In this document: in pieces, positions 1 to 64,000 of the stretch
Position numbering within the stretch: the first letter of the stretch is position 1
Layout of the letters: each line of letters begins with the position of its first letter
Assembly: GCA_002429485.1 (NCBI GenBank)
Contig: DIZX01000015.1
Coordinates: forward strand, 325,488-389,487
Length of the DNA stretch: 64,000 bases
Direction of reading: 5' to 3'
Source of the DNA: Patescibacteria group bacterium UBA6017
GTDB taxonomy: Bacteria > Patescibacteriota > Saccharimonadia > UBA4664
Notes under the pieces: model-generated
What the model saw: only the letters and a program-made list of their open reading frames with translations
Databases searched by the model: none
What the model was told of the DNA's origin: nothing
Position numbers and translations under genes: made by a program

Positions 1-1027
1 CCTTAGTTTGGGCTTTGGTGAAGCCTACATGGACGGTTCGCTCGAGATTCAGGGAGATATCCTTAAGGTCAGCCAGCTGGCGGCCAAGAATCAATCGACC
101 TTCAAGCCGCTAGCAAAACTGTCTAGCCTGAGGCCCCGCCAACCCAACAAGCTGAGGCGCCAACGCAGTCAGATTGCCCATCATTACGATCTGGGCAACG
201 ATTTTTATAAGCTTTGGCTCGATGAGTCCATGACCTACTCCTGCGCCTATTTTCGACATGAATCTGATAGTCTTGAACTTGCCCAGAATCAAAAAGTTGA
301 TCACGTTTTGCGCAAGCTGCAGCTCCAGAAGGGGCAGTCGCTCCTTGATATCGGTTGCGGATGGGGTAAATTACTGATTGCCGCGGCCAAGCAGTACGGA
401 GTACGCGGCCACGGCATTACTCTGAGCGATGAGCAATTTAAGCTTGCTCAGACGCGCGTGGCTGAGGCGGGGCTTTCGGACCAGATCACCATTGAGTTGC
501 TCAATTACCAGGATCTGGCCCGCCGCGACATCACGTTCGATCGTATTGTATCTGTCGGTATGTATGAGCATGTCGGCCGGGGCAATCACGCGACTTACTT
601 TCGAGCCATCGACAAGCTGCTTGCCCCCGGGGGATTGAGTGTGCTTCACACCATTACGAATTCTCAGGCGGAATCCAACGATGCCTGGGTCGACAAGTAT
701 ATCTTCCCGGGCGGCTACATCCCGGCCGCCGCCGCGACTTTGCACGTGCTCGAAGCGCACGGCTTCGAGCTATGGGATTACGAAAACCTGCGCTTCCACT
801 ATGCCCTCACTCTCGAAGAATGGCTCAGGCGTTATGAGGGCCACAAGACCGAAGTGATTCAACGCTACGATGAGCAGTTTTACCGCATGTGGCGGCTGTA
901 TTTGGCCAATTCAGCCACCTCATTTCGTTATGGCAGCCTCAGCTTGTCACAGTTCACCTTCTCCCGTGATGCCCAGCCCGGCCTACCGCTCACCCGCGAG
1001 CATTTGTATGGCAGAAGTCCTAACTAG
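1..1027 (+). CDS. cfa: cyclopropane-fatty-acyl-phospholipid synthase family SAM-dependent methyltransferase (5' partial, runs off window start)
   Basis: CFA-synthase-like motifs (LDIGCGWG SAM-binding loop, YEHVG, YIFPGGYIP). The reading frame is open to position 2. Confidence 0.8.
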   Translation, partial: LSLGFGEAYMDGSLEIQGDILKVSQLAAKNQSTFKPLAKLSSLRPRQPNKLRRQRSQIAHHYDLGNDFYKLWLDESMTYSCAYFRHESDSLELAQNQKVDHVLRKLQLQKGQSLLDIGCGWGKLLIAAAKQYGVRGHGITLSDEQFKLAQTRVAEAGLSDQITIELLNYQDLARRDITFDRIVSVGMYEHVGRGNHATYFRAIDKLLAPGGLSVLHTITNSQAESNDAWVDKYIFPGGYIPAAAATLHVLEAHGFELWDYENLRFHYALTLEEWLRRYEGHKTEVIQRYDEQFYRMWRLYLANSATSFRYGSLSLSQFTFSRDAQPGLPLTREHLYGRSPN

Positions 1028-1084
1028 TGGCGCCGCGCTACCAGATTCAGCGTATTCTCAGCGAAATCGGACTAGAATTAGACT

Positions 1085-1768
1085 ATGAGAATTTTAGTTG
1101 TGGAAGATGAGCATAAAATTGCGGCGGCCATAAAGCGCGGCCTTGAGCAGGAGTCCTACGCCGTGGACGCTGTCTACGACGGCGACGAAGGCCTTTCGAG
1201 CGCGCTAACCGACGAATACGACGTGATCGTGCTCGATCGAATGCTCCCCGGCCTCCTCGATGGCGCCGATATCTGCAAGGAAGTTCGCGCCAACGGCATT
1301 CGTACCCCCATCCTGATGCTGACCGCCAAAGACAAAATTTCCGACCGGGTTGAGGGTCTCAATTCCGGCGCCGATGATTACCTCGTGAAGCCGTTTGCCT
1401 TCGAGGAGCTCCTCGCCCGCATCCGTGCCTTGCTGCGCCGCCCTCAGGATCATCTCGGCAACGTCCTCGCCCTCGATGATCTCTCCCTCGATGTAGCTAC
1501 TTATGAGGTTCGCCGTTCCGGTCGGAGCGTGAAGTTGTCTCAACGCGAATACGCCTTGCTTGAATACCTCCTACGCAACCAAAACCGCATTCTCTCCAAG
1601 GCGAACATTATCAGCCACGTTTGGGACTACGATGCGGACATTTTGCCCAATACGCTTGAAGTTTATATCGGCTATCTACGGGCAAAAATTGAACGCCCCT
1701 TCAAAGGGCCTGAACTGATCCATACCGTCCGGGGATTTGGGTATAAGCTCTCGACCTCAAATGATTAA
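1085..1768 (+). CDS. OmpR-family response regulator (receiver + winged-helix)
   Basis: MRILVVEDE...D...LTAKD receiver motifs; C-terminal winged helix (VKLSQREYALLEYL...GYRL). Confidence 0.9.
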   Translation: MRILVVEDEHKIAAAIKRGLEQESYAVDAVYDGDEGLSSALTDEYDVIVLDRMLPGLLDGADICKEVRANGIRTPILMLTAKDKISDRVEGLNSGADDYLVKPFAFEELLARIRALLRRPQDHLGNVLALDDLSLDVATYEVRRSGRSVKLSQREYALLEYLLRNQNRILSKANIISHVWDYDADILPNTLEVYIGYLRAKIERPFKGPELIHTVRGFGYKLSTSND

Positions 1769-2798
1769 GTCAGCCGCCTTCAAGCTCACGCTCTGGTACC
1801 TGGGCATCATTTTGGTGTTGTGTGGGCTTTTCAGCGTAGCCCTGTACCGTGAATCAGCCATGCAGCTCGACGAAAACGCCGCTCATCAACGAATAGCGAT
1901 TTCTCGCCTGCCACTCCCGGATATATTTGAATCCCGCCGCACTGAATTCCTCCAAAATATGGACAATCAGCTCGATGATGACCATCGCCGGTTAGTGCTG
2001 AGGTTGGTCGTGTTGAATCTCGCAACGCTTCTACTCGGCGGCGTGGCGGCCTACGCCCTGGCCCGCCGCACCCTTCGCCCAATTCAGAGGTCCATGGAAG
2101 CTCAGGGGCGCTTCACCGCCGATGCCTCGCACGAGCTGCGCACCCCGCTGACGGCCATGCGTACCGAAATCGAGGTTGCCTTGCGCGAGAAACAGCTCAG
2201 TACCGCTGAGGCGCGCGGTCTTTTGGCCAGTAACCTCGAGGAGATCGCCAAGCTCGAGAGCTTATCGGCTGGCTTACTCCGGTTGGCTAGATTCGATAGC
2301 GGCCTGAATCCGGCCGCTATCAGCCAGATCCCCGTCAGAGAGCTGTTCGACGAGGCCGTTCACCGCTTTCAGTCTCGAATTACGCAGCGCAAGGTCAAGC
2401 TAGACATTCAGTCCGGCGACGAAACCGTGGCGGGGGACCGTGATAGTTTGATCGAGCTTATTGCGATTTTGCTCGACAATGCCATTAAATATAGCGCGTC
2501 AGGCTCCAAGATTACGTTGGGTAGCAGCGCCGCCGGACATAGCGTGGGGATGAGCGTGTCCGACGAAGGCAGCGGCATCAAACCCGCCGATATACCTCAC
2601 ATTTTCGACCGCTTCTACCGCGCCGACAGTTCTCGCTCAAAAGGGCACATCGATGGCTACGGCCTCGGGCTGTCTATCGCCAAGCGTATCGCCGACATTC
2701 ATCACGGGCACATTGCCGTCGAGAGCGTACCAGACAAAGGTACGACCTTCCGCATCAAAATCCCAGTGCATTACGTCCCCAAAAAGAGCCTGTTTTAG
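1761..2798 (+). CDS. sensor histidine kinase (HAMP-HisKA-HATPase_c)
   Basis: H-box SHELRTPLTAMR; N and G boxes (LLDNAIKYS, GYGLGLSIAKRI); two N-terminal TM helices. ATG 1761 overlaps the RR stop (ATGATTAA); the track start at 1737 is the alternative. Confidence 0.85.
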   Translation: MIKSAAFKLTLWYLGIILVLCGLFSVALYRESAMQLDENAAHQRIAISRLPLPDIFESRRTEFLQNMDNQLDDDHRRLVLRLVVLNLATLLLGGVAAYALARRTLRPIQRSMEAQGRFTADASHELRTPLTAMRTEIEVALREKQLSTAEARGLLASNLEEIAKLESLSAGLLRLARFDSGLNPAAISQIPVRELFDEAVHRFQSRITQRKVKLDIQSGDETVAGDRDSLIELIAILLDNAIKYSASGSKITLGSSAAGHSVGMSVSDEGSGIKPADIPHIFDRFYRADSSRSKGHIDGYGLGLSIAKRIADIHHGHIAVESVPDKGTTFRIKIPVHYVPKKSLF

Positions 2799-2813
2799 AG
2801 CTACCCTAGCAAC

Positions 2814-2923
2814 GCCGTTAAGGGCACGCGCGAGTGGTGCAGCGAGCGCCCGACAAGACAACGCATCACTTAGCAAAGGGGTAGAGTTAGTGAGCAAGCC
2901 AATCGCGCGTGCCTGTACGGCTT
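2814..2923 (+). repeat. copy A of a conserved structured intergenic element (candidate ncRNA/cis-leader)
   Basis: About 85% identical to 5545-5654 and shares its core with 45560-45645. Closing stem ggcacgcgcg/cgcgcgtgcc and inner hairpin ggtgc-agcga-gcgcc. Confidence 0.6.
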
Positions 2924-3007
2924 AAGCTAATAATCCCTCCCTCTAAGCAATTCCTCAGACCACAGCGCCTAAGATTGGTCCAACGACACAATTAAGGAGT
3001 TCAAATA

Positions 3008-4348
3008 ATGAGTACAGTCTCCCGCGGGGTGCGCAATGCCTTTCGCAATCCCATCCGCACCGGCGGCGTCACGATAATCCTCGGCCTCAGTGTAGGTCTA
3101 GCTCTCGTGATGTTGTTGTCACTTAAAGCCGTTCAGGGCCGCATCGATACCGTGAAGTCTTCCATCGGCAACACAATCACCGTGTCTCCGGCCGGCGCGC
3201 GCGGTTTCGATGGCGGAGGTGAGCCGCTCACGCAAGCCCAGCTCGACAGCCTCAAGTCGCTGCCCAACGTCACTGCCGTCACCGGTACCCTCAATGACCG
3301 GCTTACGCCCGTCACCGATACGTCCTTGGCCTCAGCTATCGATCCCGGTACCCTGGGTAATCGCGCCCGCCGCGCCACCAACCCCGACTCCGCCAATGCT
3401 CCTACCGGTGGCCCCCAGCGGACCTTCAGCTTGCCGGTCATGGTCACCGGCGTCGGCGCGGTCACTCCGGCCGCCGTGAATGCTACCAGCCTCAAGCTTG
3501 TATCTGGGACAACCCTCGATGCCGCCGGCACCACCAATACGGCCGAAGTCGGCCAGGCCCTGGCCACCAAGAATAATCTTGTGGTTGGATCTACCTTCAC
3601 CGCCTACACCGGCACCAAGATCACCGTGGTCGGGATATTTGATGCCGGCAATCAGTTTACCAACGCCGGTCTGATGATGCCCATTAAGAGCCTCCAAGCC
3701 TTGTCGGCCCAGCCCGGGCAGGTGAGCTCCGGCACGGTCACCGTAAATTCCGTGACAAACCTCGAGAGCGCTGTCATCGCTATCAAGGCCAAGCTCGGTA
3801 CCGCCGCCGATGTCGTCAGTCAGCAGGATAGCGCCACGAACGCCATCGCCCCCCTCGAAAGCATCAAGACCGTCTCTACATACAGCCTCATCGGAGCGCT
3901 CGCGGCCGGATCGGTTATCACCTTCCTGACCATGCTCATGATCGTCCGTGAACGCCGCCGCGAGATCGGTGTGCTCAAGGCCATCGGTGCTTCGAACATC
4001 AAGATCACCACTCAGTTTGTAAGCGAAGCCTTCACCCTCACCGCCATGGGCGCTGTACTGGGCGTCATCGGCGGTCTCGTTCTGGCCAACCCGATCCTCA
4101 AGGTCCTCGTGACCAGCAATACCGCCACATCGACCGGCGGTAGCTTCGGCGGTGGCGGGGGACGTGGCTTCGGCCGGGCCTTCGGCGCCATCGGCGGCAA
4201 TACTCTTACCACCCTCCAGACCACCATCGGCTTCGATATCCTAGCCTACGGCCTACTCGCCGCGCTCATCATTGCCTTCCTGGGCAGCGCTCTGCCCGCC
4301 TGGTTGATCGCCAAAGTCCGCCCCGCTGAAGTTATGAGAGGAGAATAA
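3008..4348 (+). CDS. ABC transporter permease, FtsX/MacB-like (N-terminal TM, large extracytoplasmic domain, C-terminal FtsX 3-TM bundle)
   Basis: N-terminal TM helix, roughly 250-aa extracytoplasmic region, C-terminal FtsX-type helices with a Gly-rich loop. Immediately followed by its ATPase. Confidence 0.75.
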   Translation: MSTVSRGVRNAFRNPIRTGGVTIILGLSVGLALVMLLSLKAVQGRIDTVKSSIGNTITVSPAGARGFDGGGEPLTQAQLDSLKSLPNVTAVTGTLNDRLTPVTDTSLASAIDPGTLGNRARRATNPDSANAPTGGPQRTFSLPVMVTGVGAVTPAAVNATSLKLVSGTTLDAAGTTNTAEVGQALATKNNLVVGSTFTAYTGTKITVVGIFDAGNQFTNAGLMMPIKSLQALSAQPGQVSSGTVTVNSVTNLESAVIAIKAKLGTAADVVSQQDSATNAIAPLESIKTVSTYSLIGALAAGSVITFLTMLMIVRERRREIGVLKAIGASNIKITTQFVSEAFTLTAMGAVLGVIGGLVLANPILKVLVTSNTATSTGGSFGGGGGRGFGRAFGAIGGNTLTTLQTTIGFDILAYGLLAALIIAFLGSALPAWLIAKVRPAEVMRGE

Positions 4349-4350
4349 TC

Positions 4351-5079
4351 ATGCTTACCGTCACTAAGTTACACAAAACGTTCAATTCCCACGGCAATCT
4401 GGTCACTGCAGTCGACAACGTCAGCTTCACTGTACCCGACGGCATCTTTGCCGCCATCATCGGCAAGAGCGGTTCGGGCAAAAGTACTCTGCTTTCGCTC
4501 CTAGGTGCCCTGGATATCCCAACTTCCGGCAAGGTCGAAGTGGACGGCCAGGACATCACTAAGCTCAGCGACCGCAAGCTCATCCGCTACCGGTTGACCC
4601 AGATCGGCTTTGTATTCCAAGGCTACAACCTTATCCCCAATCTTAGCGCCATTGAGAACGTGATGCTGCCGATGGAATTCGCCGGCGTCTCCACCAAACA
4701 GCGCCGTACTCGCGCCGAAGATCTGCTCGAACAAGTCGGCCTCACCGCCGACAAGCTCTCGCGCAAACCCAGTCGCCTCTCCGGCGGCGAGCAGCAGCGC
4801 GTGGCTATTGCCCGCGCTCTCGCCAACCGACCTAAACTCATTCTGGCCGATGAACCCACCGGCAACCTGGATAGCGCCACGGGTAAACTCATCGTCGACC
4901 TGCTCCACCATCTGGCAAAGAAGCAAAATACTACCATAATCGCGGTCACCCACGATCTGGAAATTGCCCGTCAAACCGACCTTACTCTTAAGTTAGCCGA
5001 CGGTAAGATGACCGTCGCCAGTAGTTCAGCCGCAGTTCCTGAGCCGGCCGTGCACGCTGCCAAAGCGGTTCACGCATGA
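4351..5079 (+). CDS. ABC transporter ATP-binding protein (MacB/LolD-like)
   Basis: Walker [10 protein letters not shown]; signature [15 protein letters not shown]; Walker [13 protein letters not shown]; H-loop. Confidence 0.9.
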
Positions 5080-5522
5080 AACGCTCCGATATTGCCATCC
5101 TAGTGACGGCCGTAGCCCTAGTAACGGGTCTGGCTGGTTTCGGTATCGGTCGTGCCACTGCTGGCAAGGCTCAGGTTGCCACGCCCGGTTTTAGCGATGC
5201 TGGTAGTCAATCGGGCTTCGGCGTCGGCATGCGCCGAGGCGGTCGGCCTACCTTTGGTAGCATCAGTAGCCTATCGGGAAATGCGCTAGTTATTACCGAT
5301 TCGGCCGGGACAACACATAACGTGACGCTTACGAGCACTACCGCTTACACCTCAGGTGACGGCTCGGCCGCCGCACAGTCTGATCTCACCACCGGCACTA
5401 GCGTAGCCGCTTTCGGAACGGCTGCCGCCGACGGCACCGTTACTGCCACTCGTGTCATCATCAATCCGTCCGCCCCTGGCGGCGGCTCCGCACCCCCAGC
5501 CGGCAGCACCCAGGCGAACTAG
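5076..5522 (+). CDS. hypothetical secreted/membrane-anchored Gly/Ser/Thr-rich protein
   Basis: N-terminal TM/signal sequence. ATG overlaps the ABC ATPase stop (ATGA). Low-complexity G/S/T/A composition. Confidence 0.45.
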   Translation: MKRSDIAILVTAVALVTGLAGFGIGRATAGKAQVATPGFSDAGSQSGFGVGMRRGGRPTFGSISSLSGNALVITDSAGTTHNVTLTSTTAYTSGDGSAAAQSDLTTGTSVAAFGTAAADGTVTATRVIINPSAPGGGSAPPAGSTQAN

Positions 5523-5544
5523 CCCCAGCTTTCTCCGTTTTGAC

Positions 5545-5654
5545 GCCATTAATGGCACACGCGAGTGGCGCAGTGAGCGCCCGACAGGACAACGCGTGGC
5601 AAAGCAAAGGGCTCGAGTTCGTGAGCAAGCCAATCGTGCGTGCCTGTATGGCTT
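5545..5654 (+). repeat. copy B of the conserved structured intergenic element
   Basis: Aligns with 2814-2923. Closing stem ggcacacgcg/cgtgcgtgcc (one mismatch, one wobble) and inner hairpin ggcgc-agtga-gcgcc. Confidence 0.6.
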
Positions 5655-5728
5655 GCTCGCATGGTTAGGTCCGCAGACAAACCGAATGTGCGCACCGAAG
5701 TGGCCAATTTTAATGTAATATACTTCTC

Positions 5729-6877
5729 ATGATCAAAAACCAAACCGCCAACCCCATCGAACGCCACCGCCAACTTCATGGCAAAATTCAGACTCAATCC
5801 AAAGCGGAACTCACGCCTCAGAGCCTGGCGGTATACTATACGCCCGGCGTCGGCGAAGTTTCCACGCATCTATCCGCCCACCCCGAAGCGGCGGGGGAGT
5901 TGACCGTCAAAGGCAATAGCTTGGCCGTGGTGTCCGACGGTTCGGCGGTCCTCGGCCTTGGCAACATCGGACCTTACGGCGCCCTGCCGGTGATGGAGGG
6001 TAAGGCTATGCTTTTCAAGGATCTCGGCGGCATTGACGCCTGGCCGCTCGTGCTCGATACCCAGGATACCGAGGCCATTATTGCGACCGTCAAAGCCGTC
6101 GCGCCCAATTTTGGTGCGATCAACCTCGAAGATATCTCAGCTCCGAGGTGCTACGAGATCGAAGAGCGCCTCCAGGCCGAACTAGATATCCCCGTAATGC
6201 ACGACGACCAACACGCCACCGCCATCATCGCCCTAGCCGGCCTCATCAACGCCTTTAAGGTTGTCGGCAAAGACATCTCCAGCTCCTCGATTGTGGTCAT
6301 TGGTGCCGGTGCGGCCGGAAGTGCGATCGCCCGGCTGTTAGTCGACTATGGCGTGGCCAATGTGGTTCTCACCGACTCCCGCGGCATCCTGGGCCCGGAT
6401 CGTACCGACCTCGATCAATACAAGCAGGCCTGGGCCAAAATCACCAATCCTCGCGGCCTCAGCGGTTCCGTGGCCGACGCCATCGCTGGTGCTGATGCGG
6501 TAGTGGCCGTCTCGGTTCCCGGATCTCTCACCCCCGAGCATATTCGGTCGATGGCCCCGCACCCGATAGTTTTTGCCCTCTCCAATCCAACTCCCGAGGT
6601 TGATCCTGCCGAGGCTCATGCCGCCGGAGCAGCCGTAGTGGCCACTGGCCGATCTGATTTTCCCAACCAGATCAATAACGTCCTGGTCTTTCCGGGAATT
6701 TTTCGTGGCATGCTCGACGAGGGCGTGAATAAGGTTACTACCGAGATCAAACTTAGAGTCGCTAAGGCATTAGCCGCCCTTGTCGTCAGTCCTACCGCCG
6801 ATCGAATAGTCCCCTCGGTCTTCGATGAGGGCGTGGCAGCGGCGGTCGCCGGTGCGGTGAGGCGATCCCAGGGTTAG
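5729..6877 (+). CDS. maeA: NAD(P)-dependent malic enzyme (short bacterial type)
   Basis: YTPGVGEV, VVSDGSAVLGLGNIGP, VIGAGAAGSAIARLL Rossmann motif, ALSNPTPE - characteristic malic enzyme blocks. Confidence 0.85.
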   Translation: MIKNQTANPIERHRQLHGKIQTQSKAELTPQSLAVYYTPGVGEVSTHLSAHPEAAGELTVKGNSLAVVSDGSAVLGLGNIGPYGALPVMEGKAMLFKDLGGIDAWPLVLDTQDTEAIIATVKAVAPNFGAINLEDISAPRCYEIEERLQAELDIPVMHDDQHATAIIALAGLINAFKVVGKDISSSSIVVIGAGAAGSAIARLLVDYGVANVVLTDSRGILGPDRTDLDQYKQAWAKITNPRGLSGSVADAIAGADAVVAVSVPGSLTPEHIRSMAPHPIVFALSNPTPEVDPAEAHAAGAAVVATGRSDFPNQINNVLVFPGIFRGMLDEGVNKVTTEIKLRVAKALAALVVSPTADRIVPSVFDEGVAAAVAGAVRRSQG

Positions 6878-6902
6878 TTACTAAGTTAGGTAGATTGAGG
6901 GT

Positions 6903-7460
6903 GTGTCGCTGGGTTATACTATGAGCATGTCTAAGCGTATCCTTTTTGCTATTGCCGCTATATTGCTGGCCGGCGCTGGTATTTTCTTCCGGGCATCTAG
7001 TATGCACACCGCTCGAGATTCAGCCGATAAAATCGTACAGTCCGACGCGGCGTCTGGCAGCGTTTCGGCCGATATTGCCTCCCTCAAGGACTTCGTAAAA
7101 GCTCACATGGGAGCATCGGTTAGCTTTACCCTCAAAGCAGCCTACGATCGCGCGCAGGCCGCAGCCACCGCTGCATCGGCTACCAACTCCAACTCCCAGA
7201 TATATGCCGACGCGCAGAAAGCTTGCTCCGGCAAGAATGACTCCATCACTCTGGCCCGGTGCAACCAACAATATCTGGCACAGCATTTGGCCAGTGCGCC
7301 CGCCCCCGTAGTTGTGCCCGTTCCTTTGCTATCCTACTACCAATACAAACTGGCGTCCCCGGTCTGGACGCCCGATTTGGCAGGAGCATTATTGCTTGGC
7401 GCCATTGTCTCTCTGGGCTTTGCCCTCCCGCTCGGCCGCAAGAAGTCCAGGCGCTCATGA
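6903..7460 (+). CDS. hypothetical membrane protein (N- and C-terminal TM helices)
   Basis: ORF with N-terminal TM, Ala/Ser-rich middle, C-terminal TM and a basic tail. Confidence 0.45.
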   Translation: MSLGYTMSMSKRILFAIAAILLAGAGIFFRASSMHTARDSADKIVQSDAASGSVSADIASLKDFVKAHMGASVSFTLKAAYDRAQAAATAASATNSNSQIYADAQKACSGKNDSITLARCNQQYLAQHLASAPAPVVVPVPLLSYYQYKLASPVWTPDLAGALLLGAIVSLGFALPLGRKKSRRS

Positions 7461-8071
7461 GCTCTCAGTTCTCATTTCGACGGCGCCTCTCACTGGTACT
7501 AATCCCAACTCCGGCTCAGGTACTTTATTGTATTCTGGCGTCCGCAGTCATCATCATTGGCGCCCGCGCCCAGGAGGCGCTCGCTTTGATCGGCATCGAC
7601 AATGCGGCCCTAGACGTGTCCCGGATCGCATTCCATGGCCGGTTCGAAACGTTATTAAATTCGCCGATCTCGCAAACCGCGGCTCTCATAACCTTTTGGT
7701 CTGGGGTAGGGATAATTATATATTTGATCTGCTGGTTAGGGCTCAGCCTATTTAGTCAGGCTAGAAATGAATTAACCCTCACCACCGAGTACGCCAACCG
7801 CGGTCATTGGAGGGGGCCATACGAGACCCTCGCACTCAAAGCCATTGGCGCCGCCGCTCTGGTTACATGTGTAGCCCTGCTCAAGCCGGGCTTAGCATTC
7901 TGGCTCGCAATTGTCGTCGACTATATCGCAGCTCCGAGCACCGGCAAAGGGCTATTTGCGCTCGCCGCTATGCTCGGTTTTGCCGTCCAACTGTATCTGA
8001 TACTGGCGTTTGCATTGGTCACATTTACCCCATGGTACAGGCCCGAAGCATTTACAGAGCGCGAAAAATAG
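7457..8071 (+). CDS. hypothetical polytopic membrane protein
   Basis: ATG overlaps the upstream stop (ATGA). About 5 predicted TM helices. The track start at 7259 is rejected because it overlaps the upstream gene in another frame. Confidence 0.45.
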   Translation: MSSQFSFRRRLSLVLIPTPAQVLYCILASAVIIIGARAQEALALIGIDNAALDVSRIAFHGRFETLLNSPISQTAALITFWSGVGIIIYLICWLGLSLFSQARNELTLTTEYANRGHWRGPYETLALKAIGAAALVTCVALLKPGLAFWLAIVVDYIAAPSTGKGLFALAAMLGFAVQLYLILAFALVTFTPWYRPEAFTEREK

Positions 8072-8163
8072 GCTATAATGGCTGCGTTAAAGTAAAATCG
8101 CCCCGAAGGCGAAATTATCGTCTCAGCCCAGGCTTGGCGATAGCATAAGCGGAGCCAAGTAAA

Positions 8164-8442
8164 GTGGCCAAGAAATTGTTCGTCGGCAACCTGCCGTATA
8201 CAACAACCAACGAAGATCTCGCAGAGTTCTTTGCTAAGTACGGAGAAGTTCTCTCCGCAGCTGTCATCATGGACCGGGCGACCGGCCGCTCGAAAGGCTT
8301 CGGTTTTGTCGAGATGACTAATGACCCCGAGGCTGATGCCGCCATCTCCCAAGGTGATGGCGGTGAGTTCGAAGGACGCAAGCTGACCGTCAGCGAAGCC
8401 CGCCCCAAGACCGAAAGCCCCCGCCCCGAAATGTCACGCTAA
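8164..8442 (+). CDS. RNA-binding protein, RRM domain
   Basis: RNP2 KLFVGNL and RNP1 KGFGFVEM motifs. GTG start. Confidence 0.85.
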   Translation: MAKKLFVGNLPYTTTNEDLAEFFAKYGEVLSAAVIMDRATGRSKGFGFVEMTNDPEADAAISQGDGGEFEGRKLTVSEARPKTESPRPEMSR

Positions 8443-8460
8443 CTAGCACGCGTTTCGTGA

Positions 8461-8492
8461 ATTAAAAAAGAGCCCATCGGGCTCTTTTTTAA
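8461..8492. terminator. bidirectional intrinsic terminator between convergent genes
   Basis: aaaaaagagcccatcgggctctttttta: GC stem flanked by A-run and T-run. Confidence 0.8.
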
Positions 8493-8510
8493 TTGGGCTG
8501 GGCTTGGGAA

Positions 8511-9023
8511 TTACTTCTGGCCGCTGGCCTTGTAGTCTGAGATTGCCTTGGCGACTTTGCCGTCGGTCTTGAGGTTTTCCCAGAAGAGAACCTGCTGTCG
8601 GCTGACGTACATTACGTCCTCGGGTCCGTGAAGTTCACCGCCGAGCTTAGCCAGTGATACCTGCTGGTTGTTGTTGGCGGCGGCTGCGCTGCTGTCCTTG
8701 GGCTGAACGGTCTGCTGTACTTGCAGGTAGTAAATGTCAGTCACTTTTACGTAGCTGCTATCGACGTGTGATACCTTGCCGAAGTAGACCTGACCGTTGG
8801 TGAGGAACACTGCCTGGTACTGCTTGCTCTTAACTGCGCTATCGGCCGTAAGGCTGCCCCAAGCCATCTGGGTGAACCAGGCTAGAATTACTACCGAAAC
8901 TGCTACTAGTAGTCCGGCGAGGAGTTTGCTCAGCTTTCCGCTGTTGCTGCCAGAAACATTCGAGCGTGATGCTCCTGGGATTTCGGCCATTCCACCGTCA
9001 GTTGCTTGTCTGCGTACGTCCAT
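8511..9023 (-). CDS. hypothetical membrane-anchored protein
   Basis: Single N-terminal TM (LLAGLLVAVSVVILAWF) then a soluble domain. Start chosen at MDVRRQ; the track extends to 9077. Confidence 0.45.
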   Translation of the reverse strand: MDVRRQATDGGMAEIPGASRSNVSGSNSGKLSKLLAGLLVAVSVVILAWFTQMAWGSLTADSAVKSKQYQAVFLTNGQVYFGKVSHVDSSYVKVTDIYYLQVQQTVQPKDSSAAAANNNQQVSLAKLGGELHGPEDVMYVSRQQVLFWENLKTDGKVAKAISDYKASGQK

Positions 9024-9194
9024 ACGAAATAGTTCTCCACGTAATCTTATCGTTAGGCTTATGTTACATGAGCACATTACGAGTGTCCAGTGCGCATAAT
9101 ATTGTAAAAAAAATTGAACTCAGCTTGGCTATCATTGATAGAAGCTATATAATCATAACCAGTATAGAGGTGAGATAGGGAGAGCAATTCGCTC

Positions 9195-10013
9195 ATGATT
9201 CTGCTCAAAAGATCCGGCTTGGCGATGGCGGCGATGCTAGCCCTGTTTGCTGCTGCACCGGCATTAGCCAGCCTGTCGCAAGGCTTTGCTACCAGCTCTC
9301 CCGTTGCTACGGGCAGTTTGGTGGCGCTCGACCAAAAATCTAGCGGCAGCGTGGCTGTTGCCGACCTCAATAATGCCGCCCGGCTCTTCGGTGTCGTCGT
9401 ACCGCCGTCATCTGCTTCGATATCGCTTTCGGGTACCGGTACCGGCCAGGTGCAGGTAGTAACCACCGGCAGCGCTCAGGTGCTCGTTTCCACCGCCGGC
9501 GGCGACATTCACGTGGGTGACTATATTTCGGTTTCTTCAGTTGCCGGAGTCGGCCAGAAGGTCGGGGCTTCGAGTACTCGCGTGGTCGGCACTGCACAGG
9601 CAGATTTCAACGGGTCGGGCGATGGCGCCACCAAGCGCACTATCGATGACGGCACGACCAAAAAAGAAGTCTCCATCGGTGAGATTCCGGTCGTGATATC
9701 GGTGTCTAGCTACACCGCTACCGACGGCCTGCAGTCGTACGTGGTGCCCAACTGGTTGCAGAATATGTCCAACACCCTCGCGGGTAAGGCCGTAGCGCCT
9801 ATCAGGATCATTGTGGCCGGACTTATTCTGGTCGTGGCCATGATAAGCATTTCAGTACTGCTCTACTCCGCTGTGCGCAATGGCATCATCTCAATCGGGC
9901 GCAATCCTCTGTCCAAAAACGGCGTTCTTCAGGGCGTGCTTACTGTCGGCGGGGTGGCCCTTGGTATCCTCGCCATTACTGCCGTAGCCATGTACTTGGT
10001 GATATCGAAATGA
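9195..10013 (+). CDS. secreted Gly/Ser/Thr/Val-rich protein with a C-terminal 2-TM hairpin resembling an F-ATPase c-subunit but lacking the carboxylate; first gene of the atp operon
   Basis: Signal peptide. C-terminal TM1, loop SIGRNP (compare ARQP), TM2 VLQGVLTVGGVALGILAITAVA (compare c-subunit [20 protein letters not shown]) with no D/E. Its stop overlaps the atpF ATG (ATGA). Confidence 0.55.
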   Translation: MILLKRSGLAMAAMLALFAAAPALASLSQGFATSSPVATGSLVALDQKSSGSVAVADLNNAARLFGVVVPPSSASISLSGTGTGQVQVVTTGSAQVLVSTAGGDIHVGDYISVSSVAGVGQKVGASSTRVVGTAQADFNGSGDGATKRTIDDGTTKKEVSIGEIPVVISVSSYTATDGLQSYVVPNWLQNMSNTLAGKAVAPIRIIVAGLILVVAMISISVLLYSAVRNGIISIGRNPLSKNGVLQGVLTVGGVALGILAITAVAMYLVISK

Positions 10014-10606
10014 ACCTGCAAGTACTCATGTTATCGGGTATTGTCGTAATGCTTCTGCTCGTGGTGGTGGTGCAGAGTTTTCAGCTGCGGCGCGGCGCCA
10101 AACAGCGAATCCAGGCATCGGCTGCACCCACTCCGGTGCGCGTCTCCGAGCCCACCGCCGTCGAGCTCGAGTCTAAGCTCAAGGCCGCCTATGAAGCCAA
10201 AATCGGCGAAGCCACCGTCACCTTCGGCACCGATCTCCAAGCCACCTCAACACGTTTGAGCGAGCAAGTGTCGCGCCTCACCACTACCGTTATCGAGGAG
10301 GAGCTGGAAGCCTACCAGAAGACCCTCGAAGAGGTTCGCCACGTCGCCATTCAGGCTATGGAGCAAATCCACCAGGCCGTTGAGCACCAGCGTGTCGAGC
10401 TGCGCGACGGCATGGAGGTAGAGCTGGCCGCCGAAAAGAAATTATTGGCCGACAAGTTCGACGCCAAGATGGGCGACGTTGTCTCTAGCTATATCTCGGA
10501 GTCACTCGGAAGCGGGGTCGATTTGGGCGCCCAGATGCAATTCATTCTCACCAGTCTCGAGGCCCACAAAGAAGAAATCCGAAAGGACCTTCTCAATGGC
10601 GTCTAA
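10010..10606 (+). CDS. atpF: F0F1 ATP synthase subunit b (peripheral stalk)
   Basis: N-terminal TM helix followed by a long charged coiled-coil. Sits immediately upstream of atpH-atpA. Confidence 0.65.
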   Translation: MNLQVLMLSGIVVMLLLVVVVQSFQLRRGAKQRIQASAAPTPVRVSEPTAVELESKLKAAYEAKIGEATVTFGTDLQATSTRLSEQVSRLTTTVIEEELEAYQKTLEEVRHVAIQAMEQIHQAVEHQRVELRDGMEVELAAEKKLLADKFDAKMGDVVSSYISESLGSGVDLGAQMQFILTSLEAHKEEIRKDLLNGV

Positions 10607-11081
10607 AGCTTTTCAGCTACCCCCGGCCGTCTATAGCCCCGCACTCGTCGAGTCGGTTATCTATGATATCCAGTTCTATCTGGATTGGGTCCGTCAAAAC
10701 CAAATTCGCAAAACCGTCGGCGCCAAAGTCAAAGAGGAGCCAACTCACTCTGCCGAAACGGTTATTGTGATCCAGACCTGGCTAGCCGGTAAACCTGCCA
10801 GCGTTGAATCGCTCGAGGCGCTTCTGCTTACCTTGCGCGGGCTCAAGCTTCCCGAGGTACACATCATGCTGGCCGCTCTGCCAAATCAGACCCAGCGCGA
10901 AGTGCTGGTGAACTGGTTTCGGACCAATGTCTCGCCTTCACTCCTGCTATCATTCGTGGCCGACCGCAACCTGGGCGGCGGGCTGGTAGTGCGGACGCCG
11001 AACCGAGTTTTTGACTACACCTGGAAGCAGCAGCTGATCGCCGGGCGAACCAAATTGGCGGAGATCTTAAAACGTGTTTGA
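10596..11081 (+). CDS. atpH: F0F1 ATP synthase subunit delta (OSCP)
   Basis: C-terminal delta signature ...DRNLGGGLVVRTPNRVFDYT (compare GGLIVRVGDKVIDGS). ATG 10596 is in frame with track ORF 10479. Confidence 0.75.
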   Translation: MASKAFQLPPAVYSPALVESVIYDIQFYLDWVRQNQIRKTVGAKVKEEPTHSAETVIVIQTWLAGKPASVESLEALLLTLRGLKLPEVHIMLAALPNQTQREVLVNWFRTNVSPSLLLSFVADRNLGGGLVVRTPNRVFDYTWKQQLIAGRTKLAEILKRV

Positions 11082-12566
11082 TAACCCAAAATTCGCCAAA
11101 CTCGTCGCCGACGGCCGAGCTACCGGTGAGGTAGTCGGAGTTGATCGCTTTCTGGTGACCGTTCAGGGTCTCGGAAATGTGGCGGTGAACGCCCTCATCT
11201 ACTTCGACAACGGCCATCAGGGCCTTGTGCGCGAGGTTCGGTCCGAAACCGTAATGATATTGAATATGAGCGCCGAAACTATCGGCATCGGCACTCTGGC
11301 GGTGATAGAGGCCGAAGAATTGGTCACCGGAGTGGGGGAGGCGGTATTGGGGCGCGTGCTCTCGGTCACCGGACAGCCGCTCGACGGCAAGGGCCCAATC
11401 ACTTTCAGCCGTTACGATCCCGTGTTTAAGGTGGCGCCCGGCATTATCGAGCGCAAGCAGCTCACCGATCCGCTTCCTACCGGCGTCGGCATCGCCGATC
11501 AGCTCTTTCCGCTAGTGAAGGGTCAGCGTATTGCCGTGCTCGGCGACAATAAGACGGGTAAATCGGCCTTCACCATGCAGCTCACGCTGGCTCAGGCTGG
11601 GACCGGCCGGTTTGTGGTCCACGTTCTCATCGCCAAACGCAAATCCGATGTCGACCGCCTTATTGCTAAACTCAATGAAACCGGCGCCATCAAATACTGC
11701 GTGGTAATCGTGGCTTCGGTCTTTGATTCGCTGACGCAGTCTTATCTGGCTCCTTACATCGGCGCCAGTATTGCGGAGTATCTTTGGCACGGCGGCCAGG
11801 ACGGGATTATTGTTTACGACGACCTCTCGAACCACGCCAAAGTCTATCGCGAATTATCTCTCCTGCTCAAAGTCAGTCCGGGCCGCGCTTCCTATCCGGG
11901 CGATATGTTTTACGCTCACTCGTCGCTCCTCGAGCGGGCCGGGCGCCTGGCCAAAAACGGCGCCAGCCTAGCCTCCATTCCGGTCGTTCTTACACCCAAT
12001 AACGACATTACCGCCCCTCTGCCTACCTCCATCATGTCCATTACCGACGGCCAGCTTATTTTCGACACCGAGGCATTTCGTGCCGGTATTCGTCCGGCGG
12101 TGTCGGTTGGTTTGTCGGTGTCTCGCGTTGGTGGTGTTGGCCAAACCAAGCGTCAAAAGAAGCTCACCGCTTCACTGTTCAAAAAGCTTGCCGCCTACCG
12201 CCAAGCGGCCGAATTTTCTCACTTCGGTTCTGAGCTTGCAGTTGAGAGTCGCGCCGATCTCGAGCTCGGCAAGAAAATCTACGAAGCCCTTAAGCAGCCG
12301 CCGGACGTTATCATGACCAGCAATGAGCAGGACCTCATCCTCGGCACCGTCATGAAGACCGAGGGCAAAATCAGTATCAATATCGACAGTCTCAAACGAA
12401 AATCCAAGGAGTTGGGGCCCACCATGACCCCTGATAGCGACTGGGAGGGGATTGTTGCCAAGCTACTGGCCGAGGTCACGGTACAGGCCGCCGCGCCGCC
12501 TCCCGCTGTAGTGCAGAGTGCTCCCACTCCGCCCGCACCAGCAGCGGCTCCCGCAGAGGCAGTAAA

Positions 12567-12570
<4 letters not shown>
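11074..12570 (+). CDS. atpA: F0F1 ATP synthase subunit alpha (divergent, Pro/Ala-rich C-terminal tail)
   Basis: P-loop GDNKTGKS (canonical GDRQTGKT). Block VYDDLSNHAKVYRELSLLLKVSPGRASYPGDMFYAHSSLLERA matches the alpha consensus. Confidence 0.9.
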
Positions 12571-14754
<2,184 letters not shown>

Positions 14755-14755
<1 letters not shown>

Positions 14756-15012
14756 TGGATAAGAACCAAAAACGCTTCAAAGTTAGGATCTTCAGCCCTT
14801 ACCAGACGTATTATCAGGGCGAAGCCGTCTCGGTGAGCGCCGCCAACCGCACCGGCCCATTCGATATTCTTCCCGGCCACATCAACTTTTTCTCGCTACT
14901 CACCGGCGGTACCGTCGTCGTAAACACCGGTTTTCAGCAGCTCGAATTTCAAATCGGCCGCGGCGTTGTGCGCGTCAACCGTGACGACGTCACGCTGTTT
15001 GCCGACGTTTAA
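14755..15012 (+). CDS. atpC: F0F1 ATP synthase subunit epsilon (N-terminal beta-sandwich only; C-terminal helical hairpin absent)
   Basis: DILPGHINFFSLLTGGTVVV matches the epsilon PGHAPL...L.PG block. Only 85 aa. Confidence 0.7.
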
Positions 15013-15146
15013 GTCGGATCCTTCACGGCAGTAACCACCCATTCTAGCATTAGAACTTTCAACTTACTGTGATCTCGATACCCAGGATATTTTGGCTCAA
15101 AGAACAGATTTTACCCTCAGAATGGCTTACACTTCACATAATACCG

Positions 15147-15176
15147 TTGACAACAGATACAGCATAAGCATAATAT
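15147..15176 (+). promoter_or_regulatory. sigma70-like promoter (TTGACA-18-TAATAT) in an AT-rich spacer
   Basis: ccgTTGACAacagatacagcataagcaTAATATtact upstream of the small ORF at 15189. Confidence 0.5.
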
Positions 15177-15188
15177 TACTAATCAGGA

Positions 15189-15392
15189 ATGCATATGGCT
15201 TATTCCCAAATCAACACAAAGGGTCAGCAGTACTATCTGCACATGAAGGATGTCACCCTCAAGGGCGGTCGTCTTCAGCGGATTTACTTCTTTGCTCGAG
15301 ATGTTCGTGCGGACGCCGTCGACGCTATGCCTAGTGGCTATGTTTCGGTCGAAAATCCTCGCACCGGCTTGCTCGTTCTGAAGAAAGGCTAA
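15189..15392 (+). CDS. hypothetical small protein (about 65 aa) in an AT-rich island
   Basis: ORF MAYSQINTKGQQYYLHMKDVTLKGGRLQRIYFFARDV... with its own promoter. Function unknown. Confidence 0.4.
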   Translation: MHMAYSQINTKGQQYYLHMKDVTLKGGRLQRIYFFARDVRADAVDAMPSGYVSVENPRTGLLVLKKG

Positions 15393-15621
15393 TCTTACGC
15401 CCATTGGCGCACGGTTAGTCGACTTCTCGAAATAAATGACCTCCGCAAAACTTACACCAGTGGTTTCGAAAGCAACAATGGTGTAAGTTTTGCCGTTAAG
15501 GCAGGTCGACTCTTTGGGATCCTCGGACCTGACTTGATTGGTATGACTATCTGGGGCATCATTATGTTCAAGGTAGCCGTGTGGGTGTACCGCTGGGAAT
15601 AATAATCGTAGGAGTACTTTA

Positions 15622-16260
15622 GTGTCGAAAGAAGCCAAAATTCTGAGTGCCATCCTGGTAGCCGTAGTCGGCGGCATGGTCGCTTTGTTCATGATTGCCA
15701 ATAAGAGTACTGATACGCCCGCTCCCGTCGGCGACAAAACCAAGATTATCCGTGACGTCAGCCACAAGACCGGTACCGGCACCGTCCAGGTCGTCGAGTT
15801 TGGCGACTTCCAGTGTCCCGCTTGCGGCGCAACCGAGCCCGCCGTCGAGCAGCTCCTCAAGGACTATGGCGGCAAAGTTACGGTCTACTTCCGCAACTTC
15901 CCGCTCCCTCAACACCAGAATGCTCAAATTAGCGCCCAGGCTGCCGAAGCCGCCGGGGATCAGGGCAAATATTGGGAAATGCACAATAAACTGTATGCCA
16001 CTCAAAAAGATTGGGAAAAAACTGCTGACCCCACCGGTACTTACGTTGGCTACGCTAAGGAGCTGGGTCTCGACACCGATAAGTTCAAGACCGCCCTCAC
16101 CGACAAGAAATTCCAGTCTGTTATCGACCAGGACACCGCCGATGCTACCGCTCTAAACGTCAACGCCACGCCCACGTTCTACTTCAACGGCGAGAAGTAC
16201 GCCGGCGGTTCTAGCTACGCCGAGCTCAGTGCCAAAGTTGAGTCTTTGCTCAAAAAGTAG
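15622..16260 (+). CDS. DsbA-family thiol:disulfide oxidoreductase, membrane-anchored
   Basis: N-terminal TM; thioredoxin-fold CxxC (FQCPACG); DsbA-like length. GTG start. Confidence 0.8.
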   Translation: MSKEAKILSAILVAVVGGMVALFMIANKSTDTPAPVGDKTKIIRDVSHKTGTGTVQVVEFGDFQCPACGATEPAVEQLLKDYGGKVTVYFRNFPLPQHQNAQISAQAAEAAGDQGKYWEMHNKLYATQKDWEKTADPTGTYVGYAKELGLDTDKFKTALTDKKFQSVIDQDTADATALNVNATPTFYFNGEKYAGGSSYAELSAKVESLLKK

Positions 16261-16981
16261 CGCGAGTTACCAAGAAAATTAGTAGCGCCCCGGCGAACGT
16301 CAGTACCATCGTCACGCGCGACGGGTGCTTGGCGTGCGCCTGGGGAAGAATATCCGATGCCCCGATGTAGAGTAGGAACCCTGCAAAGAAGCCCAAATAC
16401 ACCAATAGCTGTTCGCTCGACAGATGGAAGAATAGGGTAGAGGCCACTCCCAGCACCGGCGCAATCGCATCGAGCGCCAGCAGTAGTAGCGCCCGTTTCG
16501 GAGTGTTGCGATGCGATAGCATGAGCGTGACGGTATTGAGTCCGTCCGCAAAATCGTGCGAAATGACTGCCAGCGCCACGGCTACACCTACGGCCGGATT
16601 CACCTGGAAGGCCAGCCCGATACCAACCCCGTCAAAAAATGAATGCGCCGCCAGCGCCAACGCCGATACCAGCCCTACGTTCGGATGGCGATGGCCAGGT
16701 ACATATTCATCCTCGTGCACGCTGTGAATCACTGTCAGTTTTTCGACAACATGGAATATCAGAAAACCCGCTACCAGAGCCACCATCGGTACGACCGAGT
16801 CGATGCCGGTTGACTGAATTAGCTTAAATATTTCCGGCAATAAATCAAACGCCACCACCCCCAGTAGAACACCGGCAGTAAACCCCAGTATCCAATGCAG
16901 TCGGTCGCGGTTACGCAGCGCAAAAAGGCCACCGAGCATGGTGGAGATAAAAGTCAGAGCAGCGAAGAGTACTACGTACAT
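16250..16981 (-). CDS. zupT: ZIP-family zinc/metal transporter ZupT
   Basis: ZIP motifs HSFFDGVGIGLAF and HDFADGL. Start chosen at MYVVLFAALTFIS; the track extends to 17032 across the operator region. Confidence 0.85.
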   Translation of the reverse strand: MYVVLFAALTFISTMLGGLFALRNRDRLHWILGFTAGVLLGVVAFDLLPEIFKLIQSTGIDSVVPMVALVAGFLIFHVVEKLTVIHSVHEDEYVPGHRHPNVGLVSALALAAHSFFDGVGIGLAFQVNPAVGVAVALAVISHDFADGLNTVTLMLSHRNTPKRALLLLALDAIAPVLGVASTLFFHLSSEQLLVYLGFFAGFLLYIGASDILPQAHAKHPSRVTMVLTFAGALLIFLVTRATF

Positions 16982-17018
16982 AAATTCATTCCTTATTGCA
17001 GGGAGTATCGGCCGTTTC

Positions 17019-17070
17019 GATAAAAATTGCAAATTTTTTGCAAAAATACGCTATAATACCAAAAACGGAC
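17019..17070. promoter_or_regulatory. candidate Zur operator plus -10 in the zur/zupT divergent intergenic region
   Basis: AT-rich near-palindrome aaaattgcaaattttttgcaaaaat (two TTGCAAA elements around a TTGCAA palindromic core), followed by TATAAT. Confidence 0.4.
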
Positions 17071-17077
17071 ATAAATT

Positions 17078-17485
17078 ATGGTATCTATCGAAAAACTGCA
17101 CACTCATTTGGCCGGAGCTGGCCATAGCCGCACCGCGGTGCGGAATCAGGTGTATCTCGCCCTAGATTCCATCGGACCTTGCACCAAGCACGACCTCGCA
17201 GTTCATCTCTCCGGTGCTATCGATCAGTCATCCGTTTATCGTACGGTCAACTTATTTGTTGAAATTGGCGTTGCCGACATGATTCGGTTCCATCTCATCG
17301 AGCTCAGCGACCGGTTCAAGCAGCATCATCATCACTTCGTTTGTAATTCCTGCGGCCGCGAGGTTGGGTTCAACGACGAACGGCTCGAACAGCTTCTGGC
17401 GCAACTAGCCTCGGCTCGTAACCTTCAGCTCACCGACCATCAGGTTGAGCTGGCAGGGCTTTGTCAGGCTTGCTCTTCGTCCTGA
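17078..17485 (+). CDS. zur: Fur-family metalloregulator, probably Zur
   Basis: Winged-helix N-terminus; HHHHFVCNSCGRE...C...C metal-site motifs. Divergent from zupT. Confidence 0.85.
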   Translation: MVSIEKLHTHLAGAGHSRTAVRNQVYLALDSIGPCTKHDLAVHLSGAIDQSSVYRTVNLFVEIGVADMIRFHLIELSDRFKQHHHHFVCNSCGREVGFNDERLEQLLAQLASARNLQLTDHQVELAGLCQACSSS

Positions 17486-18138
17486 AGTTCAACCTCACCC
17501 GTTTCGCGAGCTACGTTCTGGGATGAAATTTCGTAAGTCAGTTTAGTGCCGGGCTCGGTGTGTAGGTGGACCAATTGGTTCACCAGCACGGCTCCATCGT
17601 TTGGCCCAAGATCGGAAAACTCCGCAACCAATTTGTGGGCCGTAATTTTGACCCGGCTTCGCGAAAAACTATTCAGGCTCGGCCAAGAGAATTTCGAGGT
17701 CTTACCCCGCCCGTCGAGCCGATCCGGCCGCTCCGGCGCCTTACGGTCCTCATCGATGCGCCCATCCTTCACCTGCAGCTCAATATTGACCCGTGAGTCA
17801 CCCATGTCGGTCGTGTTATGCACGACGAATTTTACCGGCAGCACTCCGTCATCCACAGCTCTTTGGTATTTTGTTAACTGCCGCTCGTAGCGCTCCAGAT
17901 CCTGAGCATACTTCCTCCAGGCATCGCGGTGATAAAAACCCAACGCAGGTAGCGACCAATCTCTGAACAGACTATTGTGGTGTTCGGCGATCTTGCGTTC
18001 GGCAAAGGCCACTTCGGCCTCCACAAACTTACGCTCGGCTTCGTACTTGGGTTCGCTGAGCTTCAGCATCACCCAGTAGTGCGGCTTTTCGGCTGCCGGA
18101 TTATTTTTATGCATAACCATTATGCTTCTATCGTACAC
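17464..18138 (-). CDS. hypothetical protein (charged, about 220 aa, no recognised domain)
   Basis: Long ORF with protein-like composition. An alternative start MVMHKNNP lies 18 nt in. Confidence 0.45.
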   Translation of the reverse strand: MYDRSIMVMHKNNPAAEKPHYWVMLKLSEPKYEAERKFVEAEVAFAERKIAEHHNSLFRDWSLPALGFYHRDAWRKYAQDLERYERQLTKYQRAVDDGVLPVKFVVHNTTDMGDSRVNIELQVKDGRIDEDRKAPERPDRLDGRGKTSKFSWPSLNSFSRSRVKITAHKLVAEFSDLGPNDGAVLVNQLVHLHTEPGTKLTYEISSQNVARETGEVELQDEEQA

Positions 18139-18184
18139 TATCCAGGCCGTGGCGAGGGATGAAATGGGGGAGAAATAATTTCTT

Positions 18185-18260
18185 TGGTGGGCCCGGCAGG
18201 ATTTGAACCTGCGACCAAGCGGTTATGAGCCGCCTGCTCTAACCACTGAGCTACGGGCCC
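18185..18260 (-). tRNA. tRNA(CAU), probably tRNA-Ile2 (lysidine) given C4-G69/C5-G68 and near-identity to canonical Ile2
   Basis: Reverse complement gggcccgtagctcagtggttagagcaggcggctCATaaccgcttggtcgcaggttcaaatcctgccgggcccacca: cloverleaf with CAU anticodon. Confidence 0.8.
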
Positions 18261-18306
18261 GTATCCGGAATGCGGAATAGAGCTAGTATATATTATACTT
18301 AGTCCA

Positions 18307-18690
18307 ATGAAACTTCCAAAAATAAACCTCAACGCCAATAGTGCGCTCAATTTTGTTGGCGCGGTCATAATATTCTATCTGGTGGCCGTCCTGGGCCAGA
18401 CCGTAAAACACAATTATGACCTCGGCCGGCAGATCGATGATTTGAGGACTCAAATCATCGATCTGCAGGGTCAGAAAGAGCAGCTCGTCTACAGCATTGC
18501 ATATTACAATACCGACGCTTTTCGCGACCGCGAAGCTCGGGCCAGGCTTGGATTACAGCTCCCGGGTGAAAACGTGGTCATCATTCCCCACGCCAGCCCC
18601 GCTCCGAGTGCATCGACGCAGAGCAGTAAAACCTCCGTCAAGCACTCGAACCCTCAGCAGTGGTTTGATTTCCTAACCGGCCGAATCTAG
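18307..18690 (+). CDS. FtsB/DivIC-like septum formation initiator (TM + coiled coil)
   Basis: N-terminal TM followed by a heptad-like coiled coil (LGRQIDDLRTQIIDLQGQKEQL). Confidence 0.5.
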   Translation: MKLPKINLNANSALNFVGAVIIFYLVAVLGQTVKHNYDLGRQIDDLRTQIIDLQGQKEQLVYSIAYYNTDAFRDREARARLGLQLPGENVVIIPHASPAPSASTQSSKTSVKHSNPQQWFDFLTGRI

Positions 18691-19826
18691 CTCAGCGCTC
18701 GTGCGCGATTAGCCGCAATAACCATGCCGCCGATTGCCCAGATTGCCGTCGACAGGCCGAAAAATCCGCCAATCAAGGGCAGCCACGCCGCTAGCGCGAC
18801 TATCGGCACTCCAGCCAGGGCGGCGAGCGCCAGTCCGCGGCGATCATCATCCACTTGCTGCAGAATTAACCTGCCCACCGTCACTCCCGCAAACCCGGCC
18901 GAGGTCACCAGCGCCAGCACCCACAATGTACCAAGCACCAATGCTATCGGCAGGCCCACCACGGTTATCGCCAGAAATACCAAAACCATCGGGCCGGCGA
19001 TTACCGTCAGCGCTCCCCAGCCGATGCTAGCCGACCAGCGCGTGCGCATTGTGCCCGCCACACTGCCTATCAGCCTCGGCGCCAACCATATTGCCACCAG
19101 TACGCCCAGTAAGGTCGCCACTATCGAGTACAGCAGCGTGCCTAGCCGGTCGGCTACGGTCGTGCTCCGAGTTGCCGCCCGGACTGGTGCGTGCCTAGCT
19201 ACTTGCCCCTGAATTTTCGACTTATCGAGAGCAAATGTATTGTCGCTAGTGTAGTCCAGATTGCCCGTCACGGCAGCACCGCCTCCGAGGGTCAGAGTCT
19301 GCGCCTCCGCCGTAACGCTCCCGCCAACCGTAGAGTTGATCGCCAGTGTTCCGGCACCAGCATACACCGCTTGCCCCACAGAGCCGTTTAGAGTGGCCGT
19401 CTGCGCCCCCACAGCCACATCTCCGCCAACCTTAGCGTTGCTCCCCAATACAAGGTTCTGCGCCCCCACAGTGACGTTACGAGCCACATTGCCGTTGATG
19501 CTCACGATCTGGCCTCCTGCCCGGACACTCCCGCCTACCGGGCCGTTCACGGTCAGCGTCTGTGCGCCGCACAGTACGTCGCCGCCGACAGAGCCGTTAA
19601 TTACCACCGACTGTCCGGCGCACACCACGTCGCCAGTAACATTGCCGTCGACCGTAATCGTTTGCCCGGCTACGTAGTAATTTCCGGTCCGGTTGTCGCC
19701 CTTCGCCAGGGTTACATCCGTCGCGGCGCTCTGTGTGGCTGCTAACGCCACGGCCGGAACCGCCAGAGCCATAATTAAACCTAATAGAATACCGATTCTT
19801 CTCATTGCAGCTCTCCTTTTCGTCAA
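18687..19826 (-). CDS. secreted beta-helix-repeat (bactofilin/DUF583-like) protein with a C-terminal polytopic membrane anchor
   Basis: Signal peptide; more than 10 tandem roughly 18-aa repeats GxVxGDV/VxINGxV; 4-5 C-terminal TM helices. Confidence 0.55.
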   Translation of the reverse strand: MTKRRAAMRRIGILLGLIMALAVPAVALAATQSAATDVTLAKGDNRTGNYYVAGQTITVDGNVTGDVVCAGQSVVINGSVGGDVLCGAQTLTVNGPVGGSVRAGGQIVSINGNVARNVTVGAQNLVLGSNAKVGGDVAVGAQTATLNGSVGQAVYAGAGTLAINSTVGGSVTAEAQTLTLGGGAAVTGNLDYTSDNTFALDKSKIQGQVARHAPVRAATRSTTVADRLGTLLYSIVATLLGVLVAIWLAPRLIGSVAGTMRTRWSASIGWGALTVIAGPMVLVFLAITVVGLPIALVLGTLWVLALVTSAGFAGVTVGRLILQQVDDDRRGLALAALAGVPIVALAAWLPLIGGFFGLSTAIWAIGGMVIAANRARALS

Positions 19827-19900
19827 CCTATTATACGCCCTTTTATAGCTTCCATCATTGACCGGTCCGCCTCAATCTGGTATGTTATACGCTGTTACAC

Positions 19901-19976
19901 CGCGGGGTGGAGCAGCTGGCAGCTCGTTGGGCTCATAACCCAAAGGTCGTAGGTTCGAATCCTACCCCCGCTACCA
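19901..19976 (+). tRNA. initiator tRNA-fMet (CAU)
   Basis: cgcggggtggagcagc...ttgggctCATaacccaa...: C1 mismatch, three consecutive G-C pairs in the anticodon stem; near-identical to the canonical bacterial initiator. Confidence 0.85.
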
Positions 19977-20084
19977 AGAACTAATCCAAAATTGAGACGA
20001 GCGCTCCAGTGTGGGCGCCGTTTTAATTTATAGGTAGTAATTCTTGCCTTTTCTACCTCAAACTCTTACAATTTGTACTCGTAT

Positions 20085-20159
20085 GGCTGCGTAGCTCAGT
20101 GGTAGAGCAGGAGACTCATAAGCTCTTGGTCGGTAGTTCGAATCTACCCGTAGCCACCA
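20085..20159 (+). tRNA. elongator tRNA-Met (CAU)
   Basis: ggctgcgtagctcagtggtagagcaggagactCATaagctcttggtcggtagttcgaatctacccgtagccacca. Assigned as elongator Met because it lacks the C4/C5 TilS determinants; assignment versus Ile2 is inferential. Confidence 0.75.
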
Positions 20160-20164
20160 ATGAA

Positions 20165-20191
20165 AACACCCGACTTTCGTCGGGTTTTTTC
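20165..20191 (+). terminator. intrinsic terminator after the tRNA cluster
   Basis: acccgac-tttc-gtcgggt followed by tttttt. Confidence 0.8.
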
Positions 20192-20207
20192 ATTGCTAGG
20201 TTATGAG

Positions 20208-20282
20208 CCGGGTAGATGAGAACAGGTTAGTTCGGCGCAGCGGAGCGGAGAAGGCGCAGCCGCTATCTACCCGTAGCCACCA
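20208..20282 (+). repeat. duplicated 3' end of tRNA-Met (18/18 nt atctacccgtagccacca) within a long hairpin
   Basis: 20265-20282 is identical to tRNA-Met 20142-20159. ccgggtagat (20208-17) pairs with atctacccg, enclosing a 48-nt insert. att-site-like footprint. Confidence 0.6.
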
Positions 20283-20295
20283 TGCATTTATTAAT

Positions 20296-20325
20296 AAAGC
20301 ACCCGCCAGCTGGCGGGTGCTTTAT
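20296..20325. terminator. hairpin terminator downstream of the minus-strand gene 20343-20762
   Basis: gcacccgcc-agct-ggcgggtgc with flanking A/T runs. Confidence 0.6.
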
Positions 20326-20342
20326 ATCTTCGCGCAAATATA

Positions 20343-20762
20343 CTAGCGGTAACGGATATCGGTCATGCCGACAACGTACTTGAAGTCTACTCCGGTATTA
20401 TTCGGGCCGGTGAATGTCACCATCACGCCGCCGGTGATGTTCTTCCCGACAGCAGTCCAGCCGGGGTCGGTGCAAATACCGCGCAGGGTGATCGAAGCGA
20501 GGGGGCCGTTTGTCGTGATCAACATTCGGACATGTCCGGCAGTAGGTAGTGGGTAGGTCTGCTCCTGCCCCCCAATAACGTCAGCGAAAATCCAGTCGGT
20601 GGCGCAGGGACCAATGTCGTTGACGTAGCTAGTAGCATTACTGCCGCCCGATGCCGACACCGTGCCGACGTTCAACGCCAACGGAGCCGCCAGCATGACC
20701 GATGCCAAGAGGGTTAATTTAATTCTAGATACGATATTGGTATGCAAGGTGCACGCCTCCAT
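20343..20762 (-). CDS. hypothetical secreted protein (139 aa)
   Basis: Clear signal peptide (LTLLASVMLAAPLALNVGTVSA), then Gly/Thr-rich beta-type composition. Confidence 0.5.
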   Translation of the reverse strand: MEACTLHTNIVSRIKLTLLASVMLAAPLALNVGTVSASGGSNATSYVNDIGPCATDWIFADVIGGQEQTYPLPTAGHVRMLITTNGPLASITLRGICTDPGWTAVGKNITGGVMVTFTGPNNTGVDFKYVVGMTDIRYR

Positions 20763-20832
20763 TAGTGTTTTATATCTGTACAGTGTGTAACGGACGAGGG
20801 AGGGGATTCGTTACAAAAGCGCAATTATTTAA

Positions 20833-20864
20833 CACAAAAACGGCCCCAAATAGGGCCGTTTTTG
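20833..20864. terminator. bidirectional intrinsic terminator
   Basis: aaaaacggcccc-aaatag-gggccgtttttg. Confidence 0.75.
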
Positions 20865-20988
20865 TGTCTTTATAAATGGGGGCTCTGCCTCAGCCAACCA
20901 GCCGGTGGTTGTTTAGCTAGGGTAGGGGTGGGGGTGGTAGCCGAAACTACCACCCCCGGGAACTGCTTGTGATGCCCGCGGGCGTCGG

Positions 20989-21954
20989 TCAGGCCGCGAT
21001 GAGGGCCATGAGTGATGTCAGCTTGATGGCTCCGTAGGCCTCGAGGACCTGTGGGCGGGGCCCGATGAGCCGAACCGTTGTGCCCGACGGCACGTACGAG
21101 AGCAGGCCGCCCTGACTCATCATCCACAACGACATGTTGTCGATCGCCGAGATGGAGTTGGCCTGCACCGACAGCGTGCTGAAGCGGTCCTGGTCGGCGA
21201 CGTAGCCGATCGTGCGGCCGATGAGCTGTGCCATCAGTCGACCGACCTCGACGGCGAACGGATCGCCGCTCTTGGCCAGAGTGCACAGGCGGGATACGAG
21301 CACCCTCCTGAGATGGCGGTCAGACGGGTGGTTGACCGCCGCCTCCATCATCATCGAAGTGCGCACATCCGGCGTGAGTCCGACTTCAGCGTTCGTCGCC
21401 TCGATGAACTGAGCAGCGTTGAGCCAGCCGAGGTTGCCGAGCAGCTCGATGGAGCTGTTGTTGGCCGGCGAGCCCACGAAGTTGGCGAACTCGGACGTCC
21501 GCGGGCTGAATCCAGCGATGACGTCCGCTTCCACGAACCGGTGTGTTCTGAGATCCCCGTCAACGGCCCAGCTAGTCCACTTGGGACCAATCTTGAGCAA
21601 CGCCTGAGGGAGCCCGCCGTCGTTGACGCCGCGCTGGATCAGAACCTGGGACTTGTCGCCCACGAGCTGGTATCCGGCGAGCGTTGCAGCCGTCGGGGAT
21701 ACAGCCTGAAGGTTCATGCCCTTGGGCACGGTGACCCGGTCGATGGTGTAGCCGTTGTGGTGCGAGATGCCGATGACTCGAGTTGAGAATCCAACCCATG
21801 GAAGGATCTCGTTCTCGATCGTGCCGATGACGGAGTTGTCCGGCAGGATGACGCCTGAGCGCTCCCGAGGTGCGCCGCGCGGGGGGATGACCACCGCGTG
21901 GTACTTCTCGTCACACACAGCAACGCCGACGCCGTGAAACTTGTTCTCAAGCAT
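20989..21954 (-). CDS. hypothetical protein (321 aa), higher GC than its surroundings; monocistronic with its own AT-rich promoter and terminators
   Basis: Long ORF of about 65% GC against about 58% locally. A perfect 11-bp hairpin (20930-20957) follows the stop. No recognisable motif. Confidence 0.5.
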   Translation of the reverse strand: MLENKFHGVGVAVCDEKYHAVVIPPRGAPRERSGVILPDNSVIGTIENEILPWVGFSTRVIGISHHNGYTIDRVTVPKGMNLQAVSPTAATLAGYQLVGDKSQVLIQRGVNDGGLPQALLKIGPKWTSWAVDGDLRTHRFVEADVIAGFSPRTSEFANFVGSPANNSSIELLGNLGWLNAAQFIEATNAEVGLTPDVRTSMMMEAAVNHPSDRHLRRVLVSRLCTLAKSGDPFAVEVGRLMAQLIGRTIGYVADQDRFSTLSVQANSISAIDNMSLWMMSQGGLLSYVPSGTTVRLIGPRPQVLEAYGAIKLTSLMALIAA

Positions 21955-22191
21955 GTGTCCTCCTAGGACTGGTTTTCGAACTGGTGGGTGCGGCGGATTG
22001 CCGCGTTCACAAGCAGATTGTCAAACTTCAGAATTATGGACTTCAGTTCATGAAGTTTGAATTAAGATTTCTAAATTATACTCATGTTTACTGGGTTGTC
22101 AATACTAATTATATGTGGTCTAGTAGTAATTTGGTGCTCCCTCAGTCTTCTTGCGACATCCTGACTAAGAATATCCGCTACAATATACGGC

Positions 22192-23109
22192 ATGGAAGAG
22201 CTCGATATTAATTGGCCGGCACCGGGAAAATACATCATCGCCGTCTCCGGCGGCGCCGATTCTATGGTGCTGCTCGATATATTTGCCTGTGCCAGCGCTC
22301 GCCGGTACGAGCTCATCGCCGCGCACGTGGACCACGGCCTGCGCCCCGAGTCTGCGTCCGATTCGGAATTTGTAGCTGCGGCCGCCGAACATTACGGCCT
22401 GCCGTTCGAACAGCTTTCGGCCGGACTCGGGCAGGCTAGCGAGGCCTCGGCACGAGCGGTGCGCCATGATTGGCTCGAGCAAACCCGCCAAAAATTCGGT
22501 GCCATCGCCGTACTCACCGCTCATCATCAGGACGACCTGCTCGAAACAAGCCTGCTAAACCTGGCCCGCGGCAGCGGACGGCTCGGTTTGGCCCCGATGG
22601 CCAGCAGCCCCACCATCCTCCGGCCCCTCATTAACCTCACCCGCGATGACCTCCGCCGCTACGCTTCCGAACACCAAATTGCGTGGCGCGAGGACCTCAC
22701 CAACGCCGATATCAGCAATCCCCGTAACTTTTTGCGCCACCAGCTCCTGCCCCGCGCCGACGCCAACTGGAGGGCTTCCTATCTGGAAAATGTCTCTCAG
22801 TTAGCAAAATTGAACAAAAAAGTTGATCAAAGCATAAGCACAATTCTGGAATCTGCTTACGTCCCGCCAAACACCTATTCATTTCCCGTTAATTACGTCC
22901 GCAACATGAATGACGGAGAGTTCGAGGAGATCATTCTCGCCGCGTCGAGACGCCTGCGTCCGGGAGTCCAGCTAGACAGGCGTCTCATTGTTGAGGCGGC
23001 CAATTTTGCGAAAACCGGCCTTCCCCGCAAATTTCGGCCACTCCGCCAAGACATCGTGATTAATATCGAATCAGACAGTATTTACCTCACTACAAATACC
23101 CCTCGGTAG
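22192..23109 (+). CDS. tilS: tRNA(Ile)-lysidine synthetase
   Basis: PP-loop SGGADS (IIAVSGGADSMVLLD); sits immediately upstream of ftsH as in many bacteria. Confidence 0.85.
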   Translation: MEELDINWPAPGKYIIAVSGGADSMVLLDIFACASARRYELIAAHVDHGLRPESASDSEFVAAAAEHYGLPFEQLSAGLGQASEASARAVRHDWLEQTRQKFGAIAVLTAHHQDDLLETSLLNLARGSGRLGLAPMASSPTILRPLINLTRDDLRRYASEHQIAWREDLTNADISNPRNFLRHQLLPRADANWRASYLENVSQLAKLNKKVDQSISTILESAYVPPNTYSFPVNYVRNMNDGEFEEIILAASRRLRPGVQLDRRLIVEAANFAKTGLPRKFRPLRQDIVINIESDSIYLTTNTPR

Positions 23110-23197
23110 CGTATAATAAATAGGTATTTCGGCACGCTTTCGTGAATCTCGGGCGCCGAAATGTTATATTCATACAGCTAATGAAAGTGGGTCATAT

Positions 23198-25093
23198 ATG
23201 AAATCGAAGAAAAGCACCCGTAGTTTCTTCTTCCTAGTCGGTGCTATTTTGGTGGCCGCAGTTCTGGTAGTGATATCGTTGCCAACCGTTCGTACCGAAA
23301 CCGTGCCTTTATCTCAGTTTATTAACGAGGCTAAGACCGGTCAGGTTGATAGTATTGACGTTGACGGCAACAAGCTCACGGCCACGCTCAAAGACCCAAC
23401 TGCGCCGAAGCACGTCACGAATAAAGAGAGTTCCGCCACGCTTAAGGACTACGGTATCGATGACTCCAAGCTCACCGTACGCGTGAAGGGCACCGATACC
23501 GGCACCTCCAGCATCTGGTTCCAGCTACTCATTACGGTCGGCCCAATCGCGCTGATTATTGCCTTCTTCTACTTCATGATGCGCCAGGCTCAGGGCCAGG
23601 GTAATCAGGCGATGAACTTCGGCAAGAGCCGAGCCAAGCTTTATGGCACGGACAAAAAGAAGGTGACCTTCAAAGAAGTTGCCGGCGCCGACGAAGCCAA
23701 GCAGGAACTCACTGAAGTCGTCGAATTCCTCAAGTACCCCGCTAAATTCGAAGCCTTGGGCGCCAAAATCCCCAAGGGTGTCTTGCTCTTCGGTCCTCCC
23801 GGAACCGGCAAAACCCTTCTCGCCCGCGCCGTAGCCGGGGAGGCAGGCGTGCCTTTCTTCTCGATTGCCGGTTCGGATTTCGTGGAAATGTTCGTTGGCG
23901 TGGGTGCAAGCCGCGTCCGTGACCTGTTTATGAAGGCCAAGAAAAACGCTCCCTGCATCATCTTCATCGATGAAATCGACGCCGTCGGCCGCCAGCGCGG
24001 CACCGGCATGGGTGGGGGACACGACGAGCGCGAGCAGACCCTCAACCAGATCCTCGTCGAAATGGATGGCTTCGAACAGGGTGCCAATGTTATCGTTATC
24101 GCTGCTACCAACCGCCCCGACGTACTCGACCCAGCCTTGCTGCGTCCCGGCCGCTTCGACCGCCGCGTCACCCTCGATGCACCGGACCTCAAGAGCCGCA
24201 TCGCTATCCTGGAAGTCCACTCCGCCGGCAAGCCCCTCGAGAAGACCGTGGAGCTCGAAGAGATCGGCAAGAAGACCCCCGGTTTCTCCGGTGCCGACCT
24301 CGAAAACCTCATGAATGAAGCCGCTATTTTGGCCGCTCGTCTCGACCAGAAAAAGATCACTCAAAAAGATCTCAACTCCAGCGTCGAAAAAGTCCTCATG
24401 GGACCTGAGCGCAAGACTCACGTGATGAACGTGAAGGAAAAAGAGATCACCGCCTACCACGAGGCCGGACACGCCATCGTGGCCCACATGCTTGCCTTTG
24501 CTCACCCCGTGAACAAAGTCTCGATCATCTCCCGTGGCCGTGCCGGCGGATTCACTTGGCAGCTGCCCGATGAAGATCGCCACCTCAATTCAGTTTCCGA
24601 TTTTAAAGATGATATGGCCGTCATGCTCGGCGGTCGCTTGTCCGAAGAGATCGTCTTCGGCGATATCACCAACGGCGCCTCCAATGATCTCCAGAAGGCT
24701 ACTCAATTGGCCCGCCACATGATCATGGACAATGGGATGAGCAAGAAGCTACCCAACCGCGTCTTTGGCTCGCAAAGTGACAACGTGTTTCTCGGCCGCG
24801 ACTTCGGCTCCAGCAAAGATTACTCCGAAGAGGTCGCCAAAATTATCGACGAGGAAGTCGCCAATCTCATCGATGAAGCTGCCAAGCGCGCCGGTGAAGT
24901 CATTCGCACTCACCGCGATAAGGTCAACAAGATTGCTGCTAAGTTGATGAAGGACGAAGTCATCGACAAGGACGAGTTTATCGCCCTCATCGGGGCGCGA
25001 CCACACCACCCCAAGCCCGATGATCCCCGCGAGCCAGGTGCTGAGCCGCAAGACGTCGCTCCCGATAGCTCTGCTTCACCCGCGGCCGTCTAG
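23198..25093 (+). CDS. ftsH: ATP-dependent zinc metalloprotease FtsH
   Basis: Two TM helices; AAA Walker A GPPGTGKT; SRH; zinc site HEAGHAIV. Confidence 0.95.
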
Positions 25094-25218
25094 CTTTACA
25101 ACACAACCTAGAGTCAAGCCGACGAATTACCATTCGTGTTCCAAATATCAAAAGCAAAAGTATGCTCCTCCAGCCGGGGCGGGTATAATAACCAAAGCAT
25201 GAAATCAACCGCAAACAA

Positions 25219-26808
25219 ATGGTAGATCAAGCCAGACGTCTCCTTACCAGAGCCAATGCCGATCATACCGTAGCCGGCGCTACGCTCATCATCTCCGGCG
25301 CCTACCTGCTTAGCCGCCTGCTTGGCCTGCTTCGTGACCGTTTGCTGGTGTCACATTTCGGCGTCGGGCCCGACCTTAGCGCCTATTACGCTGCCTTCCG
25401 GATCCCCGAGATGCTCTTTACGCTGCTGGTCTCCGGCGCCTTCGCGGTGGCGTTTATTCCGGTTCTCTCGCAGTATCTGCAAAAAGATCAGCAGGATGAA
25501 GCCTGGAAGGTCACCTCGAGTCTGCTCAACCTGCTCGTCCTGGCTACCGCGATCGGCGGTGTAATTATAATCATATTCGCCGATCCGCTTACTCGCCTCA
25601 TCAGCCCTGGCTTTAATCAATCCACCCACGATCTCACGGTGCAGCTCACCCGCATCATGGCCGTCACGCCGATACTTTTTGCTATCTCGAGTGTTCTCGG
25701 CAGCGTCCAGCAATCTTTTAATCGGTTCGTGATTTTTGCCCTCGCGAGCGTGCTCTATAATCTCGGGATTATCATCGGCATCGTTATGCTGGTCGGCCAT
25801 ATGGGCATCTACGGCGCAGCTTGGGGCGTAGTACTAGGTGTCGTTTTGCAGGCTTTATTGCAGTGGTTGGGGCTGTACGGCCTCGGTTTTAAATATCGTC
25901 CGATTATTACGTTCAAGCTCAAAGGCGTTATAACTACCCTCAAATTAATGTTGCCCCGGAGTATCGACCAGGGCATTGATCAAATAAATTATTCAGTCGA
26001 AACCATTATCGGATCGACTATCAGCCCGAACGCCATCGCCCAGTTCGCTATCGCCAACAACCTCAAGAACGTACCGCTCATGCTCATCGGCGGCTCCATT
26101 ACCACTGCTATATTTCCGCGCTTGGCTGCCCGCGCCTCCGCCGGCCAGCGAGATCAGCTCATCGAGGCCTACGCTCAGACTGCCCGAATTATCCTCTTTC
26201 TGGCCATCCCCTCGGCTTTGTTCGCGCTTGTCGCCCGCGGCTACATCGTTCGTCTGGTCTACGGTTTCGGCGACGTTGCCACCGCGAATACCCTTGGCTG
26301 GTTTGCCGGCACCATCGTTTTTACGAGCCTGTTTATGCTCGTTAGCCGGGTTTATTATGCCATGCAAGACACCCGAACGCCCCTGTATCTCAGCCTCGCC
26401 AGCATTCCGCTCAACATTCTCCTCAGCTTCATGTTTTCGCGCCAATACGGTGTAGTCGGACTCGCCATGAGCGCCTCCTTGGTATCATCCCTTGAGACTC
26501 TTGGCTTACTGGTGATTCTGCGGCTGCGCTTCGGGAGTTTCGGTGAGGCCCAGATCTGGCGGGGCGCCTGGCGCATGCTGATCTCCGGCGCCATTATGGT
26601 TGGAGCCATCTACCCGTTAATTTCTCAAGTTATACCGCTCTTCGCGAACGACCGTGGCTTTTTAACCTTAATGCCGAAGTTTCTCGCTATCTTGGGCGTG
26701 GCCGGTGTTGCCTACCTCGTACCTTGCTACCTTTTGCGCCTCAATGAGGCCAAGCACCTCGCCCGCCGTGGCCGTGAGCTCCTGTTGCGCCAGCTCAACC
26801 TGACTTAG
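25219..26808 (+). CDS. murJ: lipid II flippase MurJ (MviN)
   Basis: 14-TM protein. The N-terminal block LLSRLLGLLRDRLLVSHFG...AFRIPEMLFTLLVSGAF is typical of MurJ. Confidence 0.85.
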   Translation: MVDQARRLLTRANADHTVAGATLIISGAYLLSRLLGLLRDRLLVSHFGVGPDLSAYYAAFRIPEMLFTLLVSGAFAVAFIPVLSQYLQKDQQDEAWKVTSSLLNLLVLATAIGGVIIIIFADPLTRLISPGFNQSTHDLTVQLTRIMAVTPILFAISSVLGSVQQSFNRFVIFALASVLYNLGIIIGIVMLVGHMGIYGAAWGVVLGVVLQALLQWLGLYGLGFKYRPIITFKLKGVITTLKLMLPRSIDQGIDQINYSVETIIGSTISPNAIAQFAIANNLKNVPLMLIGGSITTAIFPRLAARASAGQRDQLIEAYAQTARIILFLAIPSALFALVARGYIVRLVYGFGDVATANTLGWFAGTIVFTSLFMLVSRVYYAMQDTRTPLYLSLASIPLNILLSFMFSRQYGVVGLAMSASLVSSLETLGLLVILRLRFGSFGEAQIWRGAWRMLISGAIMVGAIYPLISQVIPLFANDRGFLTLMPKFLAILGVAGVAYLVPCYLLRLNEAKHLARRGRELLLRQLNLT

Positions 26809-26813
26809 GGCGT

Positions 26814-26843
26814 ATTTACAATTAACTCGCTGTAATTGTAAAT
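26814..26843. promoter_or_regulatory. perfect 11-bp inverted repeat (atttacaatta-N8-taattgtaaat) between murJ and ddl
   Basis: Perfect AT-rich palindrome with no downstream U-run, so more operator-like than terminator-like. A possible -10 (tatgct) follows. Confidence 0.4.
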
Positions 26844-26871
26844 TACCGCTCAATCATGTTATGCTCGGCGC

Positions 26872-28026
26872 ATGAAAACAGTAGCAGTTATTTTTGGCGG
26901 CCGATCCGCCGAGCACGACGTATCCATCATTTCCGCCCTCACCAGCGTTATAAAACCGCTCGAACTGACCGGGCAGTACCGCGTCGAGGCCATTTACATT
27001 GCCAAAGACGGCTCGTGGTACTGGGATGACAGGCTAAAGGATATCGCTCTGTATCAATCGGGCATTGAAGACTTCTGCCAAAAAGCCCCGAAGGTTCATC
27101 TGCTATTCGAGGATGGTCTCACTCTGGTCAAATCGAGTCAGTTTGCGGGACGAAAGATGTATCGTCATATCGATGTCGCCTTCCCCGTGATGCACGGGAC
27201 CTACGGCGAGGACGGGTCGCTGATGGGGCTGCTCGAGATGGCTGGGGTCCCGTACGTCGGTTGCGGGGTTTCGGCCGCGGCTGTTGCCATGGACAAGGTC
27301 CTATGCAAACAGGTTACAGGGGCACAGAATATTCCCACCGCGCCATGGGTGTGGTTCTTGGCTTCGGAGTTGGAACGCAATTCCAAGCCTATATTGGCTG
27401 AGATTGCCGCCCTGAAGTATCCACTGTTTGTGAAGCCGGCTCGGCTAGGATCCAGTATTGGCATCACCCGGGTCACCGATTCGGCTCAGCTTATGAATGC
27501 CCTCGAGGTTGCTGCCCATTTCGACGACAAAATAATCGTGGAGCAGGCTGTGGCCAATCTGTTCGAGGTCACCGTGCCGATCATGGGCAATGATCAGCCC
27601 GTGGCCGCCCTTGTGGAGCAGCCCCTCACCAAACCCGATGATTTCTTTGACTTTGACGCTAAATACCTCCAGGGCGGCAAAAAAGGCAGTAGTGCCAAGA
27701 CCGGCTCCCAGGGCTACAGCAACATTCCGGCCGACCTGCCGAAGGCGCTTTATGAACAGGCCCAGTCGCTGGCCCTGCAGGTATATCGCGCGGTTGGCTG
27801 CAGCGGCACCGCCCGAGTCGATCTGTTGATTGATACGCAGACCGAGGTTGTCTATTTTAACGAGGTCAACCCGATGCCCGGCAGTCTCTATGCCCACAAT
27901 TGGCGCCAAAAAGGCATCAGCGGGCATCAGCTGGTCACCGAGCTCATCCGACTGGCGTTCGAACGGCATGCCGCCCGTCAGCGCCTTGAGACCACCTTTC
28001 AGACTAATTTTCTCAAGCAGTTCTAG
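26872..28026 (+). CDS. ddl: D-alanine--D-alanine ligase
   Basis: MKTVAVIFGGRSAEHDVS N-terminus; ATP-grasp motifs; conserved C-terminal NEVNPMPG. Confidence 0.9.
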   Translation: MKTVAVIFGGRSAEHDVSIISALTSVIKPLELTGQYRVEAIYIAKDGSWYWDDRLKDIALYQSGIEDFCQKAPKVHLLFEDGLTLVKSSQFAGRKMYRHIDVAFPVMHGTYGEDGSLMGLLEMAGVPYVGCGVSAAAVAMDKVLCKQVTGAQNIPTAPWVWFLASELERNSKPILAEIAALKYPLFVKPARLGSSIGITRVTDSAQLMNALEVAAHFDDKIIVEQAVANLFEVTVPIMGNDQPVAALVEQPLTKPDDFFDFDAKYLQGGKKGSSAKTGSQGYSNIPADLPKALYEQAQSLALQVYRAVGCSGTARVDLLIDTQTEVVYFNEVNPMPGSLYAHNWRQKGISGHQLVTELIRLAFERHAARQRLETTFQTNFLKQF

Positions 28027-28028
28027 TC

Positions 28029-28793
28029 ATGAATTTGGTTATCCAAGGCCTTTTAACCCAGTATCTGGACGAAGGCGACCGGCGTAGCCCCGTGGTGCTT
28101 ATACTCCATGGGTGGGGTACTGACGCCAAAAACTTTGATTCCCTGGCGGCCTATCTGGCTGGGGATTTTCGAGTCTTGCGCCTCGATCTGCCCGGTTTTG
28201 GGGGCACCGAGGCACCCGCCGGCGCCTGGCGTGTCCGTGATTATGCGGAATTTGTCGCCCGCTTCCTGGAAAAACTCAATATTATTGAACTCCGCGGTGT
28301 CATTGGGCACTCATTTGGCGGTCGGATAGTCATCAAGGGTCTGGCCGAGGGTATTCTAAGCGCCCGTCAGGCGGTATTGATTGATTCGGCCGGCATTACC
28401 CACCCCAAGACCATGCGTGTTCAGGTTTATGGGCTGGTGGCTCGGATTGGCAAACGGTTGCTGGCGCTTCCGGGTATTAGCAAGTTCGCTCCCGGCCTGC
28501 GTCGTCGACTCTACCGGTCAGCCGGCAGCACCGATTATCTGGAGTCCGGGAACTTGCGCCGCACCTTCCTGAACGTCATCAATGAAAATCTCGCCCCGGC
28601 CGCTGCTCGCATTACCGTCCCAACCTTTATCGTTTGGGGTGCCGATGATCTGGACACCCCACCGTCCGACGGCCGAATCCTCGCCAACCTGATCCCAAAT
28701 TCCAGCTACTCCCTAATCGCCGGCGCCGGGCATTTCGCCCATAACGATGCCCCCGACCGGGTTAACCCCTTAGTCAAAGAGTTCTTACGATGA
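28029..28793 (+). CDS. alpha/beta-fold hydrolase
   Basis: Nucleophile elbow GHSFGG; HGWG oxyanion region; C-terminal His. Confidence 0.7.
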   Translation: MNLVIQGLLTQYLDEGDRRSPVVLILHGWGTDAKNFDSLAAYLAGDFRVLRLDLPGFGGTEAPAGAWRVRDYAEFVARFLEKLNIIELRGVIGHSFGGRIVIKGLAEGILSARQAVLIDSAGITHPKTMRVQVYGLVARIGKRLLALPGISKFAPGLRRRLYRSAGSTDYLESGNLRRTFLNVINENLAPAAARITVPTFIVWGADDLDTPPSDGRILANLIPNSSYSLIAGAGHFAHNDAPDRVNPLVKEFLR

Positions 28794-30220
28794 AAAAGTT
28801 TCTTAGTAGTTTTGACCCCAAGTTTGCCGCCTCGCTCGTTTATATGCTCCAGGCCAGCGAATACGACGCTCGCGAATATCTGGGTTGGTTCTGGCGAGCC
28901 AAGGATTTTCGGACCGTCGCCAGCCGGGGCCAGCTTGATCGCACGCTCAAAGCCAGATTGCTCTTGGGCTTTACCTATTTCGCCATGTTATCTGAGGCGC
29001 TCGCACTGGCCTTCGCGCTCATTCAAGCTTTCGCCCAACCCGTCTGGCTCATCGCCGCCGCCATCCTGATCTGTCTTTCGCCGCTGATATCGGCGTACTC
29101 GCTGGTGGCGGTACTCTGGCTTGGCCGCATCACCGTTCAGTCTCGCCGTGAACGGGCAGCTATCGCTCGGGCTCGGGCAACCCTCGGTCACCACCCCGGG
29201 ACGCGAATTGCTATCGCCGGGAGCTATGGCAAAACTACCTTCAAGGAAATTCTTCGGACCATCCTTGCTGAAGCCAAAAATGTGGCCGCCACACCCGGCA
29301 ATATGAATACACCCCTCGGCATCAGCCGGTTCATTACCGATCTGAAGGGGGACGAAGATGTCTTAATTTTCGAGCTTGGTGAATACTATCCGGGGGATAT
29401 TGCTTCTCTGTGCGAACTCGTACGACCGCAAATGGGGATTATTACCGGCATCAACGAAGCCCATTTGAGCAAATTCAAAACCCTTGAGCGTACTGCCGCC
29501 GCCATCTTTGAACTCGCCGATTACCTCGGTGAGCTGCCCGTGTATAAGAACGGTGACAACCCCCTGGTTCGAGCCAAAATCGTCATCGACGACCCGTTGG
29601 CCTATACTGCCGGCGGCGTCAACGGCTGGGAGGTCAGGGATGTCGTCGTCGCCGTGAATTCCACCTCGTTTACGGTCCAAAAAGATGAAGTTACTTTGGC
29701 CGTTCAATCCCAGCTCCTTGGCCGTCAAAACATTGGTCCGCTGGTTGCGGCCATCGATATTGCCCACAATATGGGCTTAACAGCAAAACAGATTATTTCC
29801 GGTATCGCCAGCACCAAACCTTACGAACACCGGATGCAGCCTCGGCGGCTCGCTGGGGCGTGGGTGATCGACGATACGTATAACGGTAATAGTGACGGTG
29901 TCAGGGCCGGATTGACCTGGCTTGCTACGATCAAGGCTGAGAGGCGCATATATGTGACGCCCGGTCTGGTAGAGCAGGGGAGCCAAACCGCCGAAGTTCA
30001 CCGCGGGATCGGCGCACAGATAGCCCCAGTCGCAGATATGGTAGTGCTGATCAAAAACTCGGTCACCAAATATATTCAGGAGGGCCTGGCGGACAGGCAC
30101 TATGCCGGCGAGCTTATTATCGTGGATGATCCGATGAATTTTTATCTGAATCTCGAACACTTTGTGGCTGCCGGAGATGTGGTGCTGATGCAAAATGATT
30201 GGACCGATAACTACGCCTAA
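28790..30220 (+). CDS. murF: Mur ligase family protein (MurF-like) with an unusual N-terminal roughly 130-aa transmembrane region
   Basis: P-loop IAIAGSYGKTTFKE and Mur ligase middle/C domains. The N-terminus has 2-3 TM helices instead of the usual N-domain. Follows ddl. Confidence 0.65.
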   Translation: MKKFLSSFDPKFAASLVYMLQASEYDAREYLGWFWRAKDFRTVASRGQLDRTLKARLLLGFTYFAMLSEALALAFALIQAFAQPVWLIAAAILICLSPLISAYSLVAVLWLGRITVQSRRERAAIARARATLGHHPGTRIAIAGSYGKTTFKEILRTILAEAKNVAATPGNMNTPLGISRFITDLKGDEDVLIFELGEYYPGDIASLCELVRPQMGIITGINEAHLSKFKTLERTAAAIFELADYLGELPVYKNGDNPLVRAKIVIDDPLAYTAGGVNGWEVRDVVVAVNSTSFTVQKDEVTLAVQSQLLGRQNIGPLVAAIDIAHNMGLTAKQIISGIASTKPYEHRMQPRRLAGAWVIDDTYNGNSDGVRAGLTWLATIKAERRIYVTPGLVEQGSQTAEVHRGIGAQIAPVADMVVLIKNSVTKYIQEGLADRHYAGELIIVDDPMNFYLNLEHFVAAGDVVLMQNDWTDNYA

Positions 30221-30291
30221 TTACGCTTAAGCTTATTGACTTTAACGCCCGTTTTAGCCATTGTTAAGTTACTAAGTGGAAATTTCTCAGG

Positions 30292-32055
30292 ATGCAACTT
30301 CGCGCCCATCATCTTGTCGTATCTTTGTTTACCGGTGCGGTTGTACTCGGATCTCTCGCCGTCCTCACAGTAAATCCGCGGACTGCACAGGCTGCCTGCG
30401 CGACCGGCTCGAGCGTCCTTATCACCAGCCCTGCCAATACCGTCACCGGCACCACTCAAACAGGCGTCATTAATCTCTCGGCCTATTCCACCCCCATTGC
30501 GGCCAGCAGCCTCAGCTTTGTATTACTGCCATCTACCGCCACAACCACCCAGCAACCCATTGGTATGGCTACTTTGAACGGGTCTCAGTGGGTTTTGAGC
30601 TGGGACTCCCGCAACCAGCCAAATGGCACGTATCAGCTTATGGCGGTGGCACATTTCGGCACTTCTACCACTCAGGACTGTGCCAGCTCGTTGGTCCCTC
30701 TTAGTGTCTACAACCTCGCTACCCAGGCGCCACTGCTCGAAGGAGCCATTACCCCCAATACTTGGCAGGGGCCATTGGGCTCGAGCGCTCCGTTTAGCCT
30801 CGATGCCTTGTATACCGACCAATACGGCCGCAAGTCCCACGTTAGCCCAGCAAGTGTAAATTGGCATTCTCCGTTTGGTGCAACTTTGCCAGTTAGCGCC
30901 AACCCTACCGTCTTCACAGCCGGCGCAGTCGGTTCAGGCCCGCTCACGGTGGCTTTCTCTTATAATAGTTTGGCGGCTACCGCGATTGCCCAGGTGAAGG
31001 TAAGTGCACCCACAACAACAGCCACCGCTTCCCCGACCCCAACCCCGACTCCGAAGCCTAGCTCCTCCCCCTCGACTGTAAACACAGCCTCCACTGAGCC
31101 AACTCCAACCCCTTCGCCGGTGAGCGCCGCCGACGCCACGCGCCTGGCCGCCATGCCAACCATTTTTCGTCCCACCGCTCCTACCAACTCCGATCCGGTA
31201 GTGAACATCCCAACCCTGAGCTGTCTTGAGATCGCCTTGGGCAAAGTCCGTTTTAGCGAAATCTCTGGCGGCAAGAGCCAGCCGACCGCGGCTGAACGCA
31301 AGCTTGCTGCGGCCTGTTTCTCCGGCGCCGAGCCCATCCCGTCGGTCTTGGCGCCAATCGCGCCCGCCAATCTTACCGAGTTGGATTCTACTACCGATAT
31401 TGTGTCGCTCACCAGTATCGATAATCACACCACGACCGCCAAGAACGGCAAAACGGTCAAAGGTCTGCTGCTTAGCGGCAAGGGTTCTCCAAACTCGAAT
31501 ATTTTCATCTACGTCTTCTCCGACCCGTTAGTGCTCAGGGCCGAAACAGACAGCCAGGGCTCCTGGAAGTACGTTCTCGAAACCCCTCTCAAGGCAGGCC
31601 ATCACGAAGTCTATGCCGTAGCGGAAAAAGACGCCGGCAACTTTGTTCGCACCTCAGCCGTGCCCATCACGATCGCTGCGGCTGCCCAGGGTAGTCAGGA
31701 CGGCAACCTTGTCGTGGAGGGCAAGTGGTCCACCGCCCAGATCGGCTTCGCGGCCGGCGCCGGCGTCCTCGTTCTGGCTGCCTTTGGCGTGCTGTTTACA
31801 ATCATGCGCCGCCGACGGCCAGCCGCCCTCGTTGCTGCCGACACCGTTCACTCGGTTTCAAGCGCCGCCTCGGCACCGGGACCGCTTCCCGGGCTTATCC
31901 AGCCCAATGCGCCCGCAGCTGCCCCGGCCGCCGAGGTCGTTCCCGCGCCGCCAGTCCCTACTCCGCCCGCCACTCCCGCCGCCCCCGCTACCATCGATCC
32001 CGCAGCCGGTCCTAGTCAGCCCACCGAGCCGACCTCCCATGACGCTCAAGTTTAA
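30292..32055 (+). CDS. cell-surface protein: signal peptide, Thr/Pro-rich linker, C-terminal TM anchor and Pro/Ala-rich cytoplasmic tail
   Basis: Signal peptide; TPTPTPKPSSSPS linker; TM segment GFAAGAGVLVLAAFGVLFTIM followed by RRRRP. Confidence 0.5.
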   Translation: MQLRAHHLVVSLFTGAVVLGSLAVLTVNPRTAQAACATGSSVLITSPANTVTGTTQTGVINLSAYSTPIAASSLSFVLLPSTATTTQQPIGMATLNGSQWVLSWDSRNQPNGTYQLMAVAHFGTSTTQDCASSLVPLSVYNLATQAPLLEGAITPNTWQGPLGSSAPFSLDALYTDQYGRKSHVSPASVNWHSPFGATLPVSANPTVFTAGAVGSGPLTVAFSYNSLAATAIAQVKVSAPTTTATASPTPTPTPKPSSSPSTVNTASTEPTPTPSPVSAADATRLAAMPTIFRPTAPTNSDPVVNIPTLSCLEIALGKVRFSEISGGKSQPTAAERKLAAACFSGAEPIPSVLAPIAPANLTELDSTTDIVSLTSIDNHTTTAKNGKTVKGLLLSGKGSPNSNIFIYVFSDPLVLRAETDSQGSWKYVLETPLKAGHHEVYAVAEKDAGNFVRTSAVPITIAAAAQGSQDGNLVVEGKWSTAQIGFAAGAGVLVLAAFGVLFTIMRRRRPAALVAADTVHSVSSAASAPGPLPGLIQPNAPAAAPAAEVVPAPPVPTPPATPAAPATIDPAAGPSQPTEPTSHDAQV

Positions 32056-33406
32056 TCAGCAGCGCCTCGAAGTCGCTTATTCGATATTTTTGGTAATCCT
32101 GATACCGGCCGTCATCGTGGCCGGCACGGTCTGGCTCACCAGCCAAATCAAGAGTGATTTTGATCTCGAATTGCGCCGCAAAGCCAACCTAGCCAATGAG
32201 GTCTTCGGCATTTCGGCGACCAATATCATGAACGCCAACAGTCCCAGCCAAGCGGCAATATTACTGCAGCAACTCGTCGATCAGGCTCGTTCCCAGGCGC
32301 CCGAGATCGATCAGCTCAGCATCGTCAGCTCGAGCGGTACGGGCTTTCGTACCCTAGCTAGCTCGGATACCGCCAAGGTCGGTCAGACCGACACCACCAT
32401 CCAGACTCAGCTCGCTTGGTCAAAAGGGCAATCCATCGCCAGCTTGATTGCCTCGGGCGAGGGCAATGACCGTGAATGGCTCGTAGCAACCCCGCTTATC
32501 GGCTCCGGTGGTCAGCCGTCCGCCATTTCAATCATGCGCGTATCGTTGCACTCTTCCGATGAACTCATTGGTACCACTCTGCGCAATTCCTTTATCGGCC
32601 TCAGTATTATGGTAATAATCATTATCCTGCTGCTTCTCAACCATTTCCGCTTCGTCCAGTACGCCGAGCTCTTCCGCGCCCAAAAAGACCTCAACCAAAT
32701 GAAGGACGACTTTATCAGTATTGCCACCCATGAGCTAAAAGCGCCTATGAGTGTCATCAAGGGTTACCTTTCTATGGTTCTTGAGGAAGATGATCTATCC
32801 AAAACCGCCCGTGAAATGACTACTATTGCCCAGGACCAAACCAACCGCCTGACGCGGCTGGTCACCGACCTACTCGATGTTTCCCGGTTGGAGCAAGGCA
32901 AAACCAAGTATCATCTCAGTCCGGTTAATCTGGCTGCCACTATCGGACCGATGATTAATACTTACGAGGCAAAGGCCAAATCAAAAGGGCTAGCCCTCGT
33001 CTATCAACCGCCCGCCGAGCTGGCATCCGTTATGGCCGATCCGGACCGTGTTAGTGAAATTTTCACCAATCTCATCGACAACGCCATTAAATATTCCCGT
33101 ACCGGCACTGTCACCATCAGTCACGCCACCGCCCCGGGTGTGCTCGCCACCACAGTTAAAGATACCGGCATTGGGCTTACCCCGGATGAAGTCTCGCATT
33201 TGTTCGCCCGCTTCTATCGGGCTAAAAACCTCGATACTCGGGACATCGAGGGTACCGGCCTCGGGTTGTGGATCATCAAGCAGTACATCGAGAAAATGGG
33301 CGGTACCATCGCCGTGGAAAGTGAAAAGGGGGTAGGCTCACAATTTATTGTCACCCTGCCAGTTGCGCCCACGCTCAACGCGTCATCAGCCCAATCCTTG
33401 ACTTAA
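32039..33406 (+). CDS. sensor histidine kinase (orphan; no cognate RR adjacent)
   Basis: TM helix; H-box ATHELKAPMSVIKGY; HATPase N/G boxes (IDNAIKYS, GTGLGLWIIK). ATG 32039 overlaps the upstream stop; the track 5' extension to 31643 is rejected. Confidence 0.8.
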   Translation: MTLKFNQQRLEVAYSIFLVILIPAVIVAGTVWLTSQIKSDFDLELRRKANLANEVFGISATNIMNANSPSQAAILLQQLVDQARSQAPEIDQLSIVSSSGTGFRTLASSDTAKVGQTDTTIQTQLAWSKGQSIASLIASGEGNDREWLVATPLIGSGGQPSAISIMRVSLHSSDELIGTTLRNSFIGLSIMVIIIILLLLNHFRFVQYAELFRAQKDLNQMKDDFISIATHELKAPMSVIKGYLSMVLEEDDLSKTAREMTTIAQDQTNRLTRLVTDLLDVSRLEQGKTKYHLSPVNLAATIGPMINTYEAKAKSKGLALVYQPPAELASVMADPDRVSEIFTNLIDNAIKYSRTGTVTISHATAPGVLATTVKDTGIGLTPDEVSHLFARFYRAKNLDTRDIEGTGLGLWIIKQYIEKMGGTIAVESEKGVGSQFIVTLPVAPTLNASSAQSLT

Positions 33407-33909
33407 ATTCAATAATATGCTACTCTGCAAAATACTCTTTAACAACAAAGCCTTTGCGTAGCGGTAATTAGCCTCGACCTGCGAGCCTAGCTACTGCTAC
33501 GTAACGTAGCGATTAATTTGTGCGCGGTTCTCGTTCGTTCGCCCCCTCGGACGATACTTGAGCTGTGCCTGCGGTAGCAGTGTTGACCCTGAAGTGCAGA
33601 CTTTTTGTACGGATGGTGACCACTGTCACGCACCTTGCTGGGGTGTGGGACGGCGCTTTTGCGGGCGCCTCTACGACAGCCAGGACGGGATTAGCCACTT
33701 GTTTGCTTGCGAAATTCTCGTGAGTAAACAGCTAATTTTTCGAGACTCACCTCTCGGAATACGCCGCTTGAGGCGTTCCCAACCTGAAGTGATCTGAGAG
33801 GATACCGCCGCTGGGGTTGCTCCCGGACGCGGTGTCTGTGCCCCTCCCAGATTATCTAGACTCGACCGCACATCGAGGCAGTGCACGGATCTCCGACTGT
33901 TCAGTAAGT

Positions 33910-34259
33910 GGAGATTAACTCGGGTAAGTGCGGCACCGTGAACATACGGTGCCAGCTAACTCAATATAATCAGGATTTGGTCCGCAAACCACTTTCTGAG
34001 GGCAATCGGCTTGTCCGGACTGGTCATTTTGACAGGAACTATAGCCGATGAGGAGCTGCTGTAATGTGTCCCCGAGGACACGAAGCTCCAATAACCAAAC
34101 CAGGATGGGCTGGTTCGCTTCAAAAGTCGCGAGACTTTAGTCGACGAGGGCTACTGCCCTAGCGGACATTCGTCCGTGTCGATTCTCGTTTTCAGGGTCG
34201 GGCTCCCATCAGCCCCCACCTTTCCTTCTATCCGGCGGTCACCGCCGGATCCGAGCCCC
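33910..34259 (+). ncRNA. candidate structured ncRNA (tmRNA-like features; unverified) ending AAGCUCCACCA
   Basis: No coding potential. The 3' end aagctccacca is followed immediately by an intrinsic terminator (34260-34280). A short ORF-like stretch ends in UAA (34062-34064) just ahead of a hairpin (gtgtcc-ccga-ggacac). The 5' boundary is uncertain. Confidence 0.25.
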
Positions 34260-34280
34260 AAGCTCCACCAGAGCCTAGGG
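34260..34280 (+). terminator. intrinsic terminator
   Basis: agagcc-tag-ggctct followed by ttttc. Confidence 0.7.
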
Positions 34281-34923
34281 CTCTTTTTCTTTGATTTTTC
34301 TTCCCCAGCCGGGAAGATCTCCGGTACGCATGGACATGAAAAAGCGGACCGAATCTTCGGTCCGCCAGGGCGGATGGGGCTGAGCCATGCGGCCCAGCCC
34401 CCAACTTTCTTGATGTTTCCAGTGCCTCCTAGTCTAGTTCGCCGGGCCTCGGAATCTGCTTCGGGTTTGGGTGGGTGCGCCTCCACGCAGCCCGTTTTCG
34501 TTCTCGATCAACAGCCGCAGCCATCTGCTCCGGCGTACGGGCTTTGCGTGGAGGGGATTTTCTTGGGTGGTTAGGATCTGTTGTCAGCATCCTGAGGGAG
34601 GGCAGGTAAAAAGGCATCGCATACCTCTTTCTTGGAGTGCGGGTCGTTTCTTCGGTCCGCCGCTAGAAACGCACATCTGGCGGTGGGACCAGCTGTCCTG
34701 GGTGGGTGCGGAACCATTCCTCTCGCCGATTTGCGGACTTCTTGTCCGCGGCTCGTTGCTCTGGCGTACGGTTGTCGGGTGGCGGAGCAACGACCGGGTC
34801 GCCGTCACATCTCGACCAATCACCGGAATAGCGTGTGCCAATGACCATTTCATCCCTCCATAAGGTGCGGGCCGGCCGGGTTGGCCAACATAAACGCAAT
34901 CTTAAAAATCTTTTCGAGATTTG

Positions 34924-34952
34924 TCAAGCCCGTACTCCGCCTGTATAATCAA
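34924..34952 (+). promoter_or_regulatory. sigma70 consensus promoter for lepA (TTGTCA-17-TATAAT)
   Basis: atTTGTCAagcccgtactccgcctgTATAATcaac, 6 nt upstream of the lepA GTG. Confidence 0.7.
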
Positions 34953-34957
34953 CTACT

Positions 34958-36742
34958 GTGAACCAACCCCATACCCGAAATTTTTGTATCATCGCGCATA
35001 TCGACCATGGTAAGTCTACCTTGGCCGATCGCATGCTCGAGCTCACCGGCACCGTCCACAAGCGAGACATGCAGGCCCAACTCCTCGATTCTATGGATCT
35101 CGAGCGCGAAAAAGGCATTACCATCAAGCTCCAGCCCGTGCGCATGGCCTGGAAAGAACATCGTCTCAACCTCATCGACACCCCCGGACACGTCGACTTC
35201 AGCTATGAGGTCTCGCGTAGCCTCGCCGCCTGCGAGGGCGCTGTGCTGGTGGTGGACGCCTCGCAGGGCATCCAGGCACAAACCCTGGCCAACGTCTACC
35301 TCGCCATCGAGGCCGGCCTTACTATCATCCCTGTACTCAACAAAATCGACCTGCCTGCTGCCGATCCGGAGCGCGTGGCCGGCGAAGTGGCCAGCCTCCT
35401 CGGCGTCGACCCCGATACCATCCTGCGCGTCTCCGGCAAAACCGGCGCCGGCGTGCCTGAGCTCCTCGATATGATTGTCGAAAAAGTCCCGCCTCCGTCC
35501 GGCGATCCCGAAGCCCCGTTGCGCGCCCTCGTTTTCGACAGCGTCTTCGACGACTACCGTGGCGTCATCCTATTTGTGCGCATCGTCGACGGCCAGCTCA
35601 AGCGCCACGACACCCTGAGGCTCATCAACGCCGCCACCGACGGCCTGGCCGTGGAAACTGGCATGTTCGCGCCCAAGCAAACCGCCGTTCCATTGCTCGA
35701 AACTGGCCAAATCGGTTATGTGGTCACCAACCTCAAATCCATCGCCGAAGCCCGGGTGGGGGACACCGTCACGCTCAGCGCCAACCGCGCCGCTGAAGCT
35801 CTTCATGGTTACCGCCAAGTCAAACCCTTTGTTTTCGCCGGCTTTTTCCCTACCAGTAACGAGCAATACCCCGCCCTCAAAGACGCTCTCGAAAAACTCA
35901 AGCTCAACGACGCCGCCCTCATCTACGAGCCCGAATCTTCCCAGGTGCTCGGCTTCGGCTACCGCGTTGGCTTCCTCGGTCTGCTGCATCTCGACATCAT
36001 CAAGGAGCGCCTCGAGCGCGAATACGGCCTCGATATGGTAGTCACCAGCCCCAGTACCGACTACATCGTGCGTAGCCACGACGGCACCGAACGCACCATC
36101 CGCTCCGCCGCTGACCTTCCCGATCCCAGCTACATCGAAGAAGTCCGAGAGCCCTGGATCACTGGTGAAGTCGTGGTCCCCGGCGACTACATCGGCGGCG
36201 TCATTCAGCTCGTCAACCGTATCCGCGGTATCCAGAAAAACCTTACCTACGTCGACGAAAAACTCGCCCTCATCGCCTTCGACGCCCCTCTCGCCAATGT
36301 CCTCACCGACTTCTATGACTCACTCAAATCCATTACCAGCGGCTACGGCAGCTTCAACTATGAGCTCGCCGCCTATCGCCGCGAAGAATTAGTCCGCCTC
36401 GACATCCTCGTCGGCGGCGATATGGTCGACGCGCTCTCCCTGATCGCCCACAAAGACGAGGCCTACCGCGCCGGCAAGCAGATCGTCGAAAAGCTCAAAA
36501 CCCTCATTCCCAAGCAAAACTTCGAAGTTTCCCTCCAAGCCGCCATCGGGGGCAAAATCATTGCCCGCGAAGACGTGAAAGCCGTGCGTAAAGACGTTAT
36601 CGCCGGCCTCTACGGCGGCGACGTAACCCGCAAAAATAAGCTCCTCGATAAACAGAAAAAAGGCAAAAAGCGCATGAAACGCGTCGGTAAATTCGACATC
36701 CCCGCCGAAGCCTTCATGATCCTCGTCAGCAAGGATAGCTAA
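34958..36742 (+). CDS. lepA: elongation factor 4 (LepA)
   Basis: IRNFCIIAHIDHGKSTLADR G1 motif, DTPGHVDF, and the conserved LepA C-terminal domain. GTG start. Confidence 0.95.
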   Translation: MNQPHTRNFCIIAHIDHGKSTLADRMLELTGTVHKRDMQAQLLDSMDLEREKGITIKLQPVRMAWKEHRLNLIDTPGHVDFSYEVSRSLAACEGAVLVVDASQGIQAQTLANVYLAIEAGLTIIPVLNKIDLPAADPERVAGEVASLLGVDPDTILRVSGKTGAGVPELLDMIVEKVPPPSGDPEAPLRALVFDSVFDDYRGVILFVRIVDGQLKRHDTLRLINAATDGLAVETGMFAPKQTAVPLLETGQIGYVVTNLKSIAEARVGDTVTLSANRAAEALHGYRQVKPFVFAGFFPTSNEQYPALKDALEKLKLNDAALIYEPESSQVLGFGYRVGFLGLLHLDIIKERLEREYGLDMVVTSPSTDYIVRSHDGTERTIRSAADLPDPSYIEEVREPWITGEVVVPGDYIGGVIQLVNRIRGIQKNLTYVDEKLALIAFDAPLANVLTDFYDSLKSITSGYGSFNYELAAYRREELVRLDILVGGDMVDALSLIAHKDEAYRAGKQIVEKLKTLIPKQNFEVSLQAAIGGKIIAREDVKAVRKDVIAGLYGGDVTRKNKLLDKQKKGKKRMKRVGKFDIPAEAFMILVSKDS

Positions 36743-36851
36743 TTCTGCCGCTCGAGCAGCACTCTCAAAACCGTATCAGGTAGGATAGACAGCGATCAAG
36801 CCATCCATCCTACCCGATAAGTGAGCCAACCATCTCAGAGACATGGTTGGT

Positions 36852-37062
<211 letters not shown>

Positions 37063-37101
37063 TTATATAAATTCACAATAAAAATATTTAACAAGACCTA
37101 T

Positions 37102-37527
37102 TCACCGCGCCTCAAAATCCTGCAAAATCTGTACCGAATGCCCCTTCGGCGTCACCTTGGGGTACTCTTTGGCTATCATTCCGTCCGGATTTATCAGAAA
37201 TGTCATTCGTTTTGTGCCTATCAGCCCCTTTGCACCATAAGCTTCAATCGTTTCTCCCGCCACATCTGCCAATATCGGGAAGTTGAGCTGGTACTTGGCG
37301 GCAAACTTGGCATGGCTAGCCACCGAGTCGTGCGATACACCGAGTACTTGCAGGCCTTTTTGTTGTATCAGCGCATAATCATCCCGAAATGCACACGCCT
37401 CGGTGGTGCACCCGGGAGTGTCGTCCTGAGGGTAAAAGTACAAAATCAACCACCTCCCGGAATAATCCGAGAGGCTATGATTTGTGCCGGTTTGGTCGGG
37501 CAAGGTGAAGTCAGTCGCTTTTTCCAA
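37102..37527 (-). CDS. bcp: peroxiredoxin Bcp (thiol peroxidase)
   Basis: Peroxidatic-Cys motif DDTPGCTTEACAFRD; AhpC/TSA fold, about 140 aa. Confidence 0.85.
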   Translation of the reverse strand: MEKATDFTLPDQTGTNHSLSDYSGRWLILYFYPQDDTPGCTTEACAFRDDYALIQQKGLQVLGVSHDSVASHAKFAAKYQLNFPILADVAGETIEAYGAKGLIGTKRMTFLINPDGMIAKEYPKVTPKGHSVQILQDFEAR

Positions 37528-37531
37528 CAGC

Positions 37532-37684
37532 CTACACTCCGCCCTTGCGGCGTCCGGCGATCATATTGTAGATAAACACGATCACGGCCACCACGAGCAA
37601 GACGTGAATTAACCCGCCCCCAATGTTGCCGATCAGCCCGAGCAACCAGAGCACCAGTAGAATACCAATTATTGTGTAAATCAT
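37532..37684 (-). CDS. lmo0937-family small membrane protein (50 aa), paralog of 36852-37002
   Basis: MIYTIIGILLVLWLLGLIGNIGGGLIHVLLVVAVIVFIYNMIAGRRKGGV. Confidence 0.6.
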   Translation of the reverse strand: MIYTIIGILLVLWLLGLIGNIGGGLIHVLLVVAVIVFIYNMIAGRRKGGV

Positions 37685-37819
37685 AAAAATTCCTTTATCT
37701 AACGTATAAAGTCTGATCTAACCTACCGAAACTTCCTTTGGCTAAACTCACAAACATCAACTCCAAGATTTGCCCGTCTTATGATTATGCCCACATTGAG
37801 TTCTGTGGTTTTATCGCGG

Positions 37820-37846
37820 TTAGCACTCTTGACGTTAGAGTGCTAA
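37820..37846. promoter_or_regulatory. CIRCE operator (HrcA binding site), perfect
   Basis: TTAGCACTC-ttgacgtta-GAGTGCTAA. The spacer contains a TTGAC -35-like hexamer. About 20 nt upstream of hrcA. Confidence 0.9.
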
Positions 37847-37863
37847 CCACCTAGAATAACCTT

Positions 37864-38559
37864 ATGACACCGCGCCAGGAACAAATCTTAAACGCCATCG
37901 TAGAGACCTATGCCAAGACCGCCGAGCCGATCGGGTCTATGGCGTTGTGCGAACAGTTCGACACTTCCAGTGCCACCATCCGTGCCGAGATGGCTGCCCT
38001 TGAGGCTAACGGTTACATCATGCAGCCGCACATCTCGGCCGGCCGCGTGCCCACCGACAAGGGCTACCGCGCCTATGTGAACGCCCTCGTCGAGCAGCCC
38101 TCCCACGACGGCCGTCACGAGCAGGCCATGGCTCGCCAGATCAAATCGGCCGGCGAAATGGAGCGCACCATCAAAAATGCGGTCGAATCGCTGGCCCACG
38201 TCACCAGCAACCTCGGGCTCGGCACTATCTCCGGCAACCTGTACCTTTCCGGCATGGCCAGCCTGTTTCAGCAGCCCGAATTTTTCGGCGGCACTCAGGC
38301 CTATGAGGTTGCCCGCTTGCTCGACAGTCTCGAAGAGTGGCTCGCCGAAGCCGCCCCCAATGACCCGATTAGCGTCTACATCGGCCGCGAAAATCCTATC
38401 GGTCGCGCTAGCGGTGCTACCCTTATTATTAGTCGGTTCGAATCACCGTTTAGCTCGCGCAGTTACATCGGCGTCCTCGGACCCACCCGCCAAAATTACG
38501 GCCCCGTGATTGGCCTCGTTCAATACACCGGTCAGTTGCTCGAAGAAGCGTTGAATTAG
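37864..38559 (+). CDS. hrcA: heat-inducible transcription repressor HrcA (short form, 231 aa)
   Basis: N-terminal winged-helix block RQEQILNAIVETYAKTAEPIGS...GYI. Preceded by CIRCE. Shorter than the typical roughly 340 aa. Confidence 0.75.
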   Translation: MTPRQEQILNAIVETYAKTAEPIGSMALCEQFDTSSATIRAEMAALEANGYIMQPHISAGRVPTDKGYRAYVNALVEQPSHDGRHEQAMARQIKSAGEMERTIKNAVESLAHVTSNLGLGTISGNLYLSGMASLFQQPEFFGGTQAYEVARLLDSLEEWLAEAAPNDPISVYIGRENPIGRASGATLIISRFESPFSSRSYIGVLGPTRQNYGPVIGLVQYTGQLLEEALN

Positions 38560-38567
38560 GAGAAATT

Positions 38568-39125
38568 ATGTCGAAATTAGATGACGCCCAGAAAAAAGCC
38601 AAAAAAATCCTCGAAGATATGGAGGGTATTTCGCATACTGAAGTAAACGTCGAAACTAACTCCGAGCAAACCGTCACCAGCGGTTCAGTTAGTTCTGACC
38701 CAGATGAGCGCGTCAACGAGCTCACCGCTGACCTCCAGCGCGTGCAGGCCGAATTTCAGAACTACAAGCGCCGCACCGAGGGTGAAAAAACCGAAGTTTT
38801 CGATTTTGCCAAAAATCGCGTTGTTCGAGAATTTCTCTCCACCCGCGATAGTTTTGACCAGGAGCTGGCGCATCGTCCGGCCGACGTCGACCCCAAATGG
38901 GCCGCCAGCATCGACGCCATCCGCGCCCAATTCGACAAGGTCCTCAGTAACCTCGGCGTTGAGCGCTTCGAATCCGTCGGCCAACCCTTCGACCCGCACC
39001 TGCACGAAGCCATCTCGATGGACGGCGGGGATGAAGTGGTGATCGAAGAGCTGCAAGCCGGTTATAAACTCGGACCCGCTATTTTGCGCCACGCCATGGT
39101 AAAAGTCGGTCCGGCCAGCCATTGA
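38568..39125 (+). CDS. grpE: nucleotide exchange factor GrpE
   Basis: Coiled-coil N-terminus (LQRVQAEFQNYKRRTEGE) and C-terminal beta domain (HEAISM...V...V); operon position. Confidence 0.85.
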   Translation: MSKLDDAQKKAKKILEDMEGISHTEVNVETNSEQTVTSGSVSSDPDERVNELTADLQRVQAEFQNYKRRTEGEKTEVFDFAKNRVVREFLSTRDSFDQELAHRPADVDPKWAASIDAIRAQFDKVLSNLGVERFESVGQPFDPHLHEAISMDGGDEVVIEELQAGYKLGPAILRHAMVKVGPASH

Positions 39126-39185
39126 CGCTTGTGCTTACGAATGCTTAACTTAAGCTGAGTATTACCCAAACAAGGACCATCATTC

Positions 39186-39698
39186 ATGTACAACACAGCA
39201 GCATCAGCTCCGACCACCACGACGGACCCCGCAGCAGCAGCCGCTGTGCTCGGCATCGCCCTCGCCGGGGTTCTCATATCAATCTTATTCTTCGCCATTC
39301 CACTACTGGTCGCCGAATGGAAATTATTCGAGAAAGCCGGCAAACCAGGTTGGGCTGCCATTGTCCCGTTTTATAATTTCTGGGTCATGAAAGAAATTGG
39401 CGGCATCGAAGATTGGAAATTCTGGGTCTTTCTCGGCGGAAGCCTTGCCGGCGCTATTCCGTTTTTTGGCATAATCTTCAGCATCGTCGCTTTAGTGATG
39501 GAAATCATGATCATCATTGGCTTCGCTAAGCGCTTCGACCGTGATGCCGGATTCTGGGTCCTGCTTTATCTCCTGCCAATCGTCGGTGTCTTCATGGTCA
39601 ACAAGGCCAATTACATTGGTACCGCCAGCGTTGATGCTCCTCCGGCCGTACCACCCGTCGCTCCGGTCGCACCAACACCGCCCGCCCCTACGGCGTAG
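39186..39698 (+). CDS. hypothetical polytopic membrane protein with a Pro/Ala-rich tail
   Basis: Four TM helices; FYNFWVMKEIGG motif; C-terminal PPAVPPVAPVAPTPPAPTA. Confidence 0.45.
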   Translation: MYNTAASAPTTTTDPAAAAAVLGIALAGVLISILFFAIPLLVAEWKLFEKAGKPGWAAIVPFYNFWVMKEIGGIEDWKFWVFLGGSLAGAIPFFGIIFSIVALVMEIMIIIGFAKRFDRDAGFWVLLYLLPIVGVFMVNKANYIGTASVDAPPAVPPVAPVAPTPPAPTA

Positions 39699-39735
39699 CT
39701 CCTAGCCGTTCGCACAATTTAAGCCCCAAACGCAA

Positions 39736-39762
39736 TTAGCACTCTTGACATGAGAGTGCTAA
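39736..39762. promoter_or_regulatory. second perfect CIRCE operator, upstream of dnaK
   Basis: TTAGCACTC-ttgacatga-GAGTGCTAA at about -75 from the dnaK ATG. A half-site-like gagtgctaa recurs at about 39800. Confidence 0.9.
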
Positions 39763-39834
39763 TTTCTTACAATATCGTCATATCAGCACCCCATCATACT
39801 GAGTGCTAACTTAAGCAATAGGAGAAACTGCTAC

Positions 39835-41775
39835 ATGGGAAAAATCATCGGAATCGATCTGGGAACCACCAACTCGGCTATGGCCGTAATGGAAGGTGGC
39901 CAGCCCACTATCATCGCCAACGCTGAGGGCGGACGCACTACGCCGTCGATGGTCGCGGTGTCCAAAAACGGCGAGCGTCTAGTGGGCCAAGTCGCCAAGC
40001 GCCAGTCGGTGATCAACGGCGATAACACCATCTACAGCGTTAAGCGCCTCATCGGCCGCAAGTTTGAAGACCCGGAAGTGCAGCGCGACATCAAGCTCAT
40101 GGCCTACAAGATCGTCAAATCCGGCGACGCCGTGAAGGTCAAGATGGGCGACAAGGAGTACACTTCCGAAGAAGTCTCCGCCATGATCCTCAGTAAGCTC
40201 AAGGCCGACGCCGAAGCCTTCCTGGGCTCGACCGTTACCGAAGCCGTCATTACCGTGCCGGCCTACTTCAGCGACGCTCAGCGCCAGGCCACCAAAGATG
40301 CCGGTAAAATTGCCGGTCTTGAGGTCAAACGCATCATCAACGAGCCCACCGCCGCCGCTCTGGCCTACGGTCTCGAGAAGAAAAAAGAAGAGAAGATCAT
40401 CGTTTACGACCTCGGTGGCGGTACCTTCGACGTTTCCGTGCTCGAGCTCGGCGACGGCGTCTTTGAGGTCAAGTCCACCAACGGCAATACCCACCTCGGT
40501 GGCGATGATTTCGACCTCGTCATAATGAACTTCCTGGTGGATGAATTTAAGCGCGAGCAGGGAATTGACCTCAAGGAAGACAAAGCCGCCGTCCAGCGCC
40601 TCAAAGAAGCTGCCGAAAAGGCCAAGATTGAGCTTTCGACCACCAACGAGTCCGAGATCAACCTGCCCTTCATCACCGCCGACGCATCTGGCCCCAAGCA
40701 CTTCACCTACACCATGACCCGCGCCAAGCTCGAGAGCCTGGTGGGTGATCTGGTCGACAAAACTGGCGCCCCTTGCCTGGCTGCCCTCAAAGACGCCGGC
40801 CTGAGCAAATCCGATATCAACGAAATTGTCCTCGTCGGCGGCATGACCCGCATGCCCGCCGTCCAGGCCAAGGTCGAAGAACTCTTCGGCAAGAAGCCTC
40901 TCCAAGGCGTTAACCCCGACGAAGTTGTGGCCATCGGTGCCGCTGTTCAGGGTGGTGTGCTCGCCGGTGACGTCAAGGACGTCCTCCTGCTCGACGTTAC
41001 TCCGCTCTCGCTCTCCATCGAAACCATGGGCGGCGTCGCCACCCGCATGATCGAGCGCAACACCACCATTCCTACCAGTAAATCTCAGGTCTACTCCACC
41101 GCCGCCGATTCTCAGACTCAGGTCGAAATCAACGTCCTCCAGGGTGAGCGCGAGTTTGCCGCCGACAACAAGTCTCTCGGCCGTTTCGTGCTCGACGGCA
41201 TCCCGCCTGCTCCCCGCGGCATTCCTCAGATCGAAGTCACCTTTAATATCGACGCCAACGGTATTGTGAACGTCAAAGCTTCCGACAAGGGTAGCGGCAA
41301 AGAGCAGCACGTGACCATTCAAAACTCCGGCAACCTCAGTGAGGACGAAGTGAAGCACATGCAGCAAGAGGCCGAGGCCAACGCCGAGACCGACAAGGCT
41401 CGCAAGGCCCTTATTGAGGCCCGCAACCACCTCGACAGCCTCATCTATACTGCCGAGAAGACCGTCAAAGATGCTGGCGACAAAGCTCCCGAGGACGACA
41501 AGAAGGCCGTCGAAGAGGCCGTCACCGTCTCCAAGGAACTCCTCGCCAAAGAGGGCGTCGAAAAAGACGAGCTCGAGAAGCAGGCCATGGACCTGTCCGA
41601 GAAAATGCAAAAAGTCGGCGCTGCCATGTACGCCGCCGGCGGTCCGTCCGAAGCAGGTGAGCCCGGCACCGAAGGGGCTCCAGAAGAAGTCGAATCTCAC
41701 GAAACTGAAGGCCGCACCGACGAGCCAGTTGAAGGCGAAGTGGTCGATGAGGGCGGCAAAGACAAAGCTAAATAG
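39835..41775 (+). CDS. dnaK: molecular chaperone DnaK (Hsp70)
   Basis: [17 protein letters not shown], and other Hsp70 signatures. 646 aa. Confidence 0.97.
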
Positions 41776-41917
41776 GTAAGCGCGCCGGGTCTTTCCGGCC
41801 GCCCAACTATTACTTCAAAATTACTCTCCTGAAAAGAGTAATTTCGCGGGGGTAAATCTCTCCTTATGACAGCGTTGACATTCTCGCTCAAACTTAGTAA
41901 TCTGAACTCAAGTCACC

Positions 41918-41950
41918 CCGCTTGGAGTCCAGCCTCGCGGGGCTTTTGTT
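41918..41950 (+). terminator. intrinsic terminator after dnaK
   Basis: ccccgc-ttggagtccagcct-gcgggg followed by cttttgtttg. An additional perfect 8-bp hairpin sits at 41818-41846. Confidence 0.65.
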
Positions 41951-41984
41951 TGAGGGGGCCCCGAAGTGGTAAGGTATAACAACT

Positions 41985-42602
41985 ATGATAATTTATCTCG
42001 ATGGCGAAAACGTTGTTCACCAGATCATGGATGTACTCCGACGCTCCGGCCGCTTCCAGACCCGCGACGATTTACTCAAGGTCAACCTAGTGGAGCTCAT
42101 TAAGCAGCTCGTGGGCCCGGTAGATTTCAAAGTGAAGTATTACACCACCACCCTCCAGCTCGTCAAAACCGACGAGGATATGGAAAAGCGCAGCGCCGAC
42201 ATGATCGCCTGGACCGCCAAGTGGGTCAATCACCTCACCGATCAGGGCATCGAAGTCATCAAAGCCGGTAAGCTAATGGCCCGTGATGGCATTACTTGCA
42301 AGAACTGCGGTCACCGTGAGCCGGTATTCCGGGAAAAAGGGGTTGATGTTCGTCTGGCGGTTGATCTGGTGGTAGATTCCGACACCGACAAAACCCTGGT
42401 CATCTGGAGCTCCGACGGCGATTTGCTGCCCGCGATTGAAGTTGCCAAAAGCCGCGGCGCCCGGGTGAAGAATCTAGCCCACAAGGATCAGCTCAACTGG
42501 GGCCTCGCCCGTCAGGCCGGCGAGTGGCAGACCTACAAGGACGGCCAGTTGATCAAGATATTCGATAAAATGAATGAGACTACCGATGCCAACCAAGCGT
42601 GA
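41985..42602 (+). CDS. NYN-domain (LabA-like) protein with an embedded CxxC zinc-ribbon insert
   Basis: MIIYLDGENV...LVIWSSDGDLLPAIEVAKSRGARV is the NYN/LabA PIN-like pattern. CKNCGH insert. Lies between dnaK and dnaJ. Confidence 0.65.
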   Translation: MIIYLDGENVVHQIMDVLRRSGRFQTRDDLLKVNLVELIKQLVGPVDFKVKYYTTTLQLVKTDEDMEKRSADMIAWTAKWVNHLTDQGIEVIKAGKLMARDGITCKNCGHREPVFREKGVDVRLAVDLVVDSDTDKTLVIWSSDGDLLPAIEVAKSRGARVKNLAHKDQLNWGLARQAGEWQTYKDGQLIKIFDKMNETTDANQA

Positions 42603-43686
42603 TTATTACGATATTTTAGGAGTTTCCAAGTCCGCCACGCCGGACGAGATCAAGCGCGCCTACCGCAAGCAGGCCATGGAGCACCATCCCGACAAGCACG
42701 GCGGCGACGATGCCAACTTCAAGGAGCTCGGCGAGGCCTACGAAACGCTCAAAGACCCGCAGAAGCGCGCCGGATACGATCAATACGGCCAGGCCGGAGC
42801 GCAGGGTAATCCATTTGGCGGCGGGGGAGCCGGCCAGGCGGGCGGTTTCGATTTCAACGGCGCCGGCTTCGATTTTTCCGATATTCTCAACCAGTTTATG
42901 GGCGGCAGCGGCGGCCAAGCTCACCGTGGACCGGCCCAAGGCCGCGACCTGGAAGTCAGTATCACCATCGAGTTCATCGATGCCGTTTTCGGTACCGAAT
43001 CAGACATCACCCTCAGCCTCGACGACGCCTGCGAGCACTGCAAGGGCAACGGCGCCGAGCCCGGCTCCAGGCTCAAGACCTGCGCCACCTGTAAGGGCCA
43101 CGGGCAGGTCACGCGCGTACAGCAGACTATCCTCGGTGCGATGCAGCAAACGGGCGTCTGCCCCACGTGTTCCGGCCGCGGGCAAGTCCCCGAGAAGCCC
43201 TGTACCGTCTGTCACGGCGCGGGCGTGATGCGCCGCAGCAAAACTATCGGCATCAAGATTCCGGCCGGCGTCGATGACGGCGCCACTATGCGCCTCAGCG
43301 GCAAGGGCGCCGCACCCAAGGGTGGGGGAGCCAAGGGTGATCTGTACGTCCAAATCCGCGTGCGCCCCGACCGCCGCTTTGTCCGCAGCGGCCGCGACAT
43401 CCATTCCGAAGCCAAAATTGCCATGGCCGACGCCGCCCTCGGCACTGAGATTGAGGTCGAAACCGTCGACGGCAATGTTACGCTCAAAATTCCAGCCGGC
43501 ACCCAGAGCGGCAAAGTTCTACGACTCACCGGCCGCGGCGTGCCCGTGCTCGGTCGCACCAATCGCGGCGACCATCTGGTGAAAGTGAACGTCGATATTC
43601 CCACCAAGCTATCCGCCAAACAACGCCAGCTGCTCGAAGAGTTCGCGGCCGAATCCGGCTCCAAAAAGAGCTTCTTTAAGCGCTAA
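42586..43686 (+). CDS. dnaJ: molecular chaperone DnaJ
   Basis: J-domain YYDILGV...HPDK; Gly-rich linker; four CxxCxGxG zinc-finger repeats. ATG 42586 is preferred over the track start at 42574. Confidence 0.9.
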   Translation: MPTKRDYYDILGVSKSATPDEIKRAYRKQAMEHHPDKHGGDDANFKELGEAYETLKDPQKRAGYDQYGQAGAQGNPFGGGGAGQAGGFDFNGAGFDFSDILNQFMGGSGGQAHRGPAQGRDLEVSITIEFIDAVFGTESDITLSLDDACEHCKGNGAEPGSRLKTCATCKGHGQVTRVQQTILGAMQQTGVCPTCSGRGQVPEKPCTVCHGAGVMRRSKTIGIKIPAGVDDGATMRLSGKGAAPKGGGAKGDLYVQIRVRPDRRFVRSGRDIHSEAKIAMADAALGTEIEVETVDGNVTLKIPAGTQSGKVLRLTGRGVPVLGRTNRGDHLVKVNVDIPTKLSAKQRQLLEEFAAESGSKKSFFKR

Positions 43687-43707
43687 CCGTACAGTAATCC
43701 AGATTAA

Positions 43708-44265
43708 TTACTGCGTAATACCGAGCGCATACCAGTCGGTGGGGTCCACTCCGGTCACGGTACCGCCTGCAGCCACAACTACGACCTCATTTTGGCCGTG
43801 CAATCCCATAGCACAGTCCGTCTTTGCACCGCACGTAACATACTTGTTGTAGTAGGCTTTGTACGAAGTCTTGTAGTCACCCTGCGGCGCTTTGAGGCTA
43901 GCGTATACCGTGTATGATCCGGCCGGTACCGTCAACTGATACCCCAGAGCATTCCCGGCAGCGTGGTCGACACAATATTTCGTTGCTGTATCGATAGTAC
44001 TGACTGCGCATACGGTTTGAGCAGGTGCCGTTCCAGCCGGATAGCCAACATTACCGGAGATTGTCCCCTTGGCAGCCGGAGTCGGTGTCGCCGCGCCCGC
44101 AGTCGGCGTTGGCATTCTCGCCCCCGTGGCCACCTGAGCGTTGACCCGGTCAAGCTCGCCCGTCTGCGACTGATATGCCACATACCAGGCTACGTTCGAT
44201 ACAATCAGCGCCAGTATCAAGATCGCGCCCATCAGCTTCGCCATACCAAATTTAAATCTATCCAT
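43708..44265 (-). CDS. hypothetical secreted protein (N-terminal TM/signal, Cys-containing)
   Basis: N-terminal hydrophobic anchor; Thr/Ala/Pro linker; C-terminal domain with 4 Cys. Confidence 0.45.
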   Translation of the reverse strand: MDRFKFGMAKLMGAILILALIVSNVAWYVAYQSQTGELDRVNAQVATGARMPTPTAGAATPTPAAKGTISGNVGYPAGTAPAQTVCAVSTIDTATKYCVDHAAGNALGYQLTVPAGSYTVYASLKAPQGDYKTSYKAYYNKYVTCGAKTDCAMGLHGQNEVVVVAAGGTVTGVDPTDWYALGITQ

Positions 44266-44331
44266 TTCAGTTCTCCCGTAGTGATACTCCGATTATACTG
44301 GGTGTTATACTAAAACAAACCATAAGCGCCA

Positions 44332-44814
44332 ATGCAAATGCCAGCCCTCAACGTTAATATCGTCATCATCGCCATCATGCTGGTGATGATGATGTATGGC
44401 TTTTTAGCCGGTAAACAGCGTCTACGAATTCTCATCCTCAGCGTCTACGTGGGCATTGTTCTCGCCGAACAATTAGCCAGCACGGTGGCCCCTAAGCTGT
44501 CGATGCTCGGCTCCGATCAGGTCAGCTGGCTGCTGCTGGGCCTGCCCATCTTGATCTTCGGCTTCGTCGGCTCCTCTCATGGCAAATCCCACGCCAAGGG
44601 CGCGTTTATTGCCAACCTTCTCGTTGGCCTGCTCACCGGCGCGCTAATCGTCTCGAGCGCACTACATTTACTCCCCACGAGCCAGATGGCCGCCATCGAC
44701 AACGACTCATTCCTAGCCACTAATCTGCAACAGTTTCACATCTGGTTTTTGGGTCTCTTGCCCGTCGCCGCGCTGCTTATGGGCATGATGAAGGGCGAAA
44801 AGAAGGCCCACTAA
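44332..44814 (+). CDS. hypothetical membrane protein (4-5 TM)
   Basis: Hydrophobic ORF with a His-rich loop (SSHGKSHAKG). Confidence 0.45.
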   Translation: MQMPALNVNIVIIAIMLVMMMYGFLAGKQRLRILILSVYVGIVLAEQLASTVAPKLSMLGSDQVSWLLLGLPILIFGFVGSSHGKSHAKGAFIANLLVGLLTGALIVSSALHLLPTSQMAAIDNDSFLATNLQQFHIWFLGLLPVAALLMGMMKGEKKAH

Positions 44815-44889
44815 TACCGGCCGCACCCCACTTGCGTTGCTTATGTGCCCCAGATAAGCTATTATTTAGCGGTTCAAAACATCCCGTAT

Positions 44890-44966
44890 GGGCCCATAGC
44901 TCAGTTGGTTAGAGCAGCTGCCTTTTAAGCAGCGTGTCCTGGGTTCGAGTCCCAGTGGGCCCTCCA
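44890..44966 (+). tRNA. tRNA-Lys (UUU)
   Basis: gggcccatagctcagttggttagagcagctgcctTTTaagcagc...ggttcgagtcccagtgggccctcca: cloverleaf with anticodon UUU. Confidence 0.85.
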
Positions 44967-44968
44967 TA

Positions 44969-45000
44969 ATAAACGCCTCACGCAAGTGGGGCGTTTATTT
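44969..45000 (+). terminator. intrinsic terminator after tRNA-Lys
   Basis: aaacgcc-tcacgcaagtg-gggcgttt followed by atttag. Confidence 0.7.
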
Positions 45001-45052
45001 AGTCTGCCAGAGGTACTCTTTTTCTCCCGTAAGCTGATATTATGGTTATGAA

Positions 45053-45562
45053 ATGCAATTCAAGGCCACAACCAAACTAGATAAAGCTTTTGAGATAGGT
45101 ATTATGCTCAAGGGTCTCGACGGTATTCTCGAGACCATCGGCGGACTTATCCTGCTTTTTATCAAGCCCGAATTTATCGGCAAAGTTGGCGTCTATCTGA
45201 CGGAACACGAATTATCCAATGATCCGCACGATTTTGTTGCTTCGCATATCTTGCATTCAACTCAAAATATCGGTCGCGGGGTTCTAATATTCGCGGCCGT
45301 TTATCTGTTGTCCCACGGCATTACCAAAATAATTCTAGTGGTAGAAATTCTGCGCAATCGGCTCTGGGCCTACCTGGGCCTAATTTATTTAACGGTCGGC
45401 TTCATTATTTATCAATCCTACCGCTATATTTTTTCACCCTCCTGGGGATTGGCCCTCTTTACGATTTACGACGTAATTGTGGTGGCATTAACGGTCCTCG
45501 AATATCGCAAACGCAAACTTGATCAGAAAAGCCCGGAACCAAAAGCGGCGCCTCAAGGGTGA
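45053..45562 (+). CDS. DUF2127-like membrane protein
   Basis: 4-TM protein with the LKGLDGILE...GGL N-terminal pattern typical of DUF2127. Lower GC than its neighbours. Confidence 0.55.
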   Translation: MQFKATTKLDKAFEIGIMLKGLDGILETIGGLILLFIKPEFIGKVGVYLTEHELSNDPHDFVASHILHSTQNIGRGVLIFAAVYLLSHGITKIILVVEILRNRLWAYLGLIYLTVGFIIYQSYRYIFSPSWGLALFTIYDVIVVALTVLEYRKRKLDQKSPEPKAAPQG

Positions 45563-45645
45563 ACTCCCGGGCGCCAGCGAGCGCCAGACAAGACAACGCG
45601 CTGATGAGCAAAGAGGTCGAGTTCGTGAGCCAGACCGGGAGTTTG
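45560..45645 (+). repeat. copy C of the conserved structured intergenic element (divergent closing stem, core conserved)
   Basis: The core cagcgagcgcc(a)gacaagacaacgc...gagcaaagaggtcgagttcgtgagc matches copies A and B. Closing stem aactcccggg/ccgggagtt is different sequence, same pairing. Confidence 0.55.
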
Positions 45646-45713
45646 CCCGCAAAAGCATAATTCTATATCCGCTTGAGCTTGTTTTTCAGGCTTGGCATGG
45701 CCATAATCGGCGC

Positions 45714-47138
45714 ATGCGCCGCACCACCCAGCTCAGCCTAATCTTTGGAGCCCTGATCGGCGGCGTGGCGTTGGGACGCTTCGGGCTCGCCGCCGGACCC
45801 GTCCCTCTCGTTGTGGCACTGCTGGCCTCACTTATACTCCGCCGGACCCGGCTGCTCACAACCTGCCTACTTCTCGCGGCCGCGGCTCTGGGCCTTTGGC
45901 GCGCCACAGCCTGGACGAGCGACCAGCATCGTCTCAGCGTCCTGATTGGCCAAACCGTCACCCTCACCGGCACCCTGGCCGACGATCCTAGTACCGGTGC
46001 GACCGGGCAAGTCGATTTTAAACTGGGCAACCTGCGTCTGGGCGGCCAGGCCCTTCCCGGCACCATCAGCGTGCACGAGTATCCCGTGCGGCTGCAGCGC
46101 GGCTACCACGTCCAGGTTGTTGGCAAAGTGGGGCCGGGATTCGGCAACGCCGTGGCCGAAATCGGTTTTCCCAAGCTAGAGGTACTGTCTACCTATCAGG
46201 ATCCGCTCGAACGCCTCCGTCAGCGCTTCTTCGTGGGCGTCAAAACCGCTCTGCCCGAGCCTATTGCCTCGTTTGGCCTGGGGCTGCTGGTCGGCATTCG
46301 GGCGCTCATCCCCAAAGATATGCAGACAGAACTCACGTTGGTCGGCCTGTCGCACCTGGTGGCCGTTTCCGGCTATAACCTCACTATCATCGTGGCAGCC
46401 GTCGACCGGGCGCTCAAACGTGCCGGCCGCGGGGTGGCACTGGCTATCTCGCTCTGGCTGATAGTCGGGTTCCTGATCGTCACTGGCGCCAGCGCCTCGA
46501 TTGTGCGTGCCAGTCTGGTGAGCGTGCTTTCTCTCCTCGCTAGTTTCTACGGCTTGCGCTTCAATCCGCTCACCCTGATCCTCCTCGTCGCCGGCGTCAC
46601 GGCTGCTGCCGAGCCAAGCTATCTCACCGATCTGGGCTGGTTGTTGTCATTCTTGGCGTTCTTCGGGATTTTGGTCGTGGCGCCGGCGGTCGAAGCCCGG
46701 CTGGGTAATCCCAAATCAATTCTTGTTAAGCTATTCATTGAGTCATTTACCGCCCAAATCCTCACGTTGCCATTGATTCTCTTCATGTTTGGGCAATTAT
46801 CGATTGTGGCGCCATTTAGTAACCTGGTGATCCTGCCGCTGGTGCCGCTCGCCATGGCCGTTAGTTTCGTCGCCGGTCTAGCCGGGATGCTCGTCCCCGC
46901 ATTTGCCGGTTGGTTCGCCTGGCCGGCCATGCTCGTGCTCGGTTTTATCAAGGCCGTCATCGACCAGTTCGCCGGTCTGCCCTGGGCCGGCCGTACCGAT
47001 CACATCACTCTCGGGGTAATGCTCGTCATGTACGTCATCATTCTGGCCGGCACGGTCGCCATCAAGCGGGCTAACTCCCGGGGCAACCGCACGGAGGCTC
47101 CCAGCTCTCATTTACTCGAACCCGTCAAAATTACCTAG
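45714..47138 (+). CDS. comEC: ComEC/Rec2-family DNA internalisation channel protein
   Basis: Polytopic membrane protein with competence-domain blocks (LVGLSHLVAVSGYNLTII, SASIVRASLVSVL). ATG 45714; the track 5' extension to 45519 overlaps copy C and the upstream gene. Confidence 0.75.
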   Translation: MRRTTQLSLIFGALIGGVALGRFGLAAGPVPLVVALLASLILRRTRLLTTCLLLAAAALGLWRATAWTSDQHRLSVLIGQTVTLTGTLADDPSTGATGQVDFKLGNLRLGGQALPGTISVHEYPVRLQRGYHVQVVGKVGPGFGNAVAEIGFPKLEVLSTYQDPLERLRQRFFVGVKTALPEPIASFGLGLLVGIRALIPKDMQTELTLVGLSHLVAVSGYNLTIIVAAVDRALKRAGRGVALAISLWLIVGFLIVTGASASIVRASLVSVLSLLASFYGLRFNPLTLILLVAGVTAAAEPSYLTDLGWLLSFLAFFGILVVAPAVEARLGNPKSILVKLFIESFTAQILTLPLILFMFGQLSIVAPFSNLVILPLVPLAMAVSFVAGLAGMLVPAFAGWFAWPAMLVLGFIKAVIDQFAGLPWAGRTDHITLGVMLVMYVIILAGTVAIKRANSRGNRTEAPSSHLLEPVKIT

Positions 47139-47229
47139 CAGATCATCCCGCGTTAGTGCTTAAGCCTGCAAATGAGCTCAATACTGCTATAATTGCCGTA
47201 ATATATATCCTTAAACGAGAGGATCCGCC

Positions 47230-47970
47230 ATGTCCGGTCACTCCAAATGGGCCTCAATTAAGCATCAAAAAGGCGTCAAAGACGCCCGCCGCGGCGTCAG
47301 CTTTACCAAATTTGCCAACCTTATCTCCGTCGCTGCTCGTGCTGGCGCTGATCCCGACACCAACTTCAAACTCCGTCTCGCCCTCGATCAGGCCCGCAAA
47401 TCCGGCGTCCCCAACGCCAACATCGATCGCGCCATCAAGCGCGGCTCTGGTCAGGACGGCTCCACGACCTTCGAAGAGATCATCTATGAAGGTTACGGGC
47501 CCGGCGGAGTAGCCGTGATCGTGGAGGCCGCCACCGACAATCGCAACCGCACCGCCCCCGAAGTCCGAGCCGCTTTCGGTAAGCACGGGGGCTCGCTCGG
47601 TGTTTCCGGCTCCGTATTATTCCAGTTTACCCAGCACGGCGTTATCGTGACCCCCGCTACTGACATGGACGCGGCCACTATGGATGCCATTGAGGCCGGC
47701 GCTCAGGACGTTGAAGAGGCCGAAGGTCATCTTATCGTCTACACCCTGCCTACCGACCTCGATCATGTGCGTAAGGCCCTCGTGGCCGCCAAACACCAGA
47801 TCGACAAGGCTGAGCTCTCATTCGAGCCCAACACCCACGTCGAAGTCACCGACGAGGCCACCGCCCGCAAACTTTTGAAAATGATGGACGCCATCGATGA
47901 ACTCGACGACGTCACCGGCACCTACTCCAATTTCGACATTTCGCCAGAGTTAATGGAAAAACTCGACTAA
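47230..47970 (+). CDS. yebC: YebC/PmpR-family DNA-binding regulator
   Basis: MSGHSKWASIKHQKG...NIDRAIKRG hallmark N-terminus. Confidence 0.9.
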   Translation: MSGHSKWASIKHQKGVKDARRGVSFTKFANLISVAARAGADPDTNFKLRLALDQARKSGVPNANIDRAIKRGSGQDGSTTFEEIIYEGYGPGGVAVIVEAATDNRNRTAPEVRAAFGKHGGSLGVSGSVLFQFTQHGVIVTPATDMDAATMDAIEAGAQDVEEAEGHLIVYTLPTDLDHVRKALVAAKHQIDKAELSFEPNTHVEVTDEATARKLLKMMDAIDELDDVTGTYSNFDISPELMEKLD

Positions 47971-47992
47971 TTCGCAGTGCTAAGATAGCACC

Positions 47993-48490
47993 ATGAGAAT
48001 TATCGGCGTAGACCCCGGCACCGCCACTACCGGCTTTGGCATTATTGAGCACAATCATGGCCGGTTCGTCTTTGTGGATGCGGGCGTGATTACCACACCG
48101 GCGGGTCAGCCCATGCCCGAACGCCTCATCACTCTGCATACCGAGCTGGCGCAGGTCATCCGCGAGACTTCGCCGGAGCAGGCCGCGGTCGAATCGCTCT
48201 TCTTTGCCACCAATGTCACCACGGCCATTACCGTCGGTCAGGCTAGGGGAGTCATCCTGCTCACGCTCGCCGAAGCCGGTTTAATTGCCTTCGACTACAC
48301 CCCCATGCAGATCAAGCAGGCCGTTACCGGCTGGGGCGGTGCCAAAAAGCCTCAAATCCAGGAAATGGTCAAAACCTTGCTCAAGCTATCGCATATTCCC
48401 AGGCCCGACGACGCCGCCGACGGCCTGGCTATCGCCATTACTCATGCCAACCAAATGGTCGTCAGCGCACGGCCGGATCGTACAGTTTAG
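47993..48490 (+). CDS. ruvC: Holliday junction resolvase RuvC
   Basis: MRIIGVDPGTATTGFG catalytic Asp motif. 165 aa. Confidence 0.9.
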   Translation: MRIIGVDPGTATTGFGIIEHNHGRFVFVDAGVITTPAGQPMPERLITLHTELAQVIRETSPEQAAVESLFFATNVTTAITVGQARGVILLTLAEAGLIAFDYTPMQIKQAVTGWGGAKKPQIQEMVKTLLKLSHIPRPDDAADGLAIAITHANQMVVSARPDRTV

Positions 48491-50096
48491 CGTAGTAGTC
48501 ATCGAGCATTCTCGTGGCTGTAAAATTATTCAAAATCAGCTCAATATTCGCCCGCATCATGGCTATCCAATCTTCGGGTATTCCGTCAGCGTTCCGGGTG
48601 TAATATAGCGGCGCAACGGTGTGTTCGAGCGTGTCATAAAGCGCCTCAGCCGGATTATGCTCGGGCACTTCCCAGCCGATTTGACCTATATTAACCTCGT
48701 CCAACCATCCATCTGAGGTCGAAAATTGCAGAGCTCCATTCAGACTGGCTTTCATCCCTGAGGTTCCGCAGGCCTCGTATCCGCGAATCGGAGTATTTAG
48801 CCATAAATCTGCTCCCCCGACCAACATTTTCGCGCTCACCGGATTGTAGTTTGGCAGATACGCAAACCGTGGCTCCAAGCCCGGGCTCTTGGATGCGGCG
48901 ATCACCCTATTCATCAAGTCTGCCCCGACGGTATCCGTGGGGTTGGCCCTCCCCGCCACCACAAACTGAACGGGCCGCGAGGCATGATGGGCTAATTTAC
49001 CCAAGCGCTTCAGGTCATTTATGAGCAGCTCGGGGCGCTTATACGACGCCATGCGCCGGGCCCATACCACGGTCAACGCATCGGGGTCGAGCCGATCGCC
49101 GGTCCGAGCCTCAATCAATTCCAGCAACGCCCGTTTATTATCGATATGTTTGGCCCACATTTCCGCGTCCGATAGTGCTAGCGGTGATTCATTCCAGTTC
49201 TTCGCTGCCCAGCGCCCCCGGAACACCCCGTTGGTAATAGCCACCAGCTTACTCGTAGGATGATCGTGCAGCTCAGCCTCAACATGGATCTTCGACACTC
49301 CGTTCGCCCGCCGCACTATCTCCATCAACAGCTTGGTATCAGAGTAATCTCCGCTGGGCAGATTGGCGAACTCTTTTAGCTCGTCAAAGGCCGCGCCGTG
49401 AGACTCGAGCAATGGGCCCAGTTGGTGATAAACGCTTCCCCAATCGAGCAAAATTCCCGCGCCTGATAATATTGTGTGCTTGGTGCCCACTAATCGCTCG
49501 CGTACGGCCTCTAGTGCTTGTTTTAGCGACAGCTCCGGCCGAGCTGTCTTCTCCCGTAACGCTACCGCCAACCCGGCCATTGCCGCGTGCCCCTCGTTCA
49601 GGTGATATACATTCGGCTTCACTTCGAGCTCATCGAGCATCGCCGTACCGCCGAAGCCCAGGCAGATCTCTTGCGCCAATTGCAGGCTCGGATCTGAGGC
49701 ATATAGCCGGTCGCAGATCGCCCGGTCGACGGGGGCATTCTTCGCCAGGTTCGTATCTAGCAGAATCAACCGAGTATTGCCCCAGGTCTTCACCCATGCC
49801 TGCATCACCACCGTGCGCTTCGAGATCAAAACACTCGCCAAAATAGGCTTTCCTAAAGCATTTTTCGCAATCTCAAATCCGTTAACTTTCAAGCGTTTTG
49901 TCATCGGCCGCTGGTCCGGATCGTCGCCGGTAAACGCCAGATGATATATCAGGCCAACGGCGTTGAATGAGCGATTTTGCTCCGCCGCCTCCAGTACCAA
50001 ATCGGCAGCCAGAACCCCCAGCCCGCCGGCATAGATCGGCATATCATCGGCAATGGCATACTCTGCCGAAAAATAGGCAACGGTCGGCTGGTTCAT
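48462..50096 (-). CDS. glgP: alpha-glucan family phosphorylase (short GT35-type)
   Basis: N-terminal YFSAEY...GGLG(V)LA block and the pyridoxal-phosphate Lys region; about 545 aa like the Thermotoga/archaeal short phosphorylases. Converges on ruvC with a 29-nt overlap. Confidence 0.75.
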   Translation of the reverse strand: MNQPTVAYFSAEYAIADDMPIYAGGLGVLAADLVLEAAEQNRSFNAVGLIYHLAFTGDDPDQRPMTKRLKVNGFEIAKNALGKPILASVLISKRTVVMQAWVKTWGNTRLILLDTNLAKNAPVDRAICDRLYASDPSLQLAQEICLGFGGTAMLDELEVKPNVYHLNEGHAAMAGLAVALREKTARPELSLKQALEAVRERLVGTKHTILSGAGILLDWGSVYHQLGPLLESHGAAFDELKEFANLPSGDYSDTKLLMEIVRRANGVSKIHVEAELHDHPTSKLVAITNGVFRGRWAAKNWNESPLALSDAEMWAKHIDNKRALLELIEARTGDRLDPDALTVVWARRMASYKRPELLINDLKRLGKLAHHASRPVQFVVAGRANPTDTVGADLMNRVIAASKSPGLEPRFAYLPNYNPVSAKMLVGGADLWLNTPIRGYEACGTSGMKASLNGALQFSTSDGWLDEVNIGQIGWEVPEHNPAEALYDTLEHTVAPLYYTRNADGIPEDWIAMMRANIELILNNFTATRMLDDYYAKLYDPAVR

Positions 50097-50143
50097 AAGG
50101 TTCCTTTTATCTTCATACCAATATCATAACGTAATCTGGTAAG

Positions 50144-50944
50144 ATGGAAGCTATGTTAAAAGTTTTCAAATTGCATCGATCGGTTCATTCCACTCTTCTT
50201 TCAAGTAGAGTAACGGGTGTAATACGTAACCACGGCGCAAAAACCAATCTCGAGTCACTCAAGCGCCTTCAGAAGTCCGATCCGTATGTCACCTTCGGCA
50301 TTAAGGCCGTTGAAACCGCCGCAAAAAAACATGCCTTCACCATCCCTAAGCTAATCGAGATCGTATCGGCTTCGCTTGGCATTTCGGCGGACCGGTTTAA
50401 GCAGGACGGACCCGGATTCATCGATACCAGTCTCACCGGGGAGCGCCTCAGCCAGATGATGTCTATCATTGAGGACACCATCGCCCATGGCGGCAAGATC
50501 GTCCTTGCTACGGCACATCCGGGGTCTATGCTGGCCTATTACTTGCGGTTGGCCCAACTTATCGTTAGTCGCGGCGGCGAGCTGGCTACCACATCGGCGC
50601 CGGTTATGATTGCCCCGTATCGTTGGATCGATTCGATTGACGGAGTTCACGTGCTCACCGATGAGGGTGGTCTCCTGCACACTCACGATTCGGCCGGCTT
50701 CGAGCATTTTCTATCAGAGTTGCCCAGTGTTCCCGCGCTTGTCGTTGCCGACCATGGCTACGCCGGCGCCGCAATCAACCGCGGCATCAAGACCGTCGCC
50801 ATCCACGACGTTGATGATCCCGGGATCCCAGTGGCAGCCTATCTGGGCTGCGATATCTTGGCTATACCTATGAATGACAATCAACTAAATCAGCCAACCG
50901 CTACCGTCATCGACGCTGTGCTTGCTGCTCCAGATAACCATTGA
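50144..50944 (+). CDS. hypothetical protein (266 aa)
   Basis: ORF of soluble composition with no recognised motif. Its stop overlaps the next gene's start (ATGA). Confidence 0.45.
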   Translation: MEAMLKVFKLHRSVHSTLLSSRVTGVIRNHGAKTNLESLKRLQKSDPYVTFGIKAVETAAKKHAFTIPKLIEIVSASLGISADRFKQDGPGFIDTSLTGERLSQMMSIIEDTIAHGGKIVLATAHPGSMLAYYLRLAQLIVSRGGELATTSAPVMIAPYRWIDSIDGVHVLTDEGGLLHTHDSAGFEHFLSELPSVPALVVADHGYAGAAINRGIKTVAIHDVDDPGIPVAAYLGCDILAIPMNDNQLNQPTATVIDAVLAAPDNH

Positions 50945-51918
50945 TTGAGCTCGATTACAACTTCCTCGAGGAGCTCGAACACCGCCTGCTCCCGCTATTA
51001 ACTCGCTTCGGTATTGCCGTCGAGCAGATTCAGCCCATCGGCATTATCGGCCGCGGTGCCAGTTCCACGGTATTTTCCCTGCTTATTAATGGCAAATACC
51101 ACGTTCTCAAAGTTTATTACTCACACACCTCATTTCTGCGCGAACAGCGCAATCGGCGCCGCCTCATCTGGCCGCCCCGAATCGTGCTCGCCAGTCGGCA
51201 AAACGAGAATAGCCTCGGCTACGATCTGGTAATTACCGAGGTTCCGGAGGGGTCTAGTTTCAATTCGGATAACCTACTCGATTGGGTTCAGGAGAAAATG
51301 GGTCGGCACTTGCTCGAGCTGCACCGTCTCAGGCGCTCTCGCAAAGTAACCATATCCAGCTTGCGTCATGCCCTGGATGACGTTGAGGAGGGTGCACTCA
51401 AGGCCGGTGACATCTATGGCGAGTCCGGTCCGGGAATTATCTCTGCAGTTATCGACGACGTTCGAATTTGGCTAACCCAAAATTCCAAAATCATGCGCGT
51501 CGGCAGTTCGGTGCTTCATAACGATTTGTGGTGGGACAATATCATTGTCGCCAAGGATGATGTATTTCTGATCGACTGGGAGTCGATGAAAACCGGTGAT
51601 TATGCCGAAGATCTTGCCTTCAGCCGCGTAATGATGGATTATACCTCGCCGCATTATCGGCAGAATAAATTTTGGCGAACCGAGCGCAATGAGGCTGTGG
51701 CTGACCGATTTTGGGGCGGCATCGTGGAGATGTACGTCCACGAGTTCGAAGATGAAACTCTATCCGAGCGTCTGAAATTTTACCTTGTACTTCAAACCCT
51801 GCGCCGGTTAAGCGATATAGCTTATAGCGACTTGCCGCCGAACATAGAATTGCTCCATATCTGGATCGATCAGCTCCCCGGTTTCTGGCAGCGCGGGATC
51901 GATCGCACCGAAGTCTAA
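50941..51918 (+). CDS. APH/ChoK-fold phosphotransferase (possible sugar/maltose kinase)
   Basis: Brenner motif HNDLWWDNIIV and the downstream IDWE (Mg-binding Asp). Kinase-like length and N-lobe. Confidence 0.6.
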   Translation: MIELDYNFLEELEHRLLPLLTRFGIAVEQIQPIGIIGRGASSTVFSLLINGKYHVLKVYYSHTSFLREQRNRRRLIWPPRIVLASRQNENSLGYDLVITEVPEGSSFNSDNLLDWVQEKMGRHLLELHRLRRSRKVTISSLRHALDDVEEGALKAGDIYGESGPGIISAVIDDVRIWLTQNSKIMRVGSSVLHNDLWWDNIIVAKDDVFLIDWESMKTGDYAEDLAFSRVMMDYTSPHYRQNKFWRTERNEAVADRFWGGIVEMYVHEFEDETLSERLKFYLVLQTLRRLSDIAYSDLPPNIELLHIWIDQLPGFWQRGIDRTEV

Positions 51919-52001
51919 CCTTGCAATTTACCCGAAACTAGGGTATAGTATCTGTTAGGTTTCTCTACAACCCGCACCTCGACCCCAGAAAGAGGCCCGT
52001 C

Positions 52002-52754
52002 ATGGACTTCCCAACCCTTGGACGCTTTCCGGACGCTGTTCGGTGGCTCGGCGTTGATTTCTTCAACACCCTCTGCCGCATCGGTTTCATCGATGGCCCC
52101 AAAACCGCCTGGGAGGTTCTTCGCTCCTTCGGCATTGACGTCAACATCAATGACCTCTGGCCGTCATATCGCAAACACGAGATCGATGATCAAACGGGCC
52201 GGATCACCACCAACGAGAAGTATGCGCGTCTGCTCGCAGACCTGCATCTCTTCAGCAATACCGACCCGTACGCCAACCAGCAGTTGATTTTGGCTCTCCG
52301 CGCCGCGGAGAAGCGAGACCTCATGGCAAACGGCGGCGTCCTCGAGGGTGCGGAAGAATTTCTTCAGTGGGCATTGTCCCGCAACATCACCCTCATCTTG
52401 GTCTCCAACGTCACGGAGGTCGGCACCGAAGTTCAGAGAGAATCTGGGCTCATGCCTTACTTCGATAGATTGGCCACTTCTCGCAATCTCGGTGCTGTCA
52501 AAAGTCCCGAGGAAATGACGCTCAACCTCTTTGAGGCCTTCTGCTGGACCTACGACCTCGACCCGACCGCCGGCGTCATCGTCGACGATGAAGAGCGCTG
52601 GCTGGAGGTCGCCCATCTAGCCGGACTCTGTACGGCACTTCTGACCTTGGCCTGGGCGACAGATCGCACCATGACCATGCAGGAGACGTTCGTGCCAGGC
52701 ATCGTGGCTAAGGACTTCCTGGCTCTTCAGCTGGAACTCGAAGCCGTAGTATAG
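52002..52754 (+). CDS. HAD-superfamily-like hydrolase with a degenerate motif I
   Basis: Motif I-like LGVDFFNTL (second Asp replaced by Phe); motif IV-like GVIVDDEE. Confidence 0.45.
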   Translation: MDFPTLGRFPDAVRWLGVDFFNTLCRIGFIDGPKTAWEVLRSFGIDVNINDLWPSYRKHEIDDQTGRITTNEKYARLLADLHLFSNTDPYANQQLILALRAAEKRDLMANGGVLEGAEEFLQWALSRNITLILVSNVTEVGTEVQRESGLMPYFDRLATSRNLGAVKSPEEMTLNLFEAFCWTYDLDPTAGVIVDDEERWLEVAHLAGLCTALLTLAWATDRTMTMQETFVPGIVAKDFLALQLELEAVV

Positions 52755-52795
52755 CCCGCCCGTGTCCGTCGGCTCATCGCCCGCAGACCAACCCC

Positions 52796-52838
52796 TGCCC
52801 CGTGCAGTGACAAGGCCCCCAGCCTTCACCGCTCGGGG
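52796..52838. terminator. bidirectional terminator with an 11-bp perfect stem between convergent genes
   Basis: gacaaggcccc-cagccttcaccgctc-ggggccttgtc. Confidence 0.65.
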
Positions 52839-52859
52839 CCTTGTCATGCCTGCTGCTGA

Positions 52860-54356
52860 TTAGTTGGACCTTTGCTCCACCTGGCCGCCGCGGATATGGT
52901 CGTATTTGGCTTTATATTCGGCAATCACTTCCTCGACATGCTTATTGGGCAGCCTCGATTTGAGCAGGTCGGTCACATACCAGGCGTCGTATATGTCGAG
53001 TTTGTGTTCGAGTTTATACATCCCGTCGCGCCAGAGTATCGCTGCTTCATAATCTCCGCGCTTTGCGGCCGCCTTCTCCTCGGTGCTCATCAGGTGAATG
53101 TAGGCGTCCCAGGTAGCGGCGTCCACTCCGCCCTTCTCGAGCGTGCCCGTGCGCAGTGGGATTCGTATCTTTTTGTCTTGGCCCGAAGATATCACGGCAT
53201 CCACCTTGCCCGTGCGCTGCCAGTCATAACTCATCCACATAATTTGATGGTACAAATCAAGCCCCTTCGAAATGTCCGCCGCGCTCACGCCCGGCACATG
53301 CTGCAACGTATCGAGCAGATAATACGCGCCGCCTTCGATATGTTCGATCATCCACCAGGGCTTAGCCGTAGCCCAAAAAAACTGATCCGAGGCCAGTGCC
53401 GGATCCAGTTTGTTGCGGGCAATTTCGTATCCGGCGGCAGACTTGTCCGCGGCGTGCACCGTTCGCATCACCAGGTTCATGAGCTCCCATTGTAGCTGGT
53501 GGATGGTATTGCTCGGATCATCCCACGACACAAACTCCGTGCCGTGCTCGATGTCATACTCACTCGAGGCCCAGGTACAGGCCACCGTCTTTACTTCTTC
53601 GGTCTTCGGAAACTCCTCAAGCAGATCGCTCACCCGCACCATGTTGATTTCCGGATTCTTAAACATCCCGAATAATAATTGCTCGTGACCCACTCGGTGG
53701 TGACCGAACGTCTCTCCGTCCATAGCCGTCACGATCATTCGTCTCTCGTGCAGCGCCGTACCCGCCGCGTCTTTCAGCGCCTGAGTATCGCGCGGACCGG
53801 CACTCATGATGGTCGCACTTAACCGGTGCTCGCGAAAAATTGCTCGCAATTTAGTGCCTTCGATGATGTATTGCTTCGTGTAGTCCACCGTCCCCATCTT
53901 GCCGCTGTGCGCCAGTTCATCCACCATCACCCAGTCAAAGCCGGCCTTTTCGAGCAGTGGCGCTAGCTTCGGATGATAAGCCATTTCGGGCAAGAATATG
54001 CCTCGCCTGCGGTAGGCATCGCCCAGATGGCGCCGGTTGGCCTCATCATTGATCTCGATCTGCCTTAGGGCTTCCGCTGCCGGCAGAAGGGGGAGTGTAG
54101 TGTGATACTTGGCCGAGCCCACGAATTCCACCTGTCCGCGCCGTGCGGCCTCGGCATACATTTCGATAACGTCGCCGTAGCCATACTCCGCCAGCTGATC
54201 CAGCAGCACGCCCGTAAAGTTAATCGTGATCCGCGCGTCGGGGTTCGCCAAAATCCCCTCTGCCACTGGTCGGTAGCACTGGGCCGCTATGGCATCAATA
54301 ATCTCCCGCTTTTGGCGGTATGGTTGGTAGAAATGTAGTAAATTAGCCCAAAACAT
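52860..54356 (-). CDS. glycoside hydrolase family 57 enzyme (GH57-type alpha-glucan branching enzyme / 4-alpha-glucanotransferase)
   Basis: N-terminal HFYQPYRQ and GH57 catalytic-region blocks; about 500 aa; glgA neighbour. Confidence 0.75.
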   Translation of the reverse strand: MFWANLLHFYQPYRQKREIIDAIAAQCYRPVAEGILANPDARITINFTGVLLDQLAEYGYGDVIEMYAEAARRGQVEFVGSAKYHTTLPLLPAAEALRQIEINDEANRRHLGDAYRRRGIFLPEMAYHPKLAPLLEKAGFDWVMVDELAHSGKMGTVDYTKQYIIEGTKLRAIFREHRLSATIMSAGPRDTQALKDAAGTALHERRMIVTAMDGETFGHHRVGHEQLLFGMFKNPEINMVRVSDLLEEFPKTEEVKTVACTWASSEYDIEHGTEFVSWDDPSNTIHQLQWELMNLVMRTVHAADKSAAGYEIARNKLDPALASDQFFWATAKPWWMIEHIEGGAYYLLDTLQHVPGVSAADISKGLDLYHQIMWMSYDWQRTGKVDAVISSGQDKKIRIPLRTGTLEKGGVDAATWDAYIHLMSTEEKAAAKRGDYEAAILWRDGMYKLEHKLDIYDAWYVTDLLKSRLPNKHVEEVIAEYKAKYDHIRGGQVEQRSN

Positions 54357-54384
54357 TATTGAGTGGTCCCCTTATCGTTACTGC

Positions 54385-55857
54385 CTACCATCGTTTCGGA
54401 ATCGACCAGGTCACGCCGGCCTTCTCTTTGATCGCCGCTTTATATATTCGAACGTACTTTTTGGCCGGGATCTCCCATGAGTAGGATAGCGCCATACTTT
54501 TTGACATCAAATTCCACCACAGGTCCTTGCGCCCCCACAGGTCGAGTGCACGCTTAATGGCTTCGGCCAATGCTTCGCCGGTGTATTCGTCAAACACGAA
54601 TCCGTTGCCCGTATGGTTGTGCTGGTTGTAATCGCTGATCGTGTCGGCCAACCCGCCCGTACGCCGGACCACCGGAATCGTACCATACCTCAAGCTCACC
54701 AGCTGGCCCAGTCCCGAGGGTTCAAACAGGCTCGGCATCAAAAATATATCCGATCCCGCGTAAACTAAGCTTCCGAGCGCTTCCGAGTATGGCCGAAATG
54801 CCACTTGGTTGGGAAACAGCTTCATCTTGTCGGTCAAAAATTCGGTAAATGATCCTGAAGTCGAATCGCCCACCACTACCAGCTGTATACCGGTTTTCAT
54901 TAATTCATCGAAGATTTCGAACACTAGGCTGAAACCTTTTTGCTCAGTTATACGTGAATTCATGCTCAGAATTGGAACGTCGAGTATCGGCAGGTTCAGC
55001 CGGTGCTGCAGCGCCCTCTTATTGTCATATTTGCGGTGCATAATTTCAAAGTCGTAATTTACCGGCAAGTTGGTATCGAACATCGGGTTCCAGTAGGAGT
55101 AATCCACCCCGTTGCGAATCCCAAAAAACGTCCTGGACCTGGGAATTAATGCGTCGCTCAGCCCGTGGCTGGTCTTGGGCTGAAGCAGTTCTTTGGCATA
55201 CTGTTCGCTTACCGTCGTCACGATATCGGCGTTCACGATCCCGCGTTTGAGGAAGTTGATGTTTTGCACCTTGTTGATATCTGTCGGCGGCACGCCCTCG
55301 CCGCAATCGCGGTCTTCCTCGGGTATGGCCCACTGGTCGGCAATCGATACATAGGCGCTATTATGAATTGTTTCCACGGTCGCAATCTGAGCGAAGCGTG
55401 AAGTCGGCGGCAGATATTTGATAATATTCGGAATTAATCCTGCGTGCCAGTCGTGCACATGAATAATGTCGGGTATCCAGTCCAGTGTGTCCAGCAGCCG
55501 AAATACGCTCAAATTGAAGGCGTAAAACGGCAAATTGCCCCGTTTCGGGTCGTAGATCGCCGCCTGTGTGCTGGGAAAGTAGAAGGGCGAATCAAGAAAG
55601 TAAATCGGCACTTCTTGCGCCAAAATGCTAGCCCCGAAGCTCACTGGTGTCCGCTCGCCGCCCACGTTAAGGCTGATTGTCTTTCCGATTGGCACCAATG
55701 GGTACTTTTGCGGGTCAATCGCTCCGTAGCGCGGCATGAACACCCGCACATCGTGGCCCAACCGACGCACCGCCTTGGGCAGGGCGGCCATCACTTCGCC
55801 CAGTCCACCGGTTTTGGCATACGGTGCCACTTCTCCGGCTATCATGAGAATATTCAT
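54385..55857 (-). CDS. glgA: glycogen (starch) synthase
   Basis: MNILMIAGEVAPYAKTGGLGEV (KTGGL motif); GT-B fold; 490 aa. Confidence 0.85.
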   Translation of the reverse strand: MNILMIAGEVAPYAKTGGLGEVMAALPKAVRRLGHDVRVFMPRYGAIDPQKYPLVPIGKTISLNVGGERTPVSFGASILAQEVPIYFLDSPFYFPSTQAAIYDPKRGNLPFYAFNLSVFRLLDTLDWIPDIIHVHDWHAGLIPNIIKYLPPTSRFAQIATVETIHNSAYVSIADQWAIPEEDRDCGEGVPPTDINKVQNINFLKRGIVNADIVTTVSEQYAKELLQPKTSHGLSDALIPRSRTFFGIRNGVDYSYWNPMFDTNLPVNYDFEIMHRKYDNKRALQHRLNLPILDVPILSMNSRITEQKGFSLVFEIFDELMKTGIQLVVVGDSTSGSFTEFLTDKMKLFPNQVAFRPYSEALGSLVYAGSDIFLMPSLFEPSGLGQLVSLRYGTIPVVRRTGGLADTISDYNQHNHTGNGFVFDEYTGEALAEAIKRALDLWGRKDLWWNLMSKSMALSYSWEIPAKKYVRIYKAAIKEKAGVTWSIPKRW

Positions 55858-55970
55858 ACGTGGTCACCTTGATTAGAAAATGGGTTGATTGAGCCCCTTG
55901 TACCCTATTTTAATCCCTGGAGCCCCTGCCCCGCAAATCGCAAATCCCGTCTACCTGCTACAATTGCCCT

Positions 55971-56528
55971 ATGATTGCTAGCCTGCGCGGAATTCCAGTT
56001 GAAAAACTCGACAGTACTATCATCCTCGAGGTGTCTGGTGTGGGCTATGAACTCGCGCTAACGACCGAGGAATGGGGTGCGGCCAAGCTTGGCACCGAGG
56101 CTCACTACTATGTCTACGAGCAGATACGCGAAGATACCCATAATCTATACGGTTTCTCCACGCTAGGTTCCAAACAGCTGTTTGCGCAGCTGCTCGGCAT
56201 TAGCGGCGTGGGGCCAAAAATGGCCATGCAGATCCTCTCCAGCGCGGGGGAGTCCAGATTGCGCCAGGCTATTGCCTCGGGCGATCCTGATCTGCTCAAG
56301 GGCATCACCGGCGTCGGCCCCAAGACCGCCCAGCGCGTCATCGTGGAGCTGCGCGGCAAAGTGGAAGCGGGCGCTGCCGGCCTCGCCCCAGTGACCGATC
56401 CGACCTATCAGGCCCTCATTGCGCTCGGCTACACCCCGCCCCAGGCCACCACGGCCGTCGGCCAGATTCCTGACACCATCACCGGCGATCAGGAGCGTCT
56501 CAAGGCTGCTCTCAAGGGAGTGAAATAG
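55971..56528 (+). CDS. ruvA: Holliday junction branch migration protein RuvA
   Basis: OB-fold N-terminus MIASLRG...; two HhH motifs (GIGPKTA-like: ISGVGPKMA, ITGVGPKTA). Confidence 0.9.
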   Translation: MIASLRGIPVEKLDSTIILEVSGVGYELALTTEEWGAAKLGTEAHYYVYEQIREDTHNLYGFSTLGSKQLFAQLLGISGVGPKMAMQILSSAGESRLRQAIASGDPDLLKGITGVGPKTAQRVIVELRGKVEAGAAGLAPVTDPTYQALIALGYTPPQATTAVGQIPDTITGDQERLKAALKGVK

Positions 56529-56960
56529 GTGAAACCACCCGTCCTCCAGGTGGCAGCCAAGGCCGTCATTGTTGACGGTGCCGGTCGACTACTCCTGGTC
56601 CGCGAAAGTCGCAAAGCGACCAATACACAGGAAGGGCTCTACGGCCTCGTCGGCGGTCGCCTCAATCCCGGCGAAGGCTTTTTCGATGCCCTGCACAGGG
56701 AGGTCAAAGAGGAGACCGGACTCAACGTTACTCCCATAAAGCCGCTCTTTCTCGGTGAGTGGCGGCCCAAAATTCTCGGCGTCGACTACCACATCGTGGC
56801 GACGTTTTTCTGGTGTCACACCGATACCACCGAGGTCACTCTTAGCGATGAGCATGACCACTTCATTTGGATTGATCCGTCCGATTACCCCGAGTACTCC
56901 ATGATGAAGCCCGACGATTTTGCAATTGATCAGTTAATCAAAGAATTGAGGCATCAATGA
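56529..56960 (+). CDS. NUDIX hydrolase
   Basis: Nudix box GGRLNPGEGFFDALHREVKEETGL. GTG start directly after the ruvA stop. Confidence 0.75.
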   Translation: MKPPVLQVAAKAVIVDGAGRLLLVRESRKATNTQEGLYGLVGGRLNPGEGFFDALHREVKEETGLNVTPIKPLFLGEWRPKILGVDYHIVATFFWCHTDTTEVTLSDEHDHFIWIDPSDYPEYSMMKPDDFAIDQLIKELRHQ

Positions 56961-57769
56961 ACCCGCTTAAACTTAGTTCCGGCACCACAATACCCGCCAT
57001 CGGCTTCGGCCTCTGGCTGAATAAGGACCGCGAAACCTGCATCGCATCGGTCGATGCCGCCCTCAAGGCCGGCTACCGGCATTTTGATACGGCCCAATAT
57101 TACAAAAACGAAGCCTTTCTGGGCTGGGCGCTTGCCAGCTCAAATATTCCGCGCGAGGAGTTATTTATTACCACAAAAATCTCCAATGAGAATCAACACT
57201 GGACCGACCTCACCCCGAGTTTCGAAGAGTCACTCAAACACTTACAGACCGATTACGTTGATCTGCTTTTGCTCCATTTTCCCGTTACCGAACTCCGCCG
57301 CCCAGCCTGGCGCAAGATGGAGGAAATCTACGAAGCCGGTCACGCTAAGGCTATCGGCGTCAGTAATTACACCATTACCCATCTGACGGAACTATTGGCC
57401 GAGTGCACCGTTCCTCCGGCGGTGAACCAAGTGGAGCTGCATGTATTTCTGCAGCAGCCCGAGCTCGTAAAATACTGCCAGGATCACAATATTGTCGTCG
57501 AAGCCTACTCGCCGCTAGCTCATGGTGAGGGTCTCGATAATCCTGTGCTCGCCGAAATCGCCAAAAAACACACCAAAACCCCGGCTCAGATTATGATTCG
57601 CTGGTGTCTCCAGATTGGTACCGTACCATTGCCAAAATCCGAAACTCCGGAGCGTATCAGGCAAAACCTCGAGGTCTTCGACTTTGAGCTTGATACCGAC
57701 GACCTGGCGAAAATCAAAACTCTCGAGTCAAATCTCCGCACCGCCTGGGACCCCACGCACGTCGCCTGA
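56957..57769 (+). CDS. aldo/keto reductase
   Basis: AKR catalytic tetrad context (DTAQYY, ...K..., IGVSNY...H) and a TIM-barrel-length protein. Confidence 0.85.
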   Translation: MNPLKLSSGTTIPAIGFGLWLNKDRETCIASVDAALKAGYRHFDTAQYYKNEAFLGWALASSNIPREELFITTKISNENQHWTDLTPSFEESLKHLQTDYVDLLLLHFPVTELRRPAWRKMEEIYEAGHAKAIGVSNYTITHLTELLAECTVPPAVNQVELHVFLQQPELVKYCQDHNIVVEAYSPLAHGEGLDNPVLAEIAKKHTKTPAQIMIRWCLQIGTVPLPKSETPERIRQNLEVFDFELDTDDLAKIKTLESNLRTAWDPTHVA

Positions 57770-57781
57770 TACAATAGCAGT

Positions 57782-58807
57782 ATGATCGAACGCATCGTCA
57801 ACCCAGAAGCCACCGAGACCCCCGCCGAAGCCACCGAAGAGCTGGTCCTCGGCGAAACTCTGCGTCCCAAGACCTTCGCCGCCTACGTCGGCCAGAAGCT
57901 GCTCAAGCAAAACCTTTCGCTTGCCATCGACGCCGCCAAGCACCGCGGCGAGCCGGTTGACCACATCCTGCTCTATGGACCGCCCGGGCTGGGCAAGACC
58001 ACCATGGCTGGGGTTATTGCTACCGAGCTCGGTACGAGCCTCCGTGTGACTTCAGGGCCCGCCATAGAGCGGGCGGGGGACTTAGCCAGTCTGCTCACCA
58101 ATCTCGCCGACGGCGACGTGCTGTTTATCGACGAAATTCATCGCCTGCCCAAAACAGTTGAGGAGGTCATGTACCCGGCCATGGAAGACTTCGGGCTCGA
58201 CGTCATGCTTGGCAAGGGCCCATCGGCTAAATCCATCCGCCTCGACCTGCCGAGGTTCACCATCATCGGCGCCACCACCCGCGCCGGGGCCATCAGCGCC
58301 CCCTTACGTGATCGCTTTGGGCACGTTCACCGTCTGGAATTTTACTCTCCGGCTGAAATGATCGAAATAATCGAGCGTGCCGCCGGCATTCTTGGCGTCA
58401 AGCTCGACCGCAGCGCCGCCGAAGAAATCTCGATGCGCGCCCGCCTCACCCCCCGCATCGCCAACCGCCTGCTCAAGCGCGTCCGTGACTTCGCCCAGGT
58501 GCATCAGGTCGACACTATCACCCGCAAAGACGCCCGCGCGGCCCTGCATTTGCTCGAAATCGACGACCTCGGCCTCGATACCTCCGATCGCCAACTGCTC
58601 ACTGCCATCATCAATCATTACGCCGGCGGACCGGTGGGCCTCACCACGCTGGCCGCCCTTTGCTCCGAAGAAACCACCACCATCGAGGACGTCTACGAGC
58701 CCTATCTCATGCAAATCGGTATGCTCGAGCGTACGCCCCGCGGCCGTTGTGTCACCCCCAAAGCCTACGCCCATCTAGGTCTCACTCCGCCAAAAGTCGA
58801 AAAATAA
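57782..58807 (+). CDS. ruvB: Holliday junction branch migration ATPase RuvB
   Basis: Walker [10 protein letters not shown]; Walker B FIDEIHRL; sensor and winged-helix C-terminus. Confidence 0.95.
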
Positions 58808-59013
58808 TGAACCAGATTCCTGCCGAGAGCCATACAGATAACCTGGCCCGAGACCTCCGTCAGGCCGAAGTAATCAAGCAAAACATGGCCGAGCTTATGA
58901 GCCAGCTCGAGACGAAAGCCACCGGTAAAACCATTCCGAAACCCGGCGGTTGGCGCCATCATCCCTTGGATTGGGCCGAGCAGAATCCATCCCAAAATCT
59001 ACCTATAAACTAG
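58807..59013 (+). CDS. hypothetical small protein (68 aa)
   Basis: ATG overlaps the ruvB stop (TAATG). Charged composition; low confidence. Confidence 0.3.
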   Translation: MNQIPAESHTDNLARDLRQAEVIKQNMAELMSQLETKATGKTIPKPGGWRHHPLDWAEQNPSQNLPIN

Positions 59014-59015
59014 CC

Positions 59016-59300
59016 CTATCTAAACGGGTCGCTTTTGCCGAGATCGCCGATCGGCACGTTGCCCTGAACCACATCCAGTTTCTTTACCGCTTCTATGGTT
59101 GCCTTGTCGAAGCTGATTTTGGCGGCCGGATCTGCAGCCACCGGCGCGGTCACGTCGGCCTTCACGTTGAGTGCCGTATTCACGATTAAGGCCGTATAGC
59201 CAAAAACCCCGATCAGAACCGCGCCAAAAACGTATGGCTGAAGTTGCCGCAGAATCGGCAGGATTTTTTTGTAATCAAGATTGAGTTTCATATTATTCAT
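59016..59300 (-). CDS. small membrane-anchored protein, last gene of the pilMNO operon (PilP-like position; C-terminal GKSDPF)
   Basis: Start overlaps the pilO stop. N-terminal TM, then a short periplasmic domain ending IGDLGKSDPFR. Confidence 0.45.
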   Translation of the reverse strand: MNNMKLNLDYKKILPILRQLQPYVFGAVLIGVFGYTALIVNTALNVKADVTAPVAADPAAKISFDKATIEAVKKLDVVQGNVPIGDLGKSDPFR

Positions 59301-59851
59301 GGCTTTATATAGGCATTAAGTGCGATCGAATACACAATCGGCTTGGTTTTATCTGGGCGGCTAATGGCAAGATTGGTGACGTTCGTAAACCGGTTTAGGC
59401 TTTCAACTTTAGCGGTAAATTGCTGTAATTGATCGTAATTACCCGAAAGCTGGAAGCTGATCGGCATTGCCAGTACCGTGCCCGATTTTATCGTCTGCGA
59501 CACCGAAGTCGGTAGGCCAACCGGGCTTGGCATGCTCAGGCTGGTGATTTGGAGGCCTACCTGAGAAGCAATACTCTGGAGCTGAGCCAGTACTTCGGTC
59601 TGTTTTTTATCACGAGGCAGGGCTTCATCCAAGAGCGGCAAAATCGGCGTAATCTCTCGGTCGTACAGCCGTTTTAACCGGCTGAGGTTCTCGATTTGGT
59701 TATCGGCCGCTACTTGGGAGGCCAGACCGGTTGATAATACTGCTGAATCGGCCGAAAGCTGTTTCATCCCCAGGTAGTAGCCGCCACCCGCGAGCAGAAC
59801 TGTTGCTGTAAAAACGCCTAGCAACACCAGGAAAAATTGCTTCGGTTTCAT
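59297..59851 (-). CDS. pilO: type IV pilus assembly protein PilO
   Basis: N-terminal TM, coiled coil, and a C-terminal PilO-like domain. Translationally coupled to pilN. Confidence 0.65.
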   Translation of the reverse strand: MKPKQFFLVLLGVFTATVLLAGGGYYLGMKQLSADSAVLSTGLASQVAADNQIENLSRLKRLYDREITPILPLLDEALPRDKKQTEVLAQLQSIASQVGLQITSLSMPSPVGLPTSVSQTIKSGTVLAMPISFQLSGNYDQLQQFTAKVESLNRFTNVTNLAISRPDKTKPIVYSIALNAYIKP

Positions 59852-60393
59852 TTTGCCATCCCCGGCTTAAATGCCACCACTACGCTGGTTTCGAAGGAAG
59901 AGCCGTTGCTGGAGGATATAGTTTCAAGATCCGCGCCGGATATGCGCGGGGAGGTGATCAGGGCGTTACGAAAGGCCAGCGCACCGGAGTAGCTCGAGGC
60001 AGTTACGGCTATTCTCACTGGTGCTGCATCGTTGCCGGTGAGTGTCATTGAATTGATTGACACTCCCTGCGGCACCACCTTGGCTATGTCGGCTATTACC
60101 GCCGAAAACCTAGTCTGCGTAGCCAGAACGTACTTAATCGCGCTTAGCCGGTCGCTGGCATCCCTGGCCTTAGGGGTAAATGTCTTGTTGAGAGCCGCAA
60201 TCACCGCCTGTTTTTCGGCCACGTCGGCCGCCACATTCTTCGTCTGCACTCCTAGGTAGTAGATGCTAACGCCGAATATCACCCCAAGTACCGCGACTAC
60301 TGCTACCGATACGCGGACATAGCCTATCGCCAGGCGATTTAACTTGGCGAAACGAATCTGATCTTTGATTTCGGGAGGCAGTAGGTTAATCAC
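59848..60393 (-). CDS. pilN: type IV pilus assembly protein PilN
   Basis: MINLLPPE conserved N-terminus (INLLP motif) followed by a TM helix. Confidence 0.75.
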   Translation of the reverse strand: MINLLPPEIKDQIRFAKLNRLAIGYVRVSVAVVAVLGVIFGVSIYYLGVQTKNVAADVAEKQAVIAALNKTFTPKARDASDRLSAIKYVLATQTRFSAVIADIAKVVPQGVSINSMTLTGNDAAPVRIAVTASSYSGALAFRNALITSPRISGADLETISSSNGSSFETSVVVAFKPGMAK

Positions 60394-61442
60394 AGCTTAC
60401 CCTCCATGCGGGCAAGCCCGATAGCGGTGGTATACATCGGAGCATCGTACTTGGACACCTTCTCGATGTGTTTCAGGTCGAGCCCCGCCCATGGATCGGC
60501 CAGCACCACCGGCAAGTTGATTTGAGCCGCCATGTACTCCAGGAAACCCGGCATGCTGGCACTGCCCCCGCCCACGATGATTGCCTCAATTTTGCGCTTC
60601 TGAACTCCACGGTCTTGATAAAACTTTATTACCCGGCGCATTTCGGCGCACATTTTATTGAGCGGACCGCCCAACGAGTCCATTACCTTTGGCTGCAGCC
60701 CAGACGGTCCCAGGCCAAACTTGTACTTAATCTCGTTGGCCTGCTCGAAGCCCACTCCCAGATCTTTCACGAGTTGTTTGGTGAGGCTGTCGCCGCCCAT
60801 CGCGATGGTATCGGTGAGGCGGATTACCTTATCGTGCACACTCAGATCGATCGAAGTGGAACCGATATCGGCAACTAGGGTGGTTTTGTTGAGTTGAGTC
60901 GAGGCCACAATCGCGCGCGTGGCGGCTGCCATGCTGGAATCAATCATCGCTACTTCCAGGCCCAGCATATCGAAGAGTTTAATATAACTGTCGGCAATAG
61001 CCCGCGGCGCCGCCACCATCAATACTTCATTTCGTTCGGGGCCAGTTTCGATAATTTCGTAATCGATATATAGGTCCGGCAGCGGCACCGGTATGTATTG
61101 CTCAGCTTCCAGACGGACTGCTTGACCCAGATCGGCCGGGTTCATCGGTGGCAGCTCGAGCACGCGGGTAAACACCTTCGCCACCGGCAGTGCTGCAGCT
61201 ACCCGCTTGGCGGTGATCTCGCCAAAACTCATCTTCTTCATCAGCGGCTTCAGGGCTTTCACAATCTCTTGGGGGTCTACGATAATTCCCTCCACGATGG
61301 CATCATCCGGGAACATGGCGTAGCCGTAGCCGAGGACCTCCATGTTCTTGCCATTAGGCCGCAACTGGATCATTTTGGCCGTGCGGGTACCCAGGTCAAA
61401 CCCAAATAGCGGCCGCTCTTTATATACCAGAGGTATCTTCAT
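60390..61442 (-). CDS. pilM: type IV pilus assembly ATPase-fold protein PilM
   Basis: Actin-like/FtsA-fold blocks (GFDLGTRTAKMIQL, DIGSTSIDLSV, IVGGGSASMPG). Confidence 0.85.
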   Translation of the reverse strand: MKIPLVYKERPLFGFDLGTRTAKMIQLRPNGKNMEVLGYGYAMFPDDAIVEGIIVDPQEIVKALKPLMKKMSFGEITAKRVAAALPVAKVFTRVLELPPMNPADLGQAVRLEAEQYIPVPLPDLYIDYEIIETGPERNEVLMVAAPRAIADSYIKLFDMLGLEVAMIDSSMAAATRAIVASTQLNKTTLVADIGSTSIDLSVHDKVIRLTDTIAMGGDSLTKQLVKDLGVGFEQANEIKYKFGLGPSGLQPKVMDSLGGPLNKMCAEMRRVIKFYQDRGVQKRKIEAIIVGGGSASMPGFLEYMAAQINLPVVLADPWAGLDLKHIEKVSKYDAPMYTTAIGLARMEGKL

Positions 61443-61494
61443 TATGCGTTATATAACCATAGCCATTATGCTCATTGTATCACCTCATCTGCGC

Positions 61495-62859
61495 TTACGG
61501 GTTATACAGTTGTTCTCGCCAGTTCAGCACCGCGAACGATCCGGTGGTGGGGTAGCAGGGGGGCGGACCATATGTGAGGTGGGTGTCGAAGGTATTTGTA
61601 TCTGTAGCGTAGCCGGAAGTTACCGTGCCAAAGCCATTCACCCAACTCCAGGTCCAGTAGTCATAACTGTCGATCGACCCGTAAAACGTTAGTTTAGTTT
61701 TTGCTCCGCCGTTGTTTGGGAACCAAACATGACCTTTCTGCGATAACATTGCGGCATCGATTTCTATGGTATTCGGTGCATACACCGCTACTCGTACATC
61801 ACTCTGCGCAATTAACCCGACTACCGCCGTGCCATCCTTTGCCGCGTACGTGAGGTTGCCGACAATCGTTATCGAAGTGTTGGTCGCGGGGTTGTCGGGC
61901 AGGCGCCCGCTCATTATATTGATTCTCCCCGGGAAGTTCGTGCCTTCCACCCAGACATTATCTTGGACGTATAGGATTCCGTTAGCCGGTGGAGCCAGAT
62001 TTGCGATCGGCGAACTAGTGGTGGTGGAGAACCCGCTCGAGGTCTCGTTTTTGATGAGATATTCGTCGATGGTGCCGTCAGCCTTGAGCTTCAGGTAGTA
62101 GCCCTGCTTGTTTGTCTGGGCTAAGTAAATTCCTCCGGACTGAGCCTGGGCGATGCACGAGTTATAGTCGGCGGTCACCTTGGTGAAGTCAATCGCCGGC
62201 ACCGGGAACTGCCACTGCGAGGTTGGTCCGCCCGTTCCCCATACCCCGTTATGTACCGCGCCGTCGCCGCCAAATCCCGGCGTCGGCTTGTAGCTCGCAC
62301 TAGCTGATGTTACCGGGCCATTATTTACGCCGTCGAAGTGCACGCCGACGTTCGAGTGCACGGCCCCGGTCGAACTCTCCCCAACCCCAAACCACACTTC
62401 GGTACCTGTGAGTAGGGCGTAATCGGCGAACGACGGCTGCCCAAGCTGTGCCAAGACGGTCCGCGTTCCGGAGAAGTGGGGGACTTGTCCGATCGATTTC
62501 ACGGTAATGATCGTGGAGCCGCTGACGGGCGGGGTAATGTAGAGCGTATACGTACCCAGAAGGTTGCCGTCAGAATCATAATAATTATGAGCATATGGTC
62601 CGTAGGGAGCGGTATTGGGCGTCGAGCCACCGTCTTTGTAGTCGCTTGAGTTGTGCGACATATGCCACAGGTAGTAGTTTATTCCGGCCTCGGCCACATT
62701 TAAGGCTTCGGCGCTCCTCGTCTCGTATTGCGAGAATCGGGCATTAGAAATGGTCAGCTGGGCGGCTATTATCGCCAGTGAAGACAGTATAAGGGCCATA
62801 ATTAGCACCGTTAGCATGATGAATCCAGGCTGCTGTTTCGAGTTCAATGTAGGTCTCAC
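61495..62859 (-). CDS. PilX-N-domain minor pilin-like protein (454 aa)
   Basis: N-terminal hydrophobic helix then SNARFSQYETRSAEALNVAEAGINYY, which has a PilX_N-like pattern. Large Gly/Thr-rich C-terminal domain. Confidence 0.55.
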   Translation of the reverse strand: MRPTLNSKQQPGFIMLTVLIMALILSSLAIIAAQLTISNARFSQYETRSAEALNVAEAGINYYLWHMSHNSSDYKDGGSTPNTAPYGPYAHNYYDSDGNLLGTYTLYITPPVSGSTIITVKSIGQVPHFSGTRTVLAQLGQPSFADYALLTGTEVWFGVGESSTGAVHSNVGVHFDGVNNGPVTSASASYKPTPGFGGDGAVHNGVWGTGGPTSQWQFPVPAIDFTKVTADYNSCIAQAQSGGIYLAQTNKQGYYLKLKADGTIDEYLIKNETSSGFSTTTSSPIANLAPPANGILYVQDNVWVEGTNFPGRINIMSGRLPDNPATNTSITIVGNLTYAAKDGTAVVGLIAQSDVRVAVYAPNTIEIDAAMLSQKGHVWFPNNGGAKTKLTFYGSIDSYDYWTWSWVNGFGTVTSGYATDTNTFDTHLTYGPPPCYPTTGSFAVLNWREQLYNP

Positions 62860-63446
62860 AAATTCGTCTTAAAGTTACGTAGCGTGACGCGCGTGCTTAC
62901 CGCAATCGGGACACTGAGCTGTTTAGTCCTGGGGTTTGCTGCCACGTATAATCCAATCGATTTCACCTGCCCCACAGTAAATCCGTTCGGCAATACATTG
63001 CCCGAGTCATCGTAGTAGGTGAAGAGGTTGTTTGCCCCCATCACCAGGTCTACCCGTGTCGTTGTAATCACTTCGTCGGCAGCGTTATAGGTATAGTTTG
63101 GTGCGGTCCCGCTCGGGGGCGTCACGCCAATGTTCAGGTTCGTTCCCGAGATAAAGTAGCGGATTTTCTTGACGGTAGCATCCTGTGGTGAAAAGTAACC
63201 GTATATCGTCAGCGTATTATTGCTTGCTATCAGCACACCCGTAGTGCCGCGGATGACCTTCCCCATTCTCGCAGATAGAGTTGATAGCTCGAGCGAGGTA
63301 TTGGACTGAGCCTGGAGGAATTCATACGATGACAGCCCTTTGTACGAGAATATGATCAATGGCACCGCCAGCATACTGGTAAGCGTTATCACTACCAACA
63401 GTTCGACCAAACTGTAGCCGGCCTGCCGGTTGCTACGGTGTGACAT
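62856..63446 (-). CDS. prepilin-type N-terminal cleavage/methylation-domain minor pilin
   Basis: QAGYSLVELLVVITL has the class III signal peptide G|YSLVE with E5. Start at MSHRSN; the track extends to 63479. Confidence 0.7.
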   Translation of the reverse strand: MSHRSNRQAGYSLVELLVVITLTSMLAVPLIIFSYKGLSSYEFLQAQSNTSLELSTLSARMGKVIRGTTGVLIASNNTLTIYGYFSPQDATVKKIRYFISGTNLNIGVTPPSGTAPNYTYNAADEVITTTRVDLVMGANNLFTYYDDSGNVLPNGFTVGQVKSIGLYVAANPRTKQLSVPIAVSTRVTLRNFKTNL

Positions 63447-64000
63447 TGAAGCCTCCCGTTTGCGTGGCCGTATTCCCACTGTTTGTGACCGACAAATCCC
63501 ATAGCCCGGTGGCCGCGCCAGTCAGATTTACGATGCAGGTTAGGGTCATAGCGGGGTTTGTGCCGGCGCCGTTGCAGCCCGTGGCATTAATGCTCGTTTG
63601 TCCGGCGAGACTAAGGGTGAGTGTGTTGCCGCCGCTGAAGTTGCTCCCGGTCACCGCCACGCTGGTTGAGGCCGTTCCGGTTTGAGCCGAGGCAGGGAAG
63701 ACGCTAACGATTCGCGGGTAACTGCTCGAATTTGATACGACCAGATTAGCCGTCAGTGATCCGTTCGGATTGAGCGCCACGGGTGAATATGGTGAGCTCG
63801 ACACTAGGTAGTAGCCGCTCGGCAGGGTGAAGCTGTAGGCGTCCCACTCCATTCCGGTCAGGGTAATATCGCCGGTCCCGTTGGTCGTGGAAGCTTGTGA
63901 ATATTTGAATACATCGGTGTTGGTCATTATTTTTTTTGCACCCGTAACGGTGACAGCAAAGCTCGATTTCGCCGCTCCGCTCGTATCTGTCACGTGAACG
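63433..64000 (-). CDS. pilus-associated surface protein, C-terminal part (5' end beyond the window)
   Basis: The open frame continues to the window edge. Thr/Ser/Gly/Asn-rich beta-type composition. Confidence 0.4.
   Translation of the reverse strand, partial: VHVTDTSGAAKSSFAVTVTGAKKIMTNTDVFKYSQASTTNGTGDITLTGMEWDAYSFTLPSGYYLVSSSPYSPVALNPNGSLTANLVVSNSSSYPRIVSVFPASAQTGTASTSVAVTGSNFSGGNTLTLSLAGQTSINATGCNGAGTNPAMTLTCIVNLTGAATGLWDLSVTNSGNTATQTGGFNVTP

What the first reader, a model, noticed from the sequence alone, without database searches (positions are those of the whole stretch)
2814..2923. Three-copy family of a roughly 100-nt intergenic element with covarying stems: candidate novel structured RNA
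Copies sit at 2814-2923, 5545-5654 and 45560-45645. All lie in intergenic DNA in the same orientation as the downstream genes, which are respectively the ABC permease, malic enzyme and comEC. A and B are about 85% identical across 110 nt. C shares only the central core (cagcgagcgccNgacaagacaacgc ... agcaaag ... gagttNgtgagc). The outer closing stem differs in sequence but keeps its pairing: A has ggcacgcgcg/cgcgcgtgcc, B has ggcacacgcg/cgtgcgtgcc, and C has aactcccggg/ccgggagtt. An inner hairpin ggYgc-N5-6-gcgcc is present in all three, and A carries a G.U wobble there. Compensatory change at stems with conservation in loops and the core is the signature of a functional RNA (a leader/riboswitch-like element or an sRNA) rather than a REP or MITE. 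The antisense ORFs that overlap it (2637-2897, 5549-5869) are probably artefacts.
Basis: seen in the sequence. Interest (0 to 1): 0.75.

Follow-up and report, generated by a model that had tools for sequence, protein, structure and literature searches.

The report
Mobile structured hairpin repeat in Saccharimonadia
The three copies belong to a previously undescribed family of ~110-base hairpin-forming repeats that sit just after gene ends in a group of tiny Saccharimonadia (CPR) bacteria, keep their folding through compensatory mutations, and come and go between related genomes like small mobile elements.

Summary
There are three same-strand copies (2812-2923, 5543-5654, 45547-45650), none elsewhere in the window, and no Rfam match. 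I recovered 15 distinct copies at 8 independent sites in related Saccharimonadia genomes.

All share one architecture:
- a short outer helix P0;
- a long helix P1 whose sequence is unrelated between sites but always pairs;
- a newly recognised 7-bp helix P2 (GCGAGCG/CGUGAGC, with tandem G.A) showing clear covariation;
- a conserved, apparently unpaired apical region (CCNGACAAGACAACGC...AGCAAAGRGG...GAGUU).

G.U outnumbers A.C 18:1, so the sense strand is the one that folds.

The element is not a 5' leader. It always follows the upstream gene's stop codon, twice facing a convergent gene. Orthologous sites are filled in some close relatives and empty in others. The paralogues A and B are more alike than orthologues are.

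My best reading is a MITE-like mobile palindromic element that is co-transcribed as a 3'-UTR or intercistronic RNA hairpin, with selection on the fold. It is a new variant of a known kind. Its RNA function and its mobilisation mechanism remain unproven.

The parts
2812..2923 (+). Copy A, whole element. It starts 14 nt after the histidine-kinase stop (2796-2798) and ends 85 nt before the FtsX permease start (3008).
   Evidence: The limits are set by where the A/B paralogue similarity begins and ends.
2814..2818 (+). A: P0 5' arm GCCGU. It pairs with 2917-2921.
   Evidence: Variants are GCCAU/AUGGC in B, GCCGC/GCGGC in L002 and AUAGGC/GCCUAU in L018B.
2822..2838 (+). A: P1 5' arm (GGGCACGCGCGA-G-UGGU). 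It pairs with 2898-2914.
   Evidence: flank duplex -43.1 kcal/mol, z = -6.3.
2842..2848 (+). A: P2 5' arm GCGAGCG. It pairs with 2889-2895.
   Evidence: 5 of 7 pairs change on both sides across the family.
2849..2888 (+). A: conserved apical domain, made of the CCC bulge, GACAAGAC, the loop AACGC-N7-AGCAAAGGG and GUAGAGUU. A tentative helix P3 pairs 2852-2859 with 2881-2888.
2889..2895 (+). A: P2 3' arm AGUGAGC.
2898..2914 (+). A: P1 3' arm (GCCA-A-UCGCGCGUGCCU).
2917..2921 (+). A: P0 3' arm ACGGC.
5543..5654 (+). Copy B, whole element (= A + 2731, no indels). It starts 21 nt after the stop of the 148-aa gene (5520-5522) and lies upstream of the malic enzyme gene (5729). P2 is 5573-5579 / 5620-5626. 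P0 is 5545-5549 / 5648-5652.
45547..45650 (+). Copy C, whole element. It overlaps the end of the DUF2127 gene (stop 45560-45562) and lies upstream of comEC.
45557..45570 (+). C: P1 5' arm GGGUGAACUCCCGG. It pairs with 45635-45648 (14 bp including U.G and G.U).
45577..45583 (+). C: P2 5' arm GCGAGCG. It pairs with 45624-45630 (CGUGAGC).
45635..45648 (+). C: P1 3' arm CCGGGAGUUUGCCC.
1028..1041 (.). Empty site E, just after the CMAS methyltransferase stop. The close relative L020 carries a ~120-bp element here, flanked by GGCACCGCG ... CACCGCCG.
47971..47992 (.). Empty site D, between the YebC stop and the RuvC start. The MAG La2_metabat2.113 (L027) carries an element here.

Best explanation
A, B and C are members of a lineage-restricted family of small non-coding palindromic repeats. 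The core hairpin is about 110 nt, and insertions run up to about 190 bp.

**Behaviour in the genome**
The elements behave like miniature mobile elements in a clade of Candidatus Saccharimonadia. They land just downstream of, or slightly overlapping, the stop codon of a gene, in the same orientation as that gene. They are therefore transcribed as its 3' UTR or as an intercistronic spacer.

**Structure**
The sense strand folds into a rod:
- P0, 4-6 bp;
- an internal loop;
- P1, 9-19 bp, with sequence free to vary;
- an asymmetric junction;
- P2, 7 bp, usually with a tandem G.A/A.G;
- a CCN bulge;
- possibly P3;
- a conserved purine- and C/A-rich apical region.

**What is shown**
- The family exists and shares this architecture.
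- P1, P2 and P0 covary.
- Pairing is sense-strand specific.
- Orthologous sites differ in whether they carry the element.
- Paralogues within one genome are homogenised.

**What is inferred**
- New copies arise by a trans-acting activity that recognises the fold and the conserved apical region, not fixed terminal repeats.
- Once inserted, the RNA hairpin acts generically on the upstream message. It could be a 3'-end protective or processing hairpin (for example an RNase III-type substrate) or a boundary between transcription units. That would explain why some copies, such as site C, are kept under constraint while others decay.
For: **Family and architecture**
- 15 distinct copies lie at 8 independent sites in Saccharimonadia contigs.
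- They align on one architecture.
- The flanks form a duplex with z = -2.8 to -8.2 in 13 of 14 copies.

**Covariation**
- P1 is 90.7% paired and all 10 counted pairs change on both sides. P2 is 78.6% paired and 5 of 7 pairs change on both sides.
- 0/500 shuffles reach the observed covariation score, and shifted registers collapse to 9-56% paired.
- P2 was defined by position relative to sequence anchors, not by its pairing.
- Decisive variants: U-A in L002 and L005, A-U in L018B, U-A in L032C, and all-Watson-Crick P2 in L012A, L027D, L020E and L038.

**Strand**
- There are 18 G.U versus 1 A.C in P1 + P2, and 9 versus 0 in P2 alone.

**Position**
- At 8 of 8 sites the element has the orientation of the upstream gene, with no divergent-promoter contexts. 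Two sites face a convergent gene.

**Mobility-type behaviour**
- Site A is filled in the window, L020 and L012, and empty in L010/L011, L013-L017 and L018.
- Site C is filled in 4 genomes and empty in L029-L031.
- Site E is filled in L020 but empty in the window, although the two share 95% permease identity.
- Site D is filled in L027 and empty in the window.
- Site A holds two different subtypes, in the window versus L012.
- Short imperfect direct repeats flank the insertions at E, D, A and C.
- winA-winB are 14% different, against 25.5% and 33% for orthologous copies and 36% at four-fold sites.

**Constraint at site C**
- winC-L027C differ by 11.5% with no indel, against 39-55% at four-fold sites.

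**Precedent**
- Bacterial MITEs are known to act as RNA hairpins, to be fused to ORFs, and to have variable target duplications next to dyad symmetry (PMC2229807).
Against: **No mobilising machinery or clean ends**
- No transposase, reverse transcriptase or integrase was found in the window ORFs scanned. No autonomous parent element was identified.
- The terminal and stem sequences differ between sites. A classical transposase that recognises terminal inverted repeats cannot explain the spread.
- The flanking direct repeats are short and imperfect, and the element ends are not sharply defined. Target-site duplication is only suggestive.

**Alternative histories not excluded**
- Empty sites could be precise losses.
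- The A/B similarity could be local gene conversion of old, vertically inherited copies.

**No functional or expression data**
- There are no expression data.
- No promoter or terminator consensus lies in the elements.
- The proposed RNA role (stability, processing or boundary) is an analogy, not a result.

**Limits of the sample**
- The 15 copies come from about 8 sites and are partly orthologous. The covariation statistics therefore count some events more than once.
- P1 arms were chosen as the best duplex, which favours pairing in that helix.
Confidence: 0.55

Rival explanations
1. A vertically inherited, host-beneficial cis-acting RNA module placed at the 3' ends of transcription units. 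It would act as a factor-binding 3'-UTR element, a U-tract-less terminator or insulator, or a processing site. It would be repeatedly lost rather than mobile, and homogenised locally by gene conversion.
For: - Three helices covary and pairing is sense-strand specific.
- The 19-21-nt core stretches are identical in genomes whose four-fold sites differ by 39-55%.
- Site C is conserved well above neutral expectation.
- Every copy sits at a boundary between unrelated co-directional or convergent transcription units, directly after a stop codon.
Against: - Orthologous copies at sites A and B diverge at nearly the neutral rate, and one (L020B) has lost its stem.
- Site E differs between genomes with 95% permease identity.
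- Site A carries two different subtypes with unrelated stems.
- Close relatives do without the element at the same boundaries.
- There is no U-tract and no terminator consensus.
- The upstream genes have no function in common.
Confidence: 0.25
2. A DNA-level element. The hairpin would form in single-stranded DNA, or as a cruciform, and would serve as a recombination, transposition or protein-binding site. Comparable cases are IS200/IS605-type ends, REP/RAYT or integron attC, where structure rather than sequence is recognised. Transcription would be irrelevant.
For: - The stems vary in sequence but conserve structure, and the orientation is strict. This is the pattern of structure-recognised single-stranded DNA sites.
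- G.T is also tolerated in DNA hairpins.
- The elements show presence/absence behaviour.
Against: - No Y1/HUH transposase or integron integrase was found in the window ORFs scanned.
- The element is about 110 nt with a conserved ~40-nt apical domain. IS200/IS605 ends are two small subterminal hairpins, REPs are 20-40 nt, and attC sites have conserved R boxes. Reading the sequences gave only one-off near-matches to the attC R-box consensus (my reading).
- The tandem G.A/A.G plus G.U combination in P2 is a typical RNA motif.
Confidence: 0.1
3. A small protein-coding gene, or a translated extension. One sense frame is open through the first five copies found and reads ..[AV]SARQDNAxxSK[EG]x[ED][LF]V.., with CGA/AGA and CAA/CAG synonymous differences.
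For: - One search shows the open frame and two synonymous changes.
- In two relatives the upstream DUF2127 ORF reads into the element.
Against: - The frame has a TGA stop in L012A and a 1-nt indel plus a stop in L018B.
- No start codon is conserved.
- A profile of the peptide finds nothing credible among 5.8 billion proteins (one hit, E = 5.7).
- The read-through in P0124/P0125 uses a different frame.
- No gene is called there on the source contig.
Confidence: 0.02
4. A riboswitch-like 5' leader or attenuator controlling the downstream genes.
For: - The three window copies precede co-directional genes.
- There are weak full-length cmscan alignments to c-di-GMP-I (13 bits) and c-di-GMP-II-GCG (13.8 bits).
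Against: - Those scores are far below the gathering thresholds of 35 and 47.9 bits. For c-di-GMP-II-GCG, the one hit whose alignment was inspected, only the outer stem is aligned.
- Two copies are followed by convergent genes.
- At site B the element stays with the upstream gene when the downstream gene differs.
- The downstream genes are functionally unrelated.
- No expression-platform terminator is present.
Confidence: 0.04

Closest known systems
YPAL / RU-2 elements of Yersinia (168-bp palindromic mobile repeats)
   Same: - Not A+T-rich and without TA termini.
- The inverted repeats are internal.
- Target duplications vary in size.
- Targets lie in or next to dyad symmetry.
- Empty and filled sites occur between related genomes (PMC2229807).

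Here, the empty sites D and E contain short dyads, the flanking repeats are about 7-12 bp and imperfect, and filled/empty sites are seen.
   Different: YPAL copies share their sequence along the whole element. Here only the apical domain and the short P0/lead are conserved, while the long stem is unrelated between sites and is kept by covariation. There is no sequence similarity, and the phylum differs.
Correia / NEMIS elements of Neisseria, and ERIC/IRU of enterobacteria (MITEs that act as RNA hairpins)
   Same: - 100-155-bp intergenic palindromes co-transcribed with neighbouring genes.
- The hairpin RNA is a substrate for RNase III (Correia) or alters the stability of the upstream mRNA (ERIC).
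- Some copies are fused to ORFs.

Here the size class is the same, the position in transcribed gene ends is the same, and ORF read-in occurs.
   Different: - Correia elements have conserved 26-bp terminal inverted repeats, TA duplication and IHF or promoter motifs. None of these is seen here.
- RNase III processing is untested here.
Rickettsia palindromic elements (RPE)
   Same: They are 105-146-bp palindromic repeats in a reduced genome. They fold as long stem-loops and can sit inside or at the ends of ORFs, contributing residues. Here copy C supplies the last codons and the stop codon of DUF2127, and P0124/P0125 gain about 11 residues from the element.
   Different: RPEs are typically in-frame insertions within genes. 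Here all copies are at or after the stop codon, and no reading frame is conserved.
REP / BIME repeats with RAYT transposases
   Same: Both are extragenic palindromes located after gene ends. Both are proposed to affect termination and mRNA stability.
   Different: REPs are 20-40 bp and carry a GTAG or CGTC tag (abstract of PMC3733652). This element is about 110 nt with a conserved apical domain. No such tag was noticed when reading the aligned flanks, and no formal scan was run. No RAYT gene was seen.

Membership tests
MITE (miniature inverted-repeat transposable element) | Short (<~300 bp), non-coding and multi-copy. | tested here: met
   Insertions are about 110-190 bp. There are 3 copies in 64 kb and 15 distinct copies overall. 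The coding frame is refuted.
MITE (miniature inverted-repeat transposable element) | Terminal inverted repeats whose sequence is conserved among copies, serving as the transposase recognition site. | tested here: not met
   All copies are palindromic, but the P1 sequences are unrelated between sites. Only a short GCC../..GGC helix (P0) and an (A/G)CGCC lead recur.
MITE (miniature inverted-repeat transposable element) | Target-site duplication flanking the insertion. | tested here: inconclusive
   Imperfect direct repeats of 7-12 bp occur at sites E (GGCACCGCG / CACCGCCG), D, A and C. The ends are not sharply defined and no statistical test was possible.
MITE (miniature inverted-repeat transposable element) | Filled and empty orthologous sites between related genomes. 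| tested here: met
   Seen at sites A, C, D and E.
MITE (miniature inverted-repeat transposable element) | A related autonomous IS with matching ends, or a candidate transposase. | tested here: not met
   No transposase, RT or integrase domain was found in the 30 window ORFs scanned, and none was seen in the listed Pfam calls for genes near the copies in the fetched loci; one large serine recombinase in L015 is about 6 kb from site A, which is empty in that locus. Whole genomes could not be searched.
Rfam families (any of 4227, including c-di-GMP-I/II riboswitches) | Covariance-model score at or above the family's gathering threshold. | tested here: not met
   There are no hits at gathering thresholds in the window. 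The best sub-threshold hits are 13-15 bits against thresholds of 35-48. For c-di-GMP-II-GCG only the outer stem is aligned.
Riboswitch / 5' leader | Constant position upstream of the gene(s) it regulates, with a functionally coherent gene set. | tested here: not met
   Two sites face convergent genes. At site B the element keeps the upstream gene, not the downstream one. The neighbouring genes are unrelated.
Intrinsic (Rho-independent) terminator | A G+C-rich hairpin followed directly by a U-tract. | tested here: not met
   The scan reports no terminator-like site in any of the three copies, and the tails lack T runs.
REP / BIME | A 20-40-bp palindrome with a GTAG or CGTC tag, plus an associated RAYT. 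| tested here: not met
   The element is about 110 nt, and no GTAG/CGTC tag was noticed when reading the aligned flanks (no formal scan was run). No Y1 transposase was seen. The feature definition comes from the abstract of PMC3733652.
Integron attC site | R''/R' boxes (RYYYAAC ... GTTRRRY) and an adjacent integron integrase with a cassette array. | tested here: not met
   Reading the sequences gave only one-off near-matches, and the conserved part is the centre, not the ends. No integrase was seen. The consensus is quoted from my own knowledge.
Structured non-coding RNA (generic) | Helices supported by compensatory changes in independent sequences, on one strand. | tested here: met
   P1, P2 and P0 covary, and 0/500 shuffles reach the observed score. 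G.U:A.C is 18:1.
Structured non-coding RNA (generic) | Evidence of transcription, or of a discrete RNA species. | not testable with these tools
   No transcriptome data are available. Co-transcription is inferred only from position and orientation.

The most novel reading that the evidence does not exclude
The element could be a new class of structured RNA with a biochemical role of its own. In this reading the apical domain would be a conserved binding platform or catalytic core. P2, with its tandem G.A, and the freely covarying P1 would present that domain. The RNA, not the DNA, would be what selection and perhaps the spreading mechanism recognise. Examples would be RNA-templated or RNA-guided copying to new gene ends, or a trans-acting 3'-UTR-derived RNA in CPR bacteria, which lack most known regulatory RNAs.
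Probability: 0.18. Interest if true: 0.75.

Novelty: new variant of a known kind. Interest (0 to 1): 0.5.

Why it matters
**Why it could matter**
- Candidate Phyla Radiation bacteria have tiny genomes. From my own knowledge, few non-coding RNAs or small mobile elements have been described in them. Two full-text searches turned up no description of such an element in Saccharibacteria/CPR.
- This family shows that such genomes still carry a spreading, structure-constrained repeat placed precisely at gene ends.
- Its organisation is the reverse of a classical MITE. The apical domain is conserved and the long stem varies in sequence while covarying. That points to recognition of a fold rather than of terminal repeats.
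- It offers a tractable case for two questions: how small palindromic elements move, and how they become useful RNA hairpins (3'-end protection, processing, operon boundaries).

**Practical consequences**
- The element creates spurious ORFs.
- It alters C-termini of real proteins, as in DUF2127.
- It is a useful marker of strain-level variation.

Tried and rejected
1. **Rfam.** There was no hit at gathering thresholds. At E <= 10 on four copies only noise appeared.
2. **Small-protein reading.** It looked attractive at first.
It is not conserved and does not covary.
4. **Further helices inside the apical ~40 nt.** A scan of all column pairs gave nothing convincing. P3 (GACAAGAC/GUCGAGUU) is mostly invariant, with only one covarying pair, so it stays tentative.
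5. **First metagenome pattern scan.** 0 hits. The second scan gave one new element in two contigs and five chance hits.
6. **Viral contig scan.** Chance hits in coding sequence only. Phage and plasmid BLAST gave no match.
7. **Promoter and terminator consensus scans.** Nothing in the elements.
8. **Idea that P1 is copied from the target (an inverted target duplication).** I saw no convincing match between P1 arms and the empty-site sequences when reading.
9. **Kink-turn reading of the tandem G.A in P2.** Rejected on geometry, from my own knowledge of the motif. The G.A pairs are flanked by Watson-Crick pairs on both sides with no 3-nt bulge next to them.
10. **Hammerhead-like CUGAUGAG in copy C.** This stretch falls in the variable N7 segment and is absent from the other copies.
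11. **A covariance model.** Not built. MAFFT cannot align the variable-length P1 and junction, and a model with only P2 and P3 would add little over the nhmmer profile, which found no extra copies.
Full report
**1. The observation**

- The three stretches are as described. The 21-nt core GAGCGCCNGACARGACAACGC occurs three times, all on the + strand, against 0.02 expected. A profile built from the copies finds no other copy in the window.
- A and B are 85.6% identical over 111 nt without gaps, and B = A + 2731. C shares the central part only.
- The flanks of each copy pair much better than shuffled flanks. The whole regions of A and C fold better than shuffles (z = -3.3 and -3.8); B does not (z = -1.0).
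- Gene context:
  - A lies 14 nt after the stop of a histidine kinase and before an FtsX permease.
  - B lies 21 nt after the stop of a 148-aa gene and before the malic enzyme gene.
  - C overlaps the last codons and the TGA of a DUF2127 membrane protein and precedes comEC.

**2. No known family**

- Rfam 15 reports only four tRNAs in the window at gathering thresholds.
- Permissive searches on four different copies give only 9-15-bit noise. The c-di-GMP-II-GCG alignment covers nothing but the outer stem.
- There is no match in phage or plasmid collections. Viral contigs gave only chance hits in coding sequence.

**3. Relatives elsewhere**

- A scan of one genome per species found the core twice in a Candidatus Saccharimonadia MAG, La2_metabat2.113 (L002, L005), plus three chance hits.
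- The window itself matches a JGI metagenome contig.
- I fetched orthologous loci through homologues of the permease and of DUF2127, and ran a second metagenome scan. This gave 15 distinct copies at 8 independent sites:

| Site | Context | Copies |
|---|---|---|
| A | kinase -> permease | window, L020, L012 |
| B | after the 148-aa gene | window, L020, L018 |
| C | DUF2127 -> comEC | window, L027/L028, L032, L033 |
| D | YebC -> RuvC | L027 |
| E | CMAS -> response regulator | L020 |
| - | - | L002 |
| - | after pyrH | L005 |
| - | small membrane protein -> ftsA | L038/L040 |

**4. Not coding**

- One sense frame is open in the first five copies and even shows two synonymous differences.
- It carries a TGA in L012A, and a 1-nt indel plus a stop in L018B. 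No start codon is conserved.
- A profile of the peptide finds nothing credible in 5.8 billion proteins.
- In two relatives the DUF2127 ORF runs into the element in a different frame and gains ..GRQRVPDKT[TP]H.

**5. Architecture**

Aligning all copies on two sequence anchors (CCNGACA and GAGTT) gives the following layout.

1. **Lead and P0.** A lead (A/G)CGCC is followed by a short outer helix P0, GCCRN/NYGGC. Its variants are GCCGU/ACGGC, GCCAU/AUGGC, GCCGC/GCGGC and AUAGGC/GCCUAU.
2. **P1.** After an internal loop comes a 9-19-bp helix P1. Its sequence is unrelated between sites, from GGGCACGCGCGA to AUUCAUUCAAAAAUC. It is paired in 13 of 14 full copies (z = -2.8 to -8.2).
3. **Junction.** The junction is asymmetric: 3-8 G+C-rich nt on the 5' side and usually AA on the 3' side.
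4. **P2.** P2 is formed by the 7 nt before CCNGACA and the 7 nt after GAGTT.
   - The common form, GCGAGCG/CGUGAGC, has two Watson-Crick pairs, a tandem G.A/A.G, a G.U, and two more Watson-Crick pairs.
   - Pair 2 is C-G, U-A, U.G or G-C. Pair 5 is G.U, G-C or A-U. Pair 6 is C-G, U.G or U-A.
   - Four copies replace the G.A/A.G by Watson-Crick pairs, giving perfect helices: AGCAGCG/CGCUGCU, GCGAGCG/CGCUCGC, GGCAGUG/CGCUGCC and GUGAGCG/CGCUCAC.
5. **Apical region.** It comprises a CCN bulge, then GACAAGAC, AACGC, seven variable nt, AGCAAAGRG and GUCGAGUU.
   - GACAAGAC may pair with GUCGAGUU (P3). That helix is mostly invariant, with a single covarying pair (C-G x10, U-A x3), so I treat it as tentative.
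   - No other pairing inside the apical region is supported.

**6. Statistics**

- On the natural alignment, P2 is 78.6% paired and 5 of 7 pairs change on both sides. For P2 and P3 together, 0/500 shuffles reach the observed covariation score. Shifted registers fall to 19-43% paired.
- P2 was defined by position, not by pairing. P1 arms were chosen as the best duplex, so their 90.7% pairing is partly by construction. Even so, the existence of such a duplex at every site is itself the finding.
- Copies at one site are orthologous, so cells are not independent events.
It is 58.6% paired with no double change, the same as shuffles.
- The nearest-neighbour model puts P2 in the minimum-energy fold of 6 of 14 copies, and within 2 kcal/mol of it in 3 more.
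- In P1 + P2 there are 18 G.U/U.G cells and 1 A.C/C.A cell, and 9 to 0 in P2 alone. The strand that folds is therefore the sense strand of the neighbouring genes.

**7. Position**

- At all 8 sites the element has the orientation of the gene upstream of it. It lies from overlapping the stop codon to a few tens of nt after it. The exceptions are L018B (about 300 nt) and L002 (about 75 nt after a small ORF).
- Five contexts are co-directional and two are convergent: L002 and L018B. None is divergent.
- At site B the downstream gene differs between genomes while the upstream gene stays the same. This rules out a 5' leader.
- No promoter or terminator consensus falls in the elements.

**8. Turnover**

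- **Site A** is empty in L010/L011, L013-L017 and L018. There the kinase stop abuts a conserved CTAAGCAAT..CTCAGA motif, and that motif also lies downstream of the element in filled sites. At site A the L012 copy is a different subtype, with a wholly different stem.
- **Site C** is empty in L029-L031.
- **Site E** is filled in L020 and empty in the window, although the two genomes share 95% permease identity. The insertion is flanked by GGCACCGCG and CACCGCCG.
- **Site D** is filled in L027 and empty in the window, with a possible 10-12-bp duplication.
- **Divergence, window versus L020.** Four-fold degenerate sites differ by 35-37%, the orthologous elements by 25.5% (A) and 33% (B), and the paralogues winA/winB by only 14%. 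L020A is as close to winB as to winA. L020B has a degenerate stem.
- **Divergence, window versus L027.** Four-fold sites differ by 39-55%, yet the site-C elements differ by 11.5% with no indel. That is less than the adjacent comEC upstream region, which differs by 24%.

Some copies therefore drift or are homogenised, while at least one is constrained.

**9. Interpretation**

- Three sets of features together fit a small mobile palindromic element that is co-transcribed and selected for its fold:
  - multi-copy, non-coding and palindromic;
  - filled and empty sites, local clustering, paralogue homogenisation and decaying copies;
  - sense-strand-specific covariation.
- The nearest described elements are YPAL/RU-2 (G+C-neutral, internal inverted repeats, variable duplications, targets near dyads), Correia/NEMIS and ERIC (RNA hairpins affecting processing and stability of neighbouring messages), and RPE (contribution to ORFs). 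All are as summarised in PMC2229807.
- It fails one defining MITE feature, conserved terminal inverted repeats. No transposase was found in the window or in the fetched loci (and the Pfam lists).
- I therefore do not file it as a member of any named family. I rate it a new variant of the kind.
- The mobilisation mechanism and the RNA role (3'-end protection, RNase III-type processing, or a boundary between transcription units) are inferences by analogy. They need whole-genome censuses and transcript mapping.

**10. Verdict**

- The 'not a MITE' and 'leader/riboswitch' halves are not supported.

Noticed in passing
window 2940-2960 (also L010, L011, L013-L018, upstream of the permease gene): The motif CTCTAAGCAATYYCTCAGA directly upstream of the FtsX permease gene is conserved in all relatives, with or without the element. 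It is probably the promoter or operator of the ABC operon that sits next to the response-regulator/kinase pair.
   Followed up: partly
window 18185-20159: Three tRNA-Met genes lie within 2 kb (18185-18260 on the - strand, 19901-19976 and 20085-20159 on the + strand). They are surrounded by ORFs with no Pfam match (17464-18138, 18687-19826, 20343-20762, 20989-21954).
   Followed up: no
L005 4544-4567 (- strand): A 24-nt partial second copy of the 5' part of the core (GCAGTGAGCGCCCGACA) lies about 50 nt upstream of the full copy. It could be a remnant of an older or aborted insertion.
   Followed up: no
L027 7935-7985: The 3' tail of the site-D element carries a tandem duplication, CCGCAAGCAAAAGC x2. 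A similar CCGCAAAAGCATA follows copy C in the window (45646-45659). The element may therefore extend beyond the hairpin on its 3' side.
   Followed up: partly
L029 10604-11973 (also L031): In the relatives whose site C is empty, comEC is split into three ORFs of 81, 236 and 94 aa, so it is possibly a pseudogene. The window has an intact ~480-540-aa comEC.
   Followed up: no
L032 126-665 and L033 147-686 (proteins P0124, P0125): The DUF2127 ORF runs into the element and ends ..GRQRVPDKT[TP]H. The repeat thus changes the C-terminus of a real membrane protein in some strains.
   Followed up: partly
L020 5700-10470; L027 4877-7935; window 2812-5654: Copies cluster locally. In L020, E, A and B bracket the RR-HK operon and the ABC operon within 5 kb. 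C and D lie 3 kb apart in L027. A and B lie 2.7 kb apart in the window. This suggests local hopping or gene conversion.
   Followed up: partly
window 59297-63479 (- strand): A type IV pilus gene cluster (PilM, PilN, PilO, a PilX-like protein, and a pseudopilin with an N-methylation motif) lies in the same window as comEC. This is consistent with a DNA-uptake lifestyle.
   Followed up: no
window, whole length: GC skew on the + strand is negative almost throughout (about -0.1), although nearly all genes are on the + strand. This is the opposite of the usual leading-strand pattern. It bears on whether the element's orientation follows transcription or replication.
   Followed up: no

What the first reader, a model, noticed from the sequence alone, without database searches (positions are those of the whole stretch)
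20142..20282. Exact 18-nt duplication of the tRNA-Met 3' end, arranged as a split T-arm hairpin: an integration/excision footprint
atctacccgtagccacca (20265-20282) repeats the last 18 nt of tRNA-Met (20142-20159) about 105 bp downstream. The upstream partner ccgggtagat (20208-17) pairs with the duplicate, recreating the tRNA T-stem with a 48-nt insert (itself holding a ggcgcagc direct repeat) where the T-loop should be. Duplications of a tRNA 3' end are the classic attL/attR scars of tRNA-targeting integrases. The two repeats are close together, which suggests an element was lost or that the adjacent island (20343-22190) arrived through this site.
Basis: seen in the sequence. Interest (0 to 1): 0.55.

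Follow-up and report, generated by a model that had tools for sequence, protein, structure and literature searches.

The report
RtT-like unit trailing tRNA-Met gene
The repeated 18 bases are the tail of a small hairpin-forming unit built from pieces of the neighbouring methionine tRNA gene; it has the same layout as the old, still unexplained 'RtT' repeats behind E. coli's tyrosine tRNA genes, recurs in many Saccharibacteria, and is more likely this kind of tRNA-trailing unit than the scar of a lost mobile element.

Summary
ATCTACCCGTAGCCACCA occurs exactly twice in the window, at the 3' end of elongator tRNA-Met and 105 nt downstream, and CGGGTAGAT pairs with the second copy. Three independent assemblies carry it. 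The genome is a Candidatus Saccharimonadia (CPR) MAG.

The duplicate is not a lone scar. It ends an ~88-nt unit made of an antisense T-arm copy, a sense T-arm 5' half, a GC-rich core and the tRNA's last 18 nt. A terminator follows the tRNA and another follows the unit. Eleven Saccharimonadia genomes carry a copy of their own tRNA-CAT 3' end downstream. Most share this layout, each with its own tRNA's sequence, and some share a conserved core.

E. coli's RtT units behind tyrT/tyrV (Rfam RF00391) have the same four-part layout. The window scores only 16 bits against that model, so it is an analogue by architecture, not a sequence-level member.

The window has no recombinase and no third repeat, and only 105 bp lie between the copies. 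The tRNA-tilS interval is nevertheless a real gene-turnover hotspot, and close relatives lack the unit. A miniature or decayed integrative element therefore remains a serious rival. Function is unknown.

The parts
19901..19976 (+). Initiator tRNA-fMet (CAT), with its own terminator at 20001-20018. It has no downstream copy of its 3' end.
   Evidence: ARAGORN and Rfam. C1 mismatch and GGG/CCC anticodon stem read from the sequence. Terminator scan.
20085..20159 (+). Elongator tRNA-Met (CAT), the donor of all tRNA-derived pieces of the unit. It is 100% identical in L008, L009, L011, L021 and L022.
20142..20159 (+). Y1: the last 18 nt of the tRNA (2 nt of the T-loop, T-stem 3' strand, acceptor 3' strand, discriminator, CCA).
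20158..20195 (+). T1: intrinsic terminator of the tRNA, an extended hairpin CAATGAAAACACCCGAC/GTCGGGTTTTTTCATTG.
   Evidence: I7. Homologous terminators follow the tRNA in L008, L009, L011 and L019.
20196..20282 (+). RtT-like unit as a whole. These are also the limits of the weak Rfam RtT match (20195-20282).
20209..20223 (+). Antisense T-arm copy: CGGGTAGAT (reverse complement of ATCTACCCG), then GA, then GAAC (reverse complement of the T-loop GTTC).
   Evidence: 14/24 match to the reverse-complemented T-arm, p=0.04 against shuffles. The same segment is GGGGAAGGATGAGAAC... in E. coli RtT.
20228..20234 (+). Sense copy of the T-arm 5' half (TAGTTCG = tRNA positions 50-56). GTTC pairs with GAAC to form the inner helix.
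20235..20264 (+). GC-rich core with the GGCGCAGC direct repeat. It ends in CGCAGCC, the reverse complement of the tRNA 5' acceptor strand. L009 has a 45-nt longer core.
20265..20282 (+). Y2: exact second copy of the tRNA's last 18 nt. Its first 9 nt form the outer helix with 20209-20217.
20294..20325 (.). T2: perfect 16+16 palindromic terminator after the unit, also serving convergent ORF139. It aligns with T1 and with the single terminators of relatives.
   Evidence: (I9).
20343..20762 (-). ORF139, a small secreted-looking orphan protein. It is variable content, not part of the unit.
   Evidence: Absent from L008, L009 and L011.
20989..21954 (-). ORF321, an orphan protein. It is variable content, not part of the unit.
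   Evidence: No Pfam, PHROG or NCBIfam hit. Only 2 homologues among 5.8 billion proteins.
22192..23109 (+). tilS, the conserved right-hand anchor of the variable interval.

Best explanation
The second 18-mer is the 3' end of an ~88-nt 'RtT-like' tRNA-trailing unit. Read 5' to 3' on the tRNA strand, the unit holds an antisense copy of the tRNA-Met T-arm, a sense copy of the T-arm 5' half, a GC-rich core sitting where the T-loop would be, and the tRNA's own last 18 nt including CCA. Its own terminator follows. The antisense and sense pieces pair, so the unit folds as a long hairpin or three-way junction that leaves a tRNA-identical NCCA tail.

Shown here: the anatomy; its recurrence next to tRNA-CAT genes in 11 Saccharimonadia genomes, each with its own tRNA's sequences; a conserved core shared between units attached to different tRNAs; and the same four-part anatomy in E. 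coli RtT units.

Inferred: the unit arose at the DNA level by duplication of the 3' part of the tRNA gene together with its terminator, and not by loss of a large integrated element. Where it acts at all, it acts as RNA made by read-through from the tRNA promoter and is trimmed at its tRNA-like 3' end by the tRNA 3'-maturation enzymes. It would then be a T-arm/3'-end mimic or processing cassette, as has been suggested for E. coli rtT RNA. The cellular function is not established for any member of this class.
For: (1) Anatomy. Exact Y1/Y2 copies. The 9-nt exact reverse complement plus GAAC/GTTC inner helix. 14/24 antisense T-arm match, p=0.04.
(2) An orthologous unit sits at the same place in L009. 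It aligns from T1 through about 20 nt past Y2, carries a 45-nt core indel, and keeps 15/15 of Y.
(3) Recurrence. Among 94 tRNA-CAT genes in about 80 genomes, 11 genomes carry a copy of their own tRNA's 3' 15-18 nt 74-258 nt downstream (1 kb in L045). None carries one upstream. Antisense T-arm copies are significant in L048, L070, L081 and L093 (17-19/24, p<=0.0005) and in L009 (p=0.012).
(4) A shared core, CGCA followed by a 4-bp stem with a CNNG loop and then GAG. Three different Watson-Crick stems occur (GCUG/CAGC, GGUG/CACC, GAAG/CUUC). The core is shared by units attached to initiator tRNAs, to elongator tRNAs and to a third kind of CAT tRNA; in L058 it sits in the anticodon loop of the partial copy.
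(5) E. coli K-12 tyrT/tyrV. All four RF00391 units read GGGGAAGGAT-GA-GAAGCTTCG (19/24 antisense T-arm), then AAGGTTCGA (sense half), then core, then AATCCTTCCCCCACCACCA (the last 19 nt of tRNA-Tyr). The Rfam consensus outer helix is the same 'split T-stem' pairing. Rfam RtT was also the one family whose weak hit (16.1 bits) spanned the unit exactly, 20195-20282.
(6) In the antisense/sense helices, non-Watson-Crick positions are G.T 14 times and A.C 3 times on the tRNA-sense strand. That asymmetry is expected for RNA-level constraint.
(7) No recombinase family hit anywhere in the window, and only 105 bp between the repeats.
Against: The sequence-level link to RF00391 fails. The window scores 16.1 bits against a gathering score of 45 (E 0.73), the hit was not reproduced on a narrower slice, and L009 and L071 give no hit.

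A covariance model built from window plus L009 does not find E. coli or the other Saccharimonadia units. The common anatomy could therefore be convergent.

The hairpin is not more stable than shuffled sequence (z -1.2).

A strong terminator separates the tRNA from the unit and no promoter is evident, so transcription is unproven.

The conservation between window and L009 is no higher than background intergenic identity between these genomes (80-92%), so it does not show selection.

Close relatives L008 and L011 lack the unit, as would be expected for a mobile or unstable element.

The G.T/A.C asymmetry rests on 17 positions and weakens to 10:3 if the window's poorly aligned inner segment is dropped.
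Confidence: 0.55

Rival explanations
1. Integration footprint or miniature integrative element. A circular element carrying the tRNA's 3' end (Y) plus a terminator recombined with the tRNA gene at the T-loop in Campbell fashion. This left tRNA-Y1-T1-(element arm)-Y2-T2. The element is either non-autonomous (CIME-like, mobilised in trans) or has been reduced to 105 bp by deletion. The conserved core and antisense T-arm would then be recombinase-binding arm sequences.
For: The identity block begins in the T-loop here, and in the T-loop or the anticodon loop in other lineages; these are the two canonical integrase sublocations (Williams 2002, own knowledge). Y2 is perfect while the antisense and sense T-arm pieces are imperfect, as expected if Y2 is host DNA and the arms are element DNA. 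The unit is present in window and L009 but absent in L008 and L011, although these genomes are 80-94% identical in neighbouring intergenic DNA. The terminators of L008 and L011 share their flanks with T2, so T2 could be the ancestral flank, as the Campbell geometry requires. L045 has a 1-kb EamA gene between the tRNA and a 42-nt copy of the tRNA's 3' half. Large serine recombinase genes abut elongator tRNA-Met in L028, L033 and L035. The tRNA-tilS interval is a gene-turnover hotspot.
Against: No recombinase in 64 kb. The Y-to-Y unit is 123 bp, too small for an autonomous element, and it is similarly small (90-340 nt) in ten independent lineages. In the putative attP the T-arm 5' half and Y are separated by a 30-150-nt core, unlike any core-type site arrangement I know of. 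No third repeat bounds ORF139/ORF321. The empty-site junction, the window-type arm motif and the Y 18/19-mers were not found in metagenome or viral collections. E. coli RtT units with the same anatomy are tandem 178-bp repeats with no associated integrase. The stem of T1, not of T2, matches the relatives' terminators.
Confidence: 0.3
2. Functionless relic. The unit is a decaying partial tandem duplicate of the tRNA-Met gene (3' part plus terminator) produced by replication slippage or unequal exchange, with later template-switch rearrangement creating the inverted T-arm piece. It has no role as RNA or as a recombination site.
For: T1 and T2 are alignable paralogues. The fold energy is not unusual. 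No promoter is evident. Conservation between window and L009 is at background level. Some lineages (L037, L067) lack a significant antisense T-arm.
Against: Neutral decay does not explain the sharp boundary of perfect identity (18/18) next to unrecognisable sequence. It does not explain why the same four-part order recurs in many lineages and in E. coli. It does not explain a core motif shared between units attached to different tRNAs and carrying compensatory stem changes, nor the G.T over A.C excess.
Confidence: 0.12
3. Primer-binding site. On the minus strand, 20265-20282 reads TGGTGGCTACGGGTAGAT, complementary to the 3' 18 nt of tRNA-Met, as in the primer-binding sites of retroelements that use tRNA primers.
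For: The 18-nt length and the inclusion of CCA match the retroviral and LTR-element convention (own knowledge).
Against: No reverse transcriptase or retroelement features in the window. The minus-strand transcript of ORF321/ORF139 should stop at terminator 20294-20325 before reaching the site. In L009 and L081 the copy lacks CCA.
Confidence: 0.02

Closest known systems
RtT RNA / rttR repeat units of the E. coli tyrT-tyrV operon (Rfam RF00391; Bosl & Kersten 1991 NAR 19:5863, as cited in PMC3318445 and PMC11623569; 178-bp repeats carrying the last 19 nt of tRNA-Tyr, Rossi et al. 1981, own knowledge)
   Same: The unit lies directly downstream of a tRNA gene on the same strand. It ends with an exact copy of that tRNA's last 18-19 nt, starting in the T-loop and including CCA. 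It begins with an antisense copy of the T-arm whose 5' part pairs with the T-stem 3' copy, which is the outer helix of the Rfam consensus. A '...AT-GA-GAAC' junction follows, then a sense copy of the T-arm 5' half, then a GC-rich hairpin core. The function is unresolved in both.
   Different: The donor is tRNA-Met, and in other lineages initiator tRNA, not tRNA-Tyr. The host is a CPR bacterium, not Enterobacteria. The unit is single and 88 nt long, not 3.14 tandem 178-bp units with a 130-nt model. A terminator sits between the tRNA and the unit. The RF00391 score is 16 bits against a threshold of 45, and relatives do not score at all. There is no tpr-like ORF.
attL/attR direct repeats of tRNA-targeting integrative elements (T-loop and anticodon-loop sublocations, Williams 2002, own knowledge; ssrA 3'-end repeats bounding Dehalococcoides islands, PMC3146451; Ms6 attP/attB in the tRNA-Ala T-loop, PMC1762012)
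   Same: An exact direct repeat of the tRNA 3' end that starts in the T-loop. The neighbouring gene content is variable. Presence or absence differs among relatives.
   Different: There is no integrase, no cargo between the repeats and no repeat at the far end of the variable genes. A structured antisense T-arm plus core precedes the distal repeat. The same small size is found in many lineages.
CIMEs (cis-mobilisable elements: att-flanked remnants of ICEs lacking recombination genes; own knowledge)
   Same: A small att-like-flanked segment without its own recombinase.
   Different: CIMEs are kilobases long and lie next to a related ICE. No such partner was seen here.
Partial tRNA genes and tRNA pseudogene fragments next to tRNA genes
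   Same: The unit is made largely of pieces of the adjacent tRNA (the R1 model also matches true T-arms with the core deleted).
   Different: The pieces have a fixed order and mixed orientation and are interrupted by a core conserved across lineages. They are not a collinear decayed copy.

Membership tests
RtT RNA (Rfam RF00391) | Scores at or above the family's gathering score (45 bits) with the Rfam covariance model | tested here: not met
   Window 20195-20282(+) scores 16.1 bits, E 0.73, and the hit is absent when a narrower slice is searched. L071 and L009 give no hit at E<=10. The E. coli units score 133-138 bits.
RtT RNA (Rfam RF00391) | Lies immediately downstream of a tRNA gene, on the same strand | tested here: met
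   The unit at 20196-20282 follows tRNA-Met 20085-20159 and its terminator.
RtT RNA (Rfam RF00391) | 3' end is an exact copy of the last ~19 nt of the upstream tRNA, including CCA | tested here: met
   18/18 nt here. E. coli has 19/19 in four units.
RtT RNA (Rfam RF00391) | Outer helix formed by a 5' segment antisense to the T-arm and the T-stem 3' copy, followed by a sense T-arm 5' half | tested here: met
   9-bp exact pairing between 20209-17 and 20265-73. Antisense T-arm 14/24, p=0.04, against E. coli 19/24. TAGTTCG sense copy. The Rfam consensus structure is shown.
RtT RNA (Rfam RF00391) | Tandem repetition of the unit | tested here: not met
   Only two copies of the 18-mer exist in 64 kb, giving a single unit.
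RtT RNA (Rfam RF00391) | Released as a stable RNA from the tRNA operon transcript | not testable with these tools
   No expression data are available. A terminator (20158-20195) lies between the tRNA and the unit.
att scar of a tRNA-targeting integrase island | Direct repeat of the tRNA 3' end starting at a canonical crossover sublocation (T-loop or anticodon loop) | tested here: met
   Identity starts at the last 2 nt of the T-loop.
att scar of a tRNA-targeting integrase island | Integrase or recombinase gene inside or next to the repeat-bounded segment | tested here: not met
   Only 105 bp lie between the repeats. There is no Phage_integrase, Resolvase or Recombinase hit among the called genes and long ORFs of the whole window.
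att scar of a tRNA-targeting integrase island | Foreign cargo bounded on both sides by the repeat | tested here: not met
   The variable genes at 20343-21954 lie outside the repeat pair, and no further copy exists at up to 3 mismatches.
att scar of a tRNA-targeting integrase island | Empty site (tRNA joined directly to the distal flank) or an attP-bearing element found elsewhere | tested here: inconclusive
   The junction 35-mer is absent from metagenome contigs, but that collection did not return the window's own contigs either. The Y 18/19-mers and the arm motif are absent from viral contigs. L008 and L011 lack the unit, but which terminator is ancestral is ambiguous.

The most novel reading that the evidence does not exclude
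RtT-like units form a widespread class, present from CPR to Proteobacteria, with a constant structured core and 'programmable' arms. The arms are re-templated on whichever tRNA they sit behind (elongator Met, initiator Met, Tyr; inserted at the T-loop or the anticodon loop). Two mechanisms could produce this. The unit could be a functional RNA that mimics or sequesters the T-arm and 3' end of its cognate tRNA, in processing, stringent-response or anti-nuclease decoy roles. Alternatively it could be a small mobile element that copies its target's flanks when it inserts into tRNA hairpin loops.
Probability: 0.25. Interest if true: 0.75.

Novelty: new variant of a known kind. Interest (0 to 1): 0.5.

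Why it matters
E. coli's RtT repeats have been an unexplained curiosity since 1981 and are catalogued only for enterobacteria. The same four-part, tRNA-templated anatomy turns up behind methionine tRNA genes in an unrelated, ultra-small-genome phylum, with a core shared between units attached to different tRNAs. That suggests a general process or function tied to tRNA genes, not a local accident. It also provides many independent examples on which covariation, expression and mobility can be tested. On the practical side, short duplicated tRNA 3' ends should not automatically be scored as island boundaries by att-based island finders.

Tried and rejected
(1) Chance or assembly artefact. Rejected by the shuffle test and by three independent assemblies.

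(2) Known RNA family at curated thresholds. None was found apart from the tRNAs. Relaxed scans gave only terminator-like noise plus the weak RtT hit.

(3) Searching for an attP or a full element:
- The window-type arm motif gave 0 hits in viral contigs, and the 5 hits in metagenome contigs were all chance matches in coding DNA.
- The core 17-mer gave 8 viral hits. Seven were coding chance matches. One was an unexplained non-coding match on an IncFII-RepA/P2-like contig.
- The Y 18/19-mers gave 0 hits in viral contigs.
- The empty-site junction gave 0 hits.

(4) I first argued that the terminator directly after the tRNA is ancestral and that this excludes Campbell geometry. I withdrew this after aligning all the terminators: T1 and T2 are paralogous, and the relatives' terminators share features with both.

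(5) I first read the window-L009 conservation as purifying selection. I withdrew this after measuring 80-92% identity in other intergenic regions.

(6) A covariance model built from window plus L009 found only those two units and the true T-arms, so it could not demonstrate homology with E. coli or with the L070-type units.

(7) An nhmmer profile of the L070-type core found no further copies in the loci held.

(8) ORF139 and ORF321 as phage or defence cargo. No PHROG, NCBIfam or Pfam hits. ORF321 has only two homologues anywhere.

(9) I considered tmRNA, a group I intron in the tRNA, integron attC, IS200/IS605 ends, and IS110 bridge-RNA or TnpB guide-RNA readings. None has its defining protein or RNA features present.

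Full report
**Observation**

The window has three CAT-anticodon tRNA genes within 2 kb, next to divIC and tilS. They are a tRNA-Ile2-like gene at 18185-18260(-), the initiator at 19901-19976(+) and the elongator tRNA-Met at 20085-20159(+).

The elongator's last 18 nt, ATCTACCCGTAGCCACCA (20142-20159), recur exactly at 20265-20282. No other copy exists in 64 kb even at 3 mismatches, and no shuffle reached two copies. CGGGTAGAT (20209-20217) is the exact reverse complement of the first 9 nt of the second copy. RNAfold pairs them, adds GGUUA/UAGCC and leaves ACCA free, but the energy is ordinary (z -1.2).

The same sequence is present in three independent assemblies, so it is not an artefact. The organism is a Candidatus Saccharimonadia (CPR) MAG.

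**Local layout**

The order is tRNA-Met, then an extended intrinsic terminator T1 (20158-20195), then the 87-nt piece ending in the second 18-mer, then a perfect palindromic terminator T2 (20294-20325). After that come ORF139(-), another terminator (20832-20867), ORF321(-) and tilS(+).

The piece itself is made of tRNA-derived segments:
- an antisense T-arm copy (CGGGTAGAT-GA-GAAC);
- a sense T-arm 5' half (TAGTTCG);
- a GC-rich core with a GGCGCAGC repeat, ending in CGCAGCC, the reverse complement of the 5' acceptor strand;
- the 18-mer.

**Close relatives**

TilS homologues gave syntenic loci. The elongator tRNA is 100% identical in all of them. The tRNA-tilS interval, by contrast, differs in every close relative:
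- The window has ORF139 and ORF321.
- L008 has a roughly 470-nt promoter-to-terminator element with 13-bp inverted ends.
- L009 has a longer version of that element plus a 5-FTHF cyclo-ligase gene and an unrelated 304-aa gene.
- L011 has only the cyclo-ligase gene.

ORF321 has only two homologues among 5.8 billion proteins.

L009 carries an orthologous copy of the unit at the same position: GGGTAGATGCGAAC...AGTTCGG...core with 45 extra nt...ATCTACCCGTAGCCA. It aligns with the window from T1 to about 20 nt beyond the second copy. L008 and L011 lack the unit.

These genomes are 80-92% identical in other intergenic regions. The window-L009 conservation therefore says nothing about selection.

**Recurrence**

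I scanned all 94 tRNA-CAT genes in the roughly 80 Saccharimonadia loci. Eleven genomes carry a copy of their own tRNA's last 15-18 nt downstream on the same strand, 74-258 nt away (1 kb in L045, with an EamA gene in between). None carries a copy upstream. Every copy matches its own tRNA's sequence, and the donors include initiator as well as elongator tRNAs.

The layout is the same in most of them: terminator, antisense T-arm, a 4-30-nt loop, sense T-arm 5' half, a 30-150-nt core, the 3'-end copy, and often a second terminator.

Antisense T-arm matches are significant against shuffles in L048, L070, L081 and L093 (17-19/24), in L009 (15/24) and marginally in the window (14/24). They are not significant in L037, L067 or (ungapped) L071.

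Five units share a core motif, GGAGCAARG...CGCA-(4-bp stem, CNNG loop)-GAG. Three different Watson-Crick stems occur in it. The units carrying it are attached to different tRNA types. In L058 the same core sits in the anticodon loop of a partial tRNA copy.

**Link to a known family**

A relaxed Rfam scan gave a weak hit of RF00391 (RtT) spanning 20195-20282 exactly, at 16.1 bits against a gathering score of 45. I then read the E. coli K-12 tyrT-tyrV-rttR region.

Each of its four RtT units reads GGGGAAGGAT-GA-GAAGCTTCG, then ACCA, then AAGGTTCGA, then a GC-rich hairpin core, then AATCCTTCCCCCACCACCA. That is an antisense tRNA-Tyr T-arm (19/24), a sense T-arm 5' half, a core, and the last 19 nt of tRNA-Tyr.

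The anatomy is therefore shared, down to the AT-GA-GAAC junction; the GAAC is simply the complement of the universal T-loop GTTC. Sequence-level membership is not shown:
- the Rfam hit is far below threshold and was not reproduced on a narrower slice;
- L009 and L071 give no hit;
- a covariance model from window plus L009 finds only those two units and the true T-arms.

I therefore call the unit an RtT-like analogue, not an RF00391 member.

**Integration scar or not**

In favour of a scar:
- the identity starts at a canonical crossover position;
- Y2 is perfect while the arms are imperfect;
- the unit is present in some close relatives and absent in others;
- the interval is a gene-turnover hotspot;
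- L045 has a genuine islet between its repeats;
- large serine recombinase genes abut elongator tRNA-Met in L028, L033 and L035.

Against a scar:
- no recombinase family hit anywhere in the window;
- only 105 bp between the repeats, and similarly small units in ten lineages;
- no third repeat around ORF139/ORF321;
- the T-arm half and Y are separated by a structured core, unlike any att core I know;
- searches for an empty site, an attP or viral copies found nothing;
- the E. coli units with the same anatomy are tandem repeats with no integrase.

My first geometric argument, that T1 is ancestral and the copy therefore lies outside the tRNA unit, did not survive. T1 and T2 are alignable paralogues, and the single terminators of L008, L011 and L019 share the stem with T1 and the flanks with T2. 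In-situ duplication of 'tRNA 3' part plus terminator' and Campbell-type insertion of a small circle give the same product and cannot be told apart here.

**RNA or DNA**

In the antisense/sense T-arm helices of six Saccharimonadia units, the non-Watson-Crick positions are G.T 14 times and A.C 3 times on the tRNA-sense strand. The binomial probability is about 0.006, or about 0.05 if the window's poorly aligned inner segment is dropped. This hints at RNA-level constraint on that strand. Against it stand the intervening terminator, the lack of a recognisable promoter and the ordinary fold energy.

E. coli rtT is a processed RNA of the tyrT operon with a suggested link to the stringent response (Bosl & Kersten 1991, as cited in PMC3318445 and in bioRxiv 10.1101/2024.07.17.603846). 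Its mode of action is described there as still unknown.

**Verdict**

The duplication is real. It belongs to a recurrent, tRNA-templated, hairpin-forming trailer unit whose closest known relative by anatomy is the E. coli RtT repeat. I put about 0.55 on this reading, which includes origin by local duplication and probable action as a read-through RNA with a tRNA-like 3' end. I put about 0.3 on a miniature or decayed integrative element, about 0.12 on a functionless relic, and very little on a primer-binding site.

It is a new variant of a known but unexplained kind, in a new phylum and on new tRNAs. Interest is moderate, and would be higher if the 'constant core, re-templated arms' pattern proves to be a general mechanism.

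Noticed in passing
L008:5290-5895; L009:3360-4095; L110:1100-1960(-); shared terminator at window 20832-20867: In relatives, between tRNA-Met and tilS, a TTGACA/TATAAT-like promoter precedes a 470-770-nt element. It is closed by a perfect 13-bp inverted pair CAAGTAAGAGAGT...ACTCTCTTACTTG, has a conserved 5' hairpin and an internal GGAGG-ATG, and is followed by the terminator AAACGGCCCC..GGGGCCGTTT, which the window also has. There is no Rfam hit at E<=0.1. It could be a large structured RNA, a leader plus small ORF, or a TIR-bounded element.
   Followed up: partly
L028:2105-3679, L033:2090-3637, L035:3247-4818: Large serine recombinase genes (Resolvase plus Recombinase domains) run convergently into elongator tRNA-Met. 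Their reading frames overlap the tRNA's 3' 41 nt in antisense and stop in the anticodon loop. These look like real integrative elements at tRNA-Met in Saccharimonadales, and their far ends lie outside the loci held.
   Followed up: partly
L045:2364-3458: A 1-kb segment with a single EamA-family transporter gene lies between a tRNA-CAT gene and a diverged 42-nt copy of a tRNA 3' half (anticodon loop to CCA). The copy resembles another lineage's tRNA allele. This is a classical small islet.
   Followed up: partly
L005 (GCA_002413465.1, DHWZ01000028.1) 1-1400: A public MAG contig with an identical TilS carries ORF321 truncated to 279 aa and joined to unrelated high-GC DNA. This is probably a chimeric assembly and not biological variation.
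   Followed up: partly
L095:320-440 (IMGVR_UViG_3300024581_002713): A viral or phage-plasmid contig (IncFII RepA, P2-like tail genes) has, in non-coding DNA downstream of repA, GGTGCGG-CCCGCAGGTGCTTGCACCGAGGA...GACGAAGTCCTGCC. This resembles the L048 unit's core and the start of its 3'-end copy. It may be coincidence, because the hit was seeded by a 17-mer.
   Followed up: partly
window 18185-18260(-), 19901-19976, 20085-20159, 22192-23109: All three kinds of CAT tRNA (Ile2-like, initiator, elongator) are clustered beside tilS, the enzyme that modifies the Ile2 one. This arrangement is conserved across the Saccharimonadia loci examined.
   Followed up: no
window 18687-19826(-): A 379-aa membrane protein (weak DUF8173 hit) has an internal ~51-nt / 17-aa periodic repeat (GxVxGDV-like, bactofilin or beta-helix flavour). 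It is conserved next to divIC in relatives.
   Followed up: no
window 20989-21954(-): ORF321 is an extreme orphan, with only two homologues (99% and 73% identity) among 5.8 billion clustered proteins, both from the same narrow lineage.
   Followed up: yes
L109 (E. coli K-12 1286000-1288200): The RtT core contains TCGAGCGCCAGCGAGAG, which resembles the tRNA-Tyr D-arm CCGAGCGGCCAAAGGGAG. RtT units may therefore hold more scrambled tRNA pieces than the T-arm and 3' end.
   Followed up: no

What the first reader, a model, noticed from the sequence alone, without database searches (positions are those of the whole stretch)
33407..34957. 1.55-kb gap with no credible protein-coding gene, holding a candidate ncRNA that ends ...AAGCUCCACCA
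Coding density elsewhere in the window is above 90%. This interval, by contrast, yields only overlapping Arg/Pro/Trp-rich ORFs on both strands. Several structural features stand out: a hairpin with a stop codon in its loop (gctacg-taa-cgtagc near 33500); an 8-bp hairpin ggcaccgt-gaacat-acggtgcc; and a short ORF-like stretch ending in UAA at 34062 immediately before the hairpin gtgtcc-ccga-ggacac, the arrangement seen for tmRNA tag reading frames. The 3' end, aagctccacca (34250-34260), resembles the acceptor/CCA end of tmRNA (E. coli ...CCAGCUCCACCA) and is followed directly by an intrinsic terminator. A plausible 5' partner GGAGAUU (33910) would give a roughly 350-nt RNA. I could not fold a convincing T-arm, and RNase P and rRNA fragments were considered and not supported. 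The region may therefore hold a divergent tmRNA (ssrA) or another unknown structured RNA, and ssrA is a classic island integration site.
Basis: partly seen in the sequence, partly recalled or inferred. Interest (0 to 1): 0.7.

Follow-up and report, generated by a model that had tools for sequence, protein, structure and literature searches.

The report
Accessory islet with orphan structured RNA
The 1.55-kb "empty" stretch is not a tmRNA gene but a rare, strain-specific insert in a Saccharimonadia (CPR) genome that probably carries an ~0.86-kb hairpin-rich non-coding RNA and, facing it, two tiny paralogous protein genes, all of unknown function.

Summary
The tmRNA reading fails. ARAGORN and Rfam find no tmRNA, RNase P or 6S. 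"AAGCUCCACCA" is the 5' arm and loop of a long intrinsic terminator. The only diverged homolog reads CCACUA, and close relatives lack the region.

In five related contigs the histidine-kinase stop lies 33 nt from lepA, so 33407-34942 is accessory DNA in a variable slot. It holds two convergent units.

- **Plus strand:** a conserved promoter, about 860 nt with no coding signal and strongly over-stable folding, then the terminator.
- **Minus strand:** a conserved promoter, two tandem paralogous ORFs (61 and 62 aa) with Shine-Dalgarno sites, then two hairpins including a terminator.

One diverged copy of the islet (L089) keeps this architecture. The RNA's 5' and 3' modules are conserved above the neutral rate and show compensatory pair changes; the middle is unalignable.

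Best reading: an orphan structured ncRNA plus an ORFan small-protein family, function unknown. The evidence rests on two lineages, so interest is moderate to low.

The parts
33398..33426 (+). Promoter of the candidate ncRNA. The -35 box TTGACT (33398-33403) overlaps the end of the histidine-kinase gene. A 17-nt spacer ends in TGC, giving an extended -10, followed by TACTCT (33421-33426).
   Evidence: Read from the sequence. L089 has the same layout: TTGACT, 17 nt ending in TGC, then TAACGT (alignment). The consensus scan missed it because the -10 matches only 3 of 6 positions.
33433..34290 (+). Candidate non-coding RNA of about 860 nt. Both ends are inferred, not mapped.
   Evidence: No coding signal and no Pfam hit in any frame. 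MFE -369.7 kcal/mol with z = -7.3 on the plus strand, against -342.4 and z = -5.6 on the minus strand. It aligns with L089 3205-2269 (nhmmer E = 1.6e-51). That region folds with z = -9.5 sense and -7.6 antisense.
33428..33527 (+). Conserved 5' module, including the long hairpin 33454-33504 (helices of 13, 4 and 4 bp) and the GCTACG-TAA-CGTAGC hairpin.
   Evidence: About 70-82% identity to L089, depending on the exact window, against 66% at fourfold-degenerate sites of lepA. One compensatory pair and several G.U-preserving changes that work only on the plus strand. Consensus-fold z = -6.6 sense against -2.2 antisense. The covariance model finds no other copy in 357 kb of related loci.
33528..33955 (+). 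Variable middle. It cannot be aligned with L089 but is hairpin-rich in both sequences.
   Evidence: 35-45% column identity. Window z-scores on the plus strand are -2.2 to -4.7, weaker on the minus strand. All L089 windows in the region are negative in the same orientation.
33960..34252 (+). Conserved 3' module. It contains hairpins 34066-34081, 34093-34115 and 34123-34138, a three-way junction at 34139-34184, and hairpin 34230-34250.
   Evidence: Exactly conserved blocks of 10-17 nt: CCTAGCGGACA, TCGATTCTCG, GCGGTCACCGCCGGAT, CGAGCCCCAAGCTCCAC. RNAalifold finds 9 pairs changed on both sides and still paired. Consensus-fold z = -3.1 for 34120-34292, with no strand discrimination.
34253..34292 (+). 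Intrinsic terminator of the ncRNA: GAGCCC-caa-GCUC-CACCA-GAGC-cua-GGGCUC followed by UUUUUCUUU.
   Evidence: In L089 the same hairpin is 13 bp with loop CACUA.
34343..34401 (-). 3' end of the small-ORF operon. A 26-nt hairpin sits at 34376-34401, followed by terminator GGCGGACCGAAGAUUCGGUCCGC (34366..34343) and a U run.
   Evidence: Terminator scan. The 26-mer is identical in L089 and occurs nowhere else in the window. The stem is conserved and the loop differs in L089.
34429..34617 (-). Small ORF B, 62 aa. ATG start with GAGG 6 nt upstream.
   Evidence: Paralog of ORF A.
34639..34661 (-). Hairpin between ORF A and ORF B. It is a degenerate copy of the operon terminator with no U run.
   Evidence: Direct repeat D2, 83% identity; unit alignment.
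34663..34848 (-). Small ORF A, 61 aa. ATG start with GGAGG 6 nt upstream. Shared core motif RTPEQxAA...RxxWxRTHP.
   Evidence: Called as a gene (P0001) on same-strain contig L081. Homolog P0122 on L089. AlphaFold predicts a single helix at residues 29-48, mean pLDDT 70.
34849..34927 (-). Conserved 5' UTR and promoter of the small-ORF operon: TTGACA (34927..34922), 17 nt, TAAGAT (34904..34899).
   Evidence: Promoter scan, 10 of 12 matches. 87.6% identity to L089 over 34855-34998, with TTGACA-17-TAAACT there.
34921..34949 (+). lepA promoter: TTGTCA, 17 nt, TATAAT. The -35 box is supplied by the islet. Homology with all relatives starts at 34943, the base before the -10 hexamer TATAAT (34944-34949).

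Best explanation
The interval 33407-34942 is a rare accessory islet. It sits in a cargo slot between the stop codon of a sensor histidine-kinase gene and the -10 box of lepA, in a Saccharimonadia (Patescibacteria/CPR) genome.

It holds two convergent transcription units.

1. Plus strand. An extended -10 promoter drives a non-coding RNA of about 860 nt, made almost entirely of hairpins. The RNA has a conserved 5' module, a fast-evolving or replaced middle, a conserved 3' module, and a long Rho-independent terminator.
2. Minus strand. A promoter back to back with the lepA promoter drives a short operon of two tandem paralogous proteins of about 60 aa. Each is basic and proline-flanked with a single predicted helix. 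The operon ends in two hairpins, the second a terminator.

Shown: the accessory status, the promoter and terminator sequence signals and their conservation, the paralogy and homology of the small ORFs, the absence of coding signal, the excess folding stability, and some compensatory changes in the RNA.

Inferred: that the RNA is transcribed as one molecule, and that the RNA and the small proteins work together. They are inherited together in both lineages that carry the islet. The most likely mode is an RNA-protein or RNA-regulated module that has spread among close relatives by recombination through the flanking genes. Its cellular role is unknown.
For: Accessory status:
- The histidine-kinase stop is followed 33 nt later by the lepA start in L083, L084, L085 and L086. 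In L100 the two genes are likewise adjacent (kinase match ends at 991, lepA homology starts at 1050), with no insert.
- Homology with all relatives stops near 33374 and resumes at 34943.
- Other cargo occupies the slot in L087, L001 and L094.
- The same insert appears on an independent contig of the same strain, L081 (99.7% identity).
- A diverged copy with the same architecture is on L089.

RNA:
- No coding signal.
- Full-length fold z = -7.3 in the window and -9.5 in L089. The sense strand is 27 and 34 kcal/mol more stable than the antisense.
- Sliding-window z-scores are negative across the region in both genomes and near 0 in flanking genes.
- The promoter and terminator are conserved.
- There are four exactly conserved runs of 16 nt or more, where I estimate about 0.4 expected at the neutral identity of 0.66.
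- Compensatory and G.U-preserving changes occur in the hairpins.
- Consensus-fold z for the 5' module is -6.6 sense against -2.2 antisense; the lepA control gives -1.3.

Small proteins:
- BLASTP E = 5e-7 between ORF A and ORF B.
- The two units align in frame from Shine-Dalgarno site to stop codon.
- Both have SD and ATG.
- Homolog P0122 has the same length and motifs.
- The operon promoter and 5' UTR are conserved.
Against: - Only two independent lineages carry the islet, so covariation cannot be tested statistically.
- Many pairs of the single-sequence MFE structures break in the other sequence.
- The 3' module gives no strand discrimination, so DNA-level palindromes or the convergent terminators could explain part of the signal.
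- The middle 430 nt are not conserved at all.
- No transcription data are available.
- No homolog was found in 80 genome loci, phage records, plasmid records, IMG/VR or a JGI metagenome scan.
- The small ORFs have atypical codon usage and no family assignment.
- Of the four substitutions in ORF A between the two same-strain contigs, three are non-synonymous. That gives no sign of purifying selection at that short scale.
Confidence: 0.55

Rival explanations
1. Non-functional DNA. The islet is decaying foreign or pseudogenised sequence, and only the promoters and terminators of neighbouring units are maintained. On this view the folding excess comes from terminator hairpins and composition.
For: - The middle 430 nt cannot be aligned between the two copies.
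- The region is dispensable in close relatives.
- No homologs were found anywhere else.
- Single-sequence MFE pairs are often broken in the other copy.
Against: - The 5' module reaches up to 82% identity, and there are several exact blocks of 16-27 nt, against a neutral identity of 0.66.
- A dedicated promoter and terminator are conserved at both ends of an interval with no ORF.
- Excess stability extends over about 900 nt in both copies, including the parts that do not align.
- The 5' module has a strand-specific conserved structure.
- No Pfam remnant appears in any frame.
Confidence: 0.22
2. DNA-level element. The hairpin-rich segment would be the control or recombination region of an integrated mobile element, such as a small plasmid or satellite origin, a single-strand origin, or att-like sites, rather than an RNA gene.
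For: - The islet sits in a slot that takes other cargo, including an IS1595 transposase in L087.
- The 3' module is equally over-stable on both strands.
- The islet's divergence from L089 is patchy and partly exceeds that of the flanking genes.
Against: - No transposase, integrase or Rep gene is present.
- I found no terminal inverted repeats or target-site duplication at the junctions.
- No phage or plasmid match exists.
- There is one copy per genome window and no other copy in related loci.
- G.U-preserving changes in the 5' module point to selection on one RNA strand.
Confidence: 0.12
3. A structured RNA interrupted by, or consisting of, a divergent self-splicing intron or ribozyme. Patescibacterial group I introns can escape Rfam RF00028.
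For: - The layout is conserved 5' and 3' modules flanking a variable structured middle.
- Divergent group I introns in Patescibacteria are reported to be missed by RF00028 and ARAGORN (PMC13011429).
Against: - No group I or group II match appears even at E <= 10 in either copy.
- The flanking modules match no known host RNA.
- An intron would normally be either conserved or cleanly absent, not unalignable.
Confidence: 0.05
4. Divergent tmRNA (ssrA).
For: The 3' string ...CCCCAAGCUCCACCA resembles the E. coli tmRNA 3' end and precedes a run of T.
Against: - ARAGORN and Rfam are negative in both copies.
- There is no T-arm.
- No G3.U70-compatible 5' strand exists.
- CCA reads CUA in L089.
- The string is the arm and loop of the terminator.
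- The candidate tag frame is not conserved.
- The locus is absent in close relatives.
Confidence: 0.01

Closest known systems
tmRNA (Rfam RF00023 and relatives)
   Same: It is several hundred nucleotides long and structured. Its 3' string resembles ...GCUCCACCA and is followed by a terminator.
   Different: It has no tRNA-like domain, no T-arm and no G3.U70. The CCA is not conserved, and neither is any tag ORF. It is accessory rather than core, and the motif is itself part of the terminator hairpin.
Large orphan bacterial ncRNAs of unknown function (OLE, GOLLD, ROOL, HEARO; all in Rfam)
   Same: It falls in the same size class (0.6-0.9 kb), is densely structured, sits in accessory or mobile DNA, and has no ORF.
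   Different: It matches none of these models even at E <= 10. Those families are defined by strong covariation across many genomes, whereas only two lineages are known here and the middle third is not conserved.
Type I toxin-antitoxin loci with convergent RNA and small-protein genes (for example par/Fst RNA I-RNA II, TxpA/RatA)
   Same: A small-protein mRNA and a non-coding RNA are transcribed convergently with adjacent terminators in dispensable DNA.
   Different: The proteins are basic, proline-rich and non-hydrophobic rather than membrane peptides. The predicted transcripts stop about 50 nt apart and do not overlap. The RNA is about ten times longer than typical antitoxin RNAs.
ColE1-type replication control (structured RNA II with the 63-aa Rom/Rop protein)
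   Same: It combines a long structured RNA with a helical protein of about 60 aa encoded nearby.
   Different: There is no replicon context and no antisense RNA I equivalent. The small protein is predicted as a single helix, not a helical hairpin. This resemblance rests on my own knowledge and was not tested.

Membership tests
tmRNA (ssrA) | tRNA-like domain: an acceptor stem closed by the 5' and 3' ends, plus a T-arm immediately 5' of the 3' acceptor strand | tested here: not met
   ARAGORN finds no tmRNA at default or 90% thresholds. At 80-70% it gives only spurious permuted calls, none ending at 34270. All Rfam tmRNA models are negative at E <= 10. The sequence 5' of AAGCUCC is a 9-bp hairpin with a triloop followed by CCGAGCCCC, which is not a T-arm.
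tmRNA (ssrA) | G3.U70 alanine identity pair in the acceptor stem | tested here: not met
   The proposed 5' strand GGAGAUU (33910) gives A3-U and an A/G mismatch. GGAGCUG (34050) also has A3, and it is not conserved in L089.
tmRNA (ssrA) | Conserved 3' CCA and a conserved tag reading frame | tested here: not met
   L089 reads CCACUA. The stretch ...EELL-UAA is replaced by a different sequence in L089.
tmRNA (ssrA) | Core single-copy gene present in all close relatives | tested here: not met
   The interval is absent from L083, L084, L085, L086 and L100, where the histidine-kinase gene abuts lepA.
RNase P RNA and 6S RNA | Match to the Rfam covariance models (RNaseP_bact_a/b, 6S) | tested here: not met
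   No match at gathering score or at E <= 10, in the window interval or in the L089 homolog.
Group I / group II introns | Catalytic core detectable by RF00028, RF00029 or the group II domain models | tested here: inconclusive
   No match at E <= 10. However, patescibacterial group I introns are reported to escape RF00028 (PMC13011429), and the dedicated model was not available here.
Type I toxin-antitoxin | Small hydrophobic membrane toxin, and an antisense RNA overlapping or complementary to its mRNA | tested here: not met
   ORFs A and B are Arg/Pro-rich with one amphipathic helix. The terminators at 34283 (plus strand) and 34343 (minus strand) leave the transcripts non-overlapping. The one 15-nt complementarity (34210-34224 against 34395-34409) is not conserved in L089.
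Known anti-phage defence systems (PADLOC) and phage protein families (PHROGs) | Protein match to a model of the library | tested here: not met
   No hit below E = 0.07 for ORF A (tested as its same-strain variant P0001), ORF B, P0122 or the 205-aa L089 protein.

The most novel reading that the evidence does not exclude
The plus-strand transcript would be a previously undescribed class of large (about 0.9 kb) structured RNA in Saccharimonadia. It would work with a new family of roughly 60-aa basic single-helix proteins encoded opposite it. The pair would form a small self-contained RNA-protein module, such as an addiction-, defence- or regulation-type module, that moves between close relatives by recombination at the histidine kinase-lepA slot.
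Probability: 0.2. Interest if true: 0.6.

Novelty: new member of a known kind. Interest (0 to 1): 0.33.

Why it matters
CPR/Patescibacteria genomes are small and densely coding, so 1.5 kb with no ordinary gene stands out. If the RNA is real, it would be one of very few large non-ribosomal structured RNAs proposed for this phylum. It would also come with an ORFan small-protein partner and a defined variable genomic slot, which makes it testable.

On present evidence it is confined to two closely related lineages, apparently from cold-soil or permafrost metagenomes (sample identity is from my recollection and was not verified). Its general importance is therefore limited.

The practical result of this check is negative for the original claim: this is not ssrA. 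The "CCA end" is a terminator loop.

Tried and rejected
**tmRNA, RNase P and 6S.** ARAGORN, including thresholds relaxed to 70%, and Rfam at gathering score and at E <= 10 were negative on the window interval and on the L089 homolog.

**Frameshifted or decayed protein gene.**
- The codon-usage log-odds scan showed no coding frame.
- Six-frame Pfam scans gave nothing.
- tblastx against 100 loci gave only one hit, to a low-complexity proline-rich segment of an L087 protein, which I rejected as compositional.

**Homologs by DNA similarity.**
- BLASTN and nhmmer against 80 lepA loci found nothing.
- Phage and plasmid collections gave no match.
- Four IMG/VR pattern scans gave two hits to an 18-mer, and their flanks show both are chance matches.
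- A JGI metagenome pattern scan returned zero hits. It missed even the known JGI contigs, so that collection does not hold them.
- A metagenome scan with the histidine kinase returned 9 loci, none carrying the islet.

**Proteins.**
- The word-index search with ORF A found only its same-strain copy.
- The 205-aa L089 protein is an ORFan. Its other contigs are too short to reach the RNA.
- Its AlphaFold model is unusable, with pLDDT 38.
- The ORF A model is a single helix, so I ran no fold search.

**Other tests.**
- RNA-mRNA duplex prediction gave only long, loop-ridden duplexes, which I discarded.
- A diversity-generating retroelement was considered because substitutions cluster in ORF A. I rejected it because there is no reverse transcriptase, the two repeats are only 70% identical, and the changes are not adenine-specific.
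- A covariance model of the 5' module found no further copy in 357 kb.
- A crude coding-density script was unreliable and I did not use it.
Full report
**Organism and context**

LepA, encoded at 34958-36742, is 96% identical to a MAG contig labelled only 'bacterium' (L001). It is 70-79% identical to Candidatus Saccharimonadia/Saccharibacteria MAGs. The window therefore comes from a Saccharimonadia (Patescibacteria/CPR) genome. The gene ending at 33406 is a HisKA/HATPase_c sensor histidine kinase.

**Checking the observation**

The interval 33407-34957 is the longest stretch of the window without an ORF of 150 aa or more. A codon-usage log-odds scan trained on 34 long ORFs of the window scores the kinase and lepA at +0.4 to +0.7 bits per codon. 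Within the gap, no frame stays clearly above zero.

The hairpins, the UAA at 34062-34064, GGAGATT at 33910-33916, and the terminator-like hairpin with its T run are all present.

The folding excess is real:
- Sliding 150-nt windows give z-scores of -2 to -4.7 across 33400-34450 and about 0 in the flanking genes.
- Across the whole 64-kb window the mean is -0.24 with sd 1.24, and this is the longest run of strongly negative values.
- The 901-nt plus strand folds at -369.7 kcal/mol with z = -7.3. The minus strand gives -342.4 and z = -5.6.

**The tmRNA reading fails**

- ARAGORN finds only four tRNAs in the window and nothing here. Dropping thresholds to 80-70% gives only spurious permuted calls that do not end at 34270.
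- Rfam 15 gives no tmRNA, RNase P, 6S, intron or other credible match at gathering score or at E <= 10.
- The nucleotides before AAGCUCC form a 9-bp triloop hairpin followed by CCGAGCCCC, which is not a T-arm.
- The candidate 5' strands give A3-U70 rather than G3.U70.
- The MFE and the comparison with the homolog show what the motif really is. It belongs to a long terminator hairpin, GAGCCC-caa-GCUC-CACCA-GAGC-cua-GGGCUC-UUUUU, at 34253-34288. GCUC is stem and CACCA is the apical loop.
- In the diverged homolog the loop reads CACUA, and the internal loop is closed by compensating changes into a 13-bp stem.

**The interval is accessory DNA**

I searched for orthologs of the histidine kinase and fetched their contigs.
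- In L083 (kinase 89% identical) and L084, L085 and L086 (87%), the kinase stop codon is followed 33 nt later by the lepA GTG. L100 (97% over its partial match) also has the two genes adjacent, with no insert.
- Homology between the window and every relative stops near 33374, in the variable C-terminal tail of the kinase. It resumes exactly at 34943, the base before the lepA -10 box.
- The slot is a cargo hot spot. L087 carries an IS1595-family transposase and two ORFs there. L001 carries a membrane protein and a MarR-like ORF, with most of the kinase deleted. L094 carries yet another ORF.
- I saw no terminal inverted repeats or target-site duplication.
- The same insert occurs at 99.7% identity on an independent JGI contig of the same strain, L081.

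**Right third: a small-protein operon on the minus strand**

- A promoter, TTGACA-17-TAAGAT (34927..34899, 10 of 12 matches), is followed by a 5' UTR of about 45 nt.
- Then comes ORF A (34848..34663, 61 aa, GGAGG 6 nt before the ATG).
- A degenerate hairpin follows, then ORF B (34617..34429, 62 aa, GAGG 6 nt before the ATG).
- A 26-nt hairpin (34401..34376) comes next.
- The operon ends in a terminator (34366..34343 plus a U run).

The two units are a tandem duplication. They align in frame from Shine-Dalgarno site to stop codon, and the proteins match at E = 5e-7 with a shared core RTPEQxAA...RxxWxRTHP.

A profile of A and B, searched against 1.84 billion representative proteins, found only the same-strain copy and one 58-aa protein, P0122 (E = 1e-8). 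P0122 has the same length, N-terminal G-R-W/Y-S, PPP, RTPEQR, RRxxWxRxHP and C-terminal PPPDxxF. This is a genuine but extremely rare small-protein family. AlphaFold predicts one helix (residues 29-48) between proline-rich tails. Pfam, PHROGs and PADLOC give nothing.

**A diverged copy of the whole islet**

P0122 lies on L089 (JGI 3300012003), again between lepA and the histidine kinase. Read from the lepA side, L089 has:
- the shared promoter and 5' UTR, 87.6% identical to window 34855-34998;
- an ORFan of 205 aa, whose only database match is itself;
- P0122;
- the same two hairpins, with the 26-mer identical;
- about 950 nt with no called gene;
- the kinase.

nhmmer aligns window 33408-34291 to L089 3205-2269 at E = 1.6e-51. 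Window, L089, L001, L083 and L084 are roughly equidistant, at 84-88% in lepA DNA except for the closer pair L001-L084 at 94%. The islet's presence is therefore patchy within one genus.

**Left two thirds: a candidate non-coding RNA on the plus strand**

Conservation against L089 is very uneven:
- The promoter is conserved: TTGACT, a 17-nt spacer ending in TGC, then TACTCT in the window and TAACGT in L089.
- A 5' module at 33428-33527 is up to 82% identical, including an exact 18-mer.
- The middle, 33528-33955, is unalignable at 35-45% column identity.
- A 3' module at 33960-34252 carries exact blocks of 10-17 nt.
- The terminator is conserved.

The neutral benchmark is 66% identity at fourfold-degenerate lepA sites. 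At that rate I estimate about 0.4 exact runs of 16 nt or more by chance, and four are seen.

RNAalifold finds 9 pairs in the 3' module and 2 in the 5' module that changed on both sides and stayed paired. It also finds several G.U-preserving single changes that work only on the plus strand.

I ran a column-shuffling test of the consensus fold:
- 5' module: z = -6.6 sense, -2.2 antisense.
- 34120-34292: z = -3.1 sense, -3.0 antisense.
- 33955-34120: z = -1.7 sense.
- lepA control: z = -1.3.

The homologous L089 region is also over-stable, with z = -9.5 sense and -7.6 antisense, and the sense strand is 34 kcal/mol lower. Every sliding window in that region is negative in the RNA orientation, while the neighbouring 205-aa ORF and lepA sit near 0. 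No Pfam domain appears in any frame, and no ORF is conserved between the two copies.

**Weaknesses**

- With two lineages, covariation cannot be assessed statistically.
- When the MFE of one sequence is projected onto the other, many pairs break: 20-33 single-sided breaks in the 3' module.
- The 3' module does not discriminate between strands.
- The middle is not conserved.
- There are no expression data.
- A covariance model of the 5' module finds no other copy in 357 kb of related loci. No similar DNA was found in phage, plasmid, IMG/VR or JGI pattern searches.
- One caveat from the literature: group I introns of Patescibacteria can escape RF00028 and ARAGORN (PMC13011429). An intron-like or ribozyme nature of the variable middle is therefore unlikely but not strictly excluded.

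**Conclusion**

The observation of an unusual gene-poor, hairpin-rich interval is right in substance. The tmRNA interpretation is wrong, and 'no credible gene' is wrong for the right third.

The best-supported description is a rare accessory islet with two convergent units: an orphan structured ncRNA of about 0.86 kb running from its own promoter to its own terminator, and an operon of ORFan proteins of about 60 aa. They are inherited together in the two lineages that have the islet. How they function is inference only.

Noticed in passing
window 33375-34942; L083 7362-7396, L087 7380-9990, L001 1040-2117, L094 2868-3755: The junction between the histidine-kinase gene and lepA is a cargo hot spot in this genus. 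It is empty in five contigs. L087 carries an IS1595 transposase plus two ORFs, L001 carries a membrane protein plus MarR (with the kinase largely deleted), L094 carries another ORF, and the window and L089 carry the ncRNA/small-ORF islet.
   Followed up: partly
window 34708, 34717, 34775, 34835 (ORF A) versus L081: Four of the five substitutions between the window and the 99.7%-identical contig L081, over 6.4 kb, fall within 128 nt of ORF A. Three are non-synonymous (T5K, D25A, E44D). This could be local hypervariability, a short recombination tract, or assembly noise. They do not match ORF B or P0122 at the aligned sites.
   Followed up: partly
L081 (whole locus) versus window 28762-35219: L081 carries 13 single-base insertions relative to the window, several of them extending an existing base run. 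They split the Mur ligase and histidine-kinase genes, so they are probably sequencing or assembly errors in L081.
   Followed up: partly
window 20166-22200: In L003 the tRNA-Met gene is followed about 90 nt later by the ortholog of the gene at 22192, so about 2 kb of the window here is a second insert next to a tRNA gene. It holds a 139-aa ORF with an N-terminal hydrophobic stretch that may be a signal peptide (20343..20762, minus strand) and a 321-aa ORF with no Pfam match (20989..21954, minus strand). Window z-scores at 20100-20950 are also strongly negative.
   Followed up: partly
window 18185-20159: Three tRNA-Met (CAU) genes lie within 2 kb, one on the minus strand and two on the plus strand.
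   Followed up: no
window 34921-34927; L089 about 1235-1245: The -35 boxes of the lepA promoter (TTGTCA, plus strand) and of the small-ORF operon (TTGACA, minus strand) overlap back to back in the near-palindrome CTTGACAAA. This is conserved in L089. In relatives without the islet, lepA seems to use TTAACG, overlapping the kinase stop codon, as its -35 box.
   Followed up: partly
L089 1327-1944 (also L090, L102-L105): A 205-aa ORFan sits between the conserved 5' UTR and the small ORF in the L089 version of the islet. The identical protein is seen in six samples, but no homolog exists in 5.8 billion proteins. The AlphaFold model has pLDDT 38. Four of its five other contigs (L090, L102-L105) end within or just after the small ORF downstream of it.
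   Followed up: partly
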